DNA from: Candidatus Adlerbacteria bacterium
GTDB lineage: Bacteria > Patescibacteriota > Minisyncoccia > Phycocordibacterales > SBAW01
Direction of reading: 5' to 3'
Length of the DNA: 64,000 bases
NCBI GenBank assembly: GCA_029288895.1
Contig: JARIGK010000004.1
Coordinates: forward strand, 13,621 to 77,620
Shown here: positions 1-64,000 of the stretch, piece by piece
Numbering within the stretch: the stretch's first letter is position 1
Layout: every line of letters begins with the position of its first letter
Notes under the pieces: generated by a model
Database searches by the model: none
Told to the model about the DNA's origin: nothing
The model's input: the letters and a program-made list of their open reading frames with translations, nothing else
Position numbers and translations under genes: made by a program

Positions 1-250
1 CTTTGCGCTGGGCTTTGTATTTTTCAAACGCCAAGTGGCGGTGGGTTGGCTCGGGCAAGTCGTTGGCCGCGACAATATAGTCGGGCTTCAAGTCCGTAAT
101 GATTTTCAAAAGCATCGACACCAACCCATATAGCGCCCCGGTCGGCTCGCCTTTTTTTGACGTAAAGTCCGGCAACGCATGGTACCCGCGATGCAAAATC
201 GCGTGCGTATCCAAAATTACCAGCCGCTTGTTCTCCTCCGCCTTTGCCAT
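1..250 (-). CDS. polA: DNA polymerase I, N-terminal 5'-3' exonuclease domain (5'-partial ORF running off the window edge; ATG at 250..248)
   Basis: Reverse-complement of 1..250 translates as MAKAEENKRLVILDTHAILHRGYHALPDFTSKKGEPTGALYGLVSMLLKIITDLKPDYIVAANDLPEPTHRHLAFEKYKAQRK, the canonical PolI/FEN 5'-nuclease N-terminus. This ORF is not in the ORF track because it is truncated at the window edge. Confidence 0.7.
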   Translation of the reverse strand, partial: MAKAEENKRLVILDTHAILHRGYHALPDFTSKKGEPTGALYGLVSMLLKIITDLKPDYIVAANDLPEPTHRHLAFEKYKAQRK

Positions 251-341
251 GTGTGCCAATTGTAGCTTTTATTGACATGCAAATCCAAACATGAAACTCT
301 TTGATTGACAGGCTTTTCTGTCTATAGAAAAGGAGGCTGTT

Positions 342-788
342 ATGCCCTTTGATCAGCCGAGGGACGAAGATCTTCCAGACGTGGTGCTCAGGCTCGACCA
401 AATTGCCAGCCTACTCAAAGAGGACGGCTGGGTTCAGCACGGGTGGGACGACGAAGGGATGCGATGCTTGGGCCAGGCAGTTCTCGATGCCTATGGCATC
501 TGGCGCAATCCTGAGCAGAGACTGCCAACTGAACTCAACACTTTGCCGGTCGTTCGCCCCATCCGGCAAGCAATCCGCGAGATCACTGGCCGTAACTTTC
601 AGAACATCCCGCGGTTCAACGACCTGCCGTCGACGACCGTGGACATTATCTTTGCGGTCATACACAGAGCGCGCGAGAATTGTCTCGCCGCCCATCGTGC
701 GAATGCCCCTCAGGTCGAGGTAGTGCCGGCCCCTGCGCCAGCTCCGCGGATGCGGTTCGCCCGGCTCTTCGGTCTCGTTCCTGCCTAA
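342..788 (+). CDS. hypothetical protein (148 aa)
   Basis: ORF with a strong SD (aaaggagg) 6 nt upstream of the ATG and a hairpin terminator downstream. No recognisable family. Confidence 0.5.
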   Translation: MPFDQPRDEDLPDVVLRLDQIASLLKEDGWVQHGWDDEGMRCLGQAVLDAYGIWRNPEQRLPTELNTLPVVRPIRQAIREITGRNFQNIPRFNDLPSTTVDIIFAVIHRARENCLAAHRANAPQVEVVPAPAPAPRMRFARLFGLVPA

Positions 789-798
789 TCTTGGAAAC

Positions 799-830
799 AC
801 CCCGCCACGCACGTGGCGGGCTTTTATTTT
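799..830. terminator. bidirectional rho-independent terminator between convergent genes
   Basis: Perfect hairpin cccgccacg/cgtggcggg (801..820) followed by cttttatttt. Confidence 0.6.
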
Positions 831-1261
831 TCTATCGAAAGGTGGCGCTCGTCGTCGGAGTCGGTGTGTGAGAATTTTAAGATAACGTCGGGCGATGGAA
901 GCTGGCCTACGATACGCTCGGGCCACTCTATAACGACGAGGTTTTCAGGGTTGTTCAAAAATAGCTCAGGCTTGAGTGCTGCAAACTCCTCGGGTTTGTC
1001 CAAGCGGTACGCATCTATATGAACAAGCTTGGTAAAGCGGCCAAATGAAATGGGGTAGTCTTTCATCAAGACATACGTTGGGCTTTGTATTGCTTCCCGA
1101 ATACCAAGCTCCCCGGCAAGTGCTTGCGTAAAGGTCGTTTTGCCTGCGCCCAAGTCACCTTGCAACGCAACAACTGCTGCTCTCTCCCCTTCTGTAGGAA
1201 GTGATACGAGCACGTCGCGTGCAATGTTTTGCAATTCCTCTTTCTTCACCTTCATTGCCAC
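824..1261 (-). CDS. tsaE: tRNA threonylcarbamoyladenosine biosynthesis ATPase TsaE (YjeE)
   Basis: 145-aa ORF with the GDLGAGKTTFTQ P-loop and overall TsaE architecture. Confidence 0.8.
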   Translation of the reverse strand: MAMKVKKEELQNIARDVLVSLPTEGERAAVVALQGDLGAGKTTFTQALAGELGIREAIQSPTYVLMKDYPISFGRFTKLVHIDAYRLDKPEEFAALKPELFLNNPENLVVIEWPERIVGQLPSPDVILKFSHTDSDDERHLSIEK

Positions 1262-1293
1262 CAGTCTAACAAAAAAGCAGATACAATATAGAC

Positions 1294-2979
1294 ATGGTTG
1301 TTTTCCAGGACGCAGAGCAAGAAAAGCGCATCGACTTCCTCAAGCGCCGCGAAGAGGAGGAGCTGGCGCAGATGCTGTCGCAAAAATACGGTGTCGAATA
1401 CATCGACCTTTCGCTTGTCGCAGTTAACAGCGATGCCTTGCGCACCATTCCCGAGGCAGTTGCACGCGATGCTGAAATGGCCGCATTTGGCCAAGTAGGC
1501 AAACGCTTGAGCGTGGCCGTTCGTGCGCCCGAAAATCCAAAAGTTAAAGAGGAAATCCAGAAACTCACCGAGGGTGGCTATACCGTTGTTGTTTTTATGG
1601 CCTCGCAAGAAAGCTTGAAGCGTGCCTTTGAGCGCTATGCCGACCTTTCGTACGCCACGGAATCAAAAGCTGGCGTCTTTAACCTCTCCAACGAAGAGTT
1701 GGAAGAGATCCTCGCAAAAGTTAAAAGCCTCAGCGACATCGGCACACTCATAGACGAAGCCGTGAAGTCGATGAAGCACACCTATCGCATCACTCGCATC
1801 TTGGAAGTTATTTTGGCCGGCGCTCTTTCGACGAGCGCATCCGACATCCACATGGAACCTGAAGAAGGTGCCGTGCGTTTGCGCTACCGCTTGGACGGCG
1901 TGCTGGTCGACGTGCTCACCTTCGACTACGACACGTACCGCCTGTTGCTCTCGCGTATGAAGTTGCTCTCGGGCCTCAAACTCAATATCGTTGCCGACGC
2001 ACAAGACGGCCGCTTTAGTATCAAAATCAAAGGCGACGAAATCGAAATCCGCTCGTCGGTGCTGCCGGGCAACTACGCCGAGACGGTGGTGCTGCGTATC
2101 TTAAACCCAAAGTCTATCCAGGTGCCACTCGAAGAGCTTGGTATTGAGCCAAAACTGTTAGCGCGCATCGAGCGCGAAGTGGCAAAACCAAACGGCATGA
2201 TTTTGACCACAGGCCCGACAGGCTCGGGCAAAACGACGACGCTCTACGCTTTTTTGCGTAAGGTAAATAGCACCGAAACAAAGATCATCACCATCGAAGA
2301 CCCTGTTGAATATCACCTAAACGGTATCGTCCAAACACAGGTCGATAAAAAGAATTACACATTCGCCGCGGGCCTTCGCTCTGCACTTCGCCAGGACCCC
2401 GACATAATCATGGTCGGCGAAATCCGCGACGACGAAGTGGCTGAGGTGGCAATTAATGCCGCACTCACCGGCCACTTAGTATTTTCAACCTTGCACACCA
2501 ACGACGCAGCAGGCTCCTTCCCTCGCCTTATCGACTTAGGCGTGAGTGAAAAAGTTATCTCGTCTGCTGTGTCTGTCGCGATGGCGCAGCGTCTTGTGCG
2601 TAAATTGTGCGAGAAGTGCAAACAAACGCGCCCAGCAACTCCGGAGGAACAGACAATGCTCGACTTTTATGTAAACGGCTTGGTCGACAAATCACTCGTG
2701 CCACAAAACCGCTCGACGCTGTCAGTACCAAACACACAAGGGTGTGAACAGTGCCACGGCCGCGGATACAAAGGCCGCATCGGCATCTACGAAGCAATAT
2801 TTATGGACGCTGCCGTAGAAGAAATTTTGCGCAGCAAACCATCCGAGCGCGAAGTACTCCAGGCATCACGCCCGCAGGGCGTCCCGACGATGCAAGAAGA
2901 CGGCATCATCAAAGCACTCCGCGGCATCACCTCCTTGGAAGAACTCAAACGCGTGGTCGACCTCCAAATCGGCGCATAA
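1294..2979 (+). CDS. pilB: type IV pilus / type II secretion assembly ATPase (PilB/GspE family)
   Basis: 561 aa with Walker A GPTGSGKTTT, Asp box and His box, and a C-terminal tetracysteine (CEKC...CEQC) zinc motif typical of GspE/PilB. Confidence 0.85.
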   Translation: MVVFQDAEQEKRIDFLKRREEEELAQMLSQKYGVEYIDLSLVAVNSDALRTIPEAVARDAEMAAFGQVGKRLSVAVRAPENPKVKEEIQKLTEGGYTVVVFMASQESLKRAFERYADLSYATESKAGVFNLSNEELEEILAKVKSLSDIGTLIDEAVKSMKHTYRITRILEVILAGALSTSASDIHMEPEEGAVRLRYRLDGVLVDVLTFDYDTYRLLLSRMKLLSGLKLNIVADAQDGRFSIKIKGDEIEIRSSVLPGNYAETVVLRILNPKSIQVPLEELGIEPKLLARIEREVAKPNGMILTTGPTGSGKTTTLYAFLRKVNSTETKIITIEDPVEYHLNGIVQTQVDKKNYTFAAGLRSALRQDPDIIMVGEIRDDEVAEVAINAALTGHLVFSTLHTNDAAGSFPRLIDLGVSEKVISSAVSVAMAQRLVRKLCEKCKQTRPATPEEQTMLDFYVNGLVDKSLVPQNRSTLSVPNTQGCEQCHGRGYKGRIGIYEAIFMDAAVEEILRSKPSEREVLQASRPQGVPTMQEDGIIKALRGITSLEELKRVVDLQIGA

Positions 2980-3000
2980 GTACATTTTTAAAAGACACAA

Positions 3001-3030
3001 AAACCCGCACGGTCAACGTTGCGGGTTTTG
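3001..3030 (+). terminator. rho-independent terminator after pilB
   Basis: aaacccgca...tgcgggttt hairpin with a T tail. Confidence 0.55.
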
Positions 3031-3231
3031 AGGGGAGGAGTAGAGTTGTGACAGAGTTCGGGCCAAGAGATCTCTAAGCAACATTTCAATCAAGTCGAAA
3101 AGCGTGCCACACTTGAGGATAGTTCCCGCGTTTTTACTAAGTAAAAAGCCGGAGCGTCCTTAGAAAGGCGCCGAGTTTGCTTAGAGATCCCTGTAGCCCG
3201 AACTGACAACAGCCTAGCATACTTATTTTTT

Positions 3232-4254
3232 ATGTCAAGCTCTGCCGATACCCCCTCCTCTACCCCACGAAACGACACCTTTCTCGACCAAACCCTCCGC
3301 CCCGAGTCGTTTGACGACTACATCGGCCAAGAGTCCATCAAAAACAACCTCAAAATTTTGATTGGCGCCGCAAAGGAGCGCCAAAACCCGCCCGAGCACA
3401 TCCTCTTTTATGGCCCACCAGGCCTCGGCAAAACCACACTCGCGCACTTGATTGCAAAAGAGCTGGGCGGAAATTTGCGTGCAACATCGGGCCCTGCGAT
3501 TGAGCGTGTCGGCGACCTAGCCGCACTCCTTTCCAACCTCTCGCCCGGCGACATCCTTTTTATTGACGAAATCCATCGCCTCCCCCGCACCATTGAAGAA
3601 GTGCTCTACCCCGCAATGGAGTCCGGGGTCCTCAATATCATTATTGGCAAAGGCCCGTCGGCGCGCACGCTCGATTTGCCGCTGCCGCCATTTACTTTAA
3701 TTGCCGCAACCACGCGCGTCGCCGACCTCTCTGCACCGCTTCGCTCGCGCTTTTCGGGCGGCGTGTATCGCTTGGAGTTTTACTCAGAAGACAATATCGC
3801 CGATATCGTGCGCCGTTCGGCACAGATTTTAGGCGTCGATGCAGAGGAGAGCGGCATTCGGGAAATCGCAAAACGCGCCCGTTCAACCCCGCGTACGGCA
3901 AACTACCTATTGAAGCGTGCTCGCGACTACGCACAATTAAAACGCGCGCCGCTTTCAAAGCAGATGGTGGATGAGTCTTTGGGCATGCTTGAAATCGACG
4001 AGCTTGGCCTCACCCCGCTCGACCGCAAACTCCTGCTTGCACTTATCGAACGCTTTAATGGCGGCCCCGTTGGCGTGGGCGCCTTAGGTGCAGCACTTTC
4101 TGAAGAACCATCAACTATTGCCGAAGTGCATGAACCATTCCTTTTGCAGCTTGGCCTCATAGAGCGCACGCCGCGTGGCCGCGTTGCAACAGAAGCCGCA
4201 TACAAACATGTGGGCAAAACACCACCTGCCGATTTGCAGGAAAAATTAATGTAG
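3232..4254 (+). CDS. ruvB: Holliday junction branch-migration helicase RuvB
   Basis: AAA+ motifs [17 protein letters not shown] and DEIHRL, plus the RuvB C-terminal winged helix. Confidence 0.9.
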
Positions 4255-4272
4255 GAGTAGTATAGATTTTAT

Positions 4273-4797
4273 ATGGCAGGACACAGCAAATGGGCGAAGT
4301 TGAAACACACCAAGGGCAAGACCGACGCGCAAAAGGCGAAGTTATTTAGCAAACTCGTCAAAATTATCAGCGTCGAATTGAAGCAAGCAAAAGGCGACAA
4401 AACAGCGCCGGGCGTACGCGCCGCAGTTGAGAAAGCAAAAGCGGCAAACATGCCAAGCGACAACATCGAACGCGCGTTGAATAAAGCCGACGAAAAAGAG
4501 CTCGAACAGGTAGTCTATGAAGCGTACGGCCCGGGCGGCTGCGCACTTATCATCGAAGGGTTTACCGATTCGCGTAACCGCACCTCGCAAGAGTTGAAGC
4601 ATCTCCTTTCGCAGCACGGCGGCAGCATCGCAAACCCAGGCGCCGCAATGTGGGCGTTCCAGAAAAATGCAGAAGGCGTTCTGGAACCTATCTCCCCTAT
4701 CGAACTTTCGGACGAAGACTCGCAAAAAATGGCCGACCTTTCCGATGCGCTCGAAGAGCACGATGATGTCAACAACATCTACACCAACGCCGCGTAA
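4273..4797 (+). CDS. yebC: YebC/PmpR-family transcriptional regulator (compact 174-aa form)
   Basis: N-terminus MAGHSKWAKLKHTKGK and the YEAYGPGG...ALIIE motif are YebC hallmarks. It is about 70 aa shorter than E. coli YebC. Confidence 0.8.
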   Translation: MAGHSKWAKLKHTKGKTDAQKAKLFSKLVKIISVELKQAKGDKTAPGVRAAVEKAKAANMPSDNIERALNKADEKELEQVVYEAYGPGGCALIIEGFTDSRNRTSQELKHLLSQHGGSIANPGAAMWAFQKNAEGVLEPISPIELSDEDSQKMADLSDALEEHDDVNNIYTNAA

Positions 4798-4801
4798 TGG
4801 T

Positions 4802-5275
4802 ATGCGCGTTTTGGCATTCGACCCGGGCTTTGAGCGCTTGGGTGTTGCTGTTGTAGAAAAACAGAACGGCAAAGACGTGTTGCTGCATTCGGAATGCGTA
4901 CGCACCGCTGCATCGCTGCCCTTTGCGCAGCGTCTTTCAGAACTTGGCGTTGCAGTCGAAGCATTAGTTGAGATGTGGCAGCCGGGCGCCGTGGCACTTG
5001 AGAATGTGTTTTTTGAAAATAACGCAAAGACCGCGATGGATGTGGCGGCGGTGCGCGGTATGTTGCTCTACATTGCCGCACAAAATGGCCTGCCTTCATA
5101 CGAATTTACGCCACTCCAAGTTAAGGTCGCGGTTACTGGCTACGGTAAAAGCGATAAGGCCGCCGTGTCCATGATGGTGCAGCGCTTGGTGGCAATCCCT
5201 GCCAAAAAACGCCTCGACGACGAGCTCGATGCCATTGCTGTGGGCCTCACGTGCCTTGCATCCACACGCCTTTAA
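4802..5275 (+). CDS. ruvC: crossover junction endodeoxyribonuclease RuvC
   Basis: MRVLAFDPGFERLGVAVV... RNase-H-like fold with the catalytic D/E pattern. It is in frame within track ORF 4667..5275, and the ATG at 4802 follows the yebC stop. Confidence 0.85.
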   Translation: MRVLAFDPGFERLGVAVVEKQNGKDVLLHSECVRTAASLPFAQRLSELGVAVEALVEMWQPGAVALENVFFENNAKTAMDVAAVRGMLLYIAAQNGLPSYEFTPLQVKVAVTGYGKSDKAAVSMMVQRLVAIPAKKRLDDELDAIAVGLTCLASTRL

Positions 5276-5362
5276 GGTGCAGGAGTTGCAAAGAATTGCA
5301 GGTTTGATACAACAGTCATTGTTAATGTACTTACAAACAATTATTAGGTAGACCTATTCACT

Positions 5363-5524
5363 ATGATTGACGAGTTCGGTCCTGAATTTTTGCTCGACGA
5401 AGAAGAGGAAGAGGAAATAGAAACCCCAAGCAACGACGAAGAGCCTTCCGAGGATGAGTTGGGAGACGATGCAGATGATGAGGACGATACGTTCTCTACT
5501 GGCTTCGGCGAAGAAACAGAGTGA
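5363..5524 (+). CDS. small acidic protein (53 aa, Asp/Glu-rich)
   Basis: Plus-strand ORF MIDEFGPEFLLDEEEEEEIETPSNDEEPSEDELGDDADDEDDTFSTGFGEETE ending just before a strong terminator. No clear SD; the antisense ORF 5344..5541 is low-complexity poly-Ser. Confidence 0.3.
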   Translation: MIDEFGPEFLLDEEEEEEIETPSNDEEPSEDELGDDADDEDDTFSTGFGEETE

Positions 5525-5529
5525 TACGA

Positions 5530-5556
5530 AAAATCCCCCATCCGGGGGATTTTTTA
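5530..5556. terminator. bidirectional rho-independent terminator
   Basis: aaaatccccc-atcc-gggggatttt perfect hairpin with flanking A/T runs, shared by the small acidic ORF (+) and tyrS (-). Confidence 0.65.
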
Positions 5557-6750
5557 TTTGATCTTTATAAATCGGTGTTTACCGATTCTATAGGTCTTCC
5601 CCGAGATTGCCGGCGCATTACCATCAACAATTTTTATCTCATCTTGTGAACCCATCTGTTTTACAGCACCTGCTAAAATCAGGCGTGCAAATTCTGAGTT
5701 TGATGAAACTACCCCCGCTTTCACAACCGTGTCTCTTAGGGAACCCACGGATTGAAGTTCCTGAACATCTTCCGGGACCTCTTTCTTACTAAAAGTATTT
5801 ACCCAGTTTTCTTTTGCTTTCCCTGCAGCCGCGACGCCGTGGTACATAGTTACGATCGCAACCGCTAAACTATGTTTAGCTTCAAGCGGTGGGAATTTCA
5901 TTACAAGATCAATTGCCTCCTGTGTCGTATCTGTAAGACATTCAAAGTATGTGCGAATGAGTTCGTCTTTTACCGCCATCAATTTGCCGTACATATCGTT
6001 TGGCGCGTCATCGAGGTAAATGCAGTTATTAAACGACTTGCTCATCTTGCGGCCATCGATGCCTTCAATGAGGCGTGTTGTGAGCACAAACTTGTCGCGC
6101 TTACCGAGCGCTTGCTGCAAATGGCGCCCCGCCAACATGTTAAATTCCTGGTCGCTGCCACCCAGCTCACAGTCGACATCGAGCACCGCAGAGTCGTACC
6201 CCACCATTAATGGGTAGAGAAACTCGTGCAGCGAAATCGGCTTGTCTTCTTCGATGCGGCGCTGGAACATATCGCGCTTGAGCATCTGCCCGACAGTAAA
6301 ATTGCTTGCGAGCTTTACGATGTCGGCAAAATTGAGCGGAAAGAGCCAGTCGCCATTTTTGCGTACCTGTATTGTGCGGAAATCTAAAATTTTCTGCGCC
6401 TGGCGTTTGTAATCGCGGAAGTTCTCTTCCACTTGCTCTTTTGTGAGCGGTGCGCGCGCAGCGTCGCGGCCTGTTGGGTCGCCGATGGTTGCCGTAAAGC
6501 TACCGATAACCAAAATAGCTTCGTGTCCTAAGTCGGCAAACGCTTTTAATTTGCGAAGCGAGATGGTGTGGCCTAAATGGATTTGCGTGCCGGTTGGGTC
6601 GATACCCCAGTAGATGCGCAGACGTTCGCCCGAGCGCAATTTCTTTTCTGCCAACTCGCGCGGTATAACATTTTCGACGCCGCGGGTGAGCAGCTCATTG
6701 ATTTTTTGTTCGTCCGTGCTAACTTCTGTTTTGCGTGAAAAAATACCCAT
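5554..6750 (-). CDS. tyrS: tyrosine--tRNA ligase
   Basis: HIGH-type motif (IHLGHT), KMSKS motif (RKMSKSFNN) and a C-terminal S4-like domain. Confidence 0.9.
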   Translation of the reverse strand: MGIFSRKTEVSTDEQKINELLTRGVENVIPRELAEKKLRSGERLRIYWGIDPTGTQIHLGHTISLRKLKAFADLGHEAILVIGSFTATIGDPTGRDAARAPLTKEQVEENFRDYKRQAQKILDFRTIQVRKNGDWLFPLNFADIVKLASNFTVGQMLKRDMFQRRIEEDKPISLHEFLYPLMVGYDSAVLDVDCELGGSDQEFNMLAGRHLQQALGKRDKFVLTTRLIEGIDGRKMSKSFNNCIYLDDAPNDMYGKLMAVKDELIRTYFECLTDTTQEAIDLVMKFPPLEAKHSLAVAIVTMYHGVAAAGKAKENWVNTFSKKEVPEDVQELQSVGSLRDTVVKAGVVSSNSEFARLILAGAVKQMGSQDEIKIVDGNAPAISGKTYRIGKHRFIKIK

Positions 6751-6773
6751 ATATACCTGCTATACTAGCATTA

Positions 6774-8867
6774 ATGAAGAAACTCTGGCGCTTCGTGCAC
6801 AAGCACTGGAAAGCCATCATCGTGTGGGGTGCAGGGGCATGTTTTTTACTTGCCGGCCTTATCTTTTTGTGGGCCGCAAGCCTCCAGGTGCCCGACTTGG
6901 CATCTATCCAGAGCCGCAAGGTCGAACAAAGCACAAAAATCTACGACCGCACCGGTACCGTGCTGCTCTACAACTTAAATAGCAACACCAACCGCACCGT
7001 GGTGCCTCTGTCGCAAATTTCCCCCAATATCCAGAACGCGACAATAGCGATTGAAGACCCGAATTTCTACAGCCACCACGGTGTTGAAATACGCGCAATC
7101 CTCCGGGCCATCTTTGTCGACATCACGACCCTCTCCGCATCGCAGGGCGGCTCCACCATTACTCAGCAGGTGGTTAAAAACACCCTCCTTACCAACAACA
7201 AGAGCATTGCCCGCAAATTGGAAGAGTGGCCGTTGGCACTCAAATTGGAACGCGTACTCACGAAGCAGCAAATTTTGGAGCTGTACTTAAACCAATCGCC
7301 GTACGGCGGCAATGTGTACGGCGTCGAACAAGCGGCGGAAACATTCTTTGGCAAGCACGCGTCCGATGTCGATGTCGCAGAAGCTGCGTACTTGGCTGGC
7401 GTGCTCCCTGCCCCTTCGTACTATTCGCCCTATGGCAACCACAAAGCAGGCCTCGAAATCAGAAAGAATTTAGTTATCGACAAGATGCTGGAGTTCGGCT
7501 ATCTCACTGCAGATGAAGCTGCAGCAGCAAAGGCCGAAAAGGTCGCATTCCTTCCGCAGCGCACATCGTCAATCACGGCGCCGCACTTTGTCTTTTATGT
7601 GCAGCAATACTTGGAAGATAAGTACGGCCCAGATGCACTTGAACAAGGCGGGTGGAAGGTCACCACGTCGCTCGATGCCGACCTCCAGGTCAAAGCAGAA
7701 GAGATTGTCCAGGCACACGCTGCAAGCAACGAGGCCAACTTTAAAGCAACCAACACCGGCATGATCGCTATCGACCCAAGCAACGGGCAGATATTAGTGA
7801 TGGTTGGTTCGCGCAACTACTTCGACAACCAGATCGACGGCAACTTTAACGTTACATTGGCGGGCCGCCAGCCAGGTTCGACCTTTAAACCGTTCGTCTA
7901 CGCAAAAGCATTCGAAGATGGCTACACGCCAGACACTGTCGTCTTCGATGTCCCGACTCAGTTCTCTACCGCATGTTCAGCAAACGACCCGACCAACGAC
8001 ACGCCGCCGTGCTATTCGCCTGTTAACTACGATGGTAAATTCCGCGGGCCGATGACGCTCCGCGATGCGCTCGCACAGTCGATCAACGTGCCGGCAATTA
8101 AGGTGCTGTACTTGGCAGGCCTCAATGACAGTTTGGAATTGGCAAAATCGATGGGCATCTCAACGCTCGGCAAATCAAGCCAATACGGCCTTACGTTGGT
8201 GCTCGGCGGCGGCGAAGTCACATTGCTTGATATGACGAGTGCCTACGGTGCATTTGCACAAGACGGCATGCACTACCCTGCAACGGCGGTGCTCAAAATC
8301 GAAGATGCAAACGGCAACGTCATTGAAGACAATACGCAGGTAGGCGGCACGCAGGTGTTGCCTCCGCAAATTGCAGAAGAAATAAGCGATGTGCTGTCAG
8401 ACCCCGTGGCAAAAGCACCGCTTGGTGAAAACGATTTGCTTACCTTCCCTGGCCGCGATGTTGCAGTCAAAACCGGTACCACCAACGACTACAAAGACGC
8501 ATGGACCATTGGATACACACCAAACTTGGTCGTGGGTATTTGGGCGGGCAACAACGACAACACGCCAATGGTAAAGAAAGTCTCTGGCTTTATCGTGGGC
8601 CCAATGTGGCACGAGTTTATGGCGTATGCGCTCGGGAAGATCCCTGCACAATCCTTCACCCGTACCGATGTCGACGAAAGCGGCTTAAAGCCTGTGCTGC
8701 GCGGCCAGTGGAATGTACCGGGCAACGATGGCCAGGTGCACGAGATTCTCTACTGGGTTGATAAGAATAACCCTAACGGCCCTGCGCCGCTTGTCCCTGC
8801 CAGCGACCCTCAATACCTCTATTGGGACCTCCCCGTCCGCAACTGGCTCGCTACACACGGCATTTAA
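6774..8867 (+). CDS. mrcA: penicillin-binding protein 1A (bifunctional glycosyltransferase/transpeptidase)
   Basis: GT51 motifs (EDxxFxxHxG, TITQQ) followed by a transpeptidase domain (SxxK, SxN, KTG: STFKP, KTGTTND). Start chosen at MKKLWRF (6774) to avoid overlap with the tyrS start. Confidence 0.85.
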   Translation: MKKLWRFVHKHWKAIIVWGAGACFLLAGLIFLWAASLQVPDLASIQSRKVEQSTKIYDRTGTVLLYNLNSNTNRTVVPLSQISPNIQNATIAIEDPNFYSHHGVEIRAILRAIFVDITTLSASQGGSTITQQVVKNTLLTNNKSIARKLEEWPLALKLERVLTKQQILELYLNQSPYGGNVYGVEQAAETFFGKHASDVDVAEAAYLAGVLPAPSYYSPYGNHKAGLEIRKNLVIDKMLEFGYLTADEAAAAKAEKVAFLPQRTSSITAPHFVFYVQQYLEDKYGPDALEQGGWKVTTSLDADLQVKAEEIVQAHAASNEANFKATNTGMIAIDPSNGQILVMVGSRNYFDNQIDGNFNVTLAGRQPGSTFKPFVYAKAFEDGYTPDTVVFDVPTQFSTACSANDPTNDTPPCYSPVNYDGKFRGPMTLRDALAQSINVPAIKVLYLAGLNDSLELAKSMGISTLGKSSQYGLTLVLGGGEVTLLDMTSAYGAFAQDGMHYPATAVLKIEDANGNVIEDNTQVGGTQVLPPQIAEEISDVLSDPVAKAPLGENDLLTFPGRDVAVKTGTTNDYKDAWTIGYTPNLVVGIWAGNNDNTPMVKKVSGFIVGPMWHEFMAYALGKIPAQSFTRTDVDESGLKPVLRGQWNVPGNDGQVHEILYWVDKNNPNGPAPLVPASDPQYLYWDLPVRNWLATHGI

Positions 8868-8970
8868 GTGCAAATAATCTGAAGCTGTCTCTAACAAGTG
8901 CCATTTACGGATGGACATTTCCTAACGCTACGCTAGGATAGCGATGTTCGCTGTTATTTGGAGGAACTCC

Positions 8971-9135
8971 ATGCTGCACTGGGCTTTGGTCTTTCTGGTT
9001 GTGGCACTTGTTGCCGCCACATTCGGTTTCGGCCCTCTCGCGTCCTTTGGCATAGCGCAAATTATCTTCGTCGTTGCGCTGACCCTGTTTGTTGTCAGCG
9101 TCATCTTCGCTTTTCTTCAGCGAGGGCGTCACTGA
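8971..9135 (+). CDS. UPF0391/DUF1328 small membrane protein
   Basis: [24 protein letters not shown]... matches the UPF0391 pattern. GGAGG SD sits 6 nt upstream of the ATG at 8971. Confidence 0.6.
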
Positions 9136-9169
9136 CCAAAGCCGTTTGTCTTCTTGCGAGGACGAGCGG

Positions 9170-9703
9170 CTATTTTTCTAAATATGCTTTCAGTTTCTGT
9201 GCTGCTTCGGCACGCATACTTATTTTATTTTTCTCTTCGAAGCCAAGCTCGGAAAATGTTTTATCAAAGCCATCAGGAACAAAGATGGAATTCCAGCCGA
9301 ATGTTTCGTCGCCGCGAGGCTCAACGAGTGTCCCAGAAATGGCCCCTTCAAAAAATTCTACGCTTCCCTCTTCGCTCGAGTAGCCTATCAATGTTTTAGC
9401 AGTGGCTTTGCCGCCGTAGAATGACCCAAGTTTGGCGAGACCTTCCACACCAAGCGCTTCAAAAAATGATTTTATATACGGCCCAGGCAAACCGTTCATC
9501 CCGTCTATGTAGAGAGATGTATCTTCGACAATGAAGCTCCCTTGCGCGTATGTACGCGCTTCAGCGAGCTTTGCTGCGAGGACTTTGTGCGGGTCGAGCG
9601 CCTGGATTTCTGGCAGTTCAATTTCTAGCTGCTCAATAGTGGGAATGATTGCTTTAATTTCGGCAAGTTTGTGCGTGCTGCCGGTAACGAAATAGAGCGC
9701 CAT
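9170..9703 (-). CDS. rdgB: non-canonical purine NTP pyrophosphatase (dITP/XTP pyrophosphatase, RdgB/Ham1)
   Basis: FVTGSTHKLAE N-terminus and Ham1 family layout. TAATG overlap with the dnaN stop. Confidence 0.85.
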   Translation of the reverse strand: MALYFVTGSTHKLAEIKAIIPTIEQLEIELPEIQALDPHKVLAAKLAEARTYAQGSFIVEDTSLYIDGMNGLPGPYIKSFFEALGVEGLAKLGSFYGGKATAKTLIGYSSEEGSVEFFEGAISGTLVEPRGDETFGWNSIFVPDGFDKTFSELGFEEKNKISMRAEAAQKLKAYLEK

Positions 9704-10803
9704 TAGCGGTTCATTGGCATCGCGAGGTAGAAGAACGAGTCATCACCTGCATCTTTTATAAGAATGGCTTTGCCTGCGCCATTAAATTGCAATTTGATGC
9801 TATCGCCGCTTGTGGACTGGAGTGAGTCGGCCAAGTAGCGACCGTTAAACGACATCGACACGGCCTCGCCGGTGATAGTCGCGCGGAGTGTGGATACTTG
9901 CTCGCCGACGTCTGGGTTGCGTGAGGTAAGCGTAATGGTTTTTTCTTTGGGGTCCACGGCAAGCGTCACGTGCGATGATTTGTCGGCAAAGATAGAAAGG
10001 GACTTCAGCGCTGCCCCAAAATCCTCCCGCAACACCAACGCTTCTGTAAGGAAGGTCTTAGGGACAATTTGTTTATAGTTTGGAAACGCTGCATCGATGA
10101 TGCGGCTCGTGTAATAGATGTCGCCTACATGGGTTGAAAGCTGGTTCTCGTTAAAGTAGATCTCTGCTTCGCCACCCCCCGCATCCAAAATGCGCATCAA
10201 TTCTGCGGCGTTGCGCGCAGGCACCAAAAGCGATGCGGTACCTGTAGCGCTCCCACGAAGCGGTACGGTCTTTTCTGCCAAACGGAATGAGTCGGTAGCA
10301 ACAGCGGTGAGTTTACCCGCGTCGCCCACCAACAACACACTCTGCTGTTCTGGCTTTACAGCCGATAGAGATGCGCAATACGCAACACTGCGGATAGCGC
10401 GTGAGAGGTCTCCTGCCTTAGCGGTAAACGAGCGTTCTGCCGAGACGCGCGGCAATACTGGGAAGTCGTCGTGCGGCAAGGTTTTGATCGACGCAGACGC
10501 ACGCTCAGTCTCCAACTTGAGCACCTCGCCCGACACAGTGCCCGACACTACCTTACCGCGCGCATTACCCAAGAAACCGCTCAAAATGGCTGCAGGCACC
10601 GCCACAACACCCGCAGTAGCGACTTTAGCTGGGATTGTAATCTCTACGCCACACTCTAAATTGGTTGCGCGAAGGGTAAGTCGACTCCCTTCTGCTGAAA
10701 TGAGGATGCCTGCGAGCGCCGGCAAGTTTGCACGGCGTTCCACAAAACGTGCCGCGGTAGTCACAGCGTTGCGCAGTTCGTCAGTATTCGTATCAAATTT
10801 CAT
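9703..10803 (-). CDS. dnaN: DNA polymerase III beta sliding clamp
   Basis: 366 aa with the three-domain beta-clamp pattern. Located immediately downstream of dnaA. Confidence 0.9.
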   Translation of the reverse strand: MKFDTNTDELRNAVTTAARFVERRANLPALAGILISAEGSRLTLRATNLECGVEITIPAKVATAGVVAVPAAILSGFLGNARGKVVSGTVSGEVLKLETERASASIKTLPHDDFPVLPRVSAERSFTAKAGDLSRAIRSVAYCASLSAVKPEQQSVLLVGDAGKLTAVATDSFRLAEKTVPLRGSATGTASLLVPARNAAELMRILDAGGGEAEIYFNENQLSTHVGDIYYTSRIIDAAFPNYKQIVPKTFLTEALVLREDFGAALKSLSIFADKSSHVTLAVDPKEKTITLTSRNPDVGEQVSTLRATITGEAVSMSFNGRYLADSLQSTSGDSIKLQFNGAGKAILIKDAGDDSFFYLAMPMNR

Positions 10804-11003
10804 ATTTCTTTATATAAAAAGAATAGTACTACTATAGGGGTGGATAGGTCGAATAACTCCACTATTCCCTTTTGTAGCAACGGTATTTTGGCGCACAGAC
10901 GACGGGAGTATCTGTTGAAAGCTATCAACAACTCCTGTGGATAGAATTTTGGTGTACTGGTTCTTCATACGTTCTTCAGTGGCAATCCTATCCGTTATCC
11001 CCA
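10804..11003. promoter_or_regulatory. candidate oriC (dnaA-dnaN intergenic region with DnaA-box-like 9-mers and an AT-rich DUE)
   Basis: Contains TGTGGATAG, TTATCCCCA and GTGGATAGG (0-2 mismatches to TTATCCACA/TGTGGATAA) plus an AT-rich tract tttctttatataaaaagaatagtactactatag. Confidence 0.45.
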
Positions 11004-12344
11004 TCATTTCAACATAAGGCGGATCTGATTGAGCTCGCCTGAAAGTACACTGTCGTTGCGCAAATCATTCTTTATTTTCTCACACGAGTGGATCACTGTG
11101 GTGTGGTCGCGGCCGCCGAGTTTCTCGCCGATGGTGGGAAATGATATTTTAAAATCCTCGCGCAAAAGGAACATAATCACCTGGCGCGGGCGCACAACCT
11201 CTTTGCGACGCGTCTTTTCATAAATACTACTCTCTTCGACGCCGTAGAAGCCAGAAATTGTGCGCACCACTTCCTGCACTGACACGGCTTTTTTGGTAGC
11301 GCTTGAGGCACCACGAAGGAGCATCTTTGCATCATTAAGGGTGAGCGGCTCGCTGCGGAGTTCGAACTGGATAAGCAGCAAGTTAAGCGCGCCTTCCAAC
11401 TCGCGAACGTTGCCTTCAACAGCTGTCGCTAGATATTCGAGCACTTCGTCAGGCAAAATAACGTTATGTGCAGCCGCTTTTGTGCGAACAATGGCTAAAC
11501 GCGACTCGTGGTCGGGCGGCGTGACAGAAATGATCATGCCGGCGTTAAAGCGCGAGCGGAGGCGGTCTTCCAAGTTTTGGATGACATTCGGGTGTTGGTC
11601 GGACGAGAAGACAAGCTGCTTGTTGCCGTCGTGGAGATAGTTAAAGAGATGAAAGAATTCTTCTTTGGTCTTCTCCATCTTTGCCAAGAACTGGACATCG
11701 TCCATGATGAGCAAGTCATACTGGCGATACTTTTCTTTAAATGACTGCACTTTGCCCGCCTGCAGCGACGCAACGTAGTCCATCGAGAATTTTTCCGACG
11801 TAACGTACTGCACTTTACGCTCGGGCGCACTCATGCGGAAGTGGTTCCCTATCGCCTGGATAAGGTGTGTTTTGCCCAAACCTGTCGGGCCATAAATAAG
11901 GAGAGGGTTATAGGCGATGCCCGGTTTGCGGATCACCGCCTGCGCTGCTGCATGTGCAAGTTCGTTAAATGGGCCCACCACGAAAGAACTGAGGGTGAAG
12001 CGGGGGTTAAGGTTTGTCTTCGCGTGCACATTTTCAAGCGGGAGCTCGGAGGGCGGCGCCGGGACGGTGCGAGGCTCGTCGGTATGCTTCTTGGGGCCGC
12101 GGGAAATGATGTACTCCACGGTGCGGACGGTATCGGAGAGGCCGCGCAATGAGCGCAAAATATCCTTATGAAATTTGGTGGAAAGCCAGTCGCGGGCAAA
12201 TTGGCTCGGGACGCCAAGGAAGACAGTGCCGTCTTCTACCTTTACGACGTGGGTGTCTTTAAACCAGGTATTGAAATTAGGTTTGGAGATTGTAAGTTCG
12301 AGTTCGACCAGCGCGTTTTCCCATAGTTCTTTCGTGGTCGTCAT
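11004..12344 (-). CDS. dnaA: chromosomal replication initiator DnaA
   Basis: AAA+ Walker A GPTGLGKTHL, sensor motifs and a C-terminal DNA-binding domain. Confidence 0.95.
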   Translation of the reverse strand: MTTTKELWENALVELELTISKPNFNTWFKDTHVVKVEDGTVFLGVPSQFARDWLSTKFHKDILRSLRGLSDTVRTVEYIISRGPKKHTDEPRTVPAPPSELPLENVHAKTNLNPRFTLSSFVVGPFNELAHAAAQAVIRKPGIAYNPLLIYGPTGLGKTHLIQAIGNHFRMSAPERKVQYVTSEKFSMDYVASLQAGKVQSFKEKYRQYDLLIMDDVQFLAKMEKTKEEFFHLFNYLHDGNKQLVFSSDQHPNVIQNLEDRLRSRFNAGMIISVTPPDHESRLAIVRTKAAAHNVILPDEVLEYLATAVEGNVRELEGALNLLLIQFELRSEPLTLNDAKMLLRGASSATKKAVSVQEVVRTISGFYGVEESSIYEKTRRKEVVRPRQVIMFLLREDFKISFPTIGEKLGGRDHTTVIHSCEKIKNDLRNDSVLSGELNQIRLMLK

Positions 12345-12445
12345 ACAGAGGTTCGATTAAGAATACGCGTCTCGGGCGACAACGTCAAAATTAGGTGTTC
12401 TGTGCAAAAGTTGTGGAGAATATGGGGATGGTGTACAGTTGACAC

Positions 12446-12580
12446 ATGTCACAAACGTACCAGCCTAAAAAGCGCAAGCGTGCACGAAGCCACGGCTTTT
12501 TGAAGCGCAATGCGACCCCAGCAGGCAAAAAGACGATGGCACGCCGCCGCCGCAAGCAGCGCACACGCATCGCTCTCTAA
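12446..12580 (+). CDS. rpmH: 50S ribosomal protein L34
   Basis: [44 protein letters not shown]. Too short for the ORF track. Confidence 0.9.
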
Positions 12581-12593
12581 ATCCCCTACCCCT

Positions 12594-12905
12594 ATGCTGC
12601 CTAAACCGCGGCGGCTTACCGCAGAAGAAGTACAGAACGTCCTCACAGCAGGGCGTTCTGCGCGTTCTACCCTCCTTTCGGCAAAATACGTTGCAAATAC
12701 AGGGCCATTGCGTGTCTCGGCCGTGGTGTCAAAGAAGGTGGCGAAGCGCGCTGTAGAGCGGAATCGCCTGCGCCGGGCGCTCTATCGTGCCTTGGCAGAT
12801 GTGGATATGAAGGGTACTGCCGTCGTGTTTGTCCAGAAAGTACCCGAAGGTGCACTCACCCCTGCATTTCGCGAAGATTTGCTAGTATTAGCAGGTAAAC
12901 TCTAA
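12594..12905 (+). CDS. rnpA: ribonuclease P protein component
   Basis: Basic about-100-aa protein with the RNR motif (ERNRLRRAL) directly after rpmH. In frame inside track ORF 12510..12905. Confidence 0.85.
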   Translation: MLPKPRRLTAEEVQNVLTAGRSARSTLLSAKYVANTGPLRVSAVVSKKVAKRAVERNRLRRALYRALADVDMKGTAVVFVQKVPEGALTPAFREDLLVLAGKL

Positions 12906-12908
12906 TCT

Positions 12909-13631
12909 ATGTTCCATACAATTCTCATCAACCCGATCTATAACGCGTTCATCTTTCTTATTGGTGTGGTGCCGGGCGGCGACGTTGGTTTGGCCATCAT
13001 CGCGATGACCGTGGTAATTCGCCTTGTGTTCTACCCCCTCTTTGCATCGAGCATCCGCACGCAAATGGGTATGCAGGCAGCGCAAAGCGAGCTCGATGAG
13101 ATCAATACGAAGTACAAAGACAATGCCGAAGAGCGCGGCCGCCACACCATGGAGTTGTTCAAGAAATATAATGTGCGCCCCTTTAGCGCATTTTTGGCAT
13201 TGCTCGTACAGATCCCGGTGTTTATTGCGCTCTACTACGCCTTTTTCCGCGAAGGGCTGCCGCAGATCGCGACCAGTATCCTCTACCCCTTCGTCCACGC
13301 TCCTGCCGTGGTAAATACACAGTTCTTGGGCTTTTTAGACTTACTGCAACATCACAATATTGTCCTGGCCGTGATTGTGGCGGGGCTCCAGTACCTGGTT
13401 GTGCGCTTTTCGCTTTTCCGTACACAGAAAAAAGCGCCCGCTAAAAAAGATGATGCGGCACGCGCCCAGGCTTTGCAGCAACAATTGATGATGTACTTCC
13501 TCCCGGGGCTTATGGGGGTGGTGTCATACACCGTCCCTGCGGCTGTGGGTATCTATTTTGCAGCGGGCAGCGTTATTTCGCTCTTGCAGGAGTGGTTGAT
13601 CCAGCGCCAAATGGCGGCAAAAACCCTCTAG
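12909..13631 (+). CDS. yidC: membrane protein insertase YidC (short Gram-positive-like form)
   Basis: 240 aa with the conserved YidC/Oxa1 TM core. Canonical rpmH-rnpA-yidC-jag synteny. Confidence 0.85.
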   Translation: MFHTILINPIYNAFIFLIGVVPGGDVGLAIIAMTVVIRLVFYPLFASSIRTQMGMQAAQSELDEINTKYKDNAEERGRHTMELFKKYNVRPFSAFLALLVQIPVFIALYYAFFREGLPQIATSILYPFVHAPAVVNTQFLGFLDLLQHHNIVLAVIVAGLQYLVVRFSLFRTQKKAPAKKDDAARAQALQQQLMMYFLPGLMGVVSYTVPAAVGIYFAAGSVISLLQEWLIQRQMAAKTL

Positions 13632-13640
13632 ATCCCGGCC

Positions 13641-14147
13641 GTGATGGCCGGACAGGTTGGCAGGGTGTCGGGATTGGAGTATTGTGGCTCTATGAGCCAG
13701 GACGCACTTACACAGTTTGTACAAACGCTTTTTTCGTCCATGGGCATACAGCCCTCCTCCCTTGTCGTCTCGAGTGGCCACCGCACGGTGGTCGCGGTAG
13801 CGCTCGATGATGCGTCTGCTTTTTTGAATAACAATGGCGAAGCGCTTCGGGCATTAAACGCGCTTGCCCGCCGCATTGTTGAGAAAGCTCATGGCGAAGA
13901 GGCAGCAAACTTCCTTATCGATATAAACGGCCATCACGAACAGCAGATGGAAGCAGTGCGCGCGAATGCGCGCATGTTGGCGCAGCGCGCCCGCCTCTTT
14001 AAACACGAAGTCGAAATGGAGCCAATGAGCTCGTACGAGCGCTTGGTCGTCCATGAACTGTTTGCAGAAGACCCAGAGATAGAAACGCGATCAGAAGGCG
14101 AAGGAAAATTCCGCCACATTGTGTTGGCCTTTCGCGGCGCAAAGTAA
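13641..14147 (+). CDS. jag: Jag/KhpB R3H-domain RNA-binding protein
   Basis: Jag_N-like N-terminus and a C-terminal R3H motif (SYERLVVHE). Synteny after yidC. Confidence 0.75.
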   Translation: MMAGQVGRVSGLEYCGSMSQDALTQFVQTLFSSMGIQPSSLVVSSGHRTVVAVALDDASAFLNNNGEALRALNALARRIVEKAHGEEAANFLIDINGHHEQQMEAVRANARMLAQRARLFKHEVEMEPMSSYERLVVHELFAEDPEIETRSEGEGKFRHIVLAFRGAK

Positions 14148-14161
14148 CTTTGTTGCCGGGC

Positions 14162-15367
14162 CTACAAACGCACGCCCCACAGTGATTGGTCGCCGCGGGT
14201 AATAAACCAGAGATACTTGCCATCTTGTGACACGCCGAGTTGTTCTATTGGTGCATTTGCGCCACCTTCCCCAGGAAGGGTTAAAACAATACCATCACCA
14301 ATATTAGTTTTAAATAAAACTATACTGTCAGCGGTCTGTACAAGACCTTTATGCCATAAATCAACATAGCCTCCTGTTACATAATCAATTGGGAGGGCGC
14401 AGTAGAGGTCGGTACGAATAGTCGGGCTCCATACGCACTTCTCGGGCAGTGGGTCGTTTGCAAGCGGTGCGTCCTTCCCTGTGGCAATATCGTGCGAATA
14501 GGTTGTTGCAGTGTTGTCGGTATCTTGGGCAGTCTGATACACCACTTTAGAAAATACGCTGTTAGCTAATGCGACGAGCCCGTTTGCAAAGAGCAATGGC
14601 GTTTGTGTGCCTAATTTTGCATCTATCACGAAGGCGGCGCCTGGTACCCCAGCAGCAGACTTACTTTGCAACATAAGTGTTGATGTTGCTGGCCATGAAA
14701 TAAGCACTTGCGAAAGCGGTGATGAAAAGAGTTTCCTTGGATTTGTGCCATCGATATTTGCAGTGTAGCCGTCGCTGCCCGCATTGGTTGTGAGCATATA
14801 CACCACACTTCGTGCGTCGGGCGAGAGTGCGAGTGAGGAAATGTTATTTGGCAAAAACTGTACTCGCAATGGTGCGCCTGTGCTGCTGGTTGTGGCCAAC
14901 GCTAGGTACACGCTCTTGAGCGTGCCGCTGTCCATATACTGCAAGATAGTTGTTGTGCCTGCGTTGCCCCACAGCGCATCCACAACACTTGGGATGGTTG
15001 TATTTGAGACAGGTTTTGACGCAGCACCCGGTACATCAATTGCTTGGTCTAGAATGTGGCCATTGTCTGCCATCACATAGCGCGCAAGCGTTGTTGTTGG
15101 CGAGAATGTTTCTACAAACGTTGCACCCGCAACCGGGCCGTTTGCGATTTTAAATACCTTTCCTTGAGACGAGTTTGGGATTACTCCATTGCCGCCCGTG
15201 TCGTTCCCTGCTGGTGTAACTGATACATTTCCCCCTACCCCAAAGAAGTTTGTAACGGACGGCCCACTCTGCTGGCTTGTAGAGCGGAAAAAGAAGAATG
15301 TAAGTATTCCTGCGATAAAGAGGAACACAACACCCACGCATATGTAGTAGAAAATATTTTTATTCAT
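14162..15367 (-). CDS. hypothetical membrane-anchored protein (N-terminal TM, Ser/Thr/Gly-rich, beta-rich), last gene of the T4SS-like operon
   Basis: Likely start MNKNIFYY followed by one TM helix. ATGA overlap with the upstream gene. Confidence 0.45.
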   Translation of the reverse strand: MNKNIFYYICVGVVFLFIAGILTFFFFRSTSQQSGPSVTNFFGVGGNVSVTPAGNDTGGNGVIPNSSQGKVFKIANGPVAGATFVETFSPTTTLARYVMADNGHILDQAIDVPGAASKPVSNTTIPSVVDALWGNAGTTTILQYMDSGTLKSVYLALATTSSTGAPLRVQFLPNNISSLALSPDARSVVYMLTTNAGSDGYTANIDGTNPRKLFSSPLSQVLISWPATSTLMLQSKSAAGVPGAAFVIDAKLGTQTPLLFANGLVALANSVFSKVVYQTAQDTDNTATTYSHDIATGKDAPLANDPLPEKCVWSPTIRTDLYCALPIDYVTGGYVDLWHKGLVQTADSIVLFKTNIGDGIVLTLPGEGGANAPIEQLGVSQDGKYLWFITRGDQSLWGVRL

Positions 15368-16296
15368 TTGTCTGTGATGCAGCCTTGATTTGGCCCAATC
15401 ATATCGCAATTATACGTGCCAGGATCTTTCCCTTTATCTTGTTTTACGTACTCACTTGCGCATGCGTTCCCACCGTATTTAGTTCTTGATATTATGGTTA
15501 TAAGTGTGCCCCCCTTTGCTTCGCAAGCCGTTTGATTTTTTTGAATCTGTGCGCTTAGATCAATTTGTGCAGGCGGTGGTGAAACGCCAGCAGTAGTTGC
15601 GGATATGACACTGCACGCACCAACCAACTGTGGGTTGAGGGTATTTAAAATAATCCATGATGCGAGCAAAATAATAAGCCCCCATACGGCTGCTTTAATG
15701 CGATCACGTGCGGCAGAGCGCTTATCGACCACCTCTGACACCATATAGGTGACACCTGCGAGGACAAGAAAGAGCACGGCCAACATGGCACCCAAATAGA
15801 TGAAGAATTTGAAAATAAGGTCAATGATTTGGCAGAAATTTGAGCCGCCGGACGTTTGCCCAGGGAACGGTTCAAGCGGTGTGTATGTAAGGCTGTTGGA
15901 TACAATAACGCCCTGGCCCCCTTTTGCGTTAACAATGTGTTGTCCGCTCGCACAACCACTGAGAGGCACTGGTCCTACATATTCCGAGGGGGCTGCTGCA
16001 GAATCGTCTGTCCAACATCCCGCCTGTGTGTTGGGGTTACTTGAAGGAGTAATGTAATTTGTAGATGTGTTCTCAGGAGCGCACTCAGGCTCGCCTGCTT
16101 CTCGAATACACATGACGCCCTGCATATCAGAAGGGCAGCCCGTACCTTTTGAATCTTGAGCTTTGGGCCCAGGTGTCATCACGCCCTGTGCTACTGCAAG
16201 TGTTTTGCTGTAACAGTAGAACGCAGCGTGCGTATGGTGCGGTATCCCAAATACCACAAACATACCTGCCATAATTAGTAATTTTCTATACGTCAT
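15364..16296 (-). CDS. cysteine-rich secreted/membrane protein (signal peptide plus internal TM helix)
   Basis: 310 aa with signal peptide MTYRKLLIMAGMFVVFGIPHHTHA, about 20 Cys, and a central hydrophobic helix FKFFIYLGAMLAVLFLVLAGV. Translationally coupled to its neighbours. Confidence 0.5.
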   Translation of the reverse strand: MTYRKLLIMAGMFVVFGIPHHTHAAFYCYSKTLAVAQGVMTPGPKAQDSKGTGCPSDMQGVMCIREAGEPECAPENTSTNYITPSSNPNTQAGCWTDDSAAAPSEYVGPVPLSGCASGQHIVNAKGGQGVIVSNSLTYTPLEPFPGQTSGGSNFCQIIDLIFKFFIYLGAMLAVLFLVLAGVTYMVSEVVDKRSAARDRIKAAVWGLIILLASWIILNTLNPQLVGACSVISATTAGVSPPPAQIDLSAQIQKNQTACEAKGGTLITIISRTKYGGNACASEYVKQDKGKDPGTYNCDMIGPNQGCITDK

Positions 16297-17315
16297 AGGC
16301 CAAAGAAGTTAGAGAGTGCTGAGCCGGTTTGTTTGCCAAATGTAAGTTGTAAGCCTGCACTTGCGGCTTGGGCGAACGTGCTGCTCTGTGTGTTTTGCAC
16401 ATCCAAGGAGAGACTAGCAACTCCACTACCCTCACCCGTTTGACGCAATGTGAGGAGGCCTTGTGCGCTATTGGGCCCTGTAACGTCTTGATTATTTAAT
16501 ACCCAGGCATACGTGATGCGACCATTTCGTACACTTGTATTTGCAAAATAGTACGGCTCCGCTTTAAGGGTCACTTCTGTTTGTGTGAGTGACGCGTTGC
16601 CAGAAAGGCCCTGCCCTAACAATTCGCCGCGCAACGGGTCTTGCGGGTAAAAGATAATTTGAGGATCTGAAGTAGGAATGGTTATGCTCCCGCGCCCCAC
16701 CGACACGCTGCCAGAATACACGGTGACCGAAATATCCTCCTCTGTTTGAAGTTGGTCGCCGTTAAATGAGTAGACATTTTTCCCAAGCCCAGAAACGTCG
16801 GGTTGCAAATCGTCATTGCGGTACCACTGGAACGAGAGTTTGCTTGATGGGATGAGCGCGCCTCCTATAAGCACGGTTGGGTATGCAATTACTTTGAGCG
16901 GCGAACCGGCGCTGTAGAGCCCTTTACCTTTATAGAGTGGGGGTGTGTAGGTGTCTGCTTCCCACATCATATTTACGACTGATGGGTTAAAGACAAAGTC
17001 GTGTTGGATAATGCCTTGTGTAGGCGAATTGATACGCAAATGGATGCGGGTGCCCACACCAACCCCGCCCGTGGTAAACGAAAATGTCATCTGGTTGTGG
17101 GCCGAGTCGACCGTCGTGCCATTTTGCTGCCAGGTAATGTCCGAATTGCCCAAAAATTGCCCAACACCCTGCACCTGGATACTTACCGTTTGGTTTGGCC
17201 CTGGGTTTTCTGGGATTACCGTGTACTGCACTGGGTCTGGGGCAATAGATTGTGCGTGTGCAATTGATGCACACACCATAAGAGTAATTATCGCGTAAAT
17301 ATACTTATGCCGCAT
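16293..17315 (-). CDS. secreted hypothetical protein (signal peptide; beta-rich)
   Basis: Signal peptide MRHKYIYAIITLMVCASIAHAQS. No family assignable. Confidence 0.5.
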   Translation of the reverse strand: MRHKYIYAIITLMVCASIAHAQSIAPDPVQYTVIPENPGPNQTVSIQVQGVGQFLGNSDITWQQNGTTVDSAHNQMTFSFTTGGVGVGTRIHLRINSPTQGIIQHDFVFNPSVVNMMWEADTYTPPLYKGKGLYSAGSPLKVIAYPTVLIGGALIPSSKLSFQWYRNDDLQPDVSGLGKNVYSFNGDQLQTEEDISVTVYSGSVSVGRGSITIPTSDPQIIFYPQDPLRGELLGQGLSGNASLTQTEVTLKAEPYYFANTSVRNGRITYAWVLNNQDVTGPNSAQGLLTLRQTGEGSGVASLSLDVQNTQSSTFAQAASAGLQLTFGKQTGSALSNFFGL

Positions 17316-17880
17316 ATGATGCTGCTTGGGGTGGGCGAACTCCATCGATAGTTTTGAGCTCAGGAACAGTTCGGCCTCGCGGTTTTTGTTCCTCGGGCGC
17401 AGTGGCTAGTTGAACTGGTTGCTCCGGGCGTGAAGGTGCTTGAGAGACAACAGATGCGGCAGCCGATATAGCCCCAATGCCAGTAACACCCCCTGCCAGC
17501 TTAAGTGCAACTGTTCCAATACTGCCCAGGTTCCCCTTTTCACTTTCTTTGCGGATAATGCAAAGAATGGTCATGACTGTCCACGCAGGCAAAACATCAA
17601 TACCAGGCATCATTTCTGTAATAGCCCCACCTGTTATGTAATTGAAATAAAACATACCGTTGTAGGCCAAAAGCGATATGAGGCCGATGCCAAATGTAAG
17701 GCTTGAGGTTATATCAATTACAAAACTAAGACTTGACGCTGCAGGTAATGCGATAGGGCCTGCGGCTCCTAGTGTGCTAGCAGTTGCCCCAGCTGCTACA
17801 CCAAAGATACTTGCAGAAGCAAATGCCTGAAGGCCATCGGTAAACATGGCAATCATGAGGAGTATGCCGTAACGAAGCAT
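17305..17880 (-). CDS. polytopic small membrane protein (T4SS-locus component)
   Basis: 191 aa, mostly hydrophobic with 4-5 predicted TM segments. Confidence 0.5.
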   Translation of the reverse strand: MLRYGILLMIAMFTDGLQAFASASIFGVAAGATASTLGAAGPIALPAASSLSFVIDITSSLTFGIGLISLLAYNGMFYFNYITGGAITEMMPGIDVLPAWTVMTILCIIRKESEKGNLGSIGTVALKLAGGVTGIGAISAAASVVSQAPSRPEQPVQLATAPEEQKPRGRTVPELKTIDGVRPPQAASYAA

Positions 17881-17902
17881 ACCCGTATTGTACCCTCACT
17901 TT

Positions 17903-19771
17903 TTATTGCGCAGGAGTTGTTGCCGGGGCTTCTGCACGCCCTTCGGCCGCTTCTGCTTGCTGGCGGCGGATAGCCAAGACCTGTGATGGGTCCGAGGTGA
18001 TAATTTGGTCTTCCGTGTATGAGGCAATCACCTTAATGGCCACGTGTTTGAGGCCGGCAAAGAAGATACCCTCCCCTACATCAGACTCCAAGAGCAGATA
18101 TTTCTCTTCGTCTGAAAGGTTAAAGGTCTTTTGCAGGTTGTCGATGGTTGTTGGCGACTGTTTGAGCAATAGTTGGATAGAGGAGTTCGTAATCATCGGC
18201 AGCCCGTACGGCGACTTCAAAAAGTCGTCGACGTCTTGGGTAATGGTTGCAAGCCCAAGATAGTATTTGCGGCCGCGCTTTGCCATCGAGTAAAGGAAGG
18301 ATGCCGTGTCTTCCGACTTCATCATCCACCACGCTTCGTCGATAACGAGCAGGCGCTTCTTCAAATTTTTGCGTACTGCATTCCAGATGTAGTGCGTAAT
18401 GATGTACATCGCGACCGGCTTCAAATCGTCCTCCATGTCGCGCACAGAAAATACGACAAAGCGTTTGTTCAAGTCGACGTTGGTTGGCTGGTTGATAAAG
18501 CCTGCCCAGGTACCGTTTACATATTTCGAGAGGCGCTGCGAGAGCGACTCACTCCCCTCCATGCCGGCAAGTACTGTTGCAAAGTCGGACAACAGTGGCG
18601 GTTCGATCTCGGCAAAGTTCGACTCAATAGTGATGTCTTTGAGCGCATACGTTTCGGTAATCGCGCGGTCAATGATCGCATCTTCTTCAGGTGAGAGGCC
18701 GCCGAGCATGATGCGGAAGAGGCCAACAAGCGAAACGATGTTCGAGCGCAAGATGTCCGATGGGTTCTCATCTTCCCGCGGCATTGGCAAATCAAACGGG
18801 TTGATGTGGTGTTCGGATGAGAGTGAAATATTAAAGTAGCGCCCACCTACCGTCTGCGAGAGGAATTCGTATTCGCGTTCTGGGTCGATAACGATAACCT
18901 CTGTGTCGAACATGAGTGTGCGCAAGATTTCGAGCTTGGTTGCGTATGATTTGCCCGAACCTGATTTTGCAAAAATAACTGAGTTGTAGTTTTCGAGTGA
19001 GAAGCGATCAAAGAGCACAAGCGATGCGTTGTGGCGGTTTACTCCGTACAAGATACCCTTGTCGGATGTGAGGTCAAACGATACGAATGGGAAAATAGAT
19101 GAAAGCGGCGACGAATTGAGCTTTGAATTAACATTCAATTCGTCATTTGCCAGAGGTAGGGTGCTGCGGAAGCCTTGGACCTGCTGGAACAATGCTGGCT
19201 TTACATAAATGAGGCGGCTTTCAAGCATAGACTTGATCTCGCTCTCCGTTTTATCAAGCTCCTCAATGGTTTTTCCGTATACGGTGATATAGACGCCCAC
19301 GTCAAAGATGCGCTCTTCTGCTTGTTGAAGCTGGTCGCGCAAATCTTCCAAGTCGCGGTACGCGGTGTCCAAAATTGGGTCGCGCACCAAGCCTTTGTCT
19401 TCGCGCGACATAATTTGGCTCTGTACCTCGGCCACCTTCTTTTGGAACTTCTTCAAGATTTCGGCCGAATCGATTGGGTGCACAAAGATCGAGATGTCGA
19501 GCACGCGGTCGAGGTTGATGATTGGCGCAAACCACGAGTCGACAAGGGTGCGCGGGTACGACATCACAAAGAAGGTGCGTGCAATTTTGTCGCCCAAGTT
19601 CAATTCGCGCGGCGTAATTTTTAGAGCCGAGGGTGCAATAACATCTTGCAACTCCAAGACACCTTGCTTGTAAATCGCCTCGGGCATAATAGGTGCTACC
19701 GGGGCCGTTTGCGACGAGTCGTTTTTTGGTTTTAAGAAATTGAGGAGTGCCATAGATGTATTATCGCGCAA
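17903..19771 (-). CDS. virB4: VirB4/TrbE/CagE-family conjugative T4SS ATPase, C-terminal 622-aa portion (TTG start in track; ATG at 19753)
   Basis: Walker A AKSGSGKSYATK, Walker B RLLVIDEAWWMM and the VirB4 N-proximal motif IAPSALKITPRELNLGDKIARTFFV...YPR. Confidence 0.8.
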   Translation of the reverse strand: MRDNTSMALLNFLKPKNDSSQTAPVAPIMPEAIYKQGVLELQDVIAPSALKITPRELNLGDKIARTFFVMSYPRTLVDSWFAPIINLDRVLDISIFVHPIDSAEILKKFQKKVAEVQSQIMSREDKGLVRDPILDTAYRDLEDLRDQLQQAEERIFDVGVYITVYGKTIEELDKTESEIKSMLESRLIYVKPALFQQVQGFRSTLPLANDELNVNSKLNSSPLSSIFPFVSFDLTSDKGILYGVNRHNASLVLFDRFSLENYNSVIFAKSGSGKSYATKLEILRTLMFDTEVIVIDPEREYEFLSQTVGGRYFNISLSSEHHINPFDLPMPREDENPSDILRSNIVSLVGLFRIMLGGLSPEEDAIIDRAITETYALKDITIESNFAEIEPPLLSDFATVLAGMEGSESLSQRLSKYVNGTWAGFINQPTNVDLNKRFVVFSVRDMEDDLKPVAMYIITHYIWNAVRKNLKKRLLVIDEAWWMMKSEDTASFLYSMAKRGRKYYLGLATITQDVDDFLKSPYGLPMITNSSIQLLLKQSPTTIDNLQKTFNLSDEEKYLLLESDVGEGIFFAGLKHVAIKVIASYTEDQIITSDPSQVLAIRRQQAEAAEGRAEAPATTPAQ

Positions 19772-20429
19772 CTTGGGTCACCTGCAGCGGTTTTTCCAGC
19801 TCGCCTGGGTTAAAGAGTTTGTAGAACAACTCAATAATTTCTTCTGTACCAAGCGAAACGATACGCACGCCGGTGCGCACCAAGCCCTGTTCAATCACAG
19901 ACATGCGTTGCTCAAGCTGCGTTCGGTATTCTTCGAACTGTTCATCCGTGAGTGCCGAGTTATTACTTGCGTTCTTTGATGGGATAAATGTTGAGAGTGC
20001 ACCGGCGACCCCCTTTCCTCGCCCGATAAGCGCTGGGTCATATGGTACGACGATAAAGAAATTTTTTGTCATGATGTTCGAACGTGCAGTAAAGTCTTTG
20101 ATGAAGGCGATATACTCGCGGATTTGGATTTTCATCAAGTCGTCGAGTTCGGCAGCGTAACGCTCTTCGAGCAATGCAATGTAGGGGCGGATATCCAAAT
20201 CGCGGCTTTCGATAAAAAACTGCACCGAAAACTCGAGTGAGTTGAGAAAGTTCTGGAACTGGCCAATGATGGCGCTTTGTTCGTCTTGTGACTTCAATGC
20301 CAAGTTAATCGACGATGCCATCATAAGCGAGCGCAAAGAACCATCCTTTAAAATAACAACGCCGCCGCGTACTTCTTGGATGGGTACAAACTCCTGTGTT
20401 GCTTGTGCTTTTGCGCTTTCGTTAGCCAT
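19761..20429 (-). CDS. VirB4-family N-terminal fragment (222 aa) in a different frame, overlapping the ATPase ORF by 11 nt
   Basis: VPIQEVRGGVVILKDGSLRSLMMASSINLALKSQDEQSAIIGQFQNFLNSL resembles the extreme N-terminus of Gram-positive VirB4 homologues (Tn916 Orf16 / PrgJ type). Confidence 0.6.
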   Translation of the reverse strand: MANESAKAQATQEFVPIQEVRGGVVILKDGSLRSLMMASSINLALKSQDEQSAIIGQFQNFLNSLEFSVQFFIESRDLDIRPYIALLEERYAAELDDLMKIQIREYIAFIKDFTARSNIMTKNFFIVVPYDPALIGRGKGVAGALSTFIPSKNASNNSALTDEQFEEYRTQLEQRMSVIEQGLVRTGVRIVSLGTEEIIELFYKLFNPGELEKPLQVTQVAR

Positions 20430-20433
20430 ACAT

Positions 20434-20856
20434 CTAGATAGAACTCTTTTCCTTTATATTGAGCGACCAGGCCAAGTCTTTGAGCCTACTGTCAGAAAGT
20501 TTGGGCACCCCAACCATTGGGCCAGACTGGCTAGACATAGATTGAGTGGGGATGGTGGGCATGGCAGGCGCAGAGGGGGTTTTTTGCTTCCATAGATAGA
20601 GTTTGCTGCCTACATAGTAGCCAAATGCATGTTCGACCGCGTTGATAAACGGGCGGCCGTTTACTTCGTAGAATGCGAGCGCGAGCGAGAACCCGACAAC
20701 GGGCACACCTAAGAGTATAGTCAGATAGATAGGTAAAAAGGTGAAGAAGACGAGGCACAACCCACCTGCGCCTGCCAAATAGATAAATTGCTTGAGCGTC
20801 AACGGCCCAAATATTTTATCTTCAACTTCGATAAATTGAGGAACCTGATACCGCAT
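20434..20856 (-). CDS. PrgI-like (VirB3-analogous) small T4SS membrane protein
   Basis: MRYQVPQFIEVEDKIFGPLTLKQFIYLAGAGG... followed by two TM helices, the PrgI-family signature. Sits immediately upstream of VirB4, as in Gram-positive conjugation loci. Confidence 0.55.
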   Translation of the reverse strand: MRYQVPQFIEVEDKIFGPLTLKQFIYLAGAGGLCLVFFTFLPIYLTILLGVPVVGFSLALAFYEVNGRPFINAVEHAFGYYVGSKLYLWKQKTPSAPAMPTIPTQSMSSQSGPMVGVPKLSDSRLKDLAWSLNIKEKSSI

Positions 20857-20878
20857 TCCTCTTTAGTATATAGCACTT

Positions 20879-21565
20879 CTACTCTACCGGTTCGCGATAC
20901 GGGTCGCTTTTGTAGATTGGTTTTGGTGCGCCAGGTGCTTGCCCTGCGGGTGCAGGCGGCGGTACGGCAACAGTAGGCTGCGTAAGAGCCGTTTCAACTG
21001 CTGGCATACTTGGTGCTTTTGGTGCGACGGGTGCTGCCGGCATAGGTGTTGGCGGAATTGTCGTTGGCGTTACGGAAATCGGTGCTGGGGCAACAGGTTT
21101 TGGAGCAGGAGTTGGTGCAGTAGCCGGGACTGTAGGTGCAGCAATAGGCGTTTGAGGTATAACCCGAACAGGAATTTTATTCACTGCTGGAGTTGAAGCG
21201 GCCACTGATGCTGGGGTGGCAATAGGTGCCGCAGTAGGTGGCGGCGTAGATCCAACCTTCTTGAGCGATTCACGAATCTTAATAAAAAGTTCGTTATTAA
21301 TATCTTGTGCTATTGCCTCAGCCTTTGGTTGTTCCACGGACAAAGCGTCAACGAGTTCTTGTACAAATTCACTCGGTTCGGTTAGACCAATCATAACCGC
21401 CGCTGTCTCAGATTCGAGCGCACCGATTTGGTCCACATGCAGCTGATATTTTTGCCCAATAGAGTGTATAACTGCGCCCATATCAGCACTGTATACAAGT
21501 GCTTTAATGTCTGCAGGGAGCGCGTCCATTCGCTTTTGTATTTCGTCTGTATAGTAGTCACTCAT
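20879..21565 (-). CDS. hypothetical protein with Pro/Ala/Thr-rich C-terminal half
   Basis: 228 aa with a structured N-terminus and a PT/PA-rich linker-like C-terminus. Confidence 0.45.
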   Translation of the reverse strand: MSDYYTDEIQKRMDALPADIKALVYSADMGAVIHSIGQKYQLHVDQIGALESETAAVMIGLTEPSEFVQELVDALSVEQPKAEAIAQDINNELFIKIRESLKKVGSTPPPTAAPIATPASVAASTPAVNKIPVRVIPQTPIAAPTVPATAPTPAPKPVAPAPISVTPTTIPPTPMPAAPVAPKAPSMPAVETALTQPTVAVPPPAPAGQAPGAPKPIYKSDPYREPVE

Positions 21566-21574
21566 ACATGTATT

Positions 21575-23794
21575 CTAACTCGGCCTTTTAATAGTAGTCT
21601 TAAATGCTGCCGGGGCTTCAACCCCACCCACTTTTTCAGGGACGTTCTTCATCTTTTCTATGAGCTTCTCAAGCTCAGATGTTGCTTTATTCAACTGTTT
21701 TGCTTGTTCGCCGGCCTTTGTTCTTTCAGCCTTGCCGCCAGGTCTGTCATCTCTTGTGCGATCATCGCGGATTTCTTCCAATTCTTCTTTCTTAGAGTCA
21801 ATCTGTTTCTTCATGCTTTCTGCTTCCTGAAGTGTAATAGTCACCGTTGCCCCTTCAGGTTGAGAGAACTTGTGCATCATAGGAAGCTGGGTTGCAATGT
21901 CACCCATACCTTTCTTGTCTTTGAGTACGTCATAAAGTTTACCAATATTTGCAAGGTGTTTATCAGATTCGTTCTTCGGTGATTTGCTGTTTTCTTCTTG
22001 CCATTTGCGGGTGATATTTTCCATTGCCTGCTTTGTCTGCAAACCACTTTCCTTGATAGCTTTGAGCTGACCCTCAGACACCTGTTTAATGATGTTTTCA
22101 ATATCCTTTTGGTTGAATGTAGCAAGAACCTTGCCGTCAATCTCAGAGGTACGTTTTGCAAGTATGGCATGTTCGGTTTTGAGGTCGGCCATTGTTTTGC
22201 CTTCCTCACGAACAACAGAGGCCATCTTTTCTCGAAGTGCATCGCGCTCTCGTTCTTCGTCTGCAGTAAGGGGACGATCAGTAATACTCTCAATGCCCTG
22301 AAGTTTCTTTTCGCTGCCGATGTAATTCTCAAGTACACCGAGGCGTTTGGTATTTTTCTTAGCAGCAATTTTCTTGAGGTTACCGTCACGCTCATCAAAG
22401 TTCTCCTTACGAACTTTTTCGATCTCTTTATATTGTTTGCCGCCGAATACTGAAGATTTTGCTGCTGCACCAATTGTATTTCTGCGTGCGGCAGCGCCGA
22501 GATACGTGTTGAGCAAAGGCACACTCTTTGCTTTATCGTTGAGTTTGTTAACACCATACCCTACCGTGCGGTTACGAGTCCATGATGCTGCGCCCCCCAC
22601 TTTGCCACCAGCCCAACTTACAGCGCTATGTGCGAGGCCGCTCCCCATTTCGCTGAAAGCGTCCGATTTTTTTACGGCATAGTACAAAAGCACTACCACC
22701 AAGCCAACGCGGATACCAACGTTTGCTATCAATGAGAAAACATCCATCGTACTGCCGTTCTTCTGCGCTTGATTGAAAATGCTTGGAAGTAGACCATTTG
22801 CGCCTGCGCTGAACCCCTTCAAGAACAGTGTCATGATGTAGAACAAGAAGAGGAAGACGGCCGGGTAGAATGCTGACGCTATAAGATTGTCTTGCCACTG
22901 AGCATAGTATGCACGGTATTTTTTGCCGCTATGCGTCTCTGGTATTGCGTATGCAATAAAAGCTAGTGGCGAAGCAATTATCGTTATCCATAACACGACG
23001 ACACGTATGAGGAGTCGTACTCCGACAATAAGGAATGAGAATGCGAGTAGTGCAAGGAAGATACCAACTGCGAGATATATAGCGACTTGCCCTCCAAGGC
23101 GCTGGAAAAAACTACTTTTGTCGCGCCAATCTTTGAATGAGTCAGTACCCATAAGAGTTTGGATGCCGACTGAATCCATTAAGCCGCTTGTTAGATCCTT
23201 GACGTAGGTAGGCGATTTCCCATTTAGTGGTGATGCGACCGTGGCTGATATGGGCAACGCGTTGTAGAACTGCACCGCTAAAATATTACCCGCGTCTATC
23301 ACGACACGCGTAAAGAAGAAACTGAAGTTTATCAGCAACGCCATAACAACAACACCCGCAAGCATGCGCATCGTGCCCGCGGTCTCGGCCTCCATGATGA
23401 TGGTGTAGGCGATATATATAAGGATGAATATGAACCCAAGGTTTGCTATGTCGCGCACAACGGCCCACCCTTGGCTTAAGAAGTCGAGTGCATACGAAGC
23501 GCTATTAAGGCCAAGTTGTAAAGCAAAGTTAAGTAAGTACCCAGCCGCATTTGCTATGACAGTGGGGATATACACCGCAAAAAGGTAGACAATGTTACTA
23601 ATGCATAGGTCAAAGTTGCTCGTAAGGCCGCATCCCAAGTCTTCTGCGTGTGCAACCGCAGCTTGCCCGGTAGTGAGTTGGACTGGTGCGAAGGCGACGC
23701 CAAAAAGCACAAGCGCCAACGCAACCCCCGCAACTATTTTTTTCTTACTAGTGGACAGCATGGCATTGTGTGAGCGACGCGGACGTTTGCGCAT
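21575..23794 (-). CDS. VirB6/TrbL-like polytopic membrane protein with a long C-terminal coiled-coil/charged domain
   Basis: About 7 TM helices in the first about 400 aa and a Lys/Glu-rich coiled-coil tail. Size and position are consistent with VirB6 analogues. The start may be at MLSTSKK (23761). Confidence 0.5.
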   Translation of the reverse strand: MRKRPRRSHNAMLSTSKKKIVAGVALALVLFGVAFAPVQLTTGQAAVAHAEDLGCGLTSNFDLCISNIVYLFAVYIPTVIANAAGYLLNFALQLGLNSASYALDFLSQGWAVVRDIANLGFIFILIYIAYTIIMEAETAGTMRMLAGVVVMALLINFSFFFTRVVIDAGNILAVQFYNALPISATVASPLNGKSPTYVKDLTSGLMDSVGIQTLMGTDSFKDWRDKSSFFQRLGGQVAIYLAVGIFLALLAFSFLIVGVRLLIRVVVLWITIIASPLAFIAYAIPETHSGKKYRAYYAQWQDNLIASAFYPAVFLFLFYIMTLFLKGFSAGANGLLPSIFNQAQKNGSTMDVFSLIANVGIRVGLVVVLLYYAVKKSDAFSEMGSGLAHSAVSWAGGKVGGAASWTRNRTVGYGVNKLNDKAKSVPLLNTYLGAAARRNTIGAAAKSSVFGGKQYKEIEKVRKENFDERDGNLKKIAAKKNTKRLGVLENYIGSEKKLQGIESITDRPLTADEERERDALREKMASVVREEGKTMADLKTEHAILAKRTSEIDGKVLATFNQKDIENIIKQVSEGQLKAIKESGLQTKQAMENITRKWQEENSKSPKNESDKHLANIGKLYDVLKDKKGMGDIATQLPMMHKFSQPEGATVTITLQEAESMKKQIDSKKEELEEIRDDRTRDDRPGGKAERTKAGEQAKQLNKATSELEKLIEKMKNVPEKVGGVEAPAAFKTTIKRPS

Positions 23795-25841
23795 TAAGTG
23801 ACGACATCTGGGCCTGGAGTGTAGTGCGATTTTGCTGGGCGTTTACTACATCGGTTTGCGAAACTAGTTTTCCTGACACTTTTGCTGAATTGTAATCGCT
23901 CTGCACAGCACTCACATCCGAAGCAGAGCCAACAGAGAGTGCACGGTTTTGTAGAGATTCGAGCAAGACGATTGCGTTATTTGCGAGCGTGATGCGGTTA
24001 TTGTATGAATCGACCAACATATTGAGCGAGGCAATGGTGCTTGATGCCTGTCCGGCGCTTGATGCAGCGGTGCCAGCCGATGATGAGCTCGACGCAACCC
24101 CGCTCCAGCAGTTGAAGAGGTCGTTAAGTTGGCTTTGTGTGCTTTGGATGTCCTGGATACTCCCCTGCTGTATTGTTGCGTACGAAACAGCATTGTTCGT
24201 GTCTTGCTGCATTTGTGTCACAAGGCCTTGTCCTTGTTCTTGCGACTGTAATTGGTCGGTGCTGTAGAAGTTGCTTGCATAACCATCAGCACCGCTCAAG
24301 GTTGAGAGGCCGCTTTGGAGTGTGCGCGTCATAAGCTGGTTAATGAGCGCGCTGATAATTTCGTCAAAGCTCTTTGCAAGCCCAATTTGGTCGAGTGTGC
24401 TTTTTTCTGTTGCGCCGAGCGAATCTGCAATAACGCGGCCAGGGGTTGTCGTCACCCAATCACATACAGTGTAGGTACCGTTGCCATTGTCTTTTGAGGA
24501 TTTATTTGGAGACGTGTTTGCAGCTGTAGCATTCGGGTTGCAGTTTTGCTTTTTCTGGAAGGAGAGGAAGCCAGAGCCTTGCAACAAGTCGGTCTGGACT
24601 TGATTCTGAGCTTTTGTTGCAGCAGTTTGGAGGCCAATAGAGCCATAGACGAACGCGCCGTACGGGTTATTTGTTGGAACGGTCGTAAATTGGATAAAGG
24701 CTGGCCATCCACCCGCGGTACTAAACGTTCCGCGCATGAAGTTGTTGATATTTTTTGTGACTTGCGTCAGGGTACAAGAATTGGCATTTCGTTGCGCATA
24801 ACTTTGCGCGATAGCAATACGGATTTGCAATTGGAATGGGCTGCAGAGGAAGGAGAGAGCGCTGCTTTGGATGTAATTGCCTGCGACCACATCGGCAGTT
24901 TGCTGAATGAATTTTGATGGGTTTTGCACGAACGAAGGTGAGCCATTAAAACCAGAGTTGATCCAGTTGACGACGCTTGCGGTTATTTGCTGCAACATAA
25001 TCTTTGCGATGTTGCGCGCCATACAGCCAAGGAACTGGTCAATCGTCTGCTGGCCTGTTTGATTGCCATTGGCGCGTGCGATTTCTCCCGACAACAAGCT
25101 TGTGCCGATTTGGAAACGGATATTTTCAGTCAAATCAACAGTTGATACGCTTCTCACGACTTCTTCTGCCAGCAATGTATCGGCTGCTTTTTGTGCGGCA
25201 ACTTGTTTTGCAGTGCCTTCAGTAAAGCCCAATGCTTGTGCTGCGAGTTGGATGGCTGGCACAATGGCGCACGTTACGACGCCAACACCGGCAGCGGCCC
25301 CTATAGAGCCAAGCGCCGAACCGCCTCCCCCACCTGTTTGTTGTCCAAAATTGTTTACACCGATATTGGGTACTCCGTCTGGTCCACCGTTACCTGATGG
25401 GTTTGACTGTGCAATTTGATTGATTGCCGTTGGGTTAAAAACGGTGCCGGGCCCACTTGTACTTCCACCTGTAGTGCCGCCTGGTGTGCCCGAAAGCCAA
25501 ATAACGCCAGGCACGCCAACTTCGCCCTGTGGCTCCGTTATAGCCGGGACGCCTCCAACAGCAAGAGTTCCTTGTCCATTTGTATTCCCTACCGTGCCCA
25601 AGTCGACATTGGTTTGCGCGCTTGCGGTTTGGTCTTGGCCAGGCAATTGTGTTGCGCCATTGGTTTGGTCGTTCGTGCCTCCAGTGTCCCCTTGAGTTTG
25701 GCCAGCGTTCTGGGCCGTACCAAATGTCCCCGTTGTTTGTTTGACCGCACTCTCGCGTTGCAAGAACCACCACCACAACAGCACAAAGAGCAGTACAACT
25801 GCGAGTGCTATGAGGATCATGTAGAGTACCTTTCTGTTCAT
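23748..25841 (-). CDS. large secreted/TM-anchored low-complexity protein (697 aa; Gly/Thr/Gln/Ser/Asn-rich)
   Basis: N-terminal TM anchor MNRKVLYMILIALAVVLLFVLLWWWF and long G/T/Q-rich tracts. Candidate surface or adhesin component of the T4SS-like locus. Confidence 0.5.
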   Translation of the reverse strand: MNRKVLYMILIALAVVLLFVLLWWWFLQRESAVKQTTGTFGTAQNAGQTQGDTGGTNDQTNGATQLPGQDQTASAQTNVDLGTVGNTNGQGTLAVGGVPAITEPQGEVGVPGVIWLSGTPGGTTGGSTSGPGTVFNPTAINQIAQSNPSGNGGPDGVPNIGVNNFGQQTGGGGGSALGSIGAAAGVGVVTCAIVPAIQLAAQALGFTEGTAKQVAAQKAADTLLAEEVVRSVSTVDLTENIRFQIGTSLLSGEIARANGNQTGQQTIDQFLGCMARNIAKIMLQQITASVVNWINSGFNGSPSFVQNPSKFIQQTADVVAGNYIQSSALSFLCSPFQLQIRIAIAQSYAQRNANSCTLTQVTKNINNFMRGTFSTAGGWPAFIQFTTVPTNNPYGAFVYGSIGLQTAATKAQNQVQTDLLQGSGFLSFQKKQNCNPNATAANTSPNKSSKDNGNGTYTVCDWVTTTPGRVIADSLGATEKSTLDQIGLAKSFDEIISALINQLMTRTLQSGLSTLSGADGYASNFYSTDQLQSQEQGQGLVTQMQQDTNNAVSYATIQQGSIQDIQSTQSQLNDLFNCWSGVASSSSSAGTAASSAGQASSTIASLNMLVDSYNNRITLANNAIVLLESLQNRALSVGSASDVSAVQSDYNSAKVSGKLVSQTDVVNAQQNRTTLQAQMSSLNAQTSASLTQCHAVH

Positions 25842-26734
25842 TATTGTTGTGCTTGCAACAGCAAACTCCAGGTATTACCTGGTTCGTCCGTTGTAAAAAG
25901 TATATCGTTTTTATTGAGTGCCTGAGCGATATTTATAAACATCTGCCCCGCATCTTGTGAGATGGTGCGATATTGCTGCAGGGCTGCAAAGGCGCCAAGC
26001 GGGTCACCTGCAATATTTTCCATCCCGTCATAGGTTGCAGCCATCTTTGCGTAATCATTGATAAGTTCAAGATGGAACGGTTCCAGTGTTTTAGGTACTG
26101 GAGTAGCTGCAAGTTTTGTCGCCAATAACACATACTTTTTTTGTATCGTTCCGAGTAGCGGGAGTTTGTCTGAACCTGTGCCATCCGTTGCGGCGTTCAT
26201 GATGAGCAATGTTTTTGCAAATTCTTGGTCAGAATTTTTTATAAAAATATCCATGGTTGCATTGCCGTACGCATGTAAATTGGCAGAACTATTGTCCGCA
26301 AGGGTGAGATCTGCCACGGTGTACGTTTTTTCTGGTGCAACAGCATCAACTTGCGAAACAGCAGTCCTCACAAGCTTTTCTTGTGTTGGGATATCATCGC
26401 CCAACCCTTGGCTTTTCATGGTTATAAGGTTTGCCAAGAGGCCGCGGGATACGGCATCAGTTAAGTTGCCACTTTTCGCAGCTTGAATAAGCCCATCAAG
26501 ATTGCTTTGGTCGTTCGACGCGTCAGTTGTTGATGCGTCCGAAGTGCCCTGTACAGCAGTAAGCGACGCTTCCCAATTAGTGGCGCTTACAGATGTGTTT
26601 GTATCAACCCCAACTTGGGCAATGGGGTGAGGTTTTGTGGTGTAGTCGGCGAGGAAGACAAGCCCGATCGATAGTACGAGTGAAGCTGCGATGAGGATAA
26701 ATTGCCTGCTTGGCAGGTAGGTGCGAGCGTCCAT
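25841..26734 (-). CDS. TM-anchored hypothetical protein, first gene of the T4SS-like operon
   Basis: 297 aa with an N-terminal TM. Its stop overlaps the start of the next gene. Confidence 0.5.
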   Translation of the reverse strand: MDARTYLPSRQFILIAASLVLSIGLVFLADYTTKPHPIAQVGVDTNTSVSATNWEASLTAVQGTSDASTTDASNDQSNLDGLIQAAKSGNLTDAVSRGLLANLITMKSQGLGDDIPTQEKLVRTAVSQVDAVAPEKTYTVADLTLADNSSANLHAYGNATMDIFIKNSDQEFAKTLLIMNAATDGTGSDKLPLLGTIQKKYVLLATKLAATPVPKTLEPFHLELINDYAKMAATYDGMENIAGDPLGAFAALQQYRTISQDAGQMFINIAQALNKNDILFTTDEPGNTWSLLLQAQQ

Positions 26735-26779
26735 TACCCCAAGTATACCGTCGTTTCGAAGGTGTACTATTGTATATAT

Positions 26780-27332
26780 GAAGTATCGAGGTATCTTCCT
26801 TCTGTGTTTGATGGTAGTTGGTACATGGAGCGTGCCTGGGGCAGCTTCCGCGAGCGTTTTTCTTTCCGCTGGTGGGTATGTTGTTGGCCCGGTTGGTGCG
26901 TGTCTCCAGCTTGATGGCGGCGTTGGGCTCCTATTCCACCTTATACCCGATGGTCGCGTTGTTCCTCTTGTCCCGCCTGACTATATATGGAGTCCCACAA
27001 CCATAACGGTTCCTATACCTGAACGCCCTCCGGTCATCGGACAGCAGGTACTGGGCCTTGTATACCCTAACTTTTTGCAGGGTATATGTATTAAAAGCAC
27101 GTTTCCATTCGTAGCTGTTGGAGGCTGGAAGTTCGTATATATGGGAGAAAGTCTTGTACCAGCCCCGCCTGGCGCTGGGTTGGCGGCAGCTTCAGCAGCA
27201 ATAGGCGCTTCTGCAGGTGTGACTGCTGGGGCTACTGCAGCCTCGAGTGCAAGCACTGCCGCTATTACAGCTGCAACTGCGGCAATAGGGGCGGCCCTTA
27301 TTATAGGTGCAGCCTCAATCGGCAAAAAATAA
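26780..27332 (+). CDS. secreted protein with Ala/Thr-rich hydrophobic C-terminal tail (184 aa)
   Basis: Signal peptide MKYRGIFLLCLMVVGTWSVPGAASA and C-terminus AAITAATAAIGAALIIGAASIGKK. Divergent from the T4SS operon. In frame within track ORF 26721..27332. Confidence 0.45.
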
Positions 27333-28109
27333 TTAACCTGCAAGTCCCAACCACTTCTCGAGCGGTACATCTTCGGCACGGGCGGTGTCAGAGATATCCA
27401 CATCTCTGAAGCGTTCAGCAACGTCTTTGCCGAGCACGGGCTCCAAATTTCGCTTCAGTAATTTTCGTTTTTGGCCAAAGCCGGCTTTTACAACCTCAAA
27501 GAATTTTTCTTCGTGTGCGGCATTTTTAAAATTCTTTTTCGACACATTCGCCACGAGCAAAATTGCCGAGTCGACATTGGGTGCAGGGGCAAATGCGCCA
27601 CGCGGCACGGTCTTTACATACTTCACATCGCCGTACGCTTTTACCGACAGCGAGAGGATGCTTTCTTTTTTTTCGCGTGCGATGCGTTCAGCAACTTCTT
27701 TTTGCATCAAGAACACGAGTGTCTGCGGCTGGCGTTCTTCCGACAAAAACTTTTTCAGTAAGGCCCCCGTGATGTAGTACGGAATGTTTGCGACAAGTTT
27801 GTATGGCTTCTTCCCTACCACTGCCTCAGTGTCTACTTCGAGCGCGTCGGCTTCCAAGACAGTAAGGCGTTTCTCTCGAATCTCTTTTGTAAACGTTACT
27901 TCAAGTATTGGAATGAGACGATGATCTTTTTCGACTGCGACAACATATGCGCCGCGTGCGAGTAATTCTTCGGTGAGTGCGCCTTCGCCCGGGCCAATTT
28001 CAAGTACTACGTCCCCTTCCTTCACATCCGCAGCGTCAGCGATGGCGCGCAAATATGCGGTGCTCTTTAAAAAGTTTTGGCCCAGGGATTTCTTTTTTTG
28101 CAGCGCCAT
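27333..28109 (-). CDS. rsmA: 16S rRNA (adenine1518/1519-N6)-dimethyltransferase RsmA/KsgA
   Basis: SLGQNFL motif, SAM-binding EIGPGxGALT and NIPY motif. Start at MALQKKK (28109), adjacent to the pcrA stop. Confidence 0.85.
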   Translation of the reverse strand: MALQKKKSLGQNFLKSTAYLRAIADAADVKEGDVVLEIGPGEGALTEELLARGAYVVAVEKDHRLIPILEVTFTKEIREKRLTVLEADALEVDTEAVVGKKPYKLVANIPYYITGALLKKFLSEERQPQTLVFLMQKEVAERIAREKKESILSLSVKAYGDVKYVKTVPRGAFAPAPNVDSAILLVANVSKKNFKNAAHEEKFFEVVKAGFGQKRKLLKRNLEPVLGKDVAERFRDVDISDTARAEDVPLEKWLGLAG

Positions 28110-28110
28110 A

Positions 28111-30000
28111 TTAGTCCAAATATATCGTACGGCCGATGCGCTCGGGCGCTTCCCACGCAAGCAGTGCGTCAGAAATATCAGAGAGGAATTGTGACGGCGC
28201 CGTCGAATTTTTTGAACCAAAAATGGTGCGATATGACGCAAACGTCAAAAATACTTTTTTCTGCGCGCGTGTAATGGCCACATAGCACAAACGACGCTCT
28301 TCTTCTTTATCGTTGGAATCACCGTCCATGCGCTCGTACGGGAACAACCCTTCTTCGAGCCCAGTGATAAAAACATGAGGAAATTCAAGGCCTTTTGAGG
28401 CATGGATGGTCATCAAGCGTACCGCGTTATTGTCTGTTTTCAATTCGTCTTGGTCGCTTTGGAGTGCTGCGTTTTCGAGGAATGCATGTAGCCCCTCGTT
28501 TGGGCCCATCGCATCGTAGCGAGAAGCGAGCGAGACCAATTCGCGCAAGTTTTCCAAACGCTCAGCACCTTCGAGTTTGTCTTCGCGGAGTTCTCGTTCA
28601 AGCCCCGATTCAACAACCGCAAACTTTACCGCTTCGGATGGGATTTTTTCTTCTGCGGCCATGCGGATCTTGCCGAGCAATAGGTACAGTGATTTTACTT
28701 TTTCGCGAACGGCGCCCGTGAGCTGTTCTTCCTGCCCGTTCAGTATTTTTAGAAGTGTGACTTTGCCGATGCCGCGCGGAGGGACGTTCGCGATGCGCGA
28801 CAAATCTGCGGGAGTATTAAACACCGCGGCGCGTACAAACGAAAGTACATCCTTCACTTCTTTGCGCTCGAAGAAGCGCGTGCCCAACACTTGGTAGTCT
28901 ACGCCGCTGTGGAGCAACTGTTCTTCAATTGCGCGCGACTGGAAGTTGGCGCGATACAAAATGCAGAAGTCGCGCGGCTGCATGCCATCGCGTATCCCCT
29001 CTTTTATTTTGCGTGCGATAAACCCAGCCTCATCCGTTTCGTCAAACGCTTGATAGAGCCCGATCTGTTCGCCGTCGGCATTGTTGGTGTAGAGATTTTT
29101 TTCGCGGCGGAAGACGTTCTTCGCGATCACTTCGTTTGCTGCGGCCAAGATAGTTTTGGTCGAGCGGTAGTTCTCTTCGAGCAAAATTATTTTTGCACCA
29201 GGGAATGTTTTTTCGAATGACAAAATGTTTGCGATTTCGGCGCCGCGCCACCCATAGATAGTTTGGTCGACATCGCCGACGGCGCAGATATTTTTCTCAG
29301 GGCCAACCAAAAGCTCCGCCATTTCTGCTTGGATGCCGTTGGTGTCCTGATATTCGTCTATATGTATGTAGCGCCAGCGCTGCTGGTACTTTTCACGCAC
29401 CTCTTTGTTGGTGCGAAGGAGGCGGGTTGGCGTCACAAGCAAATCGTCGAAGTCGACGGCGCCATCTTTCTTTAATGCCTTGTCATACATGGCCCAGACT
29501 TGGGCGACAATGCGGTCGCGGGGTATTTCTGCGCCTTGCGCGTAGGTTTCGGGGTCCATCCCCTGCCCTTTTTGCTTTGAAATAGTGCCCAAGGCCGAGC
29601 GTGGCTCGACATCCTCGACGCCCAAACTCTTCAATGCTGCCTTTACCTCACGAAGGGAGTCGCTTCTATCATAAATCGCTGGGGTACGCTTAAACCCAAG
29701 CAGTTTGTGGTGCTCTTTCAATATATAGAGGCCAAGCGAGTGGAAGGTGGACACAAACGGAACGGCGGTGCCTCCCCCAAGGAGCCCATTCACGCGTTCG
29801 CGCATTTCGGAGGCGGCTTTGTTGGTGAATGTTATAGCCAAAACAGCCTCTGGCGGCACCCCTTTGTTCACAATTTCGAGGATCCGGTGGGCAATAACCC
29901 TTGTTTTACCGGCCCCGGCGCCTGCAATAACCAACACAGGCCCCTCCGTTGTGTGGACCGCCTCTGCCTGTGCCGCATTAAGCCCTGCATTCGATGACAT
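28111..30000 (-). CDS. pcrA: ATP-dependent DNA helicase PcrA/UvrD family
   Basis: SF1 helicase motifs I (AGAGAGKTRV), II (DEYQDTN) and onwards. 629 aa. Confidence 0.85.
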   Translation of the reverse strand: MSSNAGLNAAQAEAVHTTEGPVLVIAGAGAGKTRVIAHRILEIVNKGVPPEAVLAITFTNKAASEMRERVNGLLGGGTAVPFVSTFHSLGLYILKEHHKLLGFKRTPAIYDRSDSLREVKAALKSLGVEDVEPRSALGTISKQKGQGMDPETYAQGAEIPRDRIVAQVWAMYDKALKKDGAVDFDDLLVTPTRLLRTNKEVREKYQQRWRYIHIDEYQDTNGIQAEMAELLVGPEKNICAVGDVDQTIYGWRGAEIANILSFEKTFPGAKIILLEENYRSTKTILAAANEVIAKNVFRREKNLYTNNADGEQIGLYQAFDETDEAGFIARKIKEGIRDGMQPRDFCILYRANFQSRAIEEQLLHSGVDYQVLGTRFFERKEVKDVLSFVRAAVFNTPADLSRIANVPPRGIGKVTLLKILNGQEEQLTGAVREKVKSLYLLLGKIRMAAEEKIPSEAVKFAVVESGLERELREDKLEGAERLENLRELVSLASRYDAMGPNEGLHAFLENAALQSDQDELKTDNNAVRLMTIHASKGLEFPHVFITGLEEGLFPYERMDGDSNDKEEERRLCYVAITRAQKKVFLTFASYRTIFGSKNSTAPSQFLSDISDALLAWEAPERIGRTIYLD

Positions 30001-30327
30001 CCATACACGATACCCCGAAGGTGCCCAAAACCCCTAGAAAAAACAGCAGAAAACAGGTTTTTGCTTTTGTACAGGGTTTTTCTTCATCTAAAATACCCTT
30101 ACCTCTAAGGGTATTTTAGGCCTCCCCGCACCATTATCCACAGGCGCCAAACCGTCAAGTTGACCCTACCCCCTCCTTTTATATAGTTAGATAGTACCTT
30201 CTGAAGTTCAGATGAAGTGGCTCAATAGAGCCACAAAGCAGACAGAAATGGCAGAGCGAGGCTCTAACTTAGGCTTATAGGTTCTCACTATACAGACCCT
30301 TCTCCGGCGGGTGACCCGTTATTCTCG

Positions 30328-31428
30328 GTGAAGGCAAAAAAGATGGTCGTCGTTTCCCTCACGCTTATTGGCGGCCTTTTCTCGTTTTGTATTCCACTGC
30401 TTGCGTCGGCAAGCATTTTTACGTCTCTCCTTGGTGCAACCGCGGGTGTAAGCGGTGCGTCGGGCTCGTCGTCCAACTCTCAGACCATGACGCTCCCCTC
30501 GCCTGCAACCAATATCGACCCCAACCCTGCTGTGGGTGGCGGCGACATCAGCCTCGTCGGTGGCTCAGCCCTCTTGGCGCAAGAAGGTCCGTCGGGTACC
30601 GCGGCTGATATCGAAAGTGAGCCAACAAACCAGCAGGTCAGCGTCTACACCGTCCGCGATGGCGACACTCTGTCGGGCATTGCGAAGATGTTCAACGTGA
30701 CGGCTAACACCATCTTGGGCGCCAACGATATTAAAGGTGGCGTCGTGCACCCAGGCCAGACACTCATCATCTTCCCTATCCCAGGTCTCCAGCACACCGT
30801 AGCGAAAGGCGAAACATTGGCATCATTGGCAAAGAAATATAATTCCGACGCGCACGACATCGCCGCATACAACGGCTTGGCTGACAACGACACGCTCAAC
30901 GTTGGCGACAGCATCTTTATCCCAGGTGCAGAAACATCAGTAGCCGCACCCACACCAACGAAGCCGTCTGGTTCGAAGGGTGGCAAACCATCGTCATCGC
31001 ACGCACGCGCAATCGCAAATATCGCGAGCGGTAAAACAACCGAGCCGTACTTGGGTGGCTCGGGCCCTGCACTTGATGGATTCTTTGCATGGCCAGTTGC
31101 GGGCGGCATCATCACTCAAGGTTTGCATGGATGGAATGCCGTCGACATTGGTGCAGCAAAAGGCACATCTATTTTTGCAGCAGCCGGAGGCACTGTCGTT
31201 GTCGCAAACGGAAGCGGCGCATGGAACGGTGGCTACGGCAGCTATGTTGTTATCCAGCATGCAAATGGTACACAAACGTTGTATGCGCACATGAGCAAAG
31301 TACTTGTCTCGGCGGGCAGCCATGTCGACCAGGGCGACACCATCGGCCGCGTCGGTGCAACCGGCGAAGCAACTGGTGCGCACCTCCACTTCGAAGTCCG
31401 CGGAGCTCAAAACCCATTCGCAAACTAA
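30328..31428 (+). CDS. LysM-domain M23 family peptidoglycan endopeptidase (secreted)
   Basis: Signal peptide, two LysM repeats (YTVRDGDTLSGIAKMF..., HTVAKGETLASLAKKY...) and an M23 catalytic domain with HxxxD and HLHFE motifs. Confidence 0.85.
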   Translation: MKAKKMVVVSLTLIGGLFSFCIPLLASASIFTSLLGATAGVSGASGSSSNSQTMTLPSPATNIDPNPAVGGGDISLVGGSALLAQEGPSGTAADIESEPTNQQVSVYTVRDGDTLSGIAKMFNVTANTILGANDIKGGVVHPGQTLIIFPIPGLQHTVAKGETLASLAKKYNSDAHDIAAYNGLADNDTLNVGDSIFIPGAETSVAAPTPTKPSGSKGGKPSSSHARAIANIASGKTTEPYLGGSGPALDGFFAWPVAGGIITQGLHGWNAVDIGAAKGTSIFAAAGGTVVVANGSGAWNGGYGSYVVIQHANGTQTLYAHMSKVLVSAGSHVDQGDTIGRVGATGEATGAHLHFEVRGAQNPFAN

Positions 31429-31467
31429 ATCCTCTTTCTATAAATTTCCAAAAGAAAAACGCGGCCA

Positions 31468-32049
31468 TCATTTGGTCGCGTTTAATTTTTTCAGAAAGGC
31501 ACGAATGCCACCCTGCTTAGGCTGGTACATCCATGTCATCCAGCTCTCGACGAGTTGTTCCAACACTGTCGTGCGGTAGGTCTGGAATGTTTCGAGCGAG
31601 GTTTTCTTGCCCCAGGGCTTCGTGTAGTCCATCGGTAAGCGGATAAGATTGTCGAGTCGTTTGAGCCCGCGCTCGCCTTGCGTACTACTTACGAGAACAC
31701 CAAGCGCGTACGGTTGTTCTGGGGGAACGACTCCAACCGAACGATGGCCCCACTCCAACACAAGAGCTGCGTGCGCACTTGGAGTTTGAACCATGAGATA
31801 GAGCGCATGCAGCTCCGCGCGTATGTACGGCTCCTTGAGGAGCCCAGGTAACCGCGAGAGCGTTCTAAAGCTAGGACGCTCCTCGTTCGACGCAACTACT
31901 TGGAAACTTTTTCGGCCAGATGTCCGCTTGAGGATTGTGTCCGTTTGGTTAGCCAACGGGTCTTCGCCAGCTACCACTACCGTGATCTTTTTGTATTTCA
32001 CGAAGGTCTCCGTGCGTGTGTGAAACAGAACTTCTATACCTGCCGCCAC
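31468..32049 (-). CDS. hypothetical protein (193 aa)
   Basis: Clean ORF with no recognisable motifs. Confidence 0.4.
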   Translation of the reverse strand: MAAGIEVLFHTRTETFVKYKKITVVVAGEDPLANQTDTILKRTSGRKSFQVVASNEERPSFRTLSRLPGLLKEPYIRAELHALYLMVQTPSAHAALVLEWGHRSVGVVPPEQPYALGVLVSSTQGERGLKRLDNLIRLPMDYTKPWGKKTSLETFQTYRTTVLEQLVESWMTWMYQPKQGGIRAFLKKLNATK

Positions 32050-32078
32050 CCTACCAAAGAAACTTGTGGAACGCTATT

Positions 32079-33617
32079 TTACTGTTTGCGCTGCCTATAT
32101 TGGAGTGCTTCTAAGATATGTGATTCGCCTACGTCGGGCGAAGAGTCCAAGTCGGCGATAGTGCGTGCAACTTTGATAACACGATGGAATGCACGCGGAG
32201 AAAGCGAAAGACGTGTGCCGGCTTTTTCTAATGTCGTGCGTGCGGTGTCAGTGAGTGCCACAAATTCTTCCAACTCGCGCGGCGAAAGGTCGCTATTTGT
32301 TTTCTGTGTGCCGTAGCGTGCCGCCTGCATCGCACGTGCGTCGGCAACTTTGTTGCGTGCAGCCGTGGTCTCTGTACCTTGCCGTACTTTTTTGCCAAGC
32401 TCGGGCAAGTCGACAGGACCCATAGTCATCCACAAATCGATGCGGTCTGCTATGGGCCCCGACACTTTGCGGCGGTAGCGCTCGAGTGTGTGCGGGCTAC
32501 ACACGCACTGCACCGTAGGGTGCCCATAGTTGCCGCACGGGCACGGGTTCATCGCAGCGACTAATGTAAACCGCGCCGGGAAGAGTGCTGTGCCTTTTGC
32601 ACGTGCCACGGCAATGACTCTGTCTTCAAGTGGTTGGCGCAATGCTTCGATCACACGTCTCTCAAACTCGGGGAATTCGTCCAGAAATAAAACGCCTCGG
32701 TGTGCGAGCGTTGCCTCGCCCGGCCGCGGGCTCGCACCACCGCCGACGATCGAGACATAACTCGATGTATGGTGCGGCGCACGAAATGGCGGCATCGTCA
32801 GCAAGCCGCCCTGCAACACGCCGGCGACAGAGTGGATGCCGTTTACTTCGAGTACTTCGTCAAACGACAGCGGCGGCAAGATCGACGCCAATGCGCGCGC
32901 CAACATCGTTTTGCCCGTGCCCGGCGGGCCAGACAACCCCAGGTTGTGCCCGCCTGCCGCAGCAATGATCGCTGCGCGTTTCGCACTTTCTTGGCCGCGG
33001 ATATCTTCAAATGCAAACTGTGTGTCGGCGAGCGCGGGCACGAGTTCCGTTTGCGGTGTCGGGTGGAGTGGAATTTGCTGGCGCTTCCCTCCCTCTTTCT
33101 TTTCGTTCAAATGGTCTATCACCTCGCCTAAATTTTTTGCTGCATAAATTTCTATACCTGCAACAAGCGCCGCCTCTTGCGCATTGCGCGCCGGCACAAA
33201 CACACCGCGCTTGCCCGCGCGTTTTGCTTCTGCAACCAACGGCAGCACGCCGCGTACGGGTTGCACATTTCCGTCGAGCGAAAGTTCGCCAATAAACAAA
33301 TATGGGTCGGGGTCAAAACGGATGTCGTCGGCTGCAAGCAAATACGACAGTGCGATAGGCAGGTCAAACATCGGCCCTTCTTTTTTTAAATCCGCGGGTG
33401 CGAGTGAAATGACAATTTTTTGGTTGCGTGTTTTGGGCGAATCAAAGCCCGAATGTTTTATCGCGGCAGCGACACGGTCGCGGCTTTCTTCTACTGCTTT
33501 GTCAGGCAACCCAACGATAGTAAACGCGTGTAACCCGCGCGAGAGGTCTGTCTCCACGGAAACTATGTGGGGCGAAAGGAGCGAGGTCTGTGCCCCATAC
33601 ACGCGTGCATATTGCAT
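32079..33617 (-). CDS. comM: Mg-chelatase-like AAA+ ATPase YifB/ComM
   Basis: N-terminal Lon-like ChlI domain and AAA+ Walker A GPPGTGKTMLA. 512 aa. Confidence 0.85.
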   Translation of the reverse strand: MQYARVYGAQTSLLSPHIVSVETDLSRGLHAFTIVGLPDKAVEESRDRVAAAIKHSGFDSPKTRNQKIVISLAPADLKKEGPMFDLPIALSYLLAADDIRFDPDPYLFIGELSLDGNVQPVRGVLPLVAEAKRAGKRGVFVPARNAQEAALVAGIEIYAAKNLGEVIDHLNEKKEGGKRQQIPLHPTPQTELVPALADTQFAFEDIRGQESAKRAAIIAAAGGHNLGLSGPPGTGKTMLARALASILPPLSFDEVLEVNGIHSVAGVLQGGLLTMPPFRAPHHTSSYVSIVGGGASPRPGEATLAHRGVLFLDEFPEFERRVIEALRQPLEDRVIAVARAKGTALFPARFTLVAAMNPCPCGNYGHPTVQCVCSPHTLERYRRKVSGPIADRIDLWMTMGPVDLPELGKKVRQGTETTAARNKVADARAMQAARYGTQKTNSDLSPRELEEFVALTDTARTTLEKAGTRLSLSPRAFHRVIKVARTIADLDSSPDVGESHILEALQYRQRKQ

Positions 33618-33688
33618 ACCCCGCAGTGTAGCGATCTACAACTGCGGGGCTGCTAAAACAAAAGTATGAGGTTTCTAAAATGTTGGGA

Positions 33689-34066
33689 CTACGCACCCAA
33701 TTCTGCCTCTTCGTCCATGTGCGCTTTGCACGTACGCGCTGAAGGGATGGCGTCCAAACGATCTTCTTCGATTTCTTCGCCGCCAATTTCGCACACGCCG
33801 TAGGTACCAGCATCTATTTTTTCGAGGGCACGCTGCACATTTTTGAGCTGAATTTTAAATGCGTCAGTCTCTGCGGTGTTTTCTTCGAGCTCTTCTATGT
33901 TGTCGGCAATTTCGTCCTCTTCTGTTGCTGTCTCATCGATGTCGCCTGCGTCGGCTTCCCAAACATCGACTTCGGTTTCTGTTGCGGTGTCTTTTAATTC
34001 GCTCTCCAATGTTGAGAGTTCTTCTTCAAGGCGATGCTTGAGTTTATCGATGGTGTGTTGGTCCAT
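33689..34066 (-). CDS. DksA/TraR-family C4-type zinc-finger protein
   Basis: Coiled-coil N-terminus and C-terminal CxxC...CxxC (GVCEIGGEEI...ARTCKAHM). Confidence 0.6.
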   Translation of the reverse strand: MDQHTIDKLKHRLEEELSTLESELKDTATETEVDVWEADAGDIDETATEEDEIADNIEELEENTAETDAFKIQLKNVQRALEKIDAGTYGVCEIGGEEIEEDRLDAIPSARTCKAHMDEEAELGA

Positions 34067-34081
34067 GCGGACATTTTACCA

Positions 34082-35263
34082 TTACTGGCTATTTGGCAAG
34101 GATGTCAGCGGGGCTTGTGTGAGTCGCGCGATTACCTCGTGTAACGTACCTTCGTTGGTTGTAATAACAAGCGTCCCCCGGTCGAGGAAGGTCCAGAGCA
34201 AATAGATTTGATTATCAGGTGTGAGCAAAACGCGCGCGTCATGGTTGTCGACGATTTGGTCAGTGAAACCAGTTTGTACAAATGCAGCAGGTGCTGCTGG
34301 AGTTGTCGAAGCGGTTGAGGATGCCATCTGCGCAGGCTCGGTTGGTGCCTGAATTTTCGGCGCAGGTGTGTACGCAAAGAGCGGGTACAGATCTTGCTTC
34401 ATCGTCGGCTCCCACGAAAGCATGCCTGCGTAGCCCTGTTCGTACGAATCAATTTTCAAAATTAAAAATGGCTGGTTGATGCCGTAGGAATGTACGCCAA
34501 GCAAATACACTGGTTCGATATCGCGCATGAGAGTTTCCGGCATGTCGGGCGCGATTATGCCAAACAATGTCTGCGCGTCTGCATACGTTGCTTGCGAGTT
34601 GCTGCTTGTTGCCGCGCTTTGCACATAGAGTTGTGCAACGAGCCCGAGCGAGAGAGAAATATTTTTCTTTGCTGCGACGAGTGCGTTCATGGCTGTAGTT
34701 GCGCTTGCATCCCCTGGCAGTGTTGCGACTGCCGTACCGTCGATCGAGATGTATGGCGCTACACCCTGTTGCTGCTGCGGCAGCGGTGCGTTGTGGAGGA
34801 GTGCGTAGCCGAGGCCGCCGAGTGCACTCACGATCAGTACGATGCCGAGCGCAACAAACACAACAGTGCGAAGTGTCGATGACGCACTCCTCTGTTTTGA
34901 TTCGTCGAGCGAGTCGGCCAAGGGTGCTGAGCCGCGGCGTGTTGCTTCTGCTGCAGCGATCGAAACAACCGACACGTTGTTGTCTTTGACGACGCGCGCA
35001 ATGTCACCTTGGAATGTTTGCAGCGGTGCAATGGATGCAGGTTGGTTTGATACCTGCGCAGAACTTTCCGATCGGCTTCCTGTCGGAACCGCGGAGAAGT
35101 TCTGCTCCGGTGTTACAGCGGGTGTAGGTTCTGGCTTTGGAAGTGTGGCTGACTGCTCTTGCGAATACAACGCGCCCGCATCGACTCGCTGTGCGGAGTC
35201 GAGCGAAGGCGCATCTTTTTTTGGGAGTAGGAAACTCTTAGGGTCTAGGGGCTCTTGGTCCAT
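34082..35263 (-). CDS. hypothetical membrane-anchored protein (393 aa)
   Basis: Central TM helix VVFVALGIVLIVSALGGLGYALL. Low-complexity N-terminus. Confidence 0.45.
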   Translation of the reverse strand: MDQEPLDPKSFLLPKKDAPSLDSAQRVDAGALYSQEQSATLPKPEPTPAVTPEQNFSAVPTGSRSESSAQVSNQPASIAPLQTFQGDIARVVKDNNVSVVSIAAAEATRRGSAPLADSLDESKQRSASSTLRTVVFVALGIVLIVSALGGLGYALLHNAPLPQQQQGVAPYISIDGTAVATLPGDASATTAMNALVAAKKNISLSLGLVAQLYVQSAATSSNSQATYADAQTLFGIIAPDMPETLMRDIEPVYLLGVHSYGINQPFLILKIDSYEQGYAGMLSWEPTMKQDLYPLFAYTPAPKIQAPTEPAQMASSTASTTPAAPAAFVQTGFTDQIVDNHDARVLLTPDNQIYLLWTFLDRGTLVITTNEGTLHEVIARLTQAPLTSLPNSQ

Positions 35264-37412
35264 TTGGCTGGACAGACGGTGTGAGGCCTTTTCGTGCTGC
35301 GAACTCTGGGTCTGCTGCTTTGATCGAGAGGTTGATTCGGCCCTTGTCGTCTATCTCTTTAATCATAACCTGCACTTTGTCGCCCACGGCAACCGCAGAT
35401 GAAATCTTCTCGATGCGGAACGGTGCAACTTCAGAAACATGCACCAAGCCCTCTGCGTCTTTGCCCGGGCCGATGCGGACGAACGCGCCGAAGTCCATCA
35501 GGCGTGTAACCTCGCCTTCGTACATCTCGCCCGGTTTATATTCCTTTACGAGTGCGGCAATCATCTCCTGTGCCTTTTGCGCTGTACCGTTTTTGCCGGT
35601 GATAAAGATCGAACCGTCATCTTCGATGGTGATGTCTGCAACTCCTGAAACATCTTTGATGCCGTTAATCGTCTTGCCTCCCCCGCCAATCACGAGGCCA
35701 ATTTGGTCTGGGCGAACGTTCATGGTGATGATTTCTGGTGCGCGCGGCGATATATGTGGGCGTGAAACTGCAATTTCTTTTTCGATCACATCCAAGATGT
35801 GCATGCGCGCAGCCTTCGCGCCCGCGAGTGCTTCCACCAAAATCGGTACCGGCACGCCGTCCAATTTGATGTCCATCTGGATTGCAGTGATGCCCGCACG
35901 AGTGCCCGCGACTTTAAAGTCCATGTCGCCGAATTCGTCTTCGGGGCCCTGGATGTCGGTGAGTACTTTGTAACGGCCGTCGCCATTCATCGAAAGCATG
36001 AGCCCCATCGCGATGCCGGCAACTGGTGCCTTCAGCGGCACGCCGCCATCCATCAATGCAAGCGTTGATGCGCACACCGAACCCATCGAGGTCGAACCAT
36101 TCGACGCCAAACATTCCGACACCAAGCGAATGGTGTATGGGAATTGTTCAACCGGTGGGATCACTGCTGCGAGCGCTTTTTCTGCAAGCGCGCCGTGGCC
36201 GATCATGCGGCGGTTCAACCCACCGACACGGCCCGTCTCCCCTGCCGAGTACGGCGGGAAGTTGTAGTGATGCATGAAGCGCTTTTTAACATCGTGCTCT
36301 TCCATTGAATCGATAACCTGTGAGTCGCCGGGGCCGCCGAGCGTCAATGTCGAAAAGACGTGCGTGCCGCCGCGATAGAAAATACCCGAGCCGTGCAAGA
36401 TGTCCGAGACGCCGCCTGCCTTTGCAAACAAGGGGCGCACTTCATCAAAGCGGCGATTGTCTGCGCGCTTATTTTCTTCGACTGCGCCACGGTGGATTTC
36501 TTCGTCGACTTTATCTTCGAGGAAGCGCTTCGCCATCCCGGGATTGATGTCTGCGTACGCTTCTTCTTTCAATTTTTCTTTCCACGCATCCTGCACCTCG
36601 TGGATAGCATCTTTGCTTGGTTTGCCGCAGAAGACCGCTGCAGAAAGTTTCGCTCTAAATTCTGATTCAAATAATTCTGACAATGCAGCAGGGATTTCTG
36701 GTTTTGCCGCATCGCGTTTTGTTTTACCGATTTCTGCCACAATCGATTTCTGCCATGCAACAATTTTGTCGTGCTCTGCGGTTGCTTGTACAAATGCAGC
36801 GGCGGTGTCATCTTCCGAAATTTCGTGCGCACCAACTTCGATCATGTTGATCATGCTGTCTTTGCCGCAGGCAAGAAGGTCGAGCACCATCTCTTTGTCG
36901 GCGCGTTCTGCAAACGTTGGGTTGACGATAAAATCACCGCCCATTTTTTTGCCGATGCGTACTGCAGCAACCGGGCCGTTCCACGGGATGTCTGATGTTG
37001 CGAGTGCAAGCGATGCTGCGTTAACGGCGACTGCTGCTGGGTCCTCTTCGTCGAGTGCCAACATGGTGATGATCACCTGCACTTCGTTGCGGATGTGTTG
37101 CGGAAAGAGTGGGCGGATCGTCCGGTCGACAACGCGGCCAGACAAAATTGCTGCTTCCGAGGGCCTACCTTCGCGGCGCACAAAGCGCGAGCCGCCGATA
37201 GTGCCCGCGGCATAAAAGCGCTCTTCGTATTCGACCGACAGAGGGAAGTAGTCGATGTCATCGCGCGTGCGGCTAGAGATCACTGCCGTGGCCAACACCG
37301 CAGTGTTGCCGTAGCGCACAATGACCGACCCGTTTGCCTGTTCGGCCAAGTCAGTAAATTCGGCGGACAATGTCTTGCCGCCAATCTGTGTTTCGAACTT
37401 CTTTGATTGCAT
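35238..37412 (-). CDS. pnp: polyribonucleotide nucleotidyltransferase (PNPase)
   Basis: Two RNase PH domains plus KH and S1 domains. 724 aa. Confidence 0.95.
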   Translation of the reverse strand: MQSKKFETQIGGKTLSAEFTDLAEQANGSVIVRYGNTAVLATAVISSRTRDDIDYFPLSVEYEERFYAAGTIGGSRFVRREGRPSEAAILSGRVVDRTIRPLFPQHIRNEVQVIITMLALDEEDPAAVAVNAASLALATSDIPWNGPVAAVRIGKKMGGDFIVNPTFAERADKEMVLDLLACGKDSMINMIEVGAHEISEDDTAAAFVQATAEHDKIVAWQKSIVAEIGKTKRDAAKPEIPAALSELFESEFRAKLSAAVFCGKPSKDAIHEVQDAWKEKLKEEAYADINPGMAKRFLEDKVDEEIHRGAVEENKRADNRRFDEVRPLFAKAGGVSDILHGSGIFYRGGTHVFSTLTLGGPGDSQVIDSMEEHDVKKRFMHHYNFPPYSAGETGRVGGLNRRMIGHGALAEKALAAVIPPVEQFPYTIRLVSECLASNGSTSMGSVCASTLALMDGGVPLKAPVAGIAMGLMLSMNGDGRYKVLTDIQGPEDEFGDMDFKVAGTRAGITAIQMDIKLDGVPVPILVEALAGAKAARMHILDVIEKEIAVSRPHISPRAPEIITMNVRPDQIGLVIGGGGKTINGIKDVSGVADITIEDDGSIFITGKNGTAQKAQEMIAALVKEYKPGEMYEGEVTRLMDFGAFVRIGPGKDAEGLVHVSEVAPFRIEKISSAVAVGDKVQVMIKEIDDKGRINLSIKAADPEFAARKGLTPSVQPNGPRAPRP

Positions 37413-37586
37413 ACCTTATATATGCGAAGTTCTCGAATGTTAGGTCTCCTTCGAAGAAGGCCTACGTATCCGGGAACTTCGCCAATTACTTATATATAGA
37501 CACTCTAGGCTAAAAATTGATCAAACGCCACGTTTGACAGGTATATTGTTCCAACGTACTTTTATTTCGGATACGGGAGAATTGCT

Positions 37587-37784
37587 ATGTCAAACGCGTT
37601 TTTCGAGAAAGGCAAAGCCCTCTTTTTGTTCAGCGTAGGCGGCATCATGCTCAGCTGGGTCCTCAATGCCTGTTTTAAGCGCTCGATGCGCCTATACAGG
37701 ATGCGGAATACTCCGCAGCCCACGAGTGCCCTGCCCAACTACGACCATTCTTCCGATGCAGGAGATGGCCAACCGTGGCACTGA
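37587..37784 (+). CDS. small hypothetical protein (65 aa)
   Basis: ORF with a weak SD. Ends at a terminator and may be spurious. Confidence 0.25.
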   Translation: MSNAFFEKGKALFLFSVGGIMLSWVLNACFKRSMRLYRMRNTPQPTSALPNYDHSSDAGDGQPWH

Positions 37785-37791
37785 GCCAAAC

Positions 37792-37826
37792 AAAACCGCC
37801 GACCTTTTTGGGCCGGCGTTTTATTT
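37792..37826. terminator. bidirectional rho-independent terminator (copy A of a repeated terminator)
   Basis: aaaaccgccgacc-tttttg-ggccggcgtttt. Near-identical to the element at 39192..39226. Confidence 0.6.
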
Positions 37827-38567
37827 TTATAGAGTCTTCCAGATAAAGCTGTGCATACTTTTGAATAGCTCGGCGATATCCTTATTTTCTATCACTATTG
37901 CGGAAAGGTCGCGCAGGCTCATCAGGGCAACTTTGTCTCCATAAATAAGCACATCAACGTTTGATTTAAACGACTCGGGCAGAGTTTTTGAAAGTTTGCC
38001 GTTGCCCCCGTTCTTCTCGCGGATTTCTTTTATACGCTTTACGTACTTACTTTTTACGAACAGGTCGTAGCTTTTAAATGAATGTTCCCCCATCGTTTTG
38101 TCGAATGCGTCATACTCCGCTTCGCTAAAACTTTCAAAAAACCTATCAGCCGGGAAGATAGAATATCCATCCCCCACCGTCTTAAACAGGTCATCATAGA
38201 TGCGCGCCATCTCTCGCTTCCCTTCGTAAAATACAACATTTGGTTTGTTGGTTGCCTGCCCGCGCAATGTCGACATGGCCTCTACGTTTTTTTCGAACTC
38301 CCCAGTGCGTTTTTTGAAATCGTTCAATATTTCTTTTGGGTCATTTGCCGAATAGAATGTTCTCTTCCCTATCGGGACGCGGATAATAAAATTTTTTACA
38401 AGCAATGCTTCTAAGTGTTCATAACACGTGGCGCGTTTTATTCCTGTAGCGCGGGCGATGTCTGCCACGTCCATACGGCTGTGCCCTAGAAGGCATACAT
38501 ATATAGAAGCGGCCTTCTGCGGCAGCCCCACCCCCTCCAAAACCTCTATAAGTTGAGATTGTTCCAT
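37827..38567 (-). CDS. TrmB-family transcriptional regulator (paralog 1)
   Basis: N-terminal wHTH (ASIYVCLLGHSRMDVADIARATGIKRATCYEHLEAL) and a TrmB-like C-terminal domain. Confidence 0.7.
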   Translation of the reverse strand: MEQSQLIEVLEGVGLPQKAASIYVCLLGHSRMDVADIARATGIKRATCYEHLEALLVKNFIIRVPIGKRTFYSANDPKEILNDFKKRTGEFEKNVEAMSTLRGQATNKPNVVFYEGKREMARIYDDLFKTVGDGYSIFPADRFFESFSEAEYDAFDKTMGEHSFKSYDLFVKSKYVKRIKEIREKNGGNGKLSKTLPESFKSNVDVLIYGDKVALMSLRDLSAIVIENKDIAELFKSMHSFIWKTL

Positions 38568-38747
38568 ACGACCATTCTATAGGTTTTATAAAAAATGTCA
38601 ATAAAAGCGACATATTTTATCTTATTAAAATTAAAATACGTTGCTAAATAAGAGTATTTTAGCTACAAAAATATAATTTTTATACCTAAATCTTCATTTT
38701 GTTAGATACTTAATGCAGTTAGAACATTCAAATATAGGAGAGGTCCC

Positions 38748-39188
38748 ATGATCGAGTATCTCGCTTTCCACCCAGTGCTGGCAGCAATTTTTATCGAAAG
38801 TCTGATAGCGCTTTTCTGTCTAGCTATTACATCCGTATATGCCAAAGAAGGCTTTAAGTCCTGGCTTGGCAATGCGCTTGGGTTTGCAATAATCCCTGGT
38901 ATAGTTCTCCAACTTTTCCTTGTTCTTTGGTTTGGTCCGAATGGCCCAGCTGCTGATATAGAGCGTGCACGGCAACGGGCACAAACACATGGCAAAGTGC
39001 TTTGGGAGCTTGTGTATGAGCAAAAATATAGCTCATGTCTGGATGTTGCTTTGAGCTTCGAGAGCCCAGGAAAGGTATATTGGCACTCGCCTTTCCCTGA
39101 AGCAGAGCGGTGGAAAATATTGGTAATGTCGGACGAGCAAGCAGATGCTACGTTCAAGTGCCTAAAGCCTTTTTTCGAAAAGAAATAA
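38748..39188 (+). CDS. hypothetical membrane protein (146 aa)
   Basis: SD aggagagg. Three hydrophobic helices in the N-terminal half. Confidence 0.55.
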   Translation: MIEYLAFHPVLAAIFIESLIALFCLAITSVYAKEGFKSWLGNALGFAIIPGIVLQLFLVLWFGPNGPAADIERARQRAQTHGKVLWELVYEQKYSSCLDVALSFESPGKVYWHSPFPEAERWKILVMSDEQADATFKCLKPFFEKK

Positions 39189-39191
39189 ATC

Positions 39192-39226
39192 AAAACCGCC
39201 GACCTTTTGGGGCCGGCGGTTTTTTC
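39192..39226. terminator. bidirectional rho-independent terminator (copy B of a repeated terminator)
   Basis: aaaaccgccgacc-ttttg-gggccggcggtttttt. Hairpin shared by convergent genes. Confidence 0.6.
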
Positions 39227-39232
39227 TTTATC

Positions 39233-39886
39233 TTAGGCTTCGTCTTCAACTTCAGAATCGGAGTCGTCGTAGACCTCTTGGCCGACGTCGATGCCTTCGT
39301 CGTCAGCGGATGATTGCTGCGGATGTTGCCCGCCGCGGAGGTTCTGCAAGAAGCCTCCCTTTCCCCCATTGCCGCCACGGTAGTTAATAAGGAAGTTGCG
39401 TGGGTTGTCGCACATATCGACGAAGTCGTCAGCTGCTTCTTTCAGTGCACCTGAGGTCGATTTGCCAAAGGCGATAACCTCAACCTGGCAACCGTAGGTA
39501 TACTTCAAATACTCAACAAGCGGGATAAAGTCGCCATCGCCTGCTGCGATAATAACGGTGTCGAGCTTGGGTGCCATCGCAATAGCGTCGATTGCCAAAC
39601 CAATGTCCCAGTCGGCCTTTTTTGCGCCGCCGGCAAAGATACGTATATCTTTAACCTTGGTTTCGATACCAATTTTATTGAGCGCTTCAAAGAAGCCTTT
39701 TTCTTCTTCGCTTTCGGTGCGGATAACGTACGCGAGCGCGCGCACAAGTACACGCCCTGCAAGCGCTTCTTTTACAACATTGCCGAAGTTAACCTTTGAT
39801 TTGTAGAGGTTTTTTGCGGAATGGTAGAGATTTTGCGTGTCTATAAAAATGCCGACACGCTGGCTTTTCTGCTTAATGATTGCCAT
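39233..39886 (-). CDS. NYN-domain (LabA-like) protein with acidic C-terminal tail
   Basis: VGIFIDTQNLYHS...AGDGDF motifs of PF01936. Start at MAIIKQ. Confidence 0.7.
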   Translation of the reverse strand: MAIIKQKSQRVGIFIDTQNLYHSAKNLYKSKVNFGNVVKEALAGRVLVRALAYVIRTESEEEKGFFEALNKIGIETKVKDIRIFAGGAKKADWDIGLAIDAIAMAPKLDTVIIAAGDGDFIPLVEYLKYTYGCQVEVIAFGKSTSGALKEAADDFVDMCDNPRNFLINYRGGNGGKGGFLQNLRGGQHPQQSSADDEGIDVGQEVYDDSDSEVEDEA

Positions 39887-39990
39887 AAAAATAAAAACGA
39901 ACAATTACGAACAAAATAAAAACGCGAACAACATGCACTACCTATAGTGTATACGAACAAAAATGAAGAATCGGTGCGTATGCACCGAGT

Positions 39991-40260
39991 TTACTTCTTG
40001 AGGTTGAGTTTTTTAACAATAGCGGCGTAGCGCTTCTTGTGATTTGACTCCAAGTACTTCAAATGGGTGCGGCGGTCTGCGACCATCTGCAAAAGGCCGC
40101 GGCGCGAGTGCTTGTCCTTCAAATGTTTCTTCAAATGAGAGGTGAGTTCATCGATGCGCTTTGAAAGCACAGCAATCTGGACCTCGGCAGAGCCGGTGTC
40201 TGTATCATGAATTGCTGATTCTTTGATGACTTTCGCCTTTTTCTTCGCGGTAAGCATGTA
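39991..40260 (-). CDS. rpsO: 30S ribosomal protein S15
   Basis: MLTAKKKAKVIKE...LLQMVADRRTHLKYL... 89 aa. Start inside track ORF 39991..40275. Confidence 0.9.
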   Translation of the reverse strand, partial: YMLTAKKKAKVIKESAIHDTDTGSAEVQIAVLSKRIDELTSHLKKHLKDKHSRRGLLQMVADRRTHLKYLESNHKKRYAAIVKKLNLKK

Positions 40261-40401
40261 TCGATATACTAGCACGCCCTTTCTATTTACGCAAGCCCCC
40301 TCCCGTGTCCTTATATAAACAAAGACCCCGGTTTCTCTTTCGAGAAACCGGGGGTTGCCACCCTAGGCGAGGGTGGACTTGGCCCATAGGAGAGGCCTGA
40401 A

Positions 40402-40740
40402 CTAAGTAATTATACGATAGTTTTTGCGGATTACTGGCTGCCAGCTGCTTTGGCGATTCGCCCAGAGTCCATGGGGGTCTCTGGGAAGAATGATTGCGCC
40501 ATTGTTCTTCTTTTTCTTCTCGCGCATCACCCATTCGGCGAAATAGTAGCAGCCGAGAAACGCCAGCATAAGTCCACCTACCAGGAGTCCTCCCCACAGG
40601 AAGTACTCCGTGAAATCCGCAACCGCCCTATCCCACCAGGGACCAGGAGCTTTCTTCGCGTAGTGATGGGCGAGCCCTGCGTCTGCCAGAAGCAGAGCGA
40701 GAGCCACCCAGCACAGGCTTTCTTTGAGCGTCTTCGGCAT
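40402..40740 (-). CDS. hypothetical small membrane protein (112 aa)
   Basis: Two TM helices. A terminator hairpin (ccccggtttctc...gagaaaccgggg) lies downstream at about 40322-40352. Confidence 0.4.
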   Translation of the reverse strand: MPKTLKESLCWVALALLLADAGLAHHYAKKAPGPWWDRAVADFTEYFLWGGLLVGGLMLAFLGCYYFAEWVMREKKKKNNGAIILPRDPHGLWANRQSSWQPVIRKNYRIIT

Positions 40741-40848
40741 GACCGAATCTCCATTTACTGTTGAAGGGCTTACCTTTGAAATATACCTTAAAGCTCAGTT
40801 ACTGTCAAGTGCCCATAGGTCGCACAATTTCGGGGGTAAAATGGGGCT

Positions 40849-41757
40849 ATGGCAGAGAATCTAGCCCTCCTCAAGACGCAGTTTTTGGAGTATTTGGAGA
40901 TCGAAAAGGGTCGGAGCGTAAAAACGGTCGAAAATTACGACCGCTACCTCACCCGCTACCTGGCGTTTAGCAAAGTCACCTCCCCCACCAAACTGACAGA
41001 GCAAAGTGTGCGCGAGTTCCGTATCCACTTAAACCGCCAGCCAGGCACGAGTGGCTCGATGAAGCACAAAACGCAAAACTACTACATGATTAGTTTGCGT
41101 GCGTTTTTAAAGTTCTTGCGCAAGCGCGGGATCGAATCACTCAACCCCGAACGCATCGAGTTGGCAAAAGTGGGCGCGCGCGATTTGGATTTAATTACGT
41201 CAGACGAATTGAGTAGATTGATGAACGGCCCTAAAGGCGCTTCCCTCTCTGACTTGCGCGATCGCGCCATTCTCGAATTGTTTTTCTCAACCGGTTTGCG
41301 TGTCTCAGAGTTGTGCTCATTAAATAGAGACATCGATTTAAGCCGCGATGAGTTTTCTGTTCGCGGCAAAGGCGAAAAAGTGCGCGTCGTCTTCCTCTCT
41401 CCAGAAGCAAAAAAAGCTATTAAAGACTATTTAGATAAACGCGGCGATATCGAAGACGCGTTGTTTATCCAGATGGGCAAAAACGCCAAGAACGCGAAAG
41501 AGTTCCGCCTCACCCCGCGCTCCGTGGAGCGCCTCGTCAAAAAATATGCAACCAAAGCGGGCATTACGCGCAAAGTGACGCCGCACGTTATCCGCCACTC
41601 CTTCGCGACCGATCTTCTTCAAAATGGCGCCGACCTGCGTTCCGTCCAAGCCCTGCTTGGCCATTCCAACATCACGACAACGCAGGTCTACACCCACGTC
41701 ACCGACAAACACTTAGCCGAAGTCCACAAAAAATTCCACGGCCAAAGGAGGAAATAA
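40849..41757 (+). CDS. xerC: tyrosine site-specific recombinase XerC/XerD family
   Basis: N-terminal SAM-like domain. Catalytic R...HxxR...Y (HVIRHSFATDLL...LGHSNITTTQVYTHV). Confidence 0.85.
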   Translation: MAENLALLKTQFLEYLEIEKGRSVKTVENYDRYLTRYLAFSKVTSPTKLTEQSVREFRIHLNRQPGTSGSMKHKTQNYYMISLRAFLKFLRKRGIESLNPERIELAKVGARDLDLITSDELSRLMNGPKGASLSDLRDRAILELFFSTGLRVSELCSLNRDIDLSRDEFSVRGKGEKVRVVFLSPEAKKAIKDYLDKRGDIEDALFIQMGKNAKNAKEFRLTPRSVERLVKKYATKAGITRKVTPHVIRHSFATDLLQNGADLRSVQALLGHSNITTTQVYTHVTDKHLAEVHKKFHGQRRK

Positions 41758-41785
41758 AAAGAAAATCGGAGCACTAGGCTCCGAT

Positions 41786-42256
41786 TCAGGTTTCTGTTTC
41801 TTCGCGAAACAAAAGGTATTCACCAATATTCTGCACCCACACCGAACCGCTTGTTCGCAACAGGTGCCGCTCTTCGTCTTTAGTGATCTCATACCTCGCG
41901 ATTGCTTTGTACGCGATTTTTCTATCGACTGAATTGCCCCATTCCGCAATACTTACCCAATCGATTAAGGAGTTCGCTGTCGCCATTACCTGTTTCCATG
42001 CATGGACCTGCAATGTATAGGCGGTGTTTTGGAAACCTGTATGCACCCAGGTTGCAAATGGATATCCATACGAATATCCAGTCCGAACTCGTTTGTCTTT
42101 GCAACGCCCTGATATATACAACCACTCGTGGCACTTCATTTCAGGTAGCGTGCTCAGAAGGGCTACCCGCTCTTTCCGTGGCGTTTTCGAGAATTTCTCC
42201 ACAAGCTCGTCGAGTTCATTTTGACGCTCCACGCTAAACAATTCGGAATCGGTCAT
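41786..42256 (-). CDS. hypothetical protein (about 157 aa)
   Basis: ORF with no family assigned. Start at MTDSELF. Confidence 0.4.
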   Translation of the reverse strand: MTDSELFSVERQNELDELVEKFSKTPRKERVALLSTLPEMKCHEWLYISGRCKDKRVRTGYSYGYPFATWVHTGFQNTAYTLQVHAWKQVMATANSLIDWVSIAEWGNSVDRKIAYKAIARYEITKDEERHLLRTSGSVWVQNIGEYLLFREETET

Positions 42257-42382
42257 CGTCCTCTCCTGTACAAGAATATGTCTCAATCAATAATGCTGGC
42301 TAAGCTTGACATTGTCAATTAAATATATTACAAATATTAATAACAAAAAGCTTGATTTTTCAATAAAATTTGCTATTTTGTA

Positions 42383-43168
42383 ATGAATAAAATGACAAAC
42401 AAAAAAGAGAGACTAGGAGATGTAAGTTGGAAGTTGCAGCAACTTGGAATCCACGAGCATGATGCAGAGGTGTACATGCTTCTGCTCCAGCGCGGCGCAG
42501 AGATGAGTGGGGCTAAAATTGCCATTGCCCTATCGATGCACCGGCAGTATGTCTACCAAGGGCTGAAACGATTGCAGAAACTCGGGCTTGTAGAAGAAAT
42601 TCCAAATGGTGCACGAACGAAATATCGAGCTCTGCCACCGCAGCAACTTTCGCATGTTGCAAAAAAGAAACTGGAATACGCTGACTCTGCAGCGCGCGAG
42701 CTTGAGCTTATTTCTGCAATAGGTAGCGATCAGGATTTTGATATCTATCGCGGGACACAGCAAGTAATGCAATTTGAGGAGCAATTTCTCGATAGTCTTT
42801 CTGACGACGATGTGCAGTACATCATAGGTGGCAGCACACGCGCCTTCTTCCGTGTCTTTGGCGAACAGTACGAAGAGCTTTCTACTACTGCGCGTTCGCG
42901 CAATCTCAAAAGCTACTACTTGGCGTCACCAGATGATGTTGAGTTTTTGGAGCGTGTTAAAAAGGCGCAGCCCATGTACGAATTTCGTATCCTGAAAAAA
43001 CTTCCAGCAACGATTACGTCGACTGTGATCCGCAACAATAACGAAGTTAGTTTCTACAGTATGGGGAACCCGCCGCTTGTATATGTCATCAAATCTGAAA
43101 AAGTCGCAGCAGACTACAAAAAACTGTTCGACATTCTTTGGTCCATTGCCGAGCCGTATAAGGAATAA
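42383..43168 (+). CDS. TrmB-family transcriptional regulator (paralog 2)
   Basis: wHTH (AEVYMLLLQRGAEMSGAKIAIALSMHRQYVYQGLKRLQKLGLV) and TrmB-like C-terminal domain. Confidence 0.7.
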   Translation: MNKMTNKKERLGDVSWKLQQLGIHEHDAEVYMLLLQRGAEMSGAKIAIALSMHRQYVYQGLKRLQKLGLVEEIPNGARTKYRALPPQQLSHVAKKKLEYADSAARELELISAIGSDQDFDIYRGTQQVMQFEEQFLDSLSDDDVQYIIGGSTRAFFRVFGEQYEELSTTARSRNLKSYYLASPDDVEFLERVKKAQPMYEFRILKKLPATITSTVIRNNNEVSFYSMGNPPLVYVIKSEKVAADYKKLFDILWSIAEPYKE

Positions 43169-43234
43169 AAACTTTTTACTACGCTACAAAGGAAAATAAA
43201 AGAAAAACTCCGCACCAAGGTGGTGCGGAGAAGA

Positions 43235-43897
43235 TTATCGCCCAATGAGTTCAGTAAACTCAGGCAGATGATCGAACACGTGTGCGGCGCCCATGTCCAT
43301 GAGCGCTTCGCGCGATTCGTGGCCACGGGTAATGCCAAGCGGGATAGCCTTTGCCTCGATGGCGGAGTGCATGTCGGCGCCCCAATCCCCGATATAGCAG
43401 GCGTGTGTCGTATCTGTGCCAAGTGCATCACACGCTTCGCGCACAGCGTCGGCTTTGTCAGTACGGCTTCCAGAGATATGGCCGACGTACTTGTTCAGCC
43501 CGTGTGTCTCGAGCCACATTGCGACGGCGTCGTGATTGTGGCTACTGACAACAAAGATGGGCATCTCCCACAGGTGAAGCAATTGGAATGTGGGAAGCAC
43601 ATCAAGAAATGGCTCCGTCGAATCATGATGGCCGTCGGAGTAGCGGCGGTACACCTGAAGATAGTCTGCGGTCGTGCATATGACGCCATACTTTGCGCAG
43701 AATTCTTCCAAGTCGTGTGAGTAGTCTCGCACAAACTTGGAGAATGTAGGCGTGCTATGCGCCTTAAGTTCCCGAAGCGAATGGCACAAGAATTGGTACG
43801 CGGGGTAGCCCGTGTCGCGGAGGACGCCATCAACGTCGAACCCGGCTGCCTTCAATGTAAACGACCCGTTCGGGAGGCGAAGATAGAGCGTATTCAT
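43235..43897 (-). CDS. HAD-superfamily hydrolase (phosphatase)
   Basis: Motif I FDVDGVL and motif IV GDxxxD (YIGDWGADM). Confidence 0.75.
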   Translation of the reverse strand: MNTLYLRLPNGSFTLKAAGFDVDGVLRDTGYPAYQFLCHSLRELKAHSTPTFSKFVRDYSHDLEEFCAKYGVICTTADYLQVYRRYSDGHHDSTEPFLDVLPTFQLLHLWEMPIFVVSSHNHDAVAMWLETHGLNKYVGHISGSRTDKADAVREACDALGTDTTHACYIGDWGADMHSAIEAKAIPLGITRGHESREALMDMGAAHVFDHLPEFTELIGR

Positions 43898-43963
43898 CAG
43901 TATTCCCCTGCTGGAGTGATCTTCTCCCCTTTATGTACAGTGCCTGGAGAAAACAGTCAATTT

Positions 43964-44446
43964 CTAAAACTCCACTTCTTTGTATTCAAAACTGCCGACC
44001 GGAAATGGTTTTTCAGAACCTGTGAAAACACATTCTGCTTCTATTGTTTTACCTTCGGTGAGTACAAGCGGCATCCAATACGGGTCCGATGGCCACATAT
44101 GGTCGAGCGGGAGTTTTGCACATTCGTGCCACTCAAATGGGCCCATCTCGTCTGATTCAGTTGGGTGGCCAGCATAGGTGTTGGTTACAAATACGTGCAC
44201 ATCGTGGTCGTACTCGGGTTTGTGTTCGAAGCGGAACATGATGTGCGCGACTTGCCTTAGATCTTCTACATGCACATCCAAACCACACTCTTCTTTTGTT
44301 TCGCGGCACGCACTTTGTTCTATCGTTTCCCCTTCCTCAACGCCTCCGCCAAACCCGTTCCAATACCCCGCACCAAATTTCTTTTTCTTTTTTGCGAGCA
44401 ACACTTTCTCTCCGTCGACTATAAAAAGGAGTGATACGAGCCGCAT
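43964..44446 (-). CDS. NUDIX hydrolase
   Basis: Nudix box GGGVEEGETIEQSACRETKEECGL. Start at MRLVSLLF. Confidence 0.8.
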   Translation of the reverse strand: MRLVSLLFIVDGEKVLLAKKKKKFGAGYWNGFGGGVEEGETIEQSACRETKEECGLDVHVEDLRQVAHIMFRFEHKPEYDHDVHVFVTNTYAGHPTESDEMGPFEWHECAKLPLDHMWPSDPYWMPLVLTEGKTIEAECVFTGSEKPFPVGSFEYKEVEF

Positions 44447-44482
44447 ATATAGAAGTCTACTCCTTTTTGGTACACTGACTAT

Positions 44483-45283
44483 ATGAAGCTGATTTCCTGG
44501 AACGTAAACGGCATCCGCGCAGTGCACAACAAAAAACTCTTTGTGCCGTTTTTGGAAGAGTACAAGCCCGACATTTTATGTTTGCAGGAGACAAAAGCAC
44601 ACCAACATCAAAGCGAAGTCGATTTGCCCGACTACGAAGAGTACTGGAATAGTGCCGAAAAAAAGGGATACAGCGGCACAGCGATTTTTACAAAAACAAA
44701 ACCGCTCTCTGTCATACTTGGCATCCCAGAGGACATCGCAAAAAAATATAAGTTGAACGACGACGGCTACGGCGACCCAACAAAAGAGGGCCGCGTTATC
44801 GCGGCAGAATTTAAAAAGTTCTACGTGGTTACGGTGTATACGCCCAACTCCAAAGACGATCTCTCGCGCCTCACACTTCGCCACAAACAGTGGGACCCAG
44901 CGTTTTTGGCATACATGGAGCGTTTGCAAGAATCAAAGCCTGTCTTATTTTGCGGCGACTTAAACGTGGCGCACACCGCCATCGACTTAGCCAACCCCAA
45001 AGCAAACGTCGGCGAACATGGCTTTACCGACGAAGAACGCGAAGGCATCGACAAAATTTTGAAGGCTGGTTTCATCGACACATTCCGCCACCTGCACCCC
45101 GAAACACTTGGCGCCTATACGTGGTGGACGCACTGGGCAAATGCTCGCGCACGCAACGTCGGTTGGCGCATCGACTACTGGTTCGCTTCAAAAAAACTCG
45201 CGAAACATATAACAAGGGCAGAAATCTTGCCCGAAGTGATGGGCTCCGACCACTGCCCCGTACTCCTTGAGCTAGACCTCTAA
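44483..45283 (+). CDS. xth: exodeoxyribonuclease III (AP endonuclease)
   Basis: MKLISWNVNGIRA..., catalytic DLNVAH and SDHCPV motifs. Confidence 0.9.
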   Translation: MKLISWNVNGIRAVHNKKLFVPFLEEYKPDILCLQETKAHQHQSEVDLPDYEEYWNSAEKKGYSGTAIFTKTKPLSVILGIPEDIAKKYKLNDDGYGDPTKEGRVIAAEFKKFYVVTVYTPNSKDDLSRLTLRHKQWDPAFLAYMERLQESKPVLFCGDLNVAHTAIDLANPKANVGEHGFTDEEREGIDKILKAGFIDTFRHLHPETLGAYTWWTHWANARARNVGWRIDYWFASKKLAKHITRAEILPEVMGSDHCPVLLELDL

Positions 45284-46210
45284 CAAAGGGTCGATAAACT
45301 TCCACTGCGCACGGATATATTCTATCGATGGGAAGAGCGTGTGGTCGCCGGCCATTGCAGCCCTAAGTAACAGTTCGTATTCCGGAATTTTATTTGAATG
45401 CTCGCTGAATATTTTTATTGAGCCGTCTTTGAATATAAGTTCGACTTCTTTTTTATTTTCTGGCATCCGCTTCCCTGCTTCGAGAATAATTTTTATATCC
45501 CCTGCTCTCGTTTCAATTTTGAAATACGTTTCAGTCTCTGAATCTGCCGCAACACCTTTGGTGTCTTTGTAGCCGTCGTACTGCGTGCGTTCAATTGTTG
45601 TAGGCGCATCGGGCGTTGGCAGCGGCACAAGCTGCTTCAAAATCTGCAGCATGTGGTTTTGGCCGACATCGCGCAGCGTGCCGAGTTTGTCGTATGTGCT
45701 CCCCCGCTTCTCTACCCCAGCAGTTTCGAGCAGGCGGATGTGAATTTCTGCAATCGCTTCCCTCTCAGTATGTAACTCCCCTAACTCGCGCACCCAGTCT
45801 TTGGCCGCGTAGTGGTCGTTGATAAAAATATTTTGCTCGTCGGTGATGTCTTTGAGTAACGCATACAATTCCTCGGCCTCTTCCCCACTTCGGCCAAATG
45901 GCTTCTCGAGCATGATTTTTACATCCCGGCTAAAGCCTGCCGCTTTCATATTCAGGAGCGCTTCTTTATAGAGCGCCGGTGCGATGCAGAAATAAAACAG
46001 CGCCTCCTCCCCTGCCAGCTTTTCTTTTATATCCAAAAACGTCTGTAGCTCGCTTGTGTCGCCCTGCACAAAATCAAACTGTGATGGGATGTTCACTTCG
46101 TTCCGCGGCTTGCGCGAGACTCCAATAACGTCCAACTGCAGCTTCTCTAACGCTGGGATAACCTTCGCCCTCATCAAATCCCCCGTTACCCCGAATGCGA
46201 CGAATTTCAT
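45272..46210 (-). CDS. glucose-6-phosphate dehydrogenase-like protein, truncated (312 aa versus about 490 expected)
   Basis: G6PD N-terminal NAD(P) fold (GVTGDLMRAKVIPAL), EKPFG motif, DHY(A)AK and RDVGQNHMLQ motifs. Lacks most of the C-terminal domain. 12-nt convergent overlap with xth. Confidence 0.5.
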   Translation of the reverse strand: MKFVAFGVTGDLMRAKVIPALEKLQLDVIGVSRKPRNEVNIPSQFDFVQGDTSELQTFLDIKEKLAGEEALFYFCIAPALYKEALLNMKAAGFSRDVKIMLEKPFGRSGEEAEELYALLKDITDEQNIFINDHYAAKDWVRELGELHTEREAIAEIHIRLLETAGVEKRGSTYDKLGTLRDVGQNHMLQILKQLVPLPTPDAPTTIERTQYDGYKDTKGVAADSETETYFKIETRAGDIKIILEAGKRMPENKKEVELIFKDGSIKIFSEHSNKIPEYELLLRAAMAGDHTLFPSIEYIRAQWKFIDPLLEV

Positions 46211-46272
46211 ACTCTAACTATACGCCTCCCAAAAGAAAAAGCCGTCCCGATGAGCGGAACGGTTTTTGTGTC

Positions 46273-46539
46273 CTAGAACACACTCAGGACGTGGCCCCAC
46301 CATTCTTGCTGGAGCAGCCGCGGGTCGATTGTGGAGAGTGTACAGTGATGCCGGAGCATAAACCCACTGCCGCCAGAAAAAAGTATGCAGCCAAGATCCG
46401 CAATGAGGAAAATGGGCATCAACAACGGGAAAGGCCTTTGTCTGAGAAGCCCATTTCCGTAGTCCGAACAAAAGAAGAGCGTACAAGGCACTGCAGGAAA
46501 ACAGAGTGCCCACAGCAGAACAGTATCTTGAGTACACAT
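46273..46539 (-). CDS. small hydrophobic Cys-containing protein (88 aa) preceded by repeat-leader copy 1
   Basis: MCTQDTVLLWALCFPAVPCTLFFC... with SD aaggga. In frame inside track ORF 46273..46617. Confidence 0.35.
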   Translation of the reverse strand: MCTQDTVLLWALCFPAVPCTLFFCSDYGNGLLRQRPFPLLMPIFLIADLGCILFSGGSGFMLRHHCTLSTIDPRLLQQEWWGHVLSVF

Positions 46540-46555
46540 GCGAGTTTCCCTTGAG

Positions 46556-46632
46556 TATGAAAGTACTTCTATTCGAACGTTTTGCTCTATGAATCCACGA
46601 ACCATTCGCAGACTCAATTGAGAGAAGAAGAT
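46556..46632 (-). repeat. leader repeat copy 1 (divergent): core GAAAGTACTTCTATTCGAACGTTTTGCTCTATGAATCCA ... CAATTGAGAGAAG
   Basis: About 35/39 core identity to copies 2 and 3. Lies in the 5' region of the small gene 46273..46539. Confidence 0.55.
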
Positions 46633-46654
46633 AAAGCTTCTTCACATACACTAA

Positions 46655-47347
46655 CTACCCTTCCTTAGTTTTAAGAACAAAGGCAATAAAATCCGGATGT
46701 GCTTGGGTATCGAGTACCTCGCTTTCCGCAATGTCCAGAATCTGGAGTCCGTGCTTCTTAAATAGCTGTATGTAGTACGACAGCGGGCGGTGGTAGTCAG
46801 TAAATTCGATGCCGTTTTCATGCACAATCTTTTTATACTTGAATTCTTTGTCGTACTTTGGGTTCCACACATGTGAACGGATGCGTTTTGTTACAATGCC
46901 AACAGTTAAATAGTCGCTGCATGGGTTGCAAAGACTCACAATAATGGGCGCGCCATCTTTTGCGAGAATTTTTAAATTCTCAAGCATCACATCCTGGTCT
47001 TTTTTCTTGAGTATGCAGAGTACAAGGTTAGATGTTACAAGATCGAACTTTCCGGCAAGGGTCGGAAGCTTTTTTACAAATTCTGTGTTGGTATAAAACC
47101 TAGGTTTTGTATATTGAGATTTTGCTTGTGCCACCATTCCATCGGCTTCGTCGAAGGCCTCAGTCGCATATCCTTTCTGTGATACTGCGTCTGCAAACTC
47201 TCCCCATCCGCAGCCATAGTCGAATGCTGTTCCAGACTTTGGGGCGTATTTTTTAATAAGCGAAAATAGTTTTTCATTCAAAACGCGGTTTTTTGCGTCT
47301 TGGATTTTCGGTGCCTTTTTAGATAATGTATTCCATTCGTTTGCCAT
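46655..47347 (-). CDS. class I SAM-dependent methyltransferase (standalone paralog of the C-terminal domain of the upstream fusion protein)
   Basis: Motif I FDYGCGWGEF. About 50% identity to residues about 570-800 of the 804-aa neighbour. Confidence 0.75.
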   Translation of the reverse strand: MANEWNTLSKKAPKIQDAKNRVLNEKLFSLIKKYAPKSGTAFDYGCGWGEFADAVSQKGYATEAFDEADGMVAQAKSQYTKPRFYTNTEFVKKLPTLAGKFDLVTSNLVLCILKKKDQDVMLENLKILAKDGAPIIVSLCNPCSDYLTVGIVTKRIRSHVWNPKYDKEFKYKKIVHENGIEFTDYHRPLSYYIQLFKKHGLQILDIAESEVLDTQAHPDFIAFVLKTKEG

Positions 47348-47351
47348 ATAG

Positions 47352-49766
47352 TTATTTTTTGCGGAGCACAAAGTAGATAAAGTCAGGGAAGAGTTGTGTG
47401 CCCAAGGTGTCGCTTTCAGCAATGTCTACAATCTCGAGACCATGTTTCTTGAAGAGTTCGACATAATATTCAAGCGGGCGATGATAGTCTGTAAACTCAA
47501 GGCCGTTTTCATGCACAATTTTAGTATGCTGGAATTCTTTTTCGTACGATGCGTTCGCCGGAAGTATACGATGCGTTACGATGCTGTCGCGCATGTCGTC
47601 AAAGGCCGGGTGGCAAAAACTTAGTAGCAGCGTGCCATTATCATTGAGCAAGCGCTTCATATTTTCTATCAACACCCCGTGCTCTTCTTTTTTGGTAATA
47701 CAGAGCCAAAGGTTCGAGTAGACCATGTCGAACTTATGCTCAAGTAACGGAAGTGTTTTGTAGAATTCTTCTTTTGTAAGGAAAGTCGGCTTTGTAAATT
47801 TCTTTTTTGCAGAAGCAAGCAGACGCTCTGATTCGTTAATTGCAGTCACAGCGTAGCCTTTGTCTGCAAGGATGTTTGCATGTTCGCCCCACTCGCAGTA
47901 GTAATCGAATATTTTCCCGCCTTTAGAAACATATGTGCGCACGAGTTTTGTAAATATTCCATCGAATACAAGGCCTTTTGCCTTTTGAATTTTCTTTGTC
48001 TGTGCCGCAATTGTTGACCACTCATTGGCGATAGCTTCCATGCGCGCCTCACGACTTGTCATATGTGTTGGTTTTTCAACGCGGAAGCACCCAACGTATA
48101 GCACGTCGATACCAGTACGCAGGAAGGTGTTTAGTGCGTCGCGCGGAGTCTCTGGCACCGATTCGTTGTCATTAAGTGATGTGTTTAACACAATTGGAAC
48201 ACCAGTTTCTTTAAAGAAAGCTGAGATAAGTGCGTGATAGCGCCCGTTATCTTCTTTGCGTACTGTTTGGATGCGCGCACTACCATCAAAATGTGTCCCT
48301 GAAGGCATTTTATCTGGATGCAACACGTCAGCATTCAGTATCATGTACGGTGCAGGCACTGAAATGTCGAACCACTTTGATGCTTCTTCCGCGAGGACGC
48401 TTGGCGCAAATGGGCGGAAATGTTCGCGATGTTTAACTTTGTGATTCAGGATGTCTTTCATCTCCGGATTGCGCGGGTCTGCAACAATGCTGCGATTGCC
48501 CAATGCGCGCGGGCCCATTTCGCTACGGCCCTGAAACCATCCAACTACTTTGCCCTCTGCAATATCATGGGCCGCTGCCGTTGTCAGTGTTGAGAGATCA
48601 AGTTTTTTATGTGTGATCATGGGTTCATTCGAAAGCGCATCGAGTATTTCCGCTTCGCTATACTCCTTGCCTTGGTAGACGGACATCTCTTTACGGACTG
48701 CATGGGCGCTATCGAATACGTTCAGTGCCCAGAATGCATCGCCCAAACATTGACCGCTGTCCCCCGCTGCCGGCTGGATGTAAATGTTTTCAATGCCAGC
48801 GTGGTCGAGCAATGCACGGTTAGACACTGCGTTGAGTCCTACGCCGCCCGCGATGCAGAGATTTTTTATGCCAGTTTTCTCTACGAGGTGTTTTACTTTG
48901 TGTATGAGCGCGCGGTCTAATTCACGTTGTATGAGCCACGCTACATCTTCTATGTCCTCATTTATTTCTTCAGTTGGTTTGCGCGCAGATATATTTATGC
49001 CGTGTTCAGCAAGCCACCGCTCAATAACTTTAGGAGAACCTTCGCGTGTGCGGTCGCTGTCGGGCACTAAACATGTAACTTTACCTTCTGGCAAAAGCTC
49101 AAACACCCGCACGTCTTTAAAACGATTGCGTTTTGAGCCATATGCAGAAAGGCCCATCAACTTACCTGCATATTTGTAGCCTGGAAATCCGCAGAAATAT
49201 GTAAAGTAGCGATACACGCCACCAAATCCGTTTTCCTGCGGACCTATTTCCTCACGTTCAAGCAGATCTAATTCTTTTCCATTGCCTAAAAAGTAACTGC
49301 TGTGCTCGAACTGATTTTCCCAATAGCGGTTTTGATTTTTTGTTCCTGACTTAAAACTATTTCCAAGCATATTGCCATCGCCGTCGAGAACCATAACAAT
49401 CGCTTTTTCAAATGGTGATGGCCAAAATGCGCTATATGCATGCGAAAGATGGTGCCCGCACACTCGTATTTTTGAAAGCGGCACGCTAAACCCGCGTTTC
49501 TCGAGTTGTTTTTGAACATCCTGTTCGCGTGCTTTGATATCGAGACATGAGCTTGCGACAAAGAGATCTATGTCATCTATAGAAAGATTGTTGTTTTCAA
49601 GTATGTAATTGATGCTCTGCACAAAGCCGGCATCGTATTGCTTACGAGTAAGACGCTCTTCATTGATAAGCATCTTTACTTCCCCATCTACTACCAAACA
49701 CGCGCCGCCGTTGTCGAGCGGAAGCCCGTATGAGTTATGTTCTAGATTAAATCCCAGTATTTTCAT
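47352..49766 (-). CDS. NodU/CmcH-family carbamoyltransferase fused to a C-terminal class I SAM methyltransferase domain (804 aa)
   Basis: Carbam_trans N/C domains with CGHHLSHAYSAF and the Kae1/YrdC-like fold. C-terminal FDYYCEWGEH methyltransferase domain. Confidence 0.8.
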   Translation of the reverse strand: MKILGFNLEHNSYGLPLDNGGACLVVDGEVKMLINEERLTRKQYDAGFVQSINYILENNNLSIDDIDLFVASSCLDIKAREQDVQKQLEKRGFSVPLSKIRVCGHHLSHAYSAFWPSPFEKAIVMVLDGDGNMLGNSFKSGTKNQNRYWENQFEHSSYFLGNGKELDLLEREEIGPQENGFGGVYRYFTYFCGFPGYKYAGKLMGLSAYGSKRNRFKDVRVFELLPEGKVTCLVPDSDRTREGSPKVIERWLAEHGINISARKPTEEINEDIEDVAWLIQRELDRALIHKVKHLVEKTGIKNLCIAGGVGLNAVSNRALLDHAGIENIYIQPAAGDSGQCLGDAFWALNVFDSAHAVRKEMSVYQGKEYSEAEILDALSNEPMITHKKLDLSTLTTAAAHDIAEGKVVGWFQGRSEMGPRALGNRSIVADPRNPEMKDILNHKVKHREHFRPFAPSVLAEEASKWFDISVPAPYMILNADVLHPDKMPSGTHFDGSARIQTVRKEDNGRYHALISAFFKETGVPIVLNTSLNDNESVPETPRDALNTFLRTGIDVLYVGCFRVEKPTHMTSREARMEAIANEWSTIAAQTKKIQKAKGLVFDGIFTKLVRTYVSKGGKIFDYYCEWGEHANILADKGYAVTAINESERLLASAKKKFTKPTFLTKEEFYKTLPLLEHKFDMVYSNLWLCITKKEEHGVLIENMKRLLNDNGTLLLSFCHPAFDDMRDSIVTHRILPANASYEKEFQHTKIVHENGLEFTDYHRPLEYYVELFKKHGLEIVDIAESDTLGTQLFPDFIYFVLRKK

Positions 49767-49808
49767 AGTTTTTCTTTATGAGTCTGCGAATTTAGTTCGC
49801 AGACTCAA

Positions 49809-50033
49809 TCAAGGGGAGAAATTACTTTCTCCCAGTTCATAGGTGAGAGCATGGCGCGTACCACTTTCGCAGTAGCGCTCCAGAAGCATTTCTGCTTCCT
49901 CGACCCTTCCCTGGCGGGTAAGGTACATGCACATCGCCTGAACGGTCTCGTCGTTCAAACGATGCTGCACCCAGCAGCGTTCGTCTCCCAAAATAGAGGA
50001 GACAATAACGCCGACGTAGACTTTATGAGCCAT
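49809..50033 (-). CDS. small hypothetical protein (75 aa) preceded by repeat-leader copy 2
   Basis: SD aaaggaggg then ATG (MAHKVYVGVIV...). The track ORF 49809..50114 extends into the repeat. Confidence 0.4.
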   Translation of the reverse strand: MAHKVYVGVIVSSILGDERCWVQHRLNDETVQAMCMYLTRQGRVEEAEMLLERYCESGTRHALTYELGESNFSP

Positions 50034-50073
50034 AGGCCCTCCTTTCTTGCCGCGGGATTGCAGCCATGTTGTG

Positions 50074-50150
50074 TGGAAAGTACTTCTATTTGAACGTTTT
50101 GCTCTATAAGCCATCGATTTCTACAATCAAAGGCTTAATTGAGAGGAGAA
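50074..50150 (-). repeat. leader repeat copy 2: TGTGTGGAAAGTACTTCTATTTGAACGTTTTGCTCTATAAGCCATC ... AAAGGCTTAATTGAGAGGAGAAGG
   Basis: 45/46 identical to copy 3 over the core. Lies in the 5' UTR of gene 49809..50033. Confidence 0.6.
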
Positions 50151-50246
50151 GGTGTCAGTTTCTCCTTGATAGTTTTGGCCTTACTGCCCCGATTTCTCGG
50201 GTACTCAGACCTTCTGTTGCCAACCCGGATATCAGCCGGGTCCGGA

Positions 50247-50642
50247 CTAGAGGCGACACACAATCTCATCTTCTGGTTCCCACGGGAGGCCTTTAGGGCC
50301 CCGTAAGTCCCACTTGTGAGACCATGTACCATCGACTTTTAGGTCGATAGTACATACGTTTCCACAAAGCATGAGAAGGTGAAGTTTTCTAGATTGTTTT
50401 TGCCCCTTTAAGGCATCCACAATCGTAAAAATGTCGGCTAGATCACACCTTGCACGGCCAGCTTTTTCGACAAGTTTCCATACTTTAGAAACAGGCGAAG
50501 TCTCTGTGAGATAGAGACTACGAGCTGGCAACTTAACCAAGCGAACCAACTTGATCTCCTGGCGAGTATCCATGACCGTAAGGTCATAGTAGAGTTCGGC
50601 GAAGATAGGGAAGTTGATAGCGGCGGCATCGATACGGGCCAT
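50247..50642 (-). CDS. hypothetical protein (131 aa) preceded by repeat-leader copy 3
   Basis: SD gaggaaa. No family assigned. Confidence 0.45.
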   Translation of the reverse strand: MARIDAAAINFPIFAELYYDLTVMDTRQEIKLVRLVKLPARSLYLTETSPVSKVWKLVEKAGRARCDLADIFTIVDALKGQKQSRKLHLLMLCGNVCTIDLKVDGTWSHKWDLRGPKGLPWEPEDEIVCRL

Positions 50643-50681
50643 TTGTATTTCCTCTGCCCTATTTGGGCGTTGCTTGTATGT

Positions 50682-50777
50682 GTGAAAGTACTTCTATTTG
50701 AACGTTTTGCTCTATAAGCCATCAATTTGGTTGGAATTAAAGGCTTAATTGAGGGGAGGTCGATTGCTCGACCTCCC
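50682..50777 (-). repeat. leader repeat copy 3 plus adjacent perfect 10-bp hairpin (gggaggtcga-ttgc-tcgacctccc)
   Basis: Core identical to copy 2. The hairpin at 50754..50777 may terminate the upstream small gene. Confidence 0.6.
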
Positions 50778-50780
50778 GAA

Positions 50781-50927
50781 CTAGTTCTTCTGCCCTCGTG
50801 TGGCGATGAGGCCCCATACCAGTGCCACAACAACGACGGCAGCGATAAGGCAGATGATCACTACGGCGCCCTGGCCATCCGACTGAGACGCGGCATTGGA
50901 TACGGCGTATGCTTGGTAACCCTTCAT
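50781..50927 (-). CDS. small membrane protein (48 aa)
   Basis: MKGYQAYAVSNAASQSDGQGAVVIICLIAAVVVVALVWGLIATRGQKN. SD gaggagag. The motif CGCCCAATAGGGCAGAGGA upstream is shared with gene 50247..50642. Confidence 0.3.
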   Translation of the reverse strand: MKGYQAYAVSNAASQSDGQGAVVIICLIAAVVVVALVWGLIATRGQKN

Positions 50928-51072
50928 GACTCTCTCCTCTGCCCTATTGGGCGGTTTTTCGATGTACTGAGTGAACTGATATAAGAATAGCACGGTAAAA
51001 CAGTAATGTCAATAAATATTGATGATAAAAAATTGACAGAAAAGCATTGATAATGCTAGAGTTTTAGAGAAG

Positions 51073-51837
51073 ATGTCAAAAAATATTGATGATAATCCAA
51101 ATAAGGAGTTGCTGGCAAAGCTCGCGGAATTAGGCCTCTCCGATAAGGAGGCTCGGGTCTATATGGCCCTCCTGCCCCGACAGGATACGGGTACTTCTAA
51201 CCTTATTCGGGCCACCGGCCTCCATGGGCAGTTTGTATACACCGCTTTGGAGCGGCTCGAAGAGATGGGCCTGGCCAAACACGTGGTCCAAAACGGCCGG
51301 AAGAAGTTTAGTGCCGGCAGCCCCGAACGCATTCTGGCCTTGGTTGAGGAAAAGAAGCTCGCCGCCCAGCAGGTGGTCCGCCAGCTTGCACAGCAGTTTG
51401 CCGGCAAGCACGAACAGAGCTTCGAGGTCTTCCAGGGCGATACATCCTTTATTGCCCATGAGTTTGCCCTGCTTGAGGCCTGCCCGGATGGCAGCTCTAT
51501 AGACATCATTGCCGGCAGTGGCGACAAATATGTGGACATTTTTGGGGTGGAACTGAACGAATATGAGCGTATCCGTATAGAAAAGAAGGTCGCCTTGCGC
51601 TATATAAGCACCTCTGGCAACCAGAATTACTTGAAAATAATGGCTCAAACTAGGCCTTTTTTCGAATATCGGGTCCTCCCCCAGTCGGCGCCCCAGGTAG
51701 ACACAGATATATATGAGGACAAGATCAATTTTATGATATACGGCCAGCCCGTGGTCTCGTTTACGTTTACAAATAAGGAGGTGGCGAAGGGATACAAAGG
51801 CTTTTTTGATGTTTTGTGGAATTTATCCACTCAATAA
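51073..51837 (+). CDS. TrmB-family transcriptional regulator (paralog 3)
   Basis: wHTH (ARVYMALLPRQDTGTSNLIRATGLHGQFVYTALERLEEMGLA) and TrmB C-terminal domain. Confidence 0.7.
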   Translation: MSKNIDDNPNKELLAKLAELGLSDKEARVYMALLPRQDTGTSNLIRATGLHGQFVYTALERLEEMGLAKHVVQNGRKKFSAGSPERILALVEEKKLAAQQVVRQLAQQFAGKHEQSFEVFQGDTSFIAHEFALLEACPDGSSIDIIAGSGDKYVDIFGVELNEYERIRIEKKVALRYISTSGNQNYLKIMAQTRPFFEYRVLPQSAPQVDTDIYEDKINFMIYGQPVVSFTFTNKEVAKGYKGFFDVLWNLSTQ

Positions 51838-52237
51838 AGGGGTTTTTGGGTACAACAAAGGCCCAACGCGATATCAAACCTCCAGGAGAAATATGTTAGG
51901 AAGTTTTAAGACACTGCTTTGGGCCTGGTTACCTCGCTTCTCGAACAACTTTGAAGGAACTACGCACATTGATCTTAGATACGATATCTCTGTTCCAAAA
52001 ATTTGAAGAATGGGTGCAGATTCGTATATGAATCAACTTTTTCGAACGAAAGTTGGTCCGGAAATGAGAGCAACACGATGCGTGTGCGCTACACTCTGTG
52101 GGAAGAACTGTTTTGCAAGGACTCCTTAATCCAGGGCAGGAAATTAATTTGTCTTATTGCTTGTATGGTCCGCTGTTAATACTACGGTTATAAAGGACAC
52201 TGTAAAGGACATATAAGAGACAAACTGGGGATAAGCC

Positions 52238-53713
52238 TTATGAGACAAAGTATTTCTTCTCTATGTCTTTTATATCCTCTGCCTCTGCAGCATCTTTTTT
52301 CTCTTTCCCTGCCTCACCCAGCTTTATAAGCTCAGCGTCAGAAAGTGTATGTAAATCAAGGAGTTTTTGCGAAAGATACTCTTTTGTATTGCGTGCCGGG
52401 TCGTCCAAGACCTCTTCCAATAGCGCATGGAGCATCCAGCCCAAACGCGGGCCGGCCTTCTCCCCTGTTATGTCCATGACATCTTTGCCATTTACGGCCA
52501 ACATTGCCACCGAAATTGGGTCGCGCAGCGCTTGTTCGATCATTGCCTGATATTTGCGTAGACGGAAGGGCTGTTCTTTAGGCCTACCGGTCCCTATACG
52601 GTCGCATATGCGTAGTTTCACTAGGTTTTCGATATGATCCCTACCTACGTTGGTTATGATGCGCCTGACGGCAGATAACGTGATTTTGTCGGGGTCAGAA
52701 AAGAACATGTGCCAACGCACCAGGGTTGAGACCGTATCTATGGTTTCACGTGTAAACTTGAGGTTCTCAAGCGTCTTTTTAGCTATTTTGGCCCCTACCA
52801 CCTCGTGGCCATGGAAGGTCCAGTCATGTTTCTCATCACTCCAGCGGCGGCTGGCAGGCTTGCCGATGTCGTGTAACAAGGCGGCCAAACGTACTTCAAA
52901 GCCCCAGCCCTTGTCTGCGGCATGCTGCAGCGAACGTAGGTTGTGCTCAAAGACATCGAAGCTATGAGCCTGGTTTTGCTCGATATCAATTCCCTTCTGT
53001 AACTCTGGCACGATATATCCCAAAATACCTATATTTTGAGCCAAAATAACCGCATCCATCGGCTTTTGGGAGTTCACGATCCGGATAAATTCGTCGCGGA
53101 TGCGCTCTTTCGAGATCCTGGCCAGCTGCCCCGCACACTGTTTCATGGCCTCTTTGGTGTGTTCTTCGATAGAAAAGCCAAGTTCTGCCGATATACGGAT
53201 GGCGCGCATAATGCGCAGCGCATCTTCGGCAAAGCGCTCTTCTGGTTCCCCTACTGCCCGCAAAATGCCCGCCGAAGTGTCCTTAATGCCCCCGTAGAGG
53301 TCCAAGAGCTGCTGTGTCGCTGGGTTGTAGGCAAGCGCGTTAATCGTAAAATCACGGCGTTTCAGGTCGTCTTCGATGTGCTGGCTAAACTGTACCGAGT
53401 CTGGGCGGCGAGCATCGCTGTACTTCCCTTCTGTGCGGTACGGCGTGGCTTCGACTATCCGTACCGATTCATCCTCCGCACCCTCGTTCACGATGCCGAC
53501 GGTGCCAAAATCGTTGGTATAAAAGGTGTTTTCGAATAACCCCTGGATCTGCTCGGGCGTGGCATTGGTGGTGATATCCCAGTCTTTGGGACGGCGGCCA
53601 AGGAGCATGTCGCGCACGCACCCCCCTACTATCCAGGCCTCAAAGCCCGCCTTTGTAAGGGTCTCTGTTATTCGTGAAACTTCCGCAGGGATTTGGTTTC
53701 GTAAGAGCTCCAT
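52238..53713 (-). CDS. cca: CCA-adding tRNA nucleotidyltransferase with HD domain
   Basis: PolyA_pol head (GGCVRDMLLGRRPKDWDITT) and an HD phosphohydrolase motif in the C-terminal half. Confidence 0.85.
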   Translation of the reverse strand: MELLRNQIPAEVSRITETLTKAGFEAWIVGGCVRDMLLGRRPKDWDITTNATPEQIQGLFENTFYTNDFGTVGIVNEGAEDESVRIVEATPYRTEGKYSDARRPDSVQFSQHIEDDLKRRDFTINALAYNPATQQLLDLYGGIKDTSAGILRAVGEPEERFAEDALRIMRAIRISAELGFSIEEHTKEAMKQCAGQLARISKERIRDEFIRIVNSQKPMDAVILAQNIGILGYIVPELQKGIDIEQNQAHSFDVFEHNLRSLQHAADKGWGFEVRLAALLHDIGKPASRRWSDEKHDWTFHGHEVVGAKIAKKTLENLKFTRETIDTVSTLVRWHMFFSDPDKITLSAVRRIITNVGRDHIENLVKLRICDRIGTGRPKEQPFRLRKYQAMIEQALRDPISVAMLAVNGKDVMDITGEKAGPRLGWMLHALLEEVLDDPARNTKEYLSQKLLDLHTLSDAELIKLGEAGKEKKDAAEAEDIKDIEKKYFVS

Positions 53714-53740
53714 GGCACAATTTTACCACGGGCAATATAT

Positions 53741-53812
53741 GCTCCTGTGGTGAAATGGATATCACGGCTGGCTTCGAACCAGCTGTTCCAGGTTCGAGTC
53801 CTGGCGGGAGCA
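53741..53812 (+). tRNA. tRNA-Arg (anticodon TCG)
   Basis: Manual cloverleaf: acceptor GCTCCTG/CGGGAGC (one G-U), D arm GTGA-AATGGATA-TCAC, anticodon stem GCTGG/CCAGC with loop CTTCGAA, T arm CCAGG-TTCGAGT-CCTGG. Confidence 0.85.
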
Positions 53813-53876
53813 CACGTTCGACCAGTTTTGCTCGCTCAGTGTGTAGAGCTGTGCTATAGTCTTCATTGTTCAGAAC

Positions 53877-53947
53877 GCGGATATGGTTTAGTGGTAGAAC
53901 ACCTCCTTGCCAAGGAGGAGACGGGAGTTCGATTCTCCCTATCCGCA
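53877..53947 (+). tRNA. tRNA-Gly (anticodon GCC)
   Basis: Acceptor GCGGATA/TATCCGC, anticodon stem CCTCC/GGAGG with loop TTGCCAA, T arm GGGAG-TTCGATT-CTCCC. Confidence 0.85.
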
Positions 53948-54089
53948 CCGAGGTTTCTCAAAGCCCCCTTATAAGACACATTTGTGGATAAAAGTGGGGA
54001 GAAGTGTATAAAAGACGTCTTTTAAGGCTTTTGTACGTTTCATATGTAACGTTTCCCTCACAAAGGTTCACGTGTAACACCTGTGGGGT

Positions 54090-54473
54090 ATGGAAAAGAC
54101 TAAAAAGCGTAGAATAGGTGACATTGGCGAAGAGGTAGCTTCGAAATATCTAGTAAAGAAGGGCTATTCTATAGTCGGGAGGAACTATCTCAAACCTTGG
54201 GGTGAGTTGGATATCATAGCCACGAAGGGTGGGAAACTACACTTTGTAGAGGTAAAGACAGTTTCACGTGAATCGGGTAGGGGGCAAAAAGGCCGCCCCG
54301 AGGACAATATGCATGAATATAAGTTGAAGAGGCTGCACCGAGCTATCCAGACCTACCTGCTCGAGAAGAAGATGGGGAGTGGGGTAGAGTGGCAGCTCGA
54401 TCTGGCTTGTGTTTATTTGGATTTTTCGACTAAGCGCGCTACAGTTGAGCTCTTGGAGAATATTATCCTCTGA
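54090..54473 (+). CDS. yraN: YraN-family (UPF0102) endonuclease
   Basis: IGDIGEEVASKYL...GELDIIA...EVKT motif pattern of the YraN family. Confidence 0.75.
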   Translation: MEKTKKRRIGDIGEEVASKYLVKKGYSIVGRNYLKPWGELDIIATKGGKLHFVEVKTVSRESGRGQKGRPEDNMHEYKLKRLHRAIQTYLLEKKMGSGVEWQLDLACVYLDFSTKRATVELLENIIL

Positions 54474-54498
54474 GATGTCGTAAAGGACATAAAAGACA

Positions 54499-54572
54499 CG
54501 GGACGTAGTATAGTGGTAGTACACTTGCTTTGGGAGCATGTAGTCCGAGTTCGATTCTCGGCGTCCCGACCA
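54499..54572 (+). tRNA. tRNA-Pro (anticodon TGG), CCA encoded
   Basis: Acceptor CGGGACG/CGTCCCG, anticodon loop TTTGGGA (U33, G37), T arm CCGAG-TTCGATT-CTCGG. One T-T mismatch in the anticodon stem. Confidence 0.75.
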
Positions 54573-54585
54573 AAAACAATAGGAT

Positions 54586-55455
54586 ATGCAACGTATAACG
54601 CTTACGACACAGCCAGCAGCAGGGTATGAACTGCTCGATTCTGGAAGGGAAGAGAAGCTCGAGCGTTTTGGAGACGTTGTATTGCGCCGCCCCGACCCGC
54701 AAGCGTTGTGGGAAAAGCACTTGGGCGAAGGGGAGTGGAATGCTGCAAACGGCACCTACGTGCGCGAAAGTGGGGAAGCGGGGAAATGGACAGGCACTAT
54801 CCCCAAAGAATGGCAGATCGAATTTGGCGGCCTCAATTTTTTACTAAAACCAACAAGTTTTAAACACACCGGTTTGTTTCCCGAGCAGGAGCAGAATTGG
54901 CACTGGAGCGCAGAACAAATTAAAGGGGCGGAAAGGGAAGTGAACGTACTCAACCTGTTTGGCTATACCGGCGGGGCGACGCTTGCGGCAGCAAAAGCTG
55001 GTGCGAAAGTCACTCACGTTGATGCGTCGAAGACTGCAGTAGCCTGGGCGCGCCACAATGCCGAGCTTTCGGGTTTACAAGATGCGCCGGTGCGCTGGAT
55101 CGTCGAAGACGTGCTTACATTTGTCGAGCGTGAGATAAAGCGCGGCACGAAGTACGATGCCATGGTGATGGACCCACCAGCCTTTGGCCACGGGCCAGCA
55201 GGGGAATTGTGGAAAATCGAAGAGAGCTTCTTGCAATTGATGAAGCTACTGCCCGAGCTTCTTACAGAAAAGCCATTGTTTGTTTTGATAAACGGCTATG
55301 CAGCAGGATATTCGCCATTGGCATTTGCATATAACTTAGAGCCGCTCAAGCAGAAGTTTGGCGGCGATATCGAATACGGTGATATAGAAATTGCCGAAAA
55401 AGACGGCCGCGTGTTGCCGTGCGGTATCTTTGCACGGTGGAAAACTCAGGCTTGA
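54586..55455 (+). CDS. class I SAM-dependent methyltransferase (RlmI/RlmK-like rRNA methyltransferase family)
   Basis: GYTGGATLAAAKAGA SAM motif and DPPAF motif IV. Confidence 0.6.
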   Translation: MQRITLTTQPAAGYELLDSGREEKLERFGDVVLRRPDPQALWEKHLGEGEWNAANGTYVRESGEAGKWTGTIPKEWQIEFGGLNFLLKPTSFKHTGLFPEQEQNWHWSAEQIKGAEREVNVLNLFGYTGGATLAAAKAGAKVTHVDASKTAVAWARHNAELSGLQDAPVRWIVEDVLTFVEREIKRGTKYDAMVMDPPAFGHGPAGELWKIEESFLQLMKLLPELLTEKPLFVLINGYAAGYSPLAFAYNLEPLKQKFGGDIEYGDIEIAEKDGRVLPCGIFARWKTQA

Positions 55456-55656
55456 CCGTACAGCAGAGCGGGCGTACGGTAGAGATATGGAACGCGCAGC
55501 AAGCACAAATTACTTTTTTAAGTGGTTTACCTCGTCCCTCGAGGGTTTTGTGCTGCGGTAGTTCATACGAATACCGAAACAACCACAAGACTCTCGAAAG
55601 GGGGTCTTGTTTCGTTTTGGATGGTTCTGGTTCTTTTTGAAAGAGGAGGAGAGAAA

Positions 55657-55944
55657 ATGAAGCACTTTCTGTGGCCTGATGTAGATGGACATCCGGCATT
55701 TAGGGAAAAGGACCCTGAGCTCAAACACATGAGTGTTGCTCTCCAGTATGGTATCGCTACCGTACAGTCGAGAGACGCGACCTTGGAAGACCTGCAGGCC
55801 ATCAAGGCCAATATCGAAAAGCTCTACGAAGGTAAGCCTACAAGCGGCTATACCCAAAGCGTTATCAATGCGCTTGAGCAAAGGCTCATTCCACCGGGGC
55901 CTAAGGAGATGCAAGGTTTCGAGCACCAAGCTCTCACCGATTAA
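55657..55944 (+). CDS. hypothetical protein (95 aa)
   Basis: Strong SD gaggaggagag. Terminator downstream. Confidence 0.45.
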   Translation: MKHFLWPDVDGHPAFREKDPELKHMSVALQYGIATVQSRDATLEDLQAIKANIEKLYEGKPTSGYTQSVINALEQRLIPPGPKEMQGFEHQALTD

Positions 55945-55951
55945 GTGCGAA

Positions 55952-55980
55952 GCCGAGTAGCAATGCTCGGCTTTTTCTTT
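55952..55980. terminator. bidirectional rho-independent terminator
   Basis: gccgag-tagcaatg-ctcggc followed by tttttcttt. Confidence 0.6.
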
Positions 55981-57168
55981 TTATTTTTTAAGGGCTTTGA
56001 AGAGTGTTTGGGTTTCGCTTGCGCCTGTTGTTGCGGCAAAGTCCGCAGCTTTTTGTTTGAGGTCGCCTTTAAGCAGGGGTATAAGCCCACCCAACCCCGC
56101 TTCGTTTAAACTTCTATTGATATAGGCGAGGGTAATGCCATGCAGTTCGCGAGTAGCAGTGCTGTCGCCCGCGCTTGCGGTTGCAACAATGGCCTGCAGC
56201 GCGCCATCTTGCATGCGCACAATACCGCCACCCGATGAACCCGCTTGCGAAACAACGGTGCCGCCCACAGACACAACATCAGGGTAGCCACGGTCGTCGA
56301 ACGCGTAGATTTGCTCGACGGTCGAAATAGCCGTGCTGATGTAGAGACTCATTTCAATGGTGATGCCTTGCAAATAGCCCGCCGGGTAGCTTGCGATCAT
56401 CATAGGCAGGCCTTGCACGGGCTCGTCCAAAGTTAATGGGAGGTAGGGGAAGTGTGCGGGCAATGTGCCATTTGGGTCGGTTGTCGAGGTGATAAGCAAA
56501 AAGGCGTAGTCATTTTCGCCCGTACCCAGTTCGGTATCTGAGGTAATCTGCGATGCGTTTGCATCGACCCATGCGGGCGGCAAGTAGAGGAGTTGTGCAT
56601 GATATTTCGGTGTTGCGGGGCTGCCGGTGCGCACGACGCAGTCGACATTGCCGGGCACCAGGTAGTCGCGCAACAACAAGTATTGCCCAACATGCGCATT
56701 TGTCAGTACAACGCCCGCGCCCGAAATCAGCACGCCGCTGCCAGAGATTGGGTTTAAGTATCCGCCGCCGCGGGTGGTGCACAAAATATTAACTGCTGCC
56801 GCACGCGCCATGTCGTTGACTTGTGATTGGGGCAGGGCAAGGGGGATAACCACAGATGTCGCTAATGCCGAAGTAGAACTTTGTCCCGGTTCGCCAGAAG
56901 CCGCGGATATGTTCTGCGCAGGTTTGGTTGTCTTCGGCGTGCTAGTTGCAATAAGGTTCGCCGTTTTCTTATTTTTAACAATAGGGAAAGAATGAGTGAC
57001 AGGTGTCGTTGAGGTTGCAGTCGACACGACCGTAACAGCAGGGTGGGGGACAAAGCCAGCAAACACGCCGTGCGCTGTCAGGAAGAGCGAAAGGAGAGCG
57101 TGTTTGAGAAATGCCAACGCAGCTTGCATAGGCTCAGTATACAATTTAGTCTGTAGAAGTTCGCGCAA
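55981..57168 (-). CDS. secreted trypsin-like (S1 family) serine protease
   Basis: Signal-peptide-like N-terminus. His motif TNAHV and Ser motif GSSGGG. True start possibly MQAALAF at 57129. Confidence 0.7.
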   Translation of the reverse strand: MRELLQTKLYTEPMQAALAFLKHALLSLFLTAHGVFAGFVPHPAVTVVSTATSTTPVTHSFPIVKNKKTANLIATSTPKTTKPAQNISAASGEPGQSSTSALATSVVIPLALPQSQVNDMARAAAVNILCTTRGGGYLNPISGSGVLISGAGVVLTNAHVGQYLLLRDYLVPGNVDCVVRTGSPATPKYHAQLLYLPPAWVDANASQITSDTELGTGENDYAFLLITSTTDPNGTLPAHFPYLPLTLDEPVQGLPMMIASYPAGYLQGITIEMSLYISTAISTVEQIYAFDDRGYPDVVSVGGTVVSQAGSSGGGIVRMQDGALQAIVATASAGDSTATRELHGITLAYINRSLNEAGLGGLIPLLKGDLKQKAADFAATTGASETQTLFKALKK

Positions 57169-57174
57169 TAAAAA

Positions 57175-57245
57175 GCGGGATTAGTTTAGTGGTAGAACAT
57201 CAGTTTTCCAAACTGAGAGTGCCGGTCCGATTCCGGCATCCCGCA
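57175..57245 (+). tRNA. tRNA-Gly (anticodon TCC)
   Basis: Acceptor GCGGGAT/ATCCCGC, anticodon stem TCAGT/ACTGA with loop TTTCCAA, T arm GCCGG-TCCGATT-CCGGC. The low-GC island begins immediately downstream. Confidence 0.85.
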
Positions 57246-57250
57246 CTTAT

Positions 57251-58087
57251 ATGACATCTGTCCCCGAAGAAATAAAAAAAGTGGTGGGGAACACAGAAGG
57301 GCCTGTCAGCATGATTTTGGCAGGCGTACACGGTGACGAATTGTGCGGCGTCTCTGCCCTGCAAGAGATTTTTAACTCTCTGGAGATAGAGCGGGGGACG
57401 GTGTTATATGGGTTTGGCAACCCCCGAGCCATTGCCACGGGGAAGCGCTTCGTCGAAAAAAATCTTAATAGGATGTTTAAACCCGATGCAGATCTAACTG
57501 ATGAAGAAAAACAAAGTTATGATTATGACCGTGCACAGTATCTAAAAAAATATTTCGATACAGCGGAGGCACTGCTCGATATTCATTCGAACCCCTGGCG
57601 CGAAGAGAAAACATTCGTCATATGTGAAAAGAATGGATTTGAACTAGCAGGATCTTTGCCGACAGACATTGTTGTATCGGGTTTTGATGCGGCGGAGCCG
57701 GGCGGCACTGACTACTATATGAATAGAGGGGGGAAGATTGGTATTTGTTTTGAAGCGGGCTATTTGGATGACGCGTTTTCGAGAGCCACAGCAAAAGTTG
57801 CAATAGAAAATTTTTTAGAAGCACGGGGGCATACCACACGCGCGATTTTGCCTCGTGCACAGAAAAAACTGAACGTATTTAAAAAAGGCCTCTCGCGCAG
57901 CGATGCGTTTGTTCTTACTCGACCATTTGCCAATTTTGAGGCGCTTAAAGAGGGGGAATTGATCGGAACTGATGGAGCTGAAGAAGTGCGAGCGCCGAGA
58001 GCGTGCCACATCCTATTTGCCCGCAATGGAAAGTTCAAAGGGGATGAAATTTTCCTCCTGTGCGATGAGACGAAGCCTGAGTGGTAG
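57251..58087 (+). CDS. succinylglutamate desuccinylase/aspartoacylase (AstE/AspA) family zinc deacylase
   Basis: ILAGVHGDE zinc-binding motif and overall AstE_AspA layout. Confidence 0.7.
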   Translation: MTSVPEEIKKVVGNTEGPVSMILAGVHGDELCGVSALQEIFNSLEIERGTVLYGFGNPRAIATGKRFVEKNLNRMFKPDADLTDEEKQSYDYDRAQYLKKYFDTAEALLDIHSNPWREEKTFVICEKNGFELAGSLPTDIVVSGFDAAEPGGTDYYMNRGGKIGICFEAGYLDDAFSRATAKVAIENFLEARGHTTRAILPRAQKKLNVFKKGLSRSDAFVLTRPFANFEALKEGELIGTDGAEEVRAPRACHILFARNGKFKGDEIFLLCDETKPEW

Positions 58088-58097
58088 TATTCCTAGT

Positions 58098-58865
58098 ATG
58101 GGGACCGAATCGAAATTTCTCACGAATCTAAAGAAGCTGGCGCTCTCTACCAAAGAGAGTATTGATTTAAGCGATTTTACTAACTATACAGAGAAAAATA
58201 TACATATAACAAAAGAACCGTTTCCTCATTTTATTGCAGAAAATTTCTTTAAACCGGAGATCTATGATGCCTTGTGTAAAGAATTTAATGCCGTTATGGA
58301 GCGCGGCTTATCCAATTCCAAAGGAGGAGATTTTAATAAATTCCACGCGTTTGATATTGACTATGATGGGTATCTCTATGTGCCTGCCCCGACGTTAGCG
58401 CGCGACAACCCGCTTCGGCTGTTTTACAGCCTCGAATGGAATATGTTTTTTTCAAAATTATTCCGACAATTTACATCGTTCGAGACATCGTTTGTGCTTC
58501 ACCATCACCCGCCAGGCGACAGAACGGGTTTTGTTCATCACGACTTTTCGGACAAACGATTCCACGAACGCTCGGTCCTTCTTAATGGAGTAATTGCGCC
58601 CGAAATAAAAACTGGCGCTGCAGCGCGCAGACGAGTAATTTCACTCCTTATATATATTAATAATCCTGTGTGGCAGGAAGGTGACGGAGGAGAGACGGCT
58701 ATCTATGCTGCAGATAAAACTATAGTGATAAAGAAAATACCTCCAATCAATAATACGCTGTTTGCGTTTCAGACATCGCCTGTATCTTTCCATGCCTTTC
58801 AGGCGAACAAAAAGGACCGCAACTGTCTTGTGCAATGGTTCCATATGCCGCCAGAATTACTCTAA
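58098..58865 (+). CDS. hypothetical protein, possibly 2OG-Fe(II) oxygenase/cupin-like
   Basis: VHHD (HxD) followed by a distal His. Weak assignment. Start at MGTESKF inside track ORF 57972..58865. Confidence 0.35.
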   Translation: MGTESKFLTNLKKLALSTKESIDLSDFTNYTEKNIHITKEPFPHFIAENFFKPEIYDALCKEFNAVMERGLSNSKGGDFNKFHAFDIDYDGYLYVPAPTLARDNPLRLFYSLEWNMFFSKLFRQFTSFETSFVLHHHPPGDRTGFVHHDFSDKRFHERSVLLNGVIAPEIKTGAAARRRVISLLIYINNPVWQEGDGGETAIYAADKTIVIKKIPPINNTLFAFQTSPVSFHAFQANKKDRNCLVQWFHMPPELL

Positions 58866-58869
58866 ACAT

Positions 58870-59466
58870 ATGCCGAAGAAAAAACTTTTATTTGTTGGAG
58901 CAGGCGGAGAGCTGGCATCAAAAGTTCTACCGCTATTGTCGAAGTCATATGACATCGTTGGTATTGCAGGTAGGCGGGATGATCTGCGCCCATATTGTGT
59001 TGAAATGTATAAAGGTAATTTACTTACCGGCTACCAACAGCTTTTTGAAACAGCATTTCGCGCACATCAATTCGATATAATTATTTGGAACCCTGTGCGT
59101 TATTTTTTTACTTCTTTGATGCAGAGTACGCGCGAAAGTTTACATACAGAATTTGATATTGCAGTTGCGCTCGCTGTCGAGTGTCTAAAAACAGCTCGCA
59201 AAGAGCAAAATTTTTCTGGCACATTTGTATTAGTTTCGAGCCTGTCCGCATTTGGGTACAGAAAAGATCTTGCCACGTATTCGATTGTAAAAAATGCTCA
59301 AGTTAGATTCGCCAAAGTGCTGGCCGAGGAATTGAAAGGTGCTGTAGTGGTAAAAATAGTTGCCCCTGGTTCTGTGCGGGCAATACCTACGGAAAGTCTG
59401 GGGAAAGCCTTTATTTCAAGCCTAGAAAATGAATATCCAGAGCGGGTCTTGTATACCGTTCAATAG
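58870..59466 (+). CDS. short-chain dehydrogenase/reductase (SDR)-like NAD(P)-binding protein
   Basis: Rossmann GAGGELASK near the N-terminus. Start inside track ORF 58762..59466. Confidence 0.55.
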   Translation: MPKKKLLFVGAGGELASKVLPLLSKSYDIVGIAGRRDDLRPYCVEMYKGNLLTGYQQLFETAFRAHQFDIIIWNPVRYFFTSLMQSTRESLHTEFDIAVALAVECLKTARKEQNFSGTFVLVSSLSAFGYRKDLATYSIVKNAQVRFAKVLAEELKGAVVVKIVAPGSVRAIPTESLGKAFISSLENEYPERVLYTVQ

Positions 59467-59557
59467 ACTTGCTTTTTCTTATAAAAATGTTATTATAAAT
59501 TACCCTAGAAATCTCTAGGATATCTCATCAACAGACAGAGAAGAGGGAGTTCTTTCC

Positions 59558-60016
59558 ATGCGTACCATTATTCTCGCTGGCTCCGCCGCCGTCGCGATGT
59601 CCCTGAGCGTATCCACCGCGTTTGCGGCAAGCCCCAACCAGGCGATCATCGACAAGAGCTGCTGGGGTTTTTACGATGCTGCGCTGGGTGGCAACGGAGT
59701 CAAGCTGGAACGGCCCGAAGCGGCGTTCAAGTTCTCGGTCAAGGCGGACGGCTCGTTCGTCTTCACTGCGAAGGCTGGTGCTGCCGCGCGCAAGAACTGG
59801 AATGGCGCCTCGGGCAACGACTACCTCACCCAGAAGGAGGCGCAGTACCAGCCGCTTCCTGACGGCGGCCTGCAATTTGCCAATCAGTCGGCGCATTCCT
59901 ACTACACGCTGACTCCTGCGGCTTCCCAGTCCGGCGACGCTCCTGGTTCGGTGCGTTTCTCGGTGCTGTACAAGCACAACCAGGGTACAGCCAACGGTGA
60001 AGCGTTCTGTAAGTAA
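59558..60016 (+). CDS. secreted hypothetical protein (152 aa), GC-rich relative to flanking DNA
   Basis: Signal peptide MRTIILAGSAAVAMSLSVSTAFAA. SD agaagaggga. Terminator hairpin gggcccg...cgggcc at about 60040-60075. Confidence 0.55.
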   Translation: MRTIILAGSAAVAMSLSVSTAFAASPNQAIIDKSCWGFYDAALGGNGVKLERPEAAFKFSVKADGSFVFTAKAGAAARKNWNGASGNDYLTQKEAQYQPLPDGGLQFANQSAHSYYTLTPAASQSGDAPGSVRFSVLYKHNQGTANGEAFCK

Positions 60017-60120
60017 CAGGTAGCGATGCCAGGGCGAGTGTTTGGGCCCGTATAGCGATATGCGGGCCTTTTCTTTTGGGAAAGCACTTTGTGCTTGTAT
60101 GATTACGGGGCTAACTTCAT

Positions 60121-61662
60121 ATGGAACCCGTTACACAATTTTCTCAAACTTTCAGAAAGGATAGATTTGGTTTTGAGAAAAATTACACTCTTTCTGAAGC
60201 TGTTGAGCTTTTCATAAAACCATGTGGTCGTTTTAAATCACCCCTCTCTTGGAAAGATAAGCTGGAAATATTCATAGCGAAATTCGTGAGCCGTTCGCGA
60301 ATTTTTAATACTATAGTGGCTCTCCCTGTGTACGATATTTCCCCTAACTGGCAAATACTTTTAAATTATCTCGCCAAAGAAGGTGTTATTGTAAGACCAA
60401 CATTCCATCCATTTTTGCAGCATAATGACTACCCTCCGTCCCATACGGTATATCTTGTGTCGCATCTTGATCAGAAGGTAACTGATGGGAAATTGGAGCG
60501 CGATCAAATCACTGCTTTTGGTAATGGCCCAAGATTTGAAGATGCGTATGGGAAAGCGGTTGGTGAAATGCTCGAGCGCTATACGCTCGCGCTCTTTCGA
60601 ATAAAAGATTTATTGTTTTGTTCGCGTGTGGAACTTGTACAAAAGGGGGAACTAGTCCTCGATATTAGTGCTAAGCCACAATTTCTGCCCTGGCAGAAAG
60701 AGCATTTTAAAGAGCTGGGCGCAACAGATCGCACGACGTTGTCGTGGGTTGAGGGCAGAGAACTTATTTCTAATAGGCGCGCCTACGTTCCGGCGCAGCT
60801 TATATTCTGGAGTCGAACTGTATTGGGTGCGAAGTCGGATATGGTTGTTCTGCAGCAACCTACAAGTAATGGGCAAGCAGGTGGGTTTACTTTCGAAGAG
60901 AGTGTTCTTTCAGCGATATATGAAAATGTGGAGAGAGACGCATTCCTCATATATTGGCTCAACACCCTTTCTCCGAAACGTATTGCGCTTGATAGTATTC
61001 AAAATCCCGATGTTGTTTCTGTAATTGCCTCGGCACAGCGGTATGGTCTGGATTTGTATTTTCTTGATACAACGAGTGATATCGAGATACCAGCTTGTAT
61101 ATGTGTTGTCATGGACAGGCGAGGCCCAGAACCACGGTTGGCGATGGGGGGCGGTGCCGGATTTGATATTCAAAAAAATCTCCTATCGAGCGCAAATGAA
61201 GCAATTAGCGTGGCGCAAAACAATTATGCGTTTGATGTGCCTAAGAACTACAAACCATTTTTAGATACAACAATTACAAAAAAAGAGCGTATGGGCTTAT
61301 GGCGCGGCTCTACAATGATTGAGCATTTTAATTTTTTCATTGGAGGGGAAGAGGTACCTCTTGAAGAAAGCCGTTTTGCAAACCTGGCGCGCACGTTTCC
61401 TTCAAAAAAAGAAGAATATTCATTTACACGTGAACTTTTTAAACACTTAGGAGAAGGGTACGAATTATATTGCTATCAAGCAAAACATGCAGTGCTTTCC
61501 AAATTGGGGTATGTGGTGACAAAAGTTGTCATACCTAAACTTGTACCTCTGTATTTGGCAGAGTATATGGCGACACTTGATGCGGAACGTTTGTATGAAG
61601 TCCCAAAAAAACTTGGGTTTGAAAACACCAAGCTCAATCCATGGCCCCATCCATTTCCATAG
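60121..61662 (+). CDS. YcaO-domain cyclodehydratase (TOMM/azoline-forming family)
   Basis: YcaO ATP-binding signatures: AVGEMLERY and PTSNGQAGGFTFEESVLSAIYENVERDAF (SNGxAxGxTxEEA...E..ERD). 513 aa with a roughly 140-aa N-terminal extension. Confidence 0.85.
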   Translation: MEPVTQFSQTFRKDRFGFEKNYTLSEAVELFIKPCGRFKSPLSWKDKLEIFIAKFVSRSRIFNTIVALPVYDISPNWQILLNYLAKEGVIVRPTFHPFLQHNDYPPSHTVYLVSHLDQKVTDGKLERDQITAFGNGPRFEDAYGKAVGEMLERYTLALFRIKDLLFCSRVELVQKGELVLDISAKPQFLPWQKEHFKELGATDRTTLSWVEGRELISNRRAYVPAQLIFWSRTVLGAKSDMVVLQQPTSNGQAGGFTFEESVLSAIYENVERDAFLIYWLNTLSPKRIALDSIQNPDVVSVIASAQRYGLDLYFLDTTSDIEIPACICVVMDRRGPEPRLAMGGGAGFDIQKNLLSSANEAISVAQNNYAFDVPKNYKPFLDTTITKKERMGLWRGSTMIEHFNFFIGGEEVPLEESRFANLARTFPSKKEEYSFTRELFKHLGEGYELYCYQAKHAVLSKLGYVVTKVVIPKLVPLYLAEYMATLDAERLYEVPKKLGFENTKLNPWPHPFP

Positions 61663-61665
61663 ACT

Positions 61666-62400
61666 ATGTACATAGATTTTTCAAAGCTCTTCCATAGAGC
61701 ATCAAAAGATAGCCGAGATGGTGGTAGGGTGCATATACCAAGAGATTCCGCCCAGTGGCCCGATGCCTGGAAGACAACTTTCTATAAAGCATATAAGTCG
61801 CTTCCATCTATTATTCTCTCTCATTCGGACTTGCGAGCAGATCTTTTCTCTACTATCGTTTCTCGAACCTCAAGGAGAGGGCCATACAGCGAGACGCTCT
61901 CCAAAGACGAGCTTGCAACAATCTTGCTTTATTCATGCGGAAAGAAAAAAAATAACGATGGAACGAATCGTGCGCAACCGTCAGGTGGAGGTCGATACCC
62001 AATAGAAGCGTATGTGTTGATGTTTCGTTCATTGCCAGACGTTCCTGCAGGCATCTATCACTACAATGTAGAGAATCATACACTTGAGCGTTTAGCAGCT
62101 AAAGAATTTACGAAAGAAGATATTGCAAGATTATTTTCATACGAGTGGATACAGGATAGTTCTGCGGCAATTGTTTTAACCTCTGCTTTTGAGCGCACAA
62201 AAATGAAATACGGCCAGCGCGGCTATCGGTATGCAATGCTTGAAGCGGGGCATATCGGCCAAAATATTTGCCTTATTTCTCAGGCTTTGAATGTTCAGTG
62301 TTGTCCAATGGGCGGAAGCTTTGATGAAGGGCTAGAAAACATACTTGGTATAGACGGCGAGGATGAAAGTCTCGTCTACACACTTGTTTTGGGGAAATAA
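61666..62400 (+). CDS. SagB-type FMN-dependent dehydrogenase (nitroreductase superfamily; azoline oxidase)
   Basis: PSGGGRYPIE (compare PSAGGLYP) and C-terminal EAGHIGQNICL...CCPMGGSFDE. ATG 3 nt after the YcaO stop. Confidence 0.8.
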   Translation: MYIDFSKLFHRASKDSRDGGRVHIPRDSAQWPDAWKTTFYKAYKSLPSIILSHSDLRADLFSTIVSRTSRRGPYSETLSKDELATILLYSCGKKKNNDGTNRAQPSGGGRYPIEAYVLMFRSLPDVPAGIYHYNVENHTLERLAAKEFTKEDIARLFSYEWIQDSSAAIVLTSAFERTKMKYGQRGYRYAMLEAGHIGQNICLISQALNVQCCPMGGSFDEGLENILGIDGEDESLVYTLVLGK

Positions 62401-62437
62401 TATAGCTCCAACATAAACTCCTGGTATACTTGGAGGT

Positions 62438-62779
62438 ATGAGGAAAGTCCTCCGAACTGTCATACGCACTGCGGCACTCATTGCGTTCGCAGTATTTGTA
62501 TTTTCTACAGGATTGGTAAATAAACTTGGGGGGTCAGCTGTAGAAAATCAAAAAAATAAACAAAAAGATCAGGATGATTTGCTCGCTTCCTTTACTGGTC
62601 CAGAGAAAGCATATGCGGATGCGCCCGCGGCTTGCAGTGGAAGTGATGCTTGTGGTGGGCAACCTCCGGATGCGTGCGGAGATGCCTGCGGCGCCGGCGC
62701 TTCGTCTTCCGGTGCGTCTGATGCTGGGGGCGGTCCTGGCCCAGGCCCCGACCCAGGCCCCGACCCAGGCCCTCATTGA
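62438..62779 (+). CDS. small ORF with Cys/Ser/Gly/Pro-rich C-terminus, candidate RiPP precursor (or secreted low-complexity protein)
   Basis: 113 aa with N-terminal hydrophobic segment and C-terminal AACSGSDACGGQPPDACGDACGAGASSSGASDAGGGPGPGPDPGPDPGPH (6 Cys, many Ser). Directly downstream of YcaO-SagB. Own terminator at 62812..62841. Confidence 0.4.
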   Translation: MRKVLRTVIRTAALIAFAVFVFSTGLVNKLGGSAVENQKNKQKDQDDLLASFTGPEKAYADAPAACSGSDACGGQPPDACGDACGAGASSSGASDAGGGPGPGPDPGPDPGPH

Positions 62780-62811
62780 GTAGAAAATAGTATAGAAAGA
62801 AAAACGCCCCG

Positions 62812-62841
62812 TTGTATTGACGGGGCGTTTCGCACTCGAAT
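62812..62841. terminator. bidirectional rho-independent terminator
   Basis: aaaacgccccgt-tgtattg-acggggcgttt. Confidence 0.6.
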
Positions 62842-62858
62842 CTTCAGGGGTAGAGAAT

Positions 62859-63314
62859 TTAAACCCCGCCCGTGCAGATGAACGTGACAGCGACAGGTTC
62901 ATCGACGGTGTACTTGCCTCGCACCTCCCAGATTGGCTGGGGACGCGTGGCAGCCTTTAGATTGTAGCCGACGTTGTTCCACGACAGGATGTCGAAGTGG
63001 AACATGCCGTCCTTCTGCTGCTGCAGGGTAATGAAACCCCACTTCCTCGCCGTCGATTCGCCGTTCATCCGGCCCAGCACTTTGGCCGAATTGTCGGTGT
63101 CGAAGAGTAGCTTGAGCTGGATCTTTGGGAGCCAGCTGGCATATCCCTTAGGCTCACCGAGGCAAGTGCGCACCAAGCCTGTTTCCTTGCTGGGAAAGTC
63201 GGTGATGGCGGCGTTTGCTTGCAGCAACGACTTGCTTTGCCCAAACGCGGTCTGAGCGCCGAACGACAGTAGTGTGAGGGCCAAAAACGCCCCCAAGTTT
63301 GCGAAGAACTTCAT
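62859..63314 (-). CDS. secreted hypothetical protein (signal peptide), GC-rich
   Basis: MKFFANLGAFLALTLLSFGAQTAFGQ with SD aaggaggg. In frame within track ORF 62859..63374. Confidence 0.5.
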   Translation of the reverse strand: MKFFANLGAFLALTLLSFGAQTAFGQSKSLLQANAAITDFPSKETGLVRTCLGEPKGYASWLPKIQLKLLFDTDNSAKVLGRMNGESTARKWGFITLQQQKDGMFHFDILSWNNVGYNLKAATRPQPIWEVRGKYTVDEPVAVTFICTGGV

Positions 63315-63464
63315 CTGACCCTCCTTGTTGCTTGGAGAAATGCCTCCAAAATGCGTTCGTATCAATTGTACCACTATTTGAACAGTTTTGTCAAGTCATC
63401 CAGATTCGGCCTGTGGAAAGAGAGTTGGGGTAAAAAGAAGGGTGGTATTATTGAGCAAGAATAA

Positions 63465-64000
63465 TATGAAAATTCGTACTACACTCCTTTTTATTTGCGT
63501 ATTGTTGTTGTGTTGTGTGGCTGGCGCTGGCGGATATTATTACTTCAAAATATATCTGCCCGCGCGAGAACACACATTAGTTATGAATTCGATACAAGAA
63601 TCTCACCCCGCACGCAACGCGCTTTATGCCGGTGACAATGCCACCGCGATCAGCACTTTGCGCAGTTTAATTGCTAAAGCTCCTACAAAAGAGGAGCGGG
63701 CACGTCTTCAACATCTCTTAATTCTAGGTCTTTTCAATATAGACAACGAAGCAGACACTTCAGAAGCTGTTTCACTTTCATACACGCTTATAAACGACTA
63801 TTCAGTGCCTGCATGGATACGCGCATTGACTCTCAACCACCTCGCACTCTTTATGCATGGCGGCGGCGTAAATTTTTATAAGAAATATTTTACACAACCT
63901 CCACTTGATGCATTTATAAATACTTCCGGTAATGATTCGACAAGGGCGTGGACCGCATACTACAAAATCCTTGCACTTTCCGACGAGACGTACCCGACGT
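63465..64000 (+). CDS. membrane-anchored hypothetical protein (3'-truncated by window end)
   Basis: MKIRTTLLFICVLLLCCVAGAGGYYYF... with an N-terminal TM. Runs to the window edge. Confidence 0.4.

Follow-up and report, generated by a model that had tools for sequence, protein, structure and literature searches.

The window analysed here, a stretch of 64,000 nucleotides from Candidatus Adlerbacteria bacterium, carries on its minus strand a tightly packed cluster of 11 co-directional ORFs running from 26734 to 14162, preceded by a divergent gene on the plus strand:

26778..27332, plus strand: divergent gene, 184 aa, small two-Cys protein, secreted (signal peptide predicted)
25841..26734, minus strand: g1, 297 aa, N-terminal TM anchor (residues 11–29), disordered linker, all-helical extracytoplasmic domain (~140–297)
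23748..25841, minus strand: g2, 697 aa (690 aa from ATG 25820), candidate surface protein
21575..23794, minus strand: g3, 739 aa (728 aa from ATG 23761), putative divergent "extended" VirB6-like polytopic membrane protein
20879..21565, minus strand: g4, 228 aa, N-terminal helical domain (~105 aa) followed by a tail rich in Pro, Ala and Thr
20434..20856, minus strand: g5, 140 aa, PrgI family (VirB3 analogue), membrane partner of VirB4
19761..20429, minus strand: g6, 222 aa, TrsD/TraD family, free-standing counterpart of the VirB4 N-terminal domain
17903..19753, minus strand: g7, 616 aa, VirB4 ATPase, motor of the system
17305..17880, minus strand: g8, 191 aa, small polytopic membrane protein, motifs F-x-D-x-x-Q and E-x-I-P-x4-L-P-x-W-T
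16293..17315, minus strand: g9, 340 aa (ORF reaches 17345), signal peptide and three ~105-aa repeats
15364..16296, minus strand: g10, 310 aa, VirB2-like T4SS pilin domain amid Cys-rich extensions
14162..15367, minus strand: g11, 401 aa (ORF reaches TTG 15409), N-terminally anchored extracytoplasmic protein, predicted TolB-like beta-propeller

ORF calling agreed with the 11-gene operon proposed in an earlier note on this DNA: g1 and g2 share one base (TAATG), ATGA overlaps join g9 to g10 and g10 to g11 (whose ATG lies at 15367), and the remaining intergenic gaps measure 4–22 nt. The GC content of the operon (0.48–0.50) is, as had been stated, like that of the backbone (0.51–0.54 in the flanks). 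The segment 26735–27332 is not empty upstream sequence: the plus-strand gene occupies it from ATG 26778 to 27332.

The ATPase g7 shows a Walker A (AKSGSGKS) and a Walker B (LLVIDE) motif and exceeds the cutoff of the CD1110-family VirB4 model (NCBIfam NF045971, 390.5 bits against 325, model positions 184–733 of 752), which upholds its assignment as the VirB4 of a type IV secretion system (T4SS). It also matches P-loop_TraG (3e-27), AAA_10 and DUF87 in Pfam and, in the PDB, the VirB4 domain 4ag5 (1.6e-40) and TrwK (2e-8). The best VirB4 matches come from Candidatus Adlerbacteria and Paceibacterota (88–95% identity); identity across Paceibacteria is 75–95%, and the closest plasmid-borne or mobile-element VirB4s, from Firmicutes and Actinobacteria, reach 29–36%. 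The g7 ORF extends upstream to a TTG at 19771, but with the start placed at ATG 19753, giving the 616 aa seen in homologues, the g6 and g7 ORFs do not overlap. The product of g6 matches the TrsD/TraD family (NCBIfam NF041427, E 3.6e-10), aligns to positions 2–117 of the CD1110 VirB4 model and 98–233 of the Mycoplasma VirB4 model, and is present in 78 of 80 related loci (median identity 60%, ORF length 209–289 aa). The VirB4 ATPase had been described as lying in two ORFs; the two ORFs stand, but not as a broken single gene, because TrsD and VirB4 are separate in 76–78 of the 80 loci. Their predicted membrane partner g5, previously called PrgI-like, proved to belong to that family (PF12666, 40 bits with the cutoff at 27, E 5.7e-10), with a median identity of 51% over the 76 of 80 loci that hold it.

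Hydropathy analysis of g3 showed seven hydrophobic segments within the first 360 aa followed by a hydrophilic K/E-rich coiled-coil tail of ~370 aa, in keeping with the 7-TM topology and tail described earlier; the VirB6/TrbL identity also claimed comes solely through orthologues. The window protein gave no match in Pfam, and 8 of 58 positional orthologues match TrbL/VirB6 (PF04610, best E 6e-5), so that g3 would by transitivity be a divergent VirB6. It is present in 60 of 80 loci, with W110, N156-F157-S158, N170 and R264 invariant. The adjoining g4 (P 17%, A 16%) has neither a signal peptide nor a TM segment by hydropathy scan and no significant family match in Pfam or NCBIfam; its N-terminal half is kept in 47 of 80 loci, in each case flanked by g3 and PrgI. 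The small membrane protein downstream of VirB4, g8, matches no Pfam family and was detected by tblastn in just 8 close relatives, but a protein with the same motifs lies between VirB4 and g9 in 33 aligned loci, and g8 is thus a conserved positional orthologue.

What had been taken for a Cys-rich protein with a signal peptide and an internal TM, g10, is re-identified as a VirB2-like pilin. Residues 156–220 match T4SS_pilin (PF18895, 38.4 bits with the cutoff at 26.6, E 1.3e-9) and include two TM helices (164–182 and 202–220), and weak matches to TrbC/VirB2 and to the NCBIfam Mbov_0395 pilin-like family were also seen. Cys-rich extracytoplasmic extensions (12 Cys) flank this domain at both termini. 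Among 46 orthologues, 38 match PF18895 and 2 match TrbC; conservation is confined to the pilin core and the length spans 134–580 aa.

Single N-terminal anchors were found by hydropathy scan in g1, g2, g9 and g11. That of g1 (residues 11–29) agrees with the TM-anchored first protein noted before. The AF2 model of g1 (pLDDT 78.6) has a C-terminal domain above 90 made of helices only, for which Foldseek found nothing in the PDB below E 0.5, and Pfam and NCBIfam gave no match. A VirB8-like identity for g1 was rejected, as the modelled domain is helical. The gene was recovered from 30 of the 80 related loci, every time as the first past ksgA. In g2, which is 100% identical to P0121 in NCBI, the anchor is followed by a G/T/Q-rich low-complexity region, a second hydrophobic segment (176–194), a conserved Cys-containing domain (WINSGFxGxPxFVxNP...LCSPF) and a long helical bundle at the C-terminus. 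Profile searches against Pfam, NCBIfam and the PDB gave no match to g2. Its AF2 model resolves the C-terminal 170 aa as a helical bundle (pLDDT ~98) and the conserved domain poorly, and Foldseek returned nothing below E 0.1 and no recognisable fold. Some orthologues carry extra F5/8-type-C, Ig-like or PG_binding_1 modules; g2 is probably exposed at the surface.

The signal peptide of g9 fits its earlier description as a secreted protein, which can be refined: its three repeats, with invariant W72, W174 and W281 ~100 aa apart, are probably Ig-like beta-sandwiches, judging from weak profile matches to Ig-like structures (Hoc 3shs, 3.4e-4) and weak BiPBP_C, Ig_3 and PKD matches among orthologues. 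It is present in 78 of 80 loci. The beta-rich anchored protein g11 was likewise recognised correctly, its anchor by hydropathy and its TolB-like propeller by the profile of its family (4r40, 5e-5; 12 TolB entries), with weak PD40 and DPPIV_N matches in orthologues; it occurs in 65 of 80 loci with C325 and C337 invariant. Roles for g1, g2, g4, g8, g9 and g11 in the T4SS are suggested by co-location and predicted topology, and the operon gave no counterpart of VirB8 or VirB1. The divergent gene, which Pfam does not match, is possibly associated with the cluster, since at least 10 loci have a relative of it on the opposite strand between ksgA and g1. Its family shows the motif FGG...PC(T)C...LG...C...G[ST]SL with G32, G33, C42, G93 and C104 invariant, here with an additional Ala-rich hydrophobic C-terminus.

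The gene order uvrD-ksgA-[11 genes]-jag-yidC-rnpA-dnaA-dnaN is unchanged in 80 Paceibacteria species representatives, and the chromosomally fixed T4SS proposed before is supported by this comparison. VirB4 identity exceeds that of DnaA in 54 of 54 loci (medians 77% and 56%), which points to a cellular function kept under strong purifying selection. A scan of the flanking genes and of 20 larger ORFs from the remainder of the window turned up neither VirD4 nor a relaxase, in line with the earlier reading. VirD4-like genes number 5,713 in 2,918 Patescibacteria genomes, mostly distant from virB4 (PMC12102498); since most genomes of the phylum carry them elsewhere, the absence of a coupling protein holds for this window only, a VirD4-like gene may lie in another part of this genome, and a DNA substrate is possible. 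The flanks consist of housekeeping genes and no integrase adjoins the cluster. A tyrosine recombinase, XerC/D-like by appearance, lies 14 kb off among housekeeping genes (40849–41757).

The closest known counterparts are the Patescibacteria-clade T4SSs (PMC12102498, PMC10633639), which share the core of VirB4, free-standing TrsD, PrgI/VirB3, VirB6-like protein and PF18895 pilin, are likewise chromosomal and adjoin dnaA/dnaN, and have neither relaxase nor VirD4 in the cluster; the dnaA, dnaN, rnpA and ksgA neighbourhood exactly matches that published for Paceibacteria, where the phylum-wide survey found the same components and relaxases near-absent (PMC12102498). With respect to the Saccharimonadia prototype, a single pilin gene with Cys-rich extensions replaces an array of six small pilins, one VirB6-like gene stands against two, there is no lysozyme-like or NTF2/VirB8-like gene, and Paceibacteria-specific accessories are present (the triple Ig-like protein, the TolB-like propeller, g1, g2 and g8). 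The Gram-positive type of the system, as first proposed, is well founded: like the monoderm MPF-FATA systems (pGO1/pSK41 Trs, pIP501 Tra, pCF10 Prg/Pcf, the Clostridioides CTn2 CD1110 family), it has a VirB4 above the CD1110-family cutoff with relatives in Firmicutes and Actinobacteria, a PrgI-type VirB3, no outer-membrane core components (VirB7/9/10) and, as in pGO1/pSK41, a separate TrsD ahead of VirB4. Unlike them, it occupies a fixed chromosomal locus rather than a plasmid or ICE, with no relaxase (ORFs scanned), coupling protein or oriT in the window and no VirB1-type hydrolase or VirB8-like protein in the operon, and it has a VirB2-like pilin, absent from most Gram-positive systems. The ICE-borne T4SS of Mycoplasma, another wall-poor monoderm lineage with a pilin-like protein in its MPF-FATA system, is matched below cutoff by VirB4 and TrsD (Mbov_0397 model, 270 bits against 590) and by the pilin (Mbov_0395, 6e-5, 22.6 bits against 40); unlike the present locus, that system sits on a mobile element and carries out conjugation.

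Taken together, the locus is very probably a core chromosomal T4SS of Paceibacteria (Patescibacteria/CPR), a probable conduit for host association that would not move plasmids. Homology places its VirB4, TrsD, PrgI and pilin in their families, all but TrsD scoring above the curated cutoff, and the locus belongs to a Patescibacteria-specific VirB4 clade derived from monoderm (MPF-FATA) conjugation machinery. By homology, VirB4 and the free-standing TrsD-type N-domain protein form the cytoplasmic motor, with the PrgI/VirB3-like protein as membrane partner; the divergent VirB6-like protein, with its long cytoplasmic tail, would be the channel, as its orthologues suggest. The VirB2-like core would build a pilus, and the lineage-specific g1, g2, g9 and g11, with the variable Cys-rich pilin decorations, would by domain content and topology make up the surface that contacts the host. 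This pilus-bearing conduit would serve an obligate association with a host cell, passing proteins or other macromolecules, not a plasmid, between epibiont and host. A use other than plasmid transfer, as suggested earlier, agrees with the scanned ORFs and with published work (PMC12102498, PMC10633639), the function itself being a matter of inference. In Southlakia epibionticum the orthologous cluster SEML1_0006-0019, which has no recognisable relaxase or coupling protein, is essential for epibiotic growth; essentiality is established in this one Saccharimonadia species, which has a different set of accessory genes, among them lysozyme-like and NTF2-like genes and six pilins (PMC10633639).

A T4SS working inward, which would import host DNA and so supply nucleotides to an organism unable to make them, in parallel with the archaeal Ced and H. 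pylori ComB systems, is unlikely. Those systems are also T4SS-derived, relaxase-free, repurposed non-conjugatively and possibly inward-working; the want of relaxase and VirD4 in the ORFs scanned, and comM and a PilB-like ATPase elsewhere in the same window, would suit import, and import of DNA or other macromolecules is favoured by the authors of PMC12102498. The weak partial match of VirB4 to the DNA-import protein CedB (NF041017, 8.7e-11), however, spans ~70 P-loop residues at 41 bits against a cutoff of 700, neither CedA/CedA1/CedA2 nor any component specific to ComB turned up, and the operon has no identified DNA-binding component. In Southlakia, deletion of comEC abolished competence and left viability unaffected whereas the T4SS is essential (PMC12857230), so the essential role there is not ComEC-coupled DNA uptake.

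It is quite unlikely that VirB4, VirB3 and VirB6 just assemble a decorated VirB2-type pilus for host attachment, with no translocation. The pilus-biogenesis ATPase of canonical T4SSs is indeed VirB4, and the operon encodes a pilin with hypervariable extracellular extensions and accessories with adhesion-type folds (Ig-like repeats, a beta-propeller, F5/8-type-C in g2 orthologues). Yet type IV pili already serve adhesion in Patescibacteria (PMC10633639, PMC12206443), a PilB-like ATPase is found in the window, and a VirB4 conserved to an extreme degree, together with the retained extended VirB6 channel protein, suggests a function beyond pilus assembly. An ICE, remnant or active, near the origin by chance is highly improbable in spite of components descended from monoderm conjugation systems and of the tyrosine recombinase, given the identical position and order in 80 species-level genomes, the backbone-like GC, the lack of relaxase and VirD4 among the ORFs scanned and of flanking repeats or integrase, the distance of the recombinase, and a constraint on VirB4 stronger than on DnaA.

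The host-association conduit favoured here is a further example of a known system, and in this sense a rediscovery: the Patescibacteria T4SS, with its position near dnaA/ksgA and its TrsD plus VirB4 arrangement, has already been described and reviewed (Wang et al. 2023 Cell; Quinonero-Coronel et al. 2025 Microb Genom; FEMS Microbiol Rev 2025). Small additions are the probable Ig-like repeats of g9, the TolB-like propeller of g11, the g10 pilin with variable extracellular extensions, the positional orthologue g8, a g1 that is helical and not VirB8-like, a g2 of no recognised fold, and a VirB4 more conserved than DnaA. The cluster is real and biologically important, carried by nearly all ultrasmall Patescibacteria (CPR) and adjoining the origin of replication.

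The minus strand from 26734 down to 14162 carries eleven consecutive ORFs (g1 to g11; 297, 697, 739, 228, 140, 222, 622, 191, 350, 310 and 415 aa), and their tight junctions bear out the operon-like block described in the earlier note. Inspection of start codons together with the lengths of homologues led to shorter models for four of these genes:

Shortened gene models of the operon
ATG 23761, minus strand: start of g3 (VirB6-like candidate)
ATG 19753, minus strand: start of g7 (VirB4), 616 aa
ATG 17315, minus strand: start of g9 (accessory protein)
ATG 15367, minus strand: start of g11 (accessory protein)

With the revised models, g1 and g2 overlap by 1 nt (TAATG) and ATGA overlaps are found at g9/g10 and g10/g11, the other junctions being two overlaps of 11–14 nt and gaps of 4–22 nt. 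The hydropathy scan agreed with the earlier topology calls, placing single N-terminal anchors in g1, g2, g9 and g11 and no transmembrane (TM) helices in g4, g6 and g7. A consensus scan of positions 13900–27600 returned 8 promoter-like sites (14.2 expected), none of them upstream of g1, and 30 terminator-like sites (16.8 expected) scattered within genes; such a scan carries no information for the present organism. Rfam and tRNA scans of the locus found nothing.

The segment 26735–27332, formerly counted in the span of the minus-strand operon, is instead occupied by a plus-strand coding gene (ATG 26778 to 27332) for a protein of 184 aa with a signal peptide, only 43 bp apart from g1. A homologous small secreted protein with two Cys residues is encoded at the same site and in opposite orientation, between ksgA and g1, in at least 10 relatives, among them the following Paceibacteria loci:

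Relatives of the two-Cys secreted protein (examples)
L008, 2682–3092, minus strand: two-Cys family member
L016, 1454–1768, minus strand: two-Cys family member
L056, 1752–2144, minus strand: two-Cys family member

The family shares the motif FGG...PC(T)C...LG...C...G[ST]SL, with invariant G32, G33, C42, G93 and C104 and the ending G[ST]SL, and corresponds to no Pfam family. The copy in the window also carries a hydrophobic, Ala-rich extension at its C-terminus. In several relatives the gene adjoins a larger ORF that resembles, by eye, a PG_binding_1 repeat.

Direct family assignments by Pfam and NCBIfam were obtained for four proteins (g5, g6, g7 and g10). The g7 product is a VirB4 ATPase of the CD1110 family (equivalog NF045971, 390.5 bits against a cutoff of 325, model positions 184–733 of 752), with Pfam matches to P-loop_TraG (3e-27), AAA_10 and DUF87 and with both the Walker A (AKSGSGKS) and Walker B (LLVIDE) motifs intact. 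Among the curated models CD1110 ranks first and Mycoplasma Mbov_0397 second, those of MPF-T and MPF-F scoring far lower. The nearest solved structure is the Thermoanaerobacter VirB4 domain (PDB 4ag5, 1.6e-40), with R388 TrwK distant in the same PDB profile search (2e-8), and the nearest plasmid-borne VirB4s are those of Streptomyces, Priestia, Pontibacillus, Clostridium and Bacillus (29–36% identity). The best homologues (88–95% identity) are labelled Candidatus Adlerbacteria, Paceibacterota or 'Patescibacteria group'. The g5 product, encoded two genes upstream of VirB4, belongs to the VirB3-like PrgI family (PF12666), scoring 40 bits where the cutoff is 27. The g6 product falls in the TrsD/TraD family (NF041427, 3.6e-10) and corresponds in alignments to the N-terminal ~120 positions of full-length VirB4 models; jointly, TrsD and VirB4 amount to one full-length VirB4. 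This two-ORF arrangement is also that of pGO1/pSK41-type Gram-positive plasmids. A frameshift or pseudogene is ruled out by the conservation of the two-ORF form and its match to the TrsD family; the two-ORF VirB4 ATPase noticed earlier is therefore a genuine VirB4 preceded by a separate TrsD ORF, with no disruption of the gene.

The VirB4 structural and plasmid matches justify the 'Gram-positive type' label given to the system at first sight, in keeping with the PrgI and TrsD assignments. A VirB4 with Firmicutes/Actinobacteria plasmid matches, a PrgI-type VirB3 and the optional TrsD are all present, and these sequence features place the predicted system in the MPF-FATA class, the clade placement itself being that of PMC12102498. 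The set VirB4, TrsD, PrgI, VirB6 and PF18895 pilin, chromosomal, near dnaA, dnaN, rnpA and ksgA and without a relaxase, which characterizes the T4SSs of the Patescibacteria clade, is likewise found, with g3 as the probable VirB6 and with no relaxase among the ORFs scanned.

The pilin of the system is encoded by g10, which contains a T4SS_pilin domain at residues 156–220 (PF18895, 38.4 bits against a cutoff of 26.6) and a weak match to TrbC (PF04956, 0.081). The earlier note had described a Cys-rich protein with one internal TM segment; the Cys-rich character stands, and the TM helices are two (164–182 and 202–220), joined by the loop EVVDKRSAARDRIKAA. The protein thus shows what defines VirB2/TrbC pilins, namely a signal peptide, two hydrophobic helices, a short basic loop and PF18895 or PF04956, which also answers the search for VirB2-like pilins. 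It is atypical in its Cys-rich extensions of ~130 aa (N-terminal) and ~90 aa (C-terminal). PF18895 is matched by 38/46 orthologues; conservation is confined to the two-helix core, the Cys-rich extensions at either end being highly variable (134–580 aa). One orthologue ORF also matches the subtilase domain Peptidase_S8. Since both termini face outwards in solved VirB2-type pili, we infer that the extensions of g10 would decorate the outside of a pilus.

The channel component is less direct. Seven hydrophobic segments followed by a ~370-aa hydrophilic tail were seen in g3 by the hydropathy scan, a topology that fits an 'extended VirB6'. The window protein itself has no Pfam match, PF04610 included, and its profile finds no solved VirB6; TrbL/VirB6 (PF04610) is matched by 8/58 positional orthologues (best 6e-5). 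Topology and orthologues speak for the VirB6/TrbL-like identity suggested earlier, and g3 is a probable, if indirectly supported, VirB6-like channel protein.

The remaining proteins are accessory components. Three repeats of ~105 aa, each with an invariant Trp (W72, W174 and W281), make up g9, which has a weak Ig-like match to Hoc (3shs, 3.4e-4), its orthologues matching BiPBP_C, Ig_3 and PKD weakly. The family profile of g11 matches twelve TolB β-propeller structures (best 5e-5), and weak PD40 and DPPIV_N matches are found in its orthologues. The tblastn search found g8, which has no Pfam family, in only 8 of 80 loci; a small polytopic protein with the shared motifs F-x-D-x-x-Q and E-x-I-P-x4-L-P-x-W-T nevertheless occupies the g8 position in 33 aligned loci, so that g8 is a conserved positional orthologue too divergent for tblastn. 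A conserved helical N-terminal domain and a Pro/Ala/Thr-rich tail form g4, which has no export signal. Proteins 100% identical to g1 and g2 are present in NCBI.

The g2 protein combines a strongly conserved Cys-containing domain (WINSGF...LCSPF), modeled by AF2 with low confidence, and a C-terminal helical bundle modeled with very high confidence (pLDDT about 98). It gave no Pfam or PDB profile match and no Foldseek match below E 0.1, the hits being generic helical bundles only, and a role as VirB5-like tip protein or VirB1-like hydrolase is therefore unsupported; DUF4141 was matched by a single orthologue. Some orthologues gain F5/8-type-C (6/35), Bact_surface_Ig-like (2) or PG_binding_1 modules, which suggest that the protein sits at the surface or in the cell wall. 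Exchange of modules between species is seen in the g2 and g10 orthologue sets (alignments A4, A5 and A9 from loci L001–L080, with proteins P0209 and P0211).

Neither a VirB8-like nor a VirB1-like component was found in the operon. The best candidate for the missing VirB8-like protein was the bitopic g1, but the AF2 model of its C-terminal domain is all-helical (pLDDT above 90) and a search with it gave no PDB match and no NTF2 match, which rules it out. No match to the VirB8, PrgL or TcpC families was found among the other operon proteins by Pfam and NCBIfam, structures being modeled for g1 and, in part, g2. No SLT, CHAP, lysozyme or M23 protein of the VirB1-like hydrolase type is encoded among the 11 genes; the nearest candidate is a LysM-M23 peptidase (30328–31428) ~3.6 kb upstream of g1, past ksgA/uvrD and on the opposite strand, a possible functional stand-in for VirB1.

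The locus is enclosed by housekeeping genes:

Genes flanking the T4SS operon
9703–10803: dnaN, one side
11004–12344: dnaA, one side
12510–14147: rnpA, yidC and jag, one side
27333–28241: ksgA, other side
28111–30000: uvrD/pcrA, other side
30328–31428, plus strand: LysM-M23 peptidase, other side
32079–33617, minus strand: comM, other side

With each GTDB species represented by a single genome, at least 573 loci with VirB4 relatives were found, of which the best 80 were retained, all from Paceibacteria lineages (e.g. Adler-, Kaiser-, Nomura-, Campbell-, Taylor- and Zambryskibacteria). Searching every window gene by tblastn against these best 80 loci, many of them truncated, revealed the invariant order uvrD > ksgA > g1 g2 g3 g4 PrgI TrsD VirB4 (g8) g9 g10 g11 > jag < yidC < rnpA < dnaA > dnaN. 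In these best 80 of at least 573 loci, VirB4 was found in 80/80, g9 and TrsD in 78/80 each, PrgI in 76/80, g11 in 65/80, g3 in 60/80, g4 in 47/80, g10 in 46/80, g2 in 38/80 and g1 in 30/80. One order across 80 species representatives indicates a fixed core chromosomal feature and no island, as the earlier note had proposed and as the comparison with relatives that it called for confirms among the best 80 Paceibacteria loci. In loci that were chosen by VirB4 similarity, median identity is 77% for VirB4, 56% for DnaA, 49% for KsgA, 39% for DnaN and 36% for YidC; with that choice, VirB4 is more conserved than DnaA in 54/54 loci, and no other protein of the neighbourhood is as conserved.

The cumulative GC-skew minimum lies at about 10–11 kb and, with the gene context, fits an origin of replication beside dnaA; a DnaA-box search gave 19 near-matches against 11 expected, a few of them near dnaA, a signal too weak for locating oriC. 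Should oriC lie beside dnaA, transcription of the whole T4SS operon, of ksgA and of uvrD would run towards it and hence head-on to replication, an unusual arrangement for an operon that is conserved and presumably well expressed. The orientation of the operon with respect to dnaA is the same in all 80 loci.

No MOB relaxase was found among the 41 Pfam-scanned window ORFs (a set leaving out about 20 smaller ones), nor any VirD4/TcpA coupling protein (T4SS-DNA_transf, TraG-D_C or TrwB) among the scanned ORFs, which agrees with what had been read from the sequence; VirD4-like genes lie far from virB4 in most Patescibacteria (PMC12102498). The 20 larger remaining ORFs are housekeeping or unrelated, and include a PilB-like ATPase, RuvB, a class I (Trp/Tyr-type) aminoacyl-tRNA synthetase, PBP1, PNPase, an XerC/D-like recombinase, a CCA-adding enzyme, TrmB-type regulators and YcaO. 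A mobile context is contradicted by the same position and order in 80 species, by the housekeeping flanks and by a GC content (0.48–0.50 in the operon, 0.51–0.54 in the flanks) that, as stated before, is like that of the backbone. Synteny and housekeeping context rule out an ICE or integrated plasmid, and the fixed synteny, with no relaxase or VirD4 in the scanned ORFs, accords with the first judgement that this is not an ordinary conjugative element.

Other loci were seen in the window. Close to the T4SS are further genes of envelope and competence functions, namely the LysM-M23 peptidase, ComM and the PilB-like T2SSE ATPase with an MshEN domain (type IV pilus; 1294–2979, plus strand). Further away are the following:

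Further loci of the window
37827–38567, minus strand: TrmB-type winged-helix regulator
42383–43168, plus strand: TrmB-type winged-helix regulator
51073–51837, plus strand: TrmB-type winged-helix regulator
46655–47422: second methyltransferase, after the fusion protein
47352–49766, minus strand: 804-aa carbamoyltransferase (NodU/CmcH-type) fused to a C-terminal methyltransferase domain
57972–58865, plus strand: 2OG-Fe(II) oxygenase
60121–61662, plus strand: YcaO cyclodehydratase
61666–62400, plus strand: nitroreductase-family protein

The three regulators (~250 aa) are paralogous and lie within 14 kb. The region 46655–49766 suggests a small-molecule or glycan tailoring cluster, and the grouped genes at 57972–62400 may form a modification cluster for a RiPP of the azoline/thioamide type, which one would not expect in a reduced CPR genome.

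The T4SS belongs to a system that is already published. In Southlakia epibionticum a T4SS cluster (SEML1_0006-0019) of Gram-positive-like composition, with pilins and no relaxase or coupling protein, is essential for epibiotic growth by Tn-seq (Wang et al. 2023, PMC10633639). Quinonero-Coronel et al. (2025) surveyed 3,035 Patescibacteria genomes, found VirB4 in 2,417 and described a monophyletic Patescibacteria clade nested in MPF-FATA, TrsD, PrgI/VirB3, VirB6 and VirB2-like proteins near virB4, almost no relaxases and, in Paceibacteria, the dnaA, dnaN, rnpA, ksgA neighbourhood (PMC12102498). A 2025 FEMS review regards these T4SSs as a new branch of the superfamily that is by now established (PMC12857230). 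The interpretation of the earlier note is therefore correct but not new. With respect to the Saccharimonadia prototype, the window has a single decorated pilin where the prototype has six small ones and a single VirB6-like gene where the prototype has two, lacks the lysozyme-like and NTF2-like genes in its operon, and has its own accessory set (g1, g2, g8, g9 and g11). It adds no new kind of system; it offers an example from the Paceibacteria that is clean and complete, refined gene models, and a list of lineage-specific accessory proteins that published HMM surveys left unannotated.

Homology supports a motor of VirB4 and TrsD, PrgI as the membrane partner of this motor and a VirB2-like pilin; a VirB6-like channel is suggested by the orthologues. 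The adhesion-type extracytoplasmic proteins may form a structure that contacts the host cell, and the machine probably moves macromolecules between epibiont and host, not a plasmid; a non-conjugative T4SS, as first proposed, is supported. The import of DNA or nucleotides, which the authors of PMC12102498 favour, is a rival reading weakened by the dispensability of comEC in Southlakia; a pure pilus or adhesion role is another. A remnant of an ICE is effectively excluded by synteny. It is conceivable, though we consider it improbable, that the Paceibacteria-specific accessory set forms an extracellular module turning the conjugation-derived motor into a conduit that pierces the host and imports nucleotides, lipids or proteins, with the functions of VirB8 and VirB1 replaced by unrelated proteins. 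Such a module, which could comprise g9, g11, g10, the conserved domain of g2, g8 and the FGG-PCTC secreted protein, could be previously undescribed and, if real, would account for the stronger conservation of VirB4 relative to DnaA. A large part of bacterial diversity belongs to the Patescibacteria, which depend on host cells. The T4SS is one of the few machines that all of them keep and is essential for on-host growth in the single species tested; the substrate and direction of its transport are a question central to CPR biology.

Follow-up and report, generated by a model that had tools for sequence, protein, structure and literature searches.

A structured intercistronic repeat at the seams of a stacked gene array in a Candidatus Adlerbacteria genome

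Organization of the locus

The locus is part of one metagenome-assembled genome of Candidatus Adlerbacteria. The stretch analyzed (64,000 nucleotides of contig JARIGK010000004.1, positions 13,621 to 77,620; hereafter "the window") carries on its minus strand an array of five blocks in the order D, C, B, carbamoyltransferase/methyltransferase plus methyltransferase, and A. In a consensus scan, the array was found to be bounded by one good sigma-70-type promoter (51012-50984) and one canonical terminator (46262-46242 in the scan). Four copies of a hairpin-forming repeat of ca. 95–105 nt were located (the full copies E1, E2 and E3, and the partial copy Edeg), one at each of the four seams. Two hairpins (H1 and H2) and a 32-nt tail were distinguished in the repeat. 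The features are listed below from the promoter side to the terminator; scores in bits are those of a covariance model of the repeat.

51073..51837, plus strand: TrmB-family regulator, divergent from the array promoter; 85-87% identical in two relatives
50984..51012, minus strand: array promoter, sigma-70-type (TTGACA, 17 nt, TATTCT, with TG), divergent from trmB and kept in both relatives
50935..50954, minus strand: slot leader before ORF D, a small hairpin (GCCC-AATA-GGGC) and then a Shine-Dalgarno sequence
50781..50927, minus strand: ORF D, block 1, 48 aa, hydrophobic, no family assignment
50680..50777, minus strand: E3, between ORF D and ORF C (90.1 bits)
50754-50777, minus strand: H1 of E3 (10 bp)
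50710-50753, minus strand: linker, outer helix and H2 of E3
50684-50715, minus strand: tail of E3, ATAGAGCAAAACGTTCAAATAGAAGTACTTTC, invariant
50650..50669, minus strand: second copy of the slot leader, directly after E3 and before ORF C
50247..50642, minus strand: ORF C, block 2, 131 aa, no Pfam match
50165..50180, minus strand: slot 3' motif GGCCAAAACTATCAAG, directly followed by H1 of E2
50071..50166, minus strand: E2, between ORF C and ORF B (90.8 bits); H1 50144-50166, H2 50107-50137, tail 50076-50107
49809..50036, minus strand: ORF B, block 3, 75 aa, orphan, with a strong Shine-Dalgarno sequence
49768..49833, minus strand: Edeg, partial, without the 3' third, between ORF B and the carbamoyltransferase gene; H1 49814-49833, H2 49779-49807 (perfect 12-bp stem)
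46655..49766, minus strand: block 4, lower-GC island
47352-49766, minus strand: carbamoyltransferase-methyltransferase fusion, block 4, 804 aa
46655-47347, minus strand: paralogous methyltransferase, block 4
46555..46643, minus strand: E1, after the methyltransferase gene (87.9 bits); H1 46624-46643, H2 46590-46616, tail 46559-46590 (one substitution)
46273..46539, minus strand: "ORF A", block 5, 88 aa, doubtful as a gene
46232..46262, minus strand: canonical intrinsic terminator closing the array, an 8-bp GC-rich stem and then CTTTTTCTTT

The two genes of block 4 have GC contents of 46% and 42%, compared to about 50% for the window, and are flanked by E1 and Edeg; the bracketing of a low-GC segment by repeats, noted in a preliminary description of this DNA, was thus upheld. 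Homologous carbamoyltransferase/methyltransferase gene pairs occur in other bacteria in unrelated contexts and without the repeat. Searches of Pfam, NCBIfam and PADLOC with ORFs A, B, C and D gave no convincing matches. No homologues were found for ORF B, and the AlphaFold model of ORF C (pLDDT 42.6) was unusable. The codon score of ORF A was negative in all six frames, and no convincing homologues were obtained; ORF A, described earlier as an 88-aa gene behind the first copy, is probably not a gene.

Three TrmB-family genes are present in the window. Its sole tyrosine recombinase (40849-41757, about 5 kb from the array) is of the Xer type: a score of 245.6 was obtained with the XerA model (cut-off 220, passed) and 137.8 with TIGR02249 (cut-off 265). 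This gene is kept in synteny in L001, a relative that lacks the array. No transposase was found among the neighboring ORFs in a Pfam scan. A second island, at 37.8-39.2 kb, is flanked by two terminator copies with U-tracts (37788-37828 and 39188-39228) that are 88% identical; L001 has one.

The repeat family

The 32-nt core of the repeat (GAAAGTACTTCTATTTGAACGTTTTGCTCTAT, plus strand) occurs at 46559, 50076 and 50684 with 1, 0 and 0 mismatches, respectively, and was not matched in any of 100 dinucleotide-preserving shuffles. The full copies scored 88-91 bits with the covariance model, and Edeg scored 55.5 bits (E = 3e-9); the best match in the window that is not a copy had 13 bits. The three clear copies and one degenerate copy of the preliminary description were thus confirmed, as was their common orientation, which is that of the minus-strand genes in all four cases. 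The similarity also extends beyond the core as described, over about 100 nt, and includes the block TTAATTGAG(A/G)GGAG, which corresponds to the linker and the 3' arm of H1. The start given earlier for the first copy was exact, but those of the second and third were a few bases off. The placement was corrected as well: the copies are not inside the small genes but precede the start codons, in intercistronic positions. All four fall within 4.3 kb.

In Edeg, H1 falls within the last codons of ORF B, whose stop codon (TGA) sits in the linker CTTGATT. H2 is followed by CATAAAGAAAAAC, after which the similarity to the full copies breaks off abruptly, 12-13 nt past H2 and at the edge of the lower-GC island; the ATG of the carbamoyltransferase gene is at 49766. 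The similarity ends at AAAAC|, where the full copies run on into GTTC. E1 appears to be a mosaic, with an H2 of the Edeg sequence type and a tail of the E2/E3 type.

Secondary structure and covariation

On the coding strand, the order of the module is H1, a CTYRATT linker, H2, and the nearly invariant 32-nt tail. H1 varies in sequence, sits where the upstream ORF ends and lacks a U-tract; H2 comprises 12 bp, to which an outer helix of 3 bp is added. Between the A/U-rich tail and the Shine-Dalgarno sequence of the next ORF, there is a spacer of 19-42 nt. Minimum-free-energy folding yielded the same two hairpins for all four copies, and both were recovered independently by RNAalifold. The H1 sequences differ among the copies, with the hairpin at the same place in each. 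The base helix of H2 is CTC/GAG in the full copies and CTT/AAG in the partial copy; judging from sequence and folds, GTTC is unpaired and located ca. 7 nt past this helix. No consistent pairing between the sequence 5' of H1 and the tail was evident in the folds of the copies.

For the 15 pairs of H2 and its outer helix, 96.7% of the cells were paired, and six pairs were altered on both sides; in slid controls, 19-45% were paired, with no double-changed pairs. The pairing of H2 is kept by compensatory changes. Identity between E1 and E2 amounts to 13 of 24 positions (54%) in the stems and to 36 of 37 (97%) in the linker, AT+GAG and tail. Five of the eight differences between E2 and E3 are found in the nine loop columns (P = 4e-4), and the sole two in the stems constitute one compensatory pair; recent duplication or gene conversion could account for the near-identity of these two copies, as an alternative to selection. 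In three of the four copies, the sense strand forms a more stable H2 than the opposite strand does (-14.9 vs. -5.5 kcal/mol for E1, -15.0 vs. -9.5 for E2, and -11.5 vs. -9.6 for E3), and several G-U pairs in H2 of E1 exist on the sense strand only. Folding and covariation had been suggested as checks in the preliminary description, and both yielded a positive outcome. Its view that conservation resides in the nucleotides or structure and not in a peptide was also supported: a conserved peptide MAYRAKRSNRSTF was rejected, because E1 has no ATG, the frame relative to the downstream ORF varies, and there is no preceding Shine-Dalgarno sequence.

On the sense strand, H1 runs into CUCAAUU or CUUGAUU and H2 into AUAGAGCAAAAC, with no U-tract after either. 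The consensus scan detected neither a promoter-like nor a sense-strand terminator-like site inside any copy. The repeat was accordingly rejected as a promoter (no -35/-10 pair in any copy) and as an intrinsic terminator (no U-tract on the transcribed strand, no minus-strand terminator in the scan). Its derivation from the array promoter was also rejected, the local alignment of the element core with that promoter being no better than those with shuffles (p about 0.9). The arms of a dif-like symmetry in the tail agree, by eye, at only 6 of 11 positions. Because the module lacks promoter and terminator signals and the array has one of each, the copies should be transcribed inside one mRNA; the earlier suggestion that the element lies within transcripts, on the sense strand, is favored by these sequence signals.

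Searches for further copies

With filters off, the covariance model detected no additional copy in the rest of the window (~60 kb), in the syntenic loci of two relatives, or at four loci with homologues of the carbamoyltransferase-methyltransferase. The copy count that had been proposed earlier therefore added nothing to the four for the window and these syntenic loci. There were no matches to a 25-mer of the core in genome_contigs or to 22-mers in metagenome_contigs and viral_contigs. Shorter words (16-20-mers) had 10 viral and 4 metagenome matches, none of which scored as the element with the covariance model; the 4 metagenome matches agree over the 20-mer itself only. The whole element had no blastn match among plasmids and phages. 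Only tRNAs passed the Rfam threshold in the window, and no copy was matched. When E-values up to 10 were admitted for 46200-51100, two chance snoRNA matches appeared, neither on a copy, and membership in an Rfam family was rejected. The repeat family is real, matches no catalogued family, and is small and local.

Comparison with relatives

The relatives L001 and L004 share with the array slot the promoter, the leader, and the motif GGCCAAAACTATCRAG with the terminator. In each, one gene occupies this conserved promoter-to-terminator unit, and the repeat is absent. The palindrome TCAATAAATATTGA overlaps the -35 box of the array promoter and recurs at the start of trmB; a similar sequence is found at the same place in the relatives.

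The slot leader stands before different genes in L001 and L004. A second shared 20-mer at the ribosome-binding sites of two genes had been reported in the preliminary description; the 20-mer, CGCCCAA(A)TAGGGCAGAGGA, is indeed common to 50650-50669 and 50935-50954, but it is the genus-conserved leader of this variable gene slot, duplicated. A homologue of ORF C (65% identical) is located in L001 directly behind the same promoter and leader; on this basis, ORF C is the resident gene of the slot.

In L001 and L004, the slot 3' motif is followed by a canonical terminator. In the array, H1 of E2 is at the exact position of the relatives' terminator hairpin, which it replaces. Only block C shares the motif significantly with the relatives, and the idea that every block is a complete slot unit with a 3' motif was rejected, as the ends of D, B and the methyltransferase do not share it significantly. 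The 3' half of E2 and the 3' region of the slot itself are alike (z about 3.6, p 0.004-0.008), but the likeness fails correction for 20 comparisons, and the similarity of E1 and Edeg to this region was not significant. Derivation of the repeat from the slot's 3' region or from the end of an L004-like methyltransferase gene, being suggestive for E2 only and not robust to 20 tests, is a lead at most; the alignments hint weakly at a local origin.

The twin hairpins, their covariation, the location of H1 at the relatives' terminator position, the presence of one copy per seam, and the identity of the 20-mer as the slot leader had been missed in the preliminary description.

Discussion

The locus would best be read as a strain-variable expression slot in which unrelated gene blocks have been stacked, with one module per seam. 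The repeat is quite possibly a co-transcribed intercistronic RNA module that was spread by block-stacking recombination; this reading is preferred, tentatively. The module would function as an RNA-level coupler between cistrons. Given the position of H1 at the terminator site and its lack of a U-tract, transcription would continue into the added block. The twin hairpins may set or shield the 3' end of the upstream segment, and the invariant single-stranded tail may be what a nuclease or an RNA-binding factor recognizes ahead of the next cistron. Block stacking by recombination would also have multiplied the copies. Co-transcription of the array, its processing and any trans-acting factor are putative steps in this scheme, and a dedicated integrase is considered less likely to have been involved than homology-driven (Campbell-type) recombination at the module. 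Some observations count against the RNA module. A general RNA-processing signal would be expected in other operons too, and the module is absent from the other ~60 kb of the window. An invariant tail of 32 nt is longer than known nuclease sites typically are, and the carbamoyltransferase gene does without the tail, the copy upstream of it being the partial one. The family, moreover, comprises four copies only, all from one metagenome-assembled genome.

The alternatives differ mainly in whether the repeat acts as DNA, acts as RNA, or does not act at all. It could be a dedicated attC-like recombination site, active as a folded single strand (H2 plus conserved flank), at which promoterless cassettes were captured singly by a non-integron recombinase with a crossover near AAAAC|GTTC. 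The presence of one site per seam in a single orientation behind one promoter, the retention of structure while the stem sequence varies, the strand-biased folding, the abrupt loss of similarity in Edeg at the island edge, the mosaic E1, and the relatives' single gene and lack of the repeat are all in keeping with such a site. It is nonetheless considered unlikely. The window has no integron integrase, and the Xer-type recombinase is found in array-less L001 as well; the helix base has no R''/R' boxes (RYYYAAC/GTTRRRY); the sense strand folds better, whereas attC folds on the bottom strand; past the putative crossover, conservation continues for 20-25 nt, much further than in attC; and identical cassettes or sites were found nowhere else in the collections scanned. 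The first three of these points led to the rejection of a canonical attC. The wider proposal that slot and module together are an integron-like cassette-capture platform of Candidate Phyla Radiation (CPR) bacteria, operating without an integron integrase, is quite unlikely; the folded single-stranded module would be bound by another recombinase, for instance the Xer-type enzyme or one encoded beyond the window, and a crossover near AAAAC|GTTC would place promoterless genes one behind another under a regulated promoter. Att-like boundary repeats had also been suggested previously, and two copies do look like recombination seams; simple att duplicates are not what was found, however, as the island-flanking copies differ and some of the differences keep the hairpin pairing. 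A small probability is assigned to non-functional scars, i.e. a piece of the slot's 3' UTR/terminator that was duplicated locally by illegitimate or homologous recombination, with the copies alike through recency or gene conversion. The strictly local family, the near-identity of E2 and E3 apart from the loop, the suggestive likeness of E2 to the slot's 3' region, and the parallel terminator duplication around the second island agree with scars. Six double-sided pair changes, a compensatory pair as the only stem difference between E2 and E3, and four different H1 sequences with the hairpin in the same place each time do not, and neither neutral drift nor uniform gene conversion gives stems that are 54% and flanks that are 97% identical.

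The tail contains the palindromes AAGTACTT and AACGTT, as the preliminary description had pointed out, and these could form a double-stranded DNA operator bound by a dimeric regulator (e.g. one of the three TrmB paralogues) that controls each downstream gene. Both palindromes are inside the invariant 32-nt stretch, and AAGTACTT is over-represented (5 matches vs. 0.8 expected, 3 of them within copies). An operator is very unlikely, as no promoter is at or near any copy: the copies are 230-4400 nt downstream of the sole good array promoter, which left the proposed role for the adjacent TrmB unsupported. The best candidate site for that protein is a different palindrome, TCAATAAATATTGA, and the sense-only G-U pairs in H2 point to a single-stranded form. 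Very little credence is likewise given to a cis-regulatory 5' leader (riboswitch, attenuator or protein-binding leader) that serves the downstream small genes only and is unrelated to array building. The repeat is located 19-42 nt upstream of three start codons, combines conserved structure with a conserved single-stranded tail, and in E2 ends in CUUUCC, for which pairing to the Shine-Dalgarno region of B is predicted. That pairing is not kept in E1 or E3, no alternative-pairing (switch) architecture was found, and Rfam gave no match to the repeat up to an E-value of 10; moreover, the downstream genes are mutually unrelated, one being probably not a gene, and the partial copy keeps its 5' half (H1 + H2) on the upstream ORF. 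Least probable of all is a small non-autonomous mobile element (MITE, REP or IS200/IS605-derived) that inserts next to terminator-like hairpins. The repeat, about 80 nt in length, is AT-rich and contains a hairpin, always adjoins a hairpin (H1), and is nearly identical in E2 and E3, which have unrelated flanks. A MITE was rejected, because the ends (the 5' arm of H1 or CTCAATT vs. ...GTACTTTCACAC) are not inverted repeats and there is no flanking or target-site duplication. The clustering of all copies, their absence from the other ~60 kb and from the relatives' syntenic loci, the lack of core matches in three contig collections, and the Pfam scan negative for a neighboring transposase also argue against mobility, and the dispersed small-RNA or MITE family envisaged earlier was not borne out.

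The RNA module preferred here resembles several known systems in part. Integron arrays, including integrase-less CALIN, have a structured attC site at each junction of unrelated, mostly small or orphan promoterless ORFs, in a single orientation behind one promoter, as do the four seams and four copies here; primacy of structure over stem sequence, strand-biased folding and absence of the array from close relatives are common to both. The attC site, however, has R''/L''/L'/R' boxes in one imperfect hairpin with extrahelical bases, a box organization missing here, and its bottom strand is folded and recombined, whereas the sense (top) strand is the better folder in the present case. The module also has a 32-nt unpaired invariant tail after the hairpin and an extra hairpin (H1) before it, and only four sites are known. 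REP/BIME, ERIC, RUP and Correia elements are, like the module, short intercistronic hairpin repeats. Such repeats are co-transcribed, and they are known to stabilize the mRNA upstream of them and to be substrates of recombination. Each family is scattered over its genome in tens to hundreds of copies, those of the REP/BIME type lying in intergenic regions and often accompanied by a RAYT transposase, in contrast to the one array found within the window; the module differs further in its long invariant unpaired tail. The RNase III R-sites of phage T7 have a repeated stem/internal loop/stem between cistrons and leave a hairpin at the upstream 3' end; the shape of H2 (3-bp helix, internal loop, 12-bp helix) would be compatible with an RNase III-type site, but the helix is shorter (15 bp in all), the conserved part is mainly a single-stranded tail, and cleavage is putative. 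Finally, H1 takes the place of the terminator hairpin in the homologous slot, but without a U-tract; the real terminators of this genome (46232-46262, 37788-37828 and 39188-39228) have one, and H1 and H2 do not.

CPR bacteria have very small genomes, and their gain and expression of accessory genes are, to our knowledge, poorly understood. Three genomes of one genus have a common promoter, leader and terminator with different cargo, and one of these has five stacked blocks with a structured element at every seam. Were the repeat a local duplication scar only, it would be a small curiosity. If it is a coupler or a recombination site that enables stacking, the slot would exemplify a simple kind of cassette system that falls outside the integrons, and variable gene slots could be sought in CPR metagenomes by sequence and structure with the covariance model.

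The gene slot and its contents

The locus of this organism, a member of Candidatus Adlerbacteria (CPR/Parcubacteria), was compared with those of two relatives, L001/L003 (CAWCNA010000009) and L004 (JBAXLB010000002), in which the CCA-adding enzyme and TrmB proteins are 80-87% identical and the synteny is the same. In all three genomes, a sigma-70-type promoter lies divergent from a TrmB-family gene. The conserved leader of the slot consists of a small hairpin plus a Shine-Dalgarno sequence, CGCCCAAT(A)GGGCAGAGG (three genomes); at the far end, the motif GGCCAAAACTATCRAG is followed by a terminator hairpin. The slot is thus common to the three Adlerbacteria, and the cargo between leader and terminator varies: one methyltransferase in L004, a homologue of ORF C (65% identical) in L001, and five blocks here (D, C, B, a carbamoyltransferase-methyltransferase plus methyltransferase pair, and A). 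The principal features are as follows.

50928-51015: conserved promoter/leader region of the slot (L001 4675-4770; L004 9850-9950)
51012-50984, minus strand: promoter bounding the five blocks
50680-50777, minus strand: repeat element, copy E3
50071-50166, minus strand: repeat element, copy E2
49768-49833, minus strand: repeat element, partial copy
46555-46643, minus strand: repeat element, copy E1
46262-46242, minus strand: terminator bounding the five blocks

One copy of the element was located at each of the four seams between blocks. The loci of the relatives, which have no seams, contain no copy. A 20-mer that the preliminary description had reported at two ribosome-binding sites is real; it is the slot leader, which occurs in front of D and a second time in front of C.

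A 23-nt direct repeat (51006-51028 and 51073-51095) contains the palindrome TCAATAAATATTGA, which is imperfect in the second copy (TCAAAAAATATTGA). The array promoter's -35 box lies under one copy and the trmB start codon under the other, and both relatives have a similar sequence at the corresponding position; the two copies probably form a TrmB operator pair.

Detection and anatomy of the element

The 32-nt core occurs three times (plus-strand positions 46559, 50076 and 50684, with 1, 0 and 0 mismatches, respectively), where none is expected by chance. A covariance model was built from all four copies and run on the 64-kb window; the full copies scored 87.9-90.8 bits and the partial copy 55.5 bits, and the best match beyond these four reached 13 bits. 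The core repeat family of the preliminary description was recovered at three sites plus a partial fourth, with its coordinates correct to within a few bases.

The element was read on the minus strand, that of every gene in the array. It begins with H1, a 6-10-bp hairpin that differs in sequence in each copy; every H1 is rich in purines on the 5' arm and in pyrimidines on the 3' arm. Next come a linker (CTCAATT in the full copies, CTTGATT in the partial one), H2, which is a 12-bp hairpin inside an outer helix of 3 bp (CTC/GAG in the full copies, CTT/AAG in the partial one), and the tail, ATAGAGCAAAACGTTCRAATAGAAGTACTTTC. The Shine-Dalgarno sequence and start codon of the next gene follow after 19-42 nt. 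Upstream, H1 starts 3 nt after the stop codon of D, about 80 nt after that of C, and 11 nt after that of the methyltransferase. The H1 of E2 occupies the exact position of the relatives' terminator hairpin, and the U-tract found there is replaced by the remainder of the element.

The partial copy retains H1, H2 and CATAAAGAAAAAC, past which the similarity stops (5 of 26 tail positions match); the carbamoyltransferase ATG lies two bases beyond this point. Its H1 falls within the final codons of B, and the linker contains the stop codon of that ORF. The end of ORF B (49809-49835) runs through this H1 to a TGA that arises from the linker variant CTTGATT, which suggests that it was remodelled by the junction.

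Covariation and strand polarity

H2 and the outer helix together comprise 15 pairs; 96.7% of their cells pair in standard fashion, and 6 of the pairs are altered on both sides. When the 3' partners were slid by 1-3 columns as a control, pairing fell to 19-45% and no pair was altered on both sides. RNAalifold recovered the same helices independently. The H2 sequences are of two types, one shared by E2 and E3 and the other by E1 and the partial copy. The stems of E1 and E2 agree at only 13 of 24 positions, against 36 of 37 for linker, AT+GAG segment and tail. The stems of E2 and E3 differ only twice, and these differences form one compensatory pair; the loop holds 5 of the 8 differences between these copies (P = 4e-4). 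In three of the four copies, H2 folds more stably on the sense strand. For E1, the values are -14.9 (sense) and -5.5 kcal/mol, because several pairs are G-U on the sense strand only.

In this sample of four copies from a single metagenome-assembled genome, the structure of the element is under selection. Given the covariation, the two types of stem and the sense-strand stability of H2, the element matters as a single strand of sense polarity, which is mRNA or, less probably, single-stranded DNA.

Cargo and neighboring genes

The cargo of the array is uninformative. ORF C has only two homologues, ORF B is an orphan, and ORF D encodes a hydrophobic 48-aa peptide. ORF A (46273-46539, 88 aa), downstream of E1, scores negatively for codon usage in each of the six frames, and a search of 1.8 billion representatives yielded no convincing homologue; the ca. 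290 nt from E1 to the terminator could be non-coding sequence or the remains of a gene. The pair of carbamoyltransferase-methyltransferase and methyltransferase is also found in other bacteria, where its surroundings are unrelated and the element is missing. Here (46655-49766), the free methyltransferase that follows the fusion is paralogous to it (77% identity over 147 nt; repeat 46719-46865/47410-47556). Homologous fusions in other uncultured bacteria have a LOG/lysine-decarboxylase-like gene and/or a methyltransferase directly after them.

A short glucose-6-phosphate dehydrogenase-like gene (45272-46210, 312 aa) separates the array terminator from ExoIII; neither relative has it at this position, so it too belongs to the variable region. 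Four tRNA genes adjoin the CCA-adding enzyme gene (53741-57245). Three TrmB-family paralogues occur within 14 kb (37827-38567, 42383-43168 and 51073-51837), of which at least the first is inside an inserted block.

That block (37827-39193; 42% GC) comprises the TrmB paralogue and a 163-aa ORF. On either side of it stands a copy of a 41-nt bidirectional terminator (37788-37828 and 39188-39228, 88% identical). At the L001 counterpart (10095-10185), NYN is followed directly by PNPase with a single terminator. This second island is another block bracketed by a duplicated hairpin module, here an ordinary terminator. The repeated pattern suggests that integration of blocks in this genome proceeds via recombination at hairpin-containing 3' modules, which are duplicated in the process.

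Origin and function

The positions of the seams point to a DNA-level process that would have copied or carried the module at each block addition. In support of this, the partial copy abruptly loses similarity where it meets the lower-GC island, E1 looks like a mosaic, and the single-gene relatives lack the module. The 3' half of E2 weakly resembles the 3' region of the slot itself, in keeping with a local origin, but the resemblance was lost after multiple-testing correction. The sense-strand covariation, the missing U-tract and the presence of just one promoter and one terminator speak for retention of the module through a function within the polycistronic mRNA. On that ground we tentatively favor a co-transcribed coupler, a prediction to which we assign slightly less than an even chance. 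Placed where a terminator formerly stood, the module would allow read-through; its hairpins would stay on the upstream segment and protect its end, and the invariant tail would offer a single-stranded platform ahead of the next cistron.

The layout most resembles an integron cassette array: each promoterless cassette has one structured site, and all stand behind one promoter. On the defining tests, however, it falls short: the window contains no integron integrase, the element lacks R/L boxes, and the strand that folds is the wrong one for attC. The only tyrosine recombinase in the window is of the Xer type, and its conservation extends to a relative without the array. A dedicated attC-like recombination site is judged unlikely, and duplication scars devoid of function equally so. 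A DNA operator is considered quite improbable, as is a classical 5' leader or riboswitch. The core bears no likeness to the array promoter, and the element encodes no consistent peptide. No Rfam match (permissive thresholds included), no sigma-70-like promoter within the element, and no hairpin with a U-tract on its sense strand were found, although the real terminators of this genome carry U-tracts; each of these three was ruled out as its identity. Least credible is a MITE/REP-like mobile element. The element has no terminal inverted repeats, the core has no copy in one-genome-per-species GTDB contigs, JGI metagenome contigs or IMG/VR, shorter core probes gave chance matches only, and the element had no blastn match among plasmids or phages.

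In placement and shape, the element is like phage RNase III sites and the intercistronic hairpins of REP/BIME type, but across the window and the relatives' loci it is not dispersed, and its most conserved part is unpaired. It would belong among the structured intercistronic or junction repeats. The element itself is real, covarying and uncatalogued, and is tied to a variable gene slot of a CPR bacterium.

Follow-up and report, generated by a model that had tools for sequence, protein, structure and literature searches.

What is a carbamoyltransferase (CT) doing with a methyltransferase-like domain fused to its C terminus, and with a gene for a second, free methyltransferase (MT) of the same kind directly downstream? 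This question is raised by a locus within the 64,000-nt stretch of the Candidatus Adlerbacteria contig that was analysed here (the window). A sequence-only reading had suggested an acquired cassette, with a NodU/CmcH-type CT and two methyltransferases, for the modification of surface glycans or small molecules. We re-examined the locus with profile searches, structure models and comparison with related loci.

A predicted class III O-carbamoyltransferase

The genes and domains of the locus are as follows.

47352-49766, minus strand: CT-psiMT fusion gene, 804 aa (open reading frame; Pfam Carbam_trans_N, Carbam_trans_C and Methyltransf_11/25)
48717-49766, minus strand: Kae1-like transfer domain, residues 1-350 (TobZ alignment, invariant columns, clade-wide counts)
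48072-48572, minus strand: YrdC-like domain, residues 399-565 (match to Carbam_trans_C spanning profile positions 1-170 of 170)
48027-48065, minus strand: flexible linker between the CT and the MT-like domain, residues 568-580 (pLDDT of the AF2 model drops below 50 nowhere else)
47355-48026, minus strand: psiMT, our name for the fused MT-like copy, residues 581-804; class I MT fold with a remodelled cofactor site (translations and clade analysis)
46655-47347, minus strand: canonical class I SAM methyltransferase, 230 aa (Pfam, BLASTP and clade analysis)

Both open reading frames lie exactly where the sequence-only reading had put them; an entry identical to the 804-aa protein is present in NCBI, encoded on a 298-kb contig, and the same 230-aa product is present in a public protein collection. 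The CT core proposed for the larger protein is borne out by Carbam_trans_N (E 7e-40; 137.9 bits against a Pfam gathering score of 24) and Carbam_trans_C (E 6e-63; 211.8 bits against 27). Matches at its N terminus are not confined to tRNA-modifying TsaD-type enzymes: TobZ, GdmN, NovN and VtdB match the CT at E 1e-45 to 1e-61, whereas TsaD falls under its cut-off. In the AF2 model of the fusion (mean pLDDT 87.7), Foldseek aligned the CT with TobZ and VtdB at target-normalised TM-scores of 0.81-0.83. Sequence identity to TobZ and the other class III enzymes is only about 27%.

Like TobZ and the other class III enzymes (GdmN, NovN, VtdB, NodU and CmcH), the CT has a Kae1-like plus YrdC-like core with a His2Asp2 metal site. 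In the Kae1-like domain, H105, H109, D128 and D336 align with the TobZ metal ligands; the ligands in GdmN are H133, H137, D156 and D333, and their roles have been described (PMC9633730). In the YrdC-like domain, the adenylation-site residues K445, M475 and S530 are equivalent to TobZ K443, M473 and S530. All these residues are kept in 75-77 of the 77 clade members, the remainder being alignment gaps; K445, M475 and S530 are present in 76-77 of the 77 aligned members, with a single gap, at S530. In the sequence alignment, the position of the general-base histidine (TobZ H14, GdmN H27) is instead occupied by Asp18, and by D in 73/77 clade members. Asp18 could still serve as a base; because it replaces the histidine of TobZ and GdmN, the chemistry of the CT may differ from that of characterised O-carbamoyltransferases. 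When the CT N terminus was compared with a CPR TsaD by BLAST, the region around Asp18 gave no alignment. Together, these residues and profiles identify the N-terminal part as a class III O-carbamoyltransferase of the TobZ/NodU/CmcH type, with predicted activity.

Several narrower assignments were rejected. As a Kae1/TsaD t6A enzyme, the CT scored 17.7 bits against 24.8 for Pfam TsaD and 20 bits against 296 for TIGR03723, and Foldseek gave YgjD at 1e-10 compared with 1e-47 for TobZ. As a NodU equivalog, it scored 167.8 bits against a cut-off of 1000 (NCBIfam NF041651). The phage 5hmC carbamoyltransferase is not its closest relative (24% identity, E 9e-18, compared with E 2e-61 for TobZ). Cyanophage CTs are about 32% identical to the 804-aa CT, and its more distant relatives include CT-ASCH fusions. 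No source of carbamoyl phosphate was seen among the ten further window genes that were scanned.

An ancient paralogue with a remodelled cofactor site

The free 230-aa protein, read from its ATG, begins 4 nt past the stop of the upstream CT-psiMT frame. It matches Methyltransf_25 (39.9 bits against 27), Methyltransf_23 (39.3 against 27) and Methyltransf_11, and its motif I FDYGCGWGE (47198-47224) and D66 are 100% kept in 51 relatives. A PDB profile search with this protein returned matches to generic small-molecule MTs only. We predict that it is an active methyltransferase. Neither MT sequence matched NodS PF05401 at E ≤ 0.01, and membership in a defence system was rejected, the match to mad2 being weak and generic, at the level of the MT fold.

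Residues 579-804 of the fusion align with the whole of the 230-aa protein at 51% identity over 228 aa (BLASTP, E 6e-79), in agreement with the roughly 50% claimed before, and the two are true paralogues. The further claim of a tandem domain duplication stood as far as this paralogy goes, but not as a recent tandem event: psiMT and the free MT sit in different deep clades, and their synonymous sites are near saturation, which points to an ancient duplication. Recent duplication or gene conversion between the copies was rejected, as the codons of identical residues agree at their third positions at a rate of about 0.5 along the whole length, and no segment stands out.

Calling the C-terminal domain a class I methyltransferase was likewise right about the fold and wrong about its being an ordinary enzyme of that class, since three SAM-site positions are replaced and the replacements are conserved. 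Within residues 620-714, Methyltransf_11/25 score above the Pfam cut-offs, and Pfam scores psiMT as a methyltransferase almost as it does the free MT (Methyltransf_11 37.7 bits, cut-off 21.2, compared with 39.2). Compared by structure, the AF2 model of the domain finds MTs at E 1e-12, the closest folds being the small-molecule MTs 3d2l, GNMT, 3g5l, CypM and CcbJ. Translation confirmed both motif I strings that had been quoted, and that of psiMT reads FDYYCEWGE (47883-47909). Comparison of 26 psiMT domains with 51 canonical MTs gave only three separating columns, G625E, D644N and V687W, of which G625E and D644N fall in canonical SAM-binding motifs (mapped on the PMT alignment). In the window these are E625, which with Y623 lies in motif I (47883-47909), N644 (47835-47837) and W687 (47706-47708). 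All 51 canonical MTs (100%) have the second glycine of motif I and the ribose-binding acid, compared with 0% of psiMT domains, and Y623/E625 in place of the motif I glycines, with N644 for the beta2 acid, occur in 25/26 psiMT members.

psiMT domains group as one clade in the MT tree and are conserved equally well as the MTs (mean orthologue identity 51% for psiMT and 46% for MT). The E, N and W changes are specific and conserved rather than the product of random decay. Another 29 columns, mostly in the C-terminal half, are common to psiMT and the canonical MTs at ≥95%. We infer that psiMT no longer methylates and has lost SAM use, and that its C-terminal half is probably the acceptor-binding half. 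SAM binding by psiMT is still conceivable, because some active MTs, such as COMT, deviate from GxGxG. A word-prefiltered search for standalone psiMT genes gave just fusion fragments and canonical MTs.

Pairs of this kind have precedents. In METTL3-METTL14 and Trm61-Trm6, an active MT works with a conserved paralogue that has a degenerate cofactor site and is kept for substrate binding or scaffolding. The window pair likewise combines a predicted active MT with a paralogue whose cofactor site is altered; here, however, the degenerate paralogue is fused to a CT, and small molecules, not RNA, are the probable substrates. Among carbamoyltransferases, GdmN also carries an extra C-terminal domain, which is a dimerisation domain there and an MT fold in the window. 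That auxiliary domain of GdmN is functional and non-catalytic (PMC9633730), and psiMT may have a comparable accessory role.

Methyltransferase content and partners in related loci

The module is found in Parcubacteria, and its MT content differs with the architecture of the CT. A canonical free MT accompanies the psiMT fusion in 5/5 loci with enough flank (the window, L001, L007, L015 and L016), whereas canonical CT-MT fusions are without a separate free MT in 3/3 (L003, L004 and L008). This complementary content makes it probable that the free MT is the enzyme and that psiMT is accessory and non-catalytic. CT+MT pairs without psiMT are common among the relatives, and the CT tree (neighbour joining, no support values) places CT-only relatives in between the psiMT fusions; therefore, either psiMT is dispensable or its history is more complex.

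The recurrent partners in relatives are a TrmB regulator and a LOG-like nucleotide hydrolase, the latter adjoining or fused to the CT in 8/16 loci, including a CT|LOG|MT operon in L021 and CT-LOG fusions in L010, L018, P0077 and P0078. Unlike other class III CTs, those of the window clade have an MT, a LOG-like protein and TrmB as partners, not an antibiotic gene cluster. The LOG-like protein carries the GGxGTxxE motif (GGFGTLxE) and has Pfam PF03641 and PF18306 matches on record, but with 40-60 bits against 96 in NCBIfam it stays under all curated cut-offs. LOG enzymes free modified bases from nucleotides (PMC8989509). The relatives resemble IPT-LOG cytokinin synthases in having a transferase in one polypeptide or one operon with a LOG-superfamily protein that bears GGxGTxxE; the transferase of IPT-LOG is an isopentenyltransferase, and here it is a carbamoyltransferase. 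The window has no LOG gene, and the nucleotide lead considered below therefore rests on the relatives. We found nothing specific in the literature on a CT/LOG/MT module or on a CPR carbamoyltransferase.

Regulator, promoter and composition of the locus

The flanks of the fusion and MT genes contain the following features.

51073-51837, plus strand: TrmB-family regulator, divergent (Pfam TrmB, E 1e-10)
50984-51022, minus strand: conserved putative promoter and operator (promoter scan 10/12 with extended TG)
49809-50927, minus strand: three lineage-specific small ORFs between the promoter and the CT gene, of 48 aa (50781-50927), 131 aa (50247-50642) and 74 aa (49809-50033) (Shine-Dalgarno-like sequences)
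46559-46629, minus strand: intergenic hairpin-plus-tail element of about 75 nt, one of three copies, the other two at 50076-50150 and 50684-50758
46273-46539, minus strand: 88-aa small ORF downstream of the MT (ORF listing)

The TrmB protein is 40-46% identical to the product of the divergent upstream gene in L007, L010, L012 and L015, and these genes are orthologous. In the window, the palindrome TCAATAnnTATTGA (51009-51022) overlaps the -35 element TTGACA, and the -10 element TATTCT ends at 50984; the arrangement ATCATCAAT..ATTGACA-N17-TATACT lies between TrmB and CT in L007, L015 and L012 and is less clear in L010. This conserved arrangement suggests that TrmB controls the module.

None of the three small ORFs has a Pfam match; two have marginal PHROG/PADLOC matches only (E 0.006-0.009), and tblastn against the related loci gave no match. 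The 88-aa ORF matched no family in Pfam, PHROG or PADLOC and is followed by a terminator-like hairpin (46242-46262). A hairpin-only copy of the intergenic repeat (49783-49808) abuts the CT start, and the arm ATTGAGTCTGCGAA flanks the CT-psiMT-MT block on both sides. For the hairpin-plus-tail repeat, 0 matches are expected by chance, and its stem shows compensatory changes; no Rfam family was found for it, and its 28-mer had 0 matches in a metagenome scan.

As the sequence-only reading had noted, the segment is low in GC: the cassette has 0.450, the window as a whole averages 0.499 (sd 0.026), and a value as low as that of the cassette is reached in only 0.7% of 3.1-kb windows. GC3 is 0.44-0.46 in the cassette and 0.57-0.64 in neighbouring genes, and the GC of the CT gene is below that of its flanks in 13/13 related loci measured. 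This composition fits an acquired or accessory block, with the CT as an exchanged gene.

A proposed tailoring module and its alternatives

On balance, we favour the view that the locus is an accessory Parcubacteria (CPR) tailoring module under TrmB, in which a CT, a non-methylating accessory psiMT and an active MT share an acceptor; we consider this somewhat probable. The YrdC-like domain would form carbamoyl-AMP from ATP and carbamoyl phosphate, and the Kae1-like metal domain would transfer the carbamoyl group to the acceptor. The disordered linker would tether the CT to psiMT, the ancient paralogue of the neighbouring MT. In its accessory role, psiMT would either bind or present the acceptor that both enzymes share, or provide a docking site for the free MT. 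The 230-aa MT would then methylate the same molecule that the CT modifies, so that both enzymes probably act jointly on one acceptor. The likeliest acceptor is a polar small molecule of the cytoplasm. Because a LOG-like partner recurs in relatives, a nucleotide- or ribosyl-derived compound is the leading candidate, though as a lead only.

A NodU/NodS-like view, in which a surface glycan or oligosaccharide is modified by the CT and by two active MTs, has its attractions: NodU and NodS, too, are a CT and a SAM methyltransferase with neighbouring genes and a common target molecule, the window CT belongs to the NodU/CmcH/TobZ family, and, to judge by the Pfam family name, TrmB regulators classically respond to sugars. 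In addition, TobZ-type enzymes without the dimerisation domain use polar, sugar-like acceptors (PMC9633730). The CT, however, reaches only 168 bits against 1000 for NodU, NodS is not matched, no chitooligosaccharide synthase or other nod-like gene is present, and one MT copy, the fused one, is without the canonical SAM-site residues. Across the 16 related loci, no glycosyltransferase, flippase or polysaccharide gene was found as a module partner. L001 and L003 do have peptidoglycan genes at most a few kb away, but these are parts of housekeeping clusters, and their position near the module is not conserved. We thus regard the glycan cassette as rather unlikely. Less improbable, yet still doubtful, is that both MT domains are active, the fused one performing a second, different methylation with a non-canonical SAM site. 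Purifying selection on psiMT, its recognition by MT profiles and the specific, conserved E, N and W substitutions would suit such an enzyme; against it stand the presence of exactly one canonical MT per module in every architecture, the absence from psiMT of a glycine and a ribose-binding acid that no canonical MT lacks, and the many CT+MT pairs that do without psiMT.

We give the least weight to modification of a nucleic acid (tRNA, rRNA or DNA) in the manner of Kae1/TsaD or the phage 5hmC carbamoyltransferase, which seems improbable. The CT fold derives from Kae1/YrdC, and the phage enzyme, from the same Pfam family, carbamoylates 5hmC in DNA, RNA and dNTPs, which shows nucleobases and nucleotides to be possible substrates of this family (PMC8670742). 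The phage enzyme is partnered with a dCMP hydroxymethylase, however, and no such thymidylate-synthase-like partner and no nucleic-acid-binding domain occurs here; it matches the window CT at only 24% identity (E 9e-18), compared with E 2e-61 for TobZ, and the closest MT folds are those of small-molecule MTs. Distant CT-ASCH fusions and the translation genes and tRNAs among the neighbours might seem to favour this explanation, but translation-gene neighbours are expected by chance because CPR genomes are compact.

Within the favoured reading of a shared small-molecule acceptor, the LOG link permits a bolder proposal, which we put forward tentatively and think unlikely as it stands: that a nucleotide pathway specific to Parcubacteria, made up of the CT, the LOG-like protein and the MT, leads to a new carbamoylated and methylated purine- or pyrimidine-type metabolite, with psiMT as a substrate-presenting adaptor. 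In this scheme the CT would carbamoylate a nucleotide on its base or ribose, and a different nucleophile may be the reason for Asp in place of the usual general-base histidine. In loci that encode it, the LOG-like hydrolase would free the modified base, as in IPT-LOG for cytokinins, and the MT would methylate it. If this is true, these host-dependent bacteria would use the product as a signal, an antimetabolite or a salvage intermediate.

In the tiny genomes of the ultra-small CPR/Patescibacteria, genes for tailoring or secondary metabolism are very few; the product of a conserved, horizontally exchanged and regulated CT/MT(/LOG) module is therefore likely to matter for their host-associated lifestyle. 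psiMT and its free paralogue would provide a clean natural case in which a catalytic domain, once duplicated, has taken on an accessory function in another enzyme, and the Rosetta-stone link between CT and LOG-like protein may point to a kind of acceptor that is new for cellular class III carbamoyltransferases.

Domain architecture of the module

Two minus-strand genes form the enzymatic part of the module, one encoding a carbamoyltransferase (CT) fused to psiMT, a domain resembling class I SAM methyltransferases (MTs) with a remodelled SAM site, and the other a free MT.

47352–49766, minus strand: CT–psiMT fusion gene (804-aa ORF)
46655–47422, minus strand: free MT gene (full ORF; 230 aa from the ATG at 47347)

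The ATG at 47347 lies 4 nt past the stop of the 804-aa ORF, and the public protein collection contains the free MT in its 230-aa form. Pfam HMM searches placed Carbam_trans_N (E = 7e-40) together with Carbam_trans_C (E = 6e-63) in residues 1–565 of the 804-aa protein, and Methyltransf_11 and Methyltransf_25 (exceeding cut-offs) in residues 620–714; the 230-aa protein matched Methyltransf_25, _23 and _11. These matches confirmed the fusion of a CT to an MT fold that had been proposed in the sequence-only reading. Pairwise BLASTP aligned residues 579–804 with the 230-aa protein over its whole length; the identity of 51% (E = 6e-79) is close to the 50% estimated in that reading.

The carbamoyltransferase is of the TobZ type

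The closest solved relatives of the CT are the O-carbamoyltransferases TobZ (E = 2e-61), VtdB (7xb6), NovN and GdmN. An AF2 model of the fusion protein, built from 34 homologues (mean pLDDT 87.7; disorder confined to linker 568–580), matched TobZ and VtdB with target-normalised TM-scores of 0.81–0.83 (E about 1e-47), whereas YgjD/TsaD matched at 1e-10 only and TsaD profiles scored under their cut-offs on the CT. Kae1/TsaD identity, which would have refuted the sequence-only reading, was thus rejected for the N-terminal domain. The CT is also no NodU equivalog (168 bits versus a cut-off of 1000) and is distinct from the phage 5hmC carbamoyltransferase (24% identity). Alignment to TobZ (PDB numbering offset of 6, verified on H14, K443, M473 and S530) identified the metal ligands H105, H109, D128 and D336 and the further conserved residues K445, M475 and S530; the roles of the equivalents have been described for GdmN and TobZ (PMC9633730). 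All seven are kept in 75–77 of 77 clade members, the remainder being alignment gaps. The general base is a His in TobZ (H14) and GdmN (H27), whereas the aligned residue here is Asp18 (D in 73/77 members). The CT, intact and of the TobZ type, belongs to the class III carbamoyltransferases and would work as they do, its Asp in place of the general-base His being atypical.

psiMT is distinct from canonical methyltransferases

In a neighbour-joining (NJ) tree of the MT-like domains of 34 fusions and 43 free MTs, the fused domain of the window fell in a single 26-domain clade (psiMT), apart from all canonical MTs. Column-by-column comparison revealed three columns alone that are conserved within each class yet differ between them.

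Alignment columns that separate psiMT from canonical MTs
Column 625: E in 96% of psiMT; G in 100% of canonical MTs; second Gly of motif I
Column 644: N in 96% of psiMT; D in 100% of canonical MTs; acid at the end of beta2 that binds the SAM ribose (mapped via phosphoethanolamine-MT alignment)
Column 687: W in 100% of psiMT; V in 88% of canonical MTs; after beta4

In place of the first motif I glycine, psiMT has Y, H, N or T. The fused domain has the MT fold but failed the SAM-site test. Both classes share 29 columns at ≥95%, mostly in the C-terminal half (P720, R733, Y741, K749, E753, N754, D760, H762, R763, P764, Y767 and Y768). Because psiMT orthologues are as conserved as those of the free MT (mean identity over five genomes, 51% and 46%, respectively), psiMT appears to be functional and not decaying. 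The free MT, with PMT, TehB, GNMT, CypM and CcbJ as nearest relatives, is predicted to be a generic small-molecule class I MT; NodS identity was rejected. The domain duplication suggested earlier holds as paralogy, and its age is indicated to be ancient by near-saturated synonymous sites and the lack of a converted segment between the window's two copies.

Related loci and gene exchange

Sixteen independent loci, including the window, were reconstructed; the relatives come from MAGs of the Parcubacteria group, Uhrbacteria, Buchananbacteria, Paceibacterota and Moraniibacteriota.

Architectures of the 16 loci (L numbers, loci from other genomes; LOG, LOG-like nucleotide hydrolase)
CT–psiMT / MT: window, L016
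CT–psiMT / LOG / MT: L001, L007
MT / CT–psiMT / LOG: L015
CT–psiMT / LOG, then contig end: L006
CT–MT with canonical MT, alone: L003, L004, L008
CT / MT: L009
CT / LOG / MT: L021
CT–LOG fusion / MT: L010, L018
CT / LOG: L017
CT alone: L011, L022

No module contains more than one canonical MT. A separate canonical MT accompanies psiMT fusions in 5/5 loci with enough flank, versus 0/3 canonical CT–MT fusions. Since CT-only proteins nest inside psiMT fusions in the CT tree (NJ only), psiMT appears to have been repeatedly lost and hence to be accessory. A LOG-superfamily gene, retaining the GGxGTxxE motif and not reaching curated LOG cut-offs, adjoins or is fused to the CT in 8/16 loci; the window has none. 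The proposed surface-glycan cassette found no support, as glycosyltransferase and polysaccharide-export partners are absent from all 16 loci.

The cassette is, as had been noted, of low GC, being the lowest-GC 3.1-kb stretch in the window (0.450 versus 0.499 ± 0.026), with a GC3 of 0.44–0.46 versus 0.57–0.64 in neighbouring genes. GC of the CT gene was below that of its flanks in 13/13 related loci measured (for example, 0.39 versus 0.57 in L011 and 0.39 versus 0.48 in L008), which supports the earlier description of the cassette as acquired and is consistent with the enzyme genes having been exchanged repeatedly among Patescibacteria; intrinsic composition bias, rather than exchange, may also lie behind the low CT GC.

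In one Parcubacteria genome, secY and adk, where the ribosomal-protein operon ends, are separated by an inserted CT/LOG pair (L017, 5628–10030). Among outgroup CTs, the closest (45% identity; L019, 925–9337) is flanked by two HisRS-like paralogues, in a cluster with two radical-SAM genes, PqqD and an S66 (MccF-like) peptidase that looks like aminoacyl-nucleotide or RiPP-type biosynthesis.

Regulation and small ORFs

51073–51837, plus strand: TrmB-family gene
51009–51022: operator-like palindrome (−10 ends at 50984)
50781–50927, minus strand: 48-aa ORFan
50247–50642, minus strand: 131-aa ORFan
49809–50033, minus strand: 74-aa ORFan
46273–46539, minus strand: 88-aa ORFan, after the MT
46559–46629, 50076–50150 and 50684–50758: full copies of a ~75-nt intergenic element
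49783–49808: hairpin-only partial copy, abutting the CT start

The TrmB protein is 40–46% identical to the product of the divergent upstream gene of the module in L007, L010, L012 and L015, and the GC3 of its gene (0.62) is host-like, unlike that of CT and MT. TrmB–module intergenic regions share ATCATCAAT-N-ATTGACA-N17-TATACT/TATTCT, in which the palindrome TCAAT-N4-ATTGA overlaps the −35 hexamer of the module promoter; both the regulator and a putative operator are conserved. An operator-like 23-mer, ATGTCAAtAAATATTGATGATAA, at 51006–51028 recurs 67 nt downstream (51073–51095), where it overlaps the start codon of TrmB and the codons just after it. Both copies flank the predicted TrmB promoter (51033–51062), suggesting autoregulation via two sites. 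A second TrmB paralogue (42383–43168, plus strand) is 25% identical to the module regulator, and L018 has three or four TrmB genes in 16 kb, several adjoining methyltransferases; TrmB–MT pairs may be a recurrent theme in Patescibacteria/Parcubacteria-type ultra-small (CPR) bacteria.

Three of the small genes (48, 131 and 74 aa) sit between the conserved promoter and CT. In line with the small unknown genes noted earlier, none of the four gave a convincing family match (marginal PHROG/PADLOC matches for two only), and no relatives were found in any other related locus. All four are co-oriented; they have Shine-Dalgarno sequences, and their leader hairpins (GCCCAAATAGGGC then AGAGGA) are duplicated. 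Two of the products, those of 48 and 88 aa, resemble membrane proteins. The repeated element that separates them consists of a hairpin and a conserved tail, ATAGAGCAAAACGTTCAAATAGAAGTACTTTC, and its 28-nt core is near-exact among copies (chance expectation, 0 matches). The arms of the hairpin vary between copies through changes that are compensatory or of the G-U kind, pointing to a sense-strand structure at the RNA level. The arm ATTGAGTCTGCGAA is common to the hairpin at the CT start and the copy downstream of MT, thereby bracketing the low-GC block. Candidate identities for the element, which had no Rfam match and 0 matches in the metagenome scan, are a terminator/leader module, a possibly attC-like recombination site and a new cis-RNA.

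Other window genes

45272–46210, minus strand: truncated glucose-6-phosphate-dehydrogenase-like protein (312 aa; 160 bits versus zwf cut-off 400), directly downstream of the module
57251–62400, plus strand: AstE/AspA-like hydrolase, 2OG-Fe(II) oxygenase and YcaO cyclodehydratase (60121–61662)
15364–16296, minus strand: protein with a type IV secretion pilin domain

The low-GC stretch at 57251–62400 (0.43–0.44) is possibly a small cluster of the RiPP or thioamide type; if so, it would be unusual for a CPR genome. The long minus-strand block around the pilin-domain gene probably encodes a T4SS-like apparatus.

Proposed function

We propose that the CT would form carbamoyl-AMP and carbamoylate an acceptor, and that the free MT would methylate the same molecule. 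Presumably lacking SAM-dependent catalysis, psiMT could be an accessory domain that binds the acceptor or docks the MT, joined to the CT by a flexible linker; the C-terminal auxiliary domain of GdmN, which shapes the acceptor pocket, provides a precedent (PMC9633730). LOG fusions in relatives give a lead to the acceptor: because LOG enzymes free modified bases from nucleotides (PMC8989509), and by analogy of CT–LOG with IPT–LOG fusions, they suggest a nucleotide-derived molecule. More distant CTs, fused to ASCH or adjoining HIT, aaRS-like and MccF-like genes, show a similar tendency. We found no publication on this CT/MT/LOG module. The enzymes themselves are familiar. New features, and ones open to testing, are the pairing of a pseudo-MT with an MT, the CT–LOG link and an occurrence restricted to CPR bacteria.
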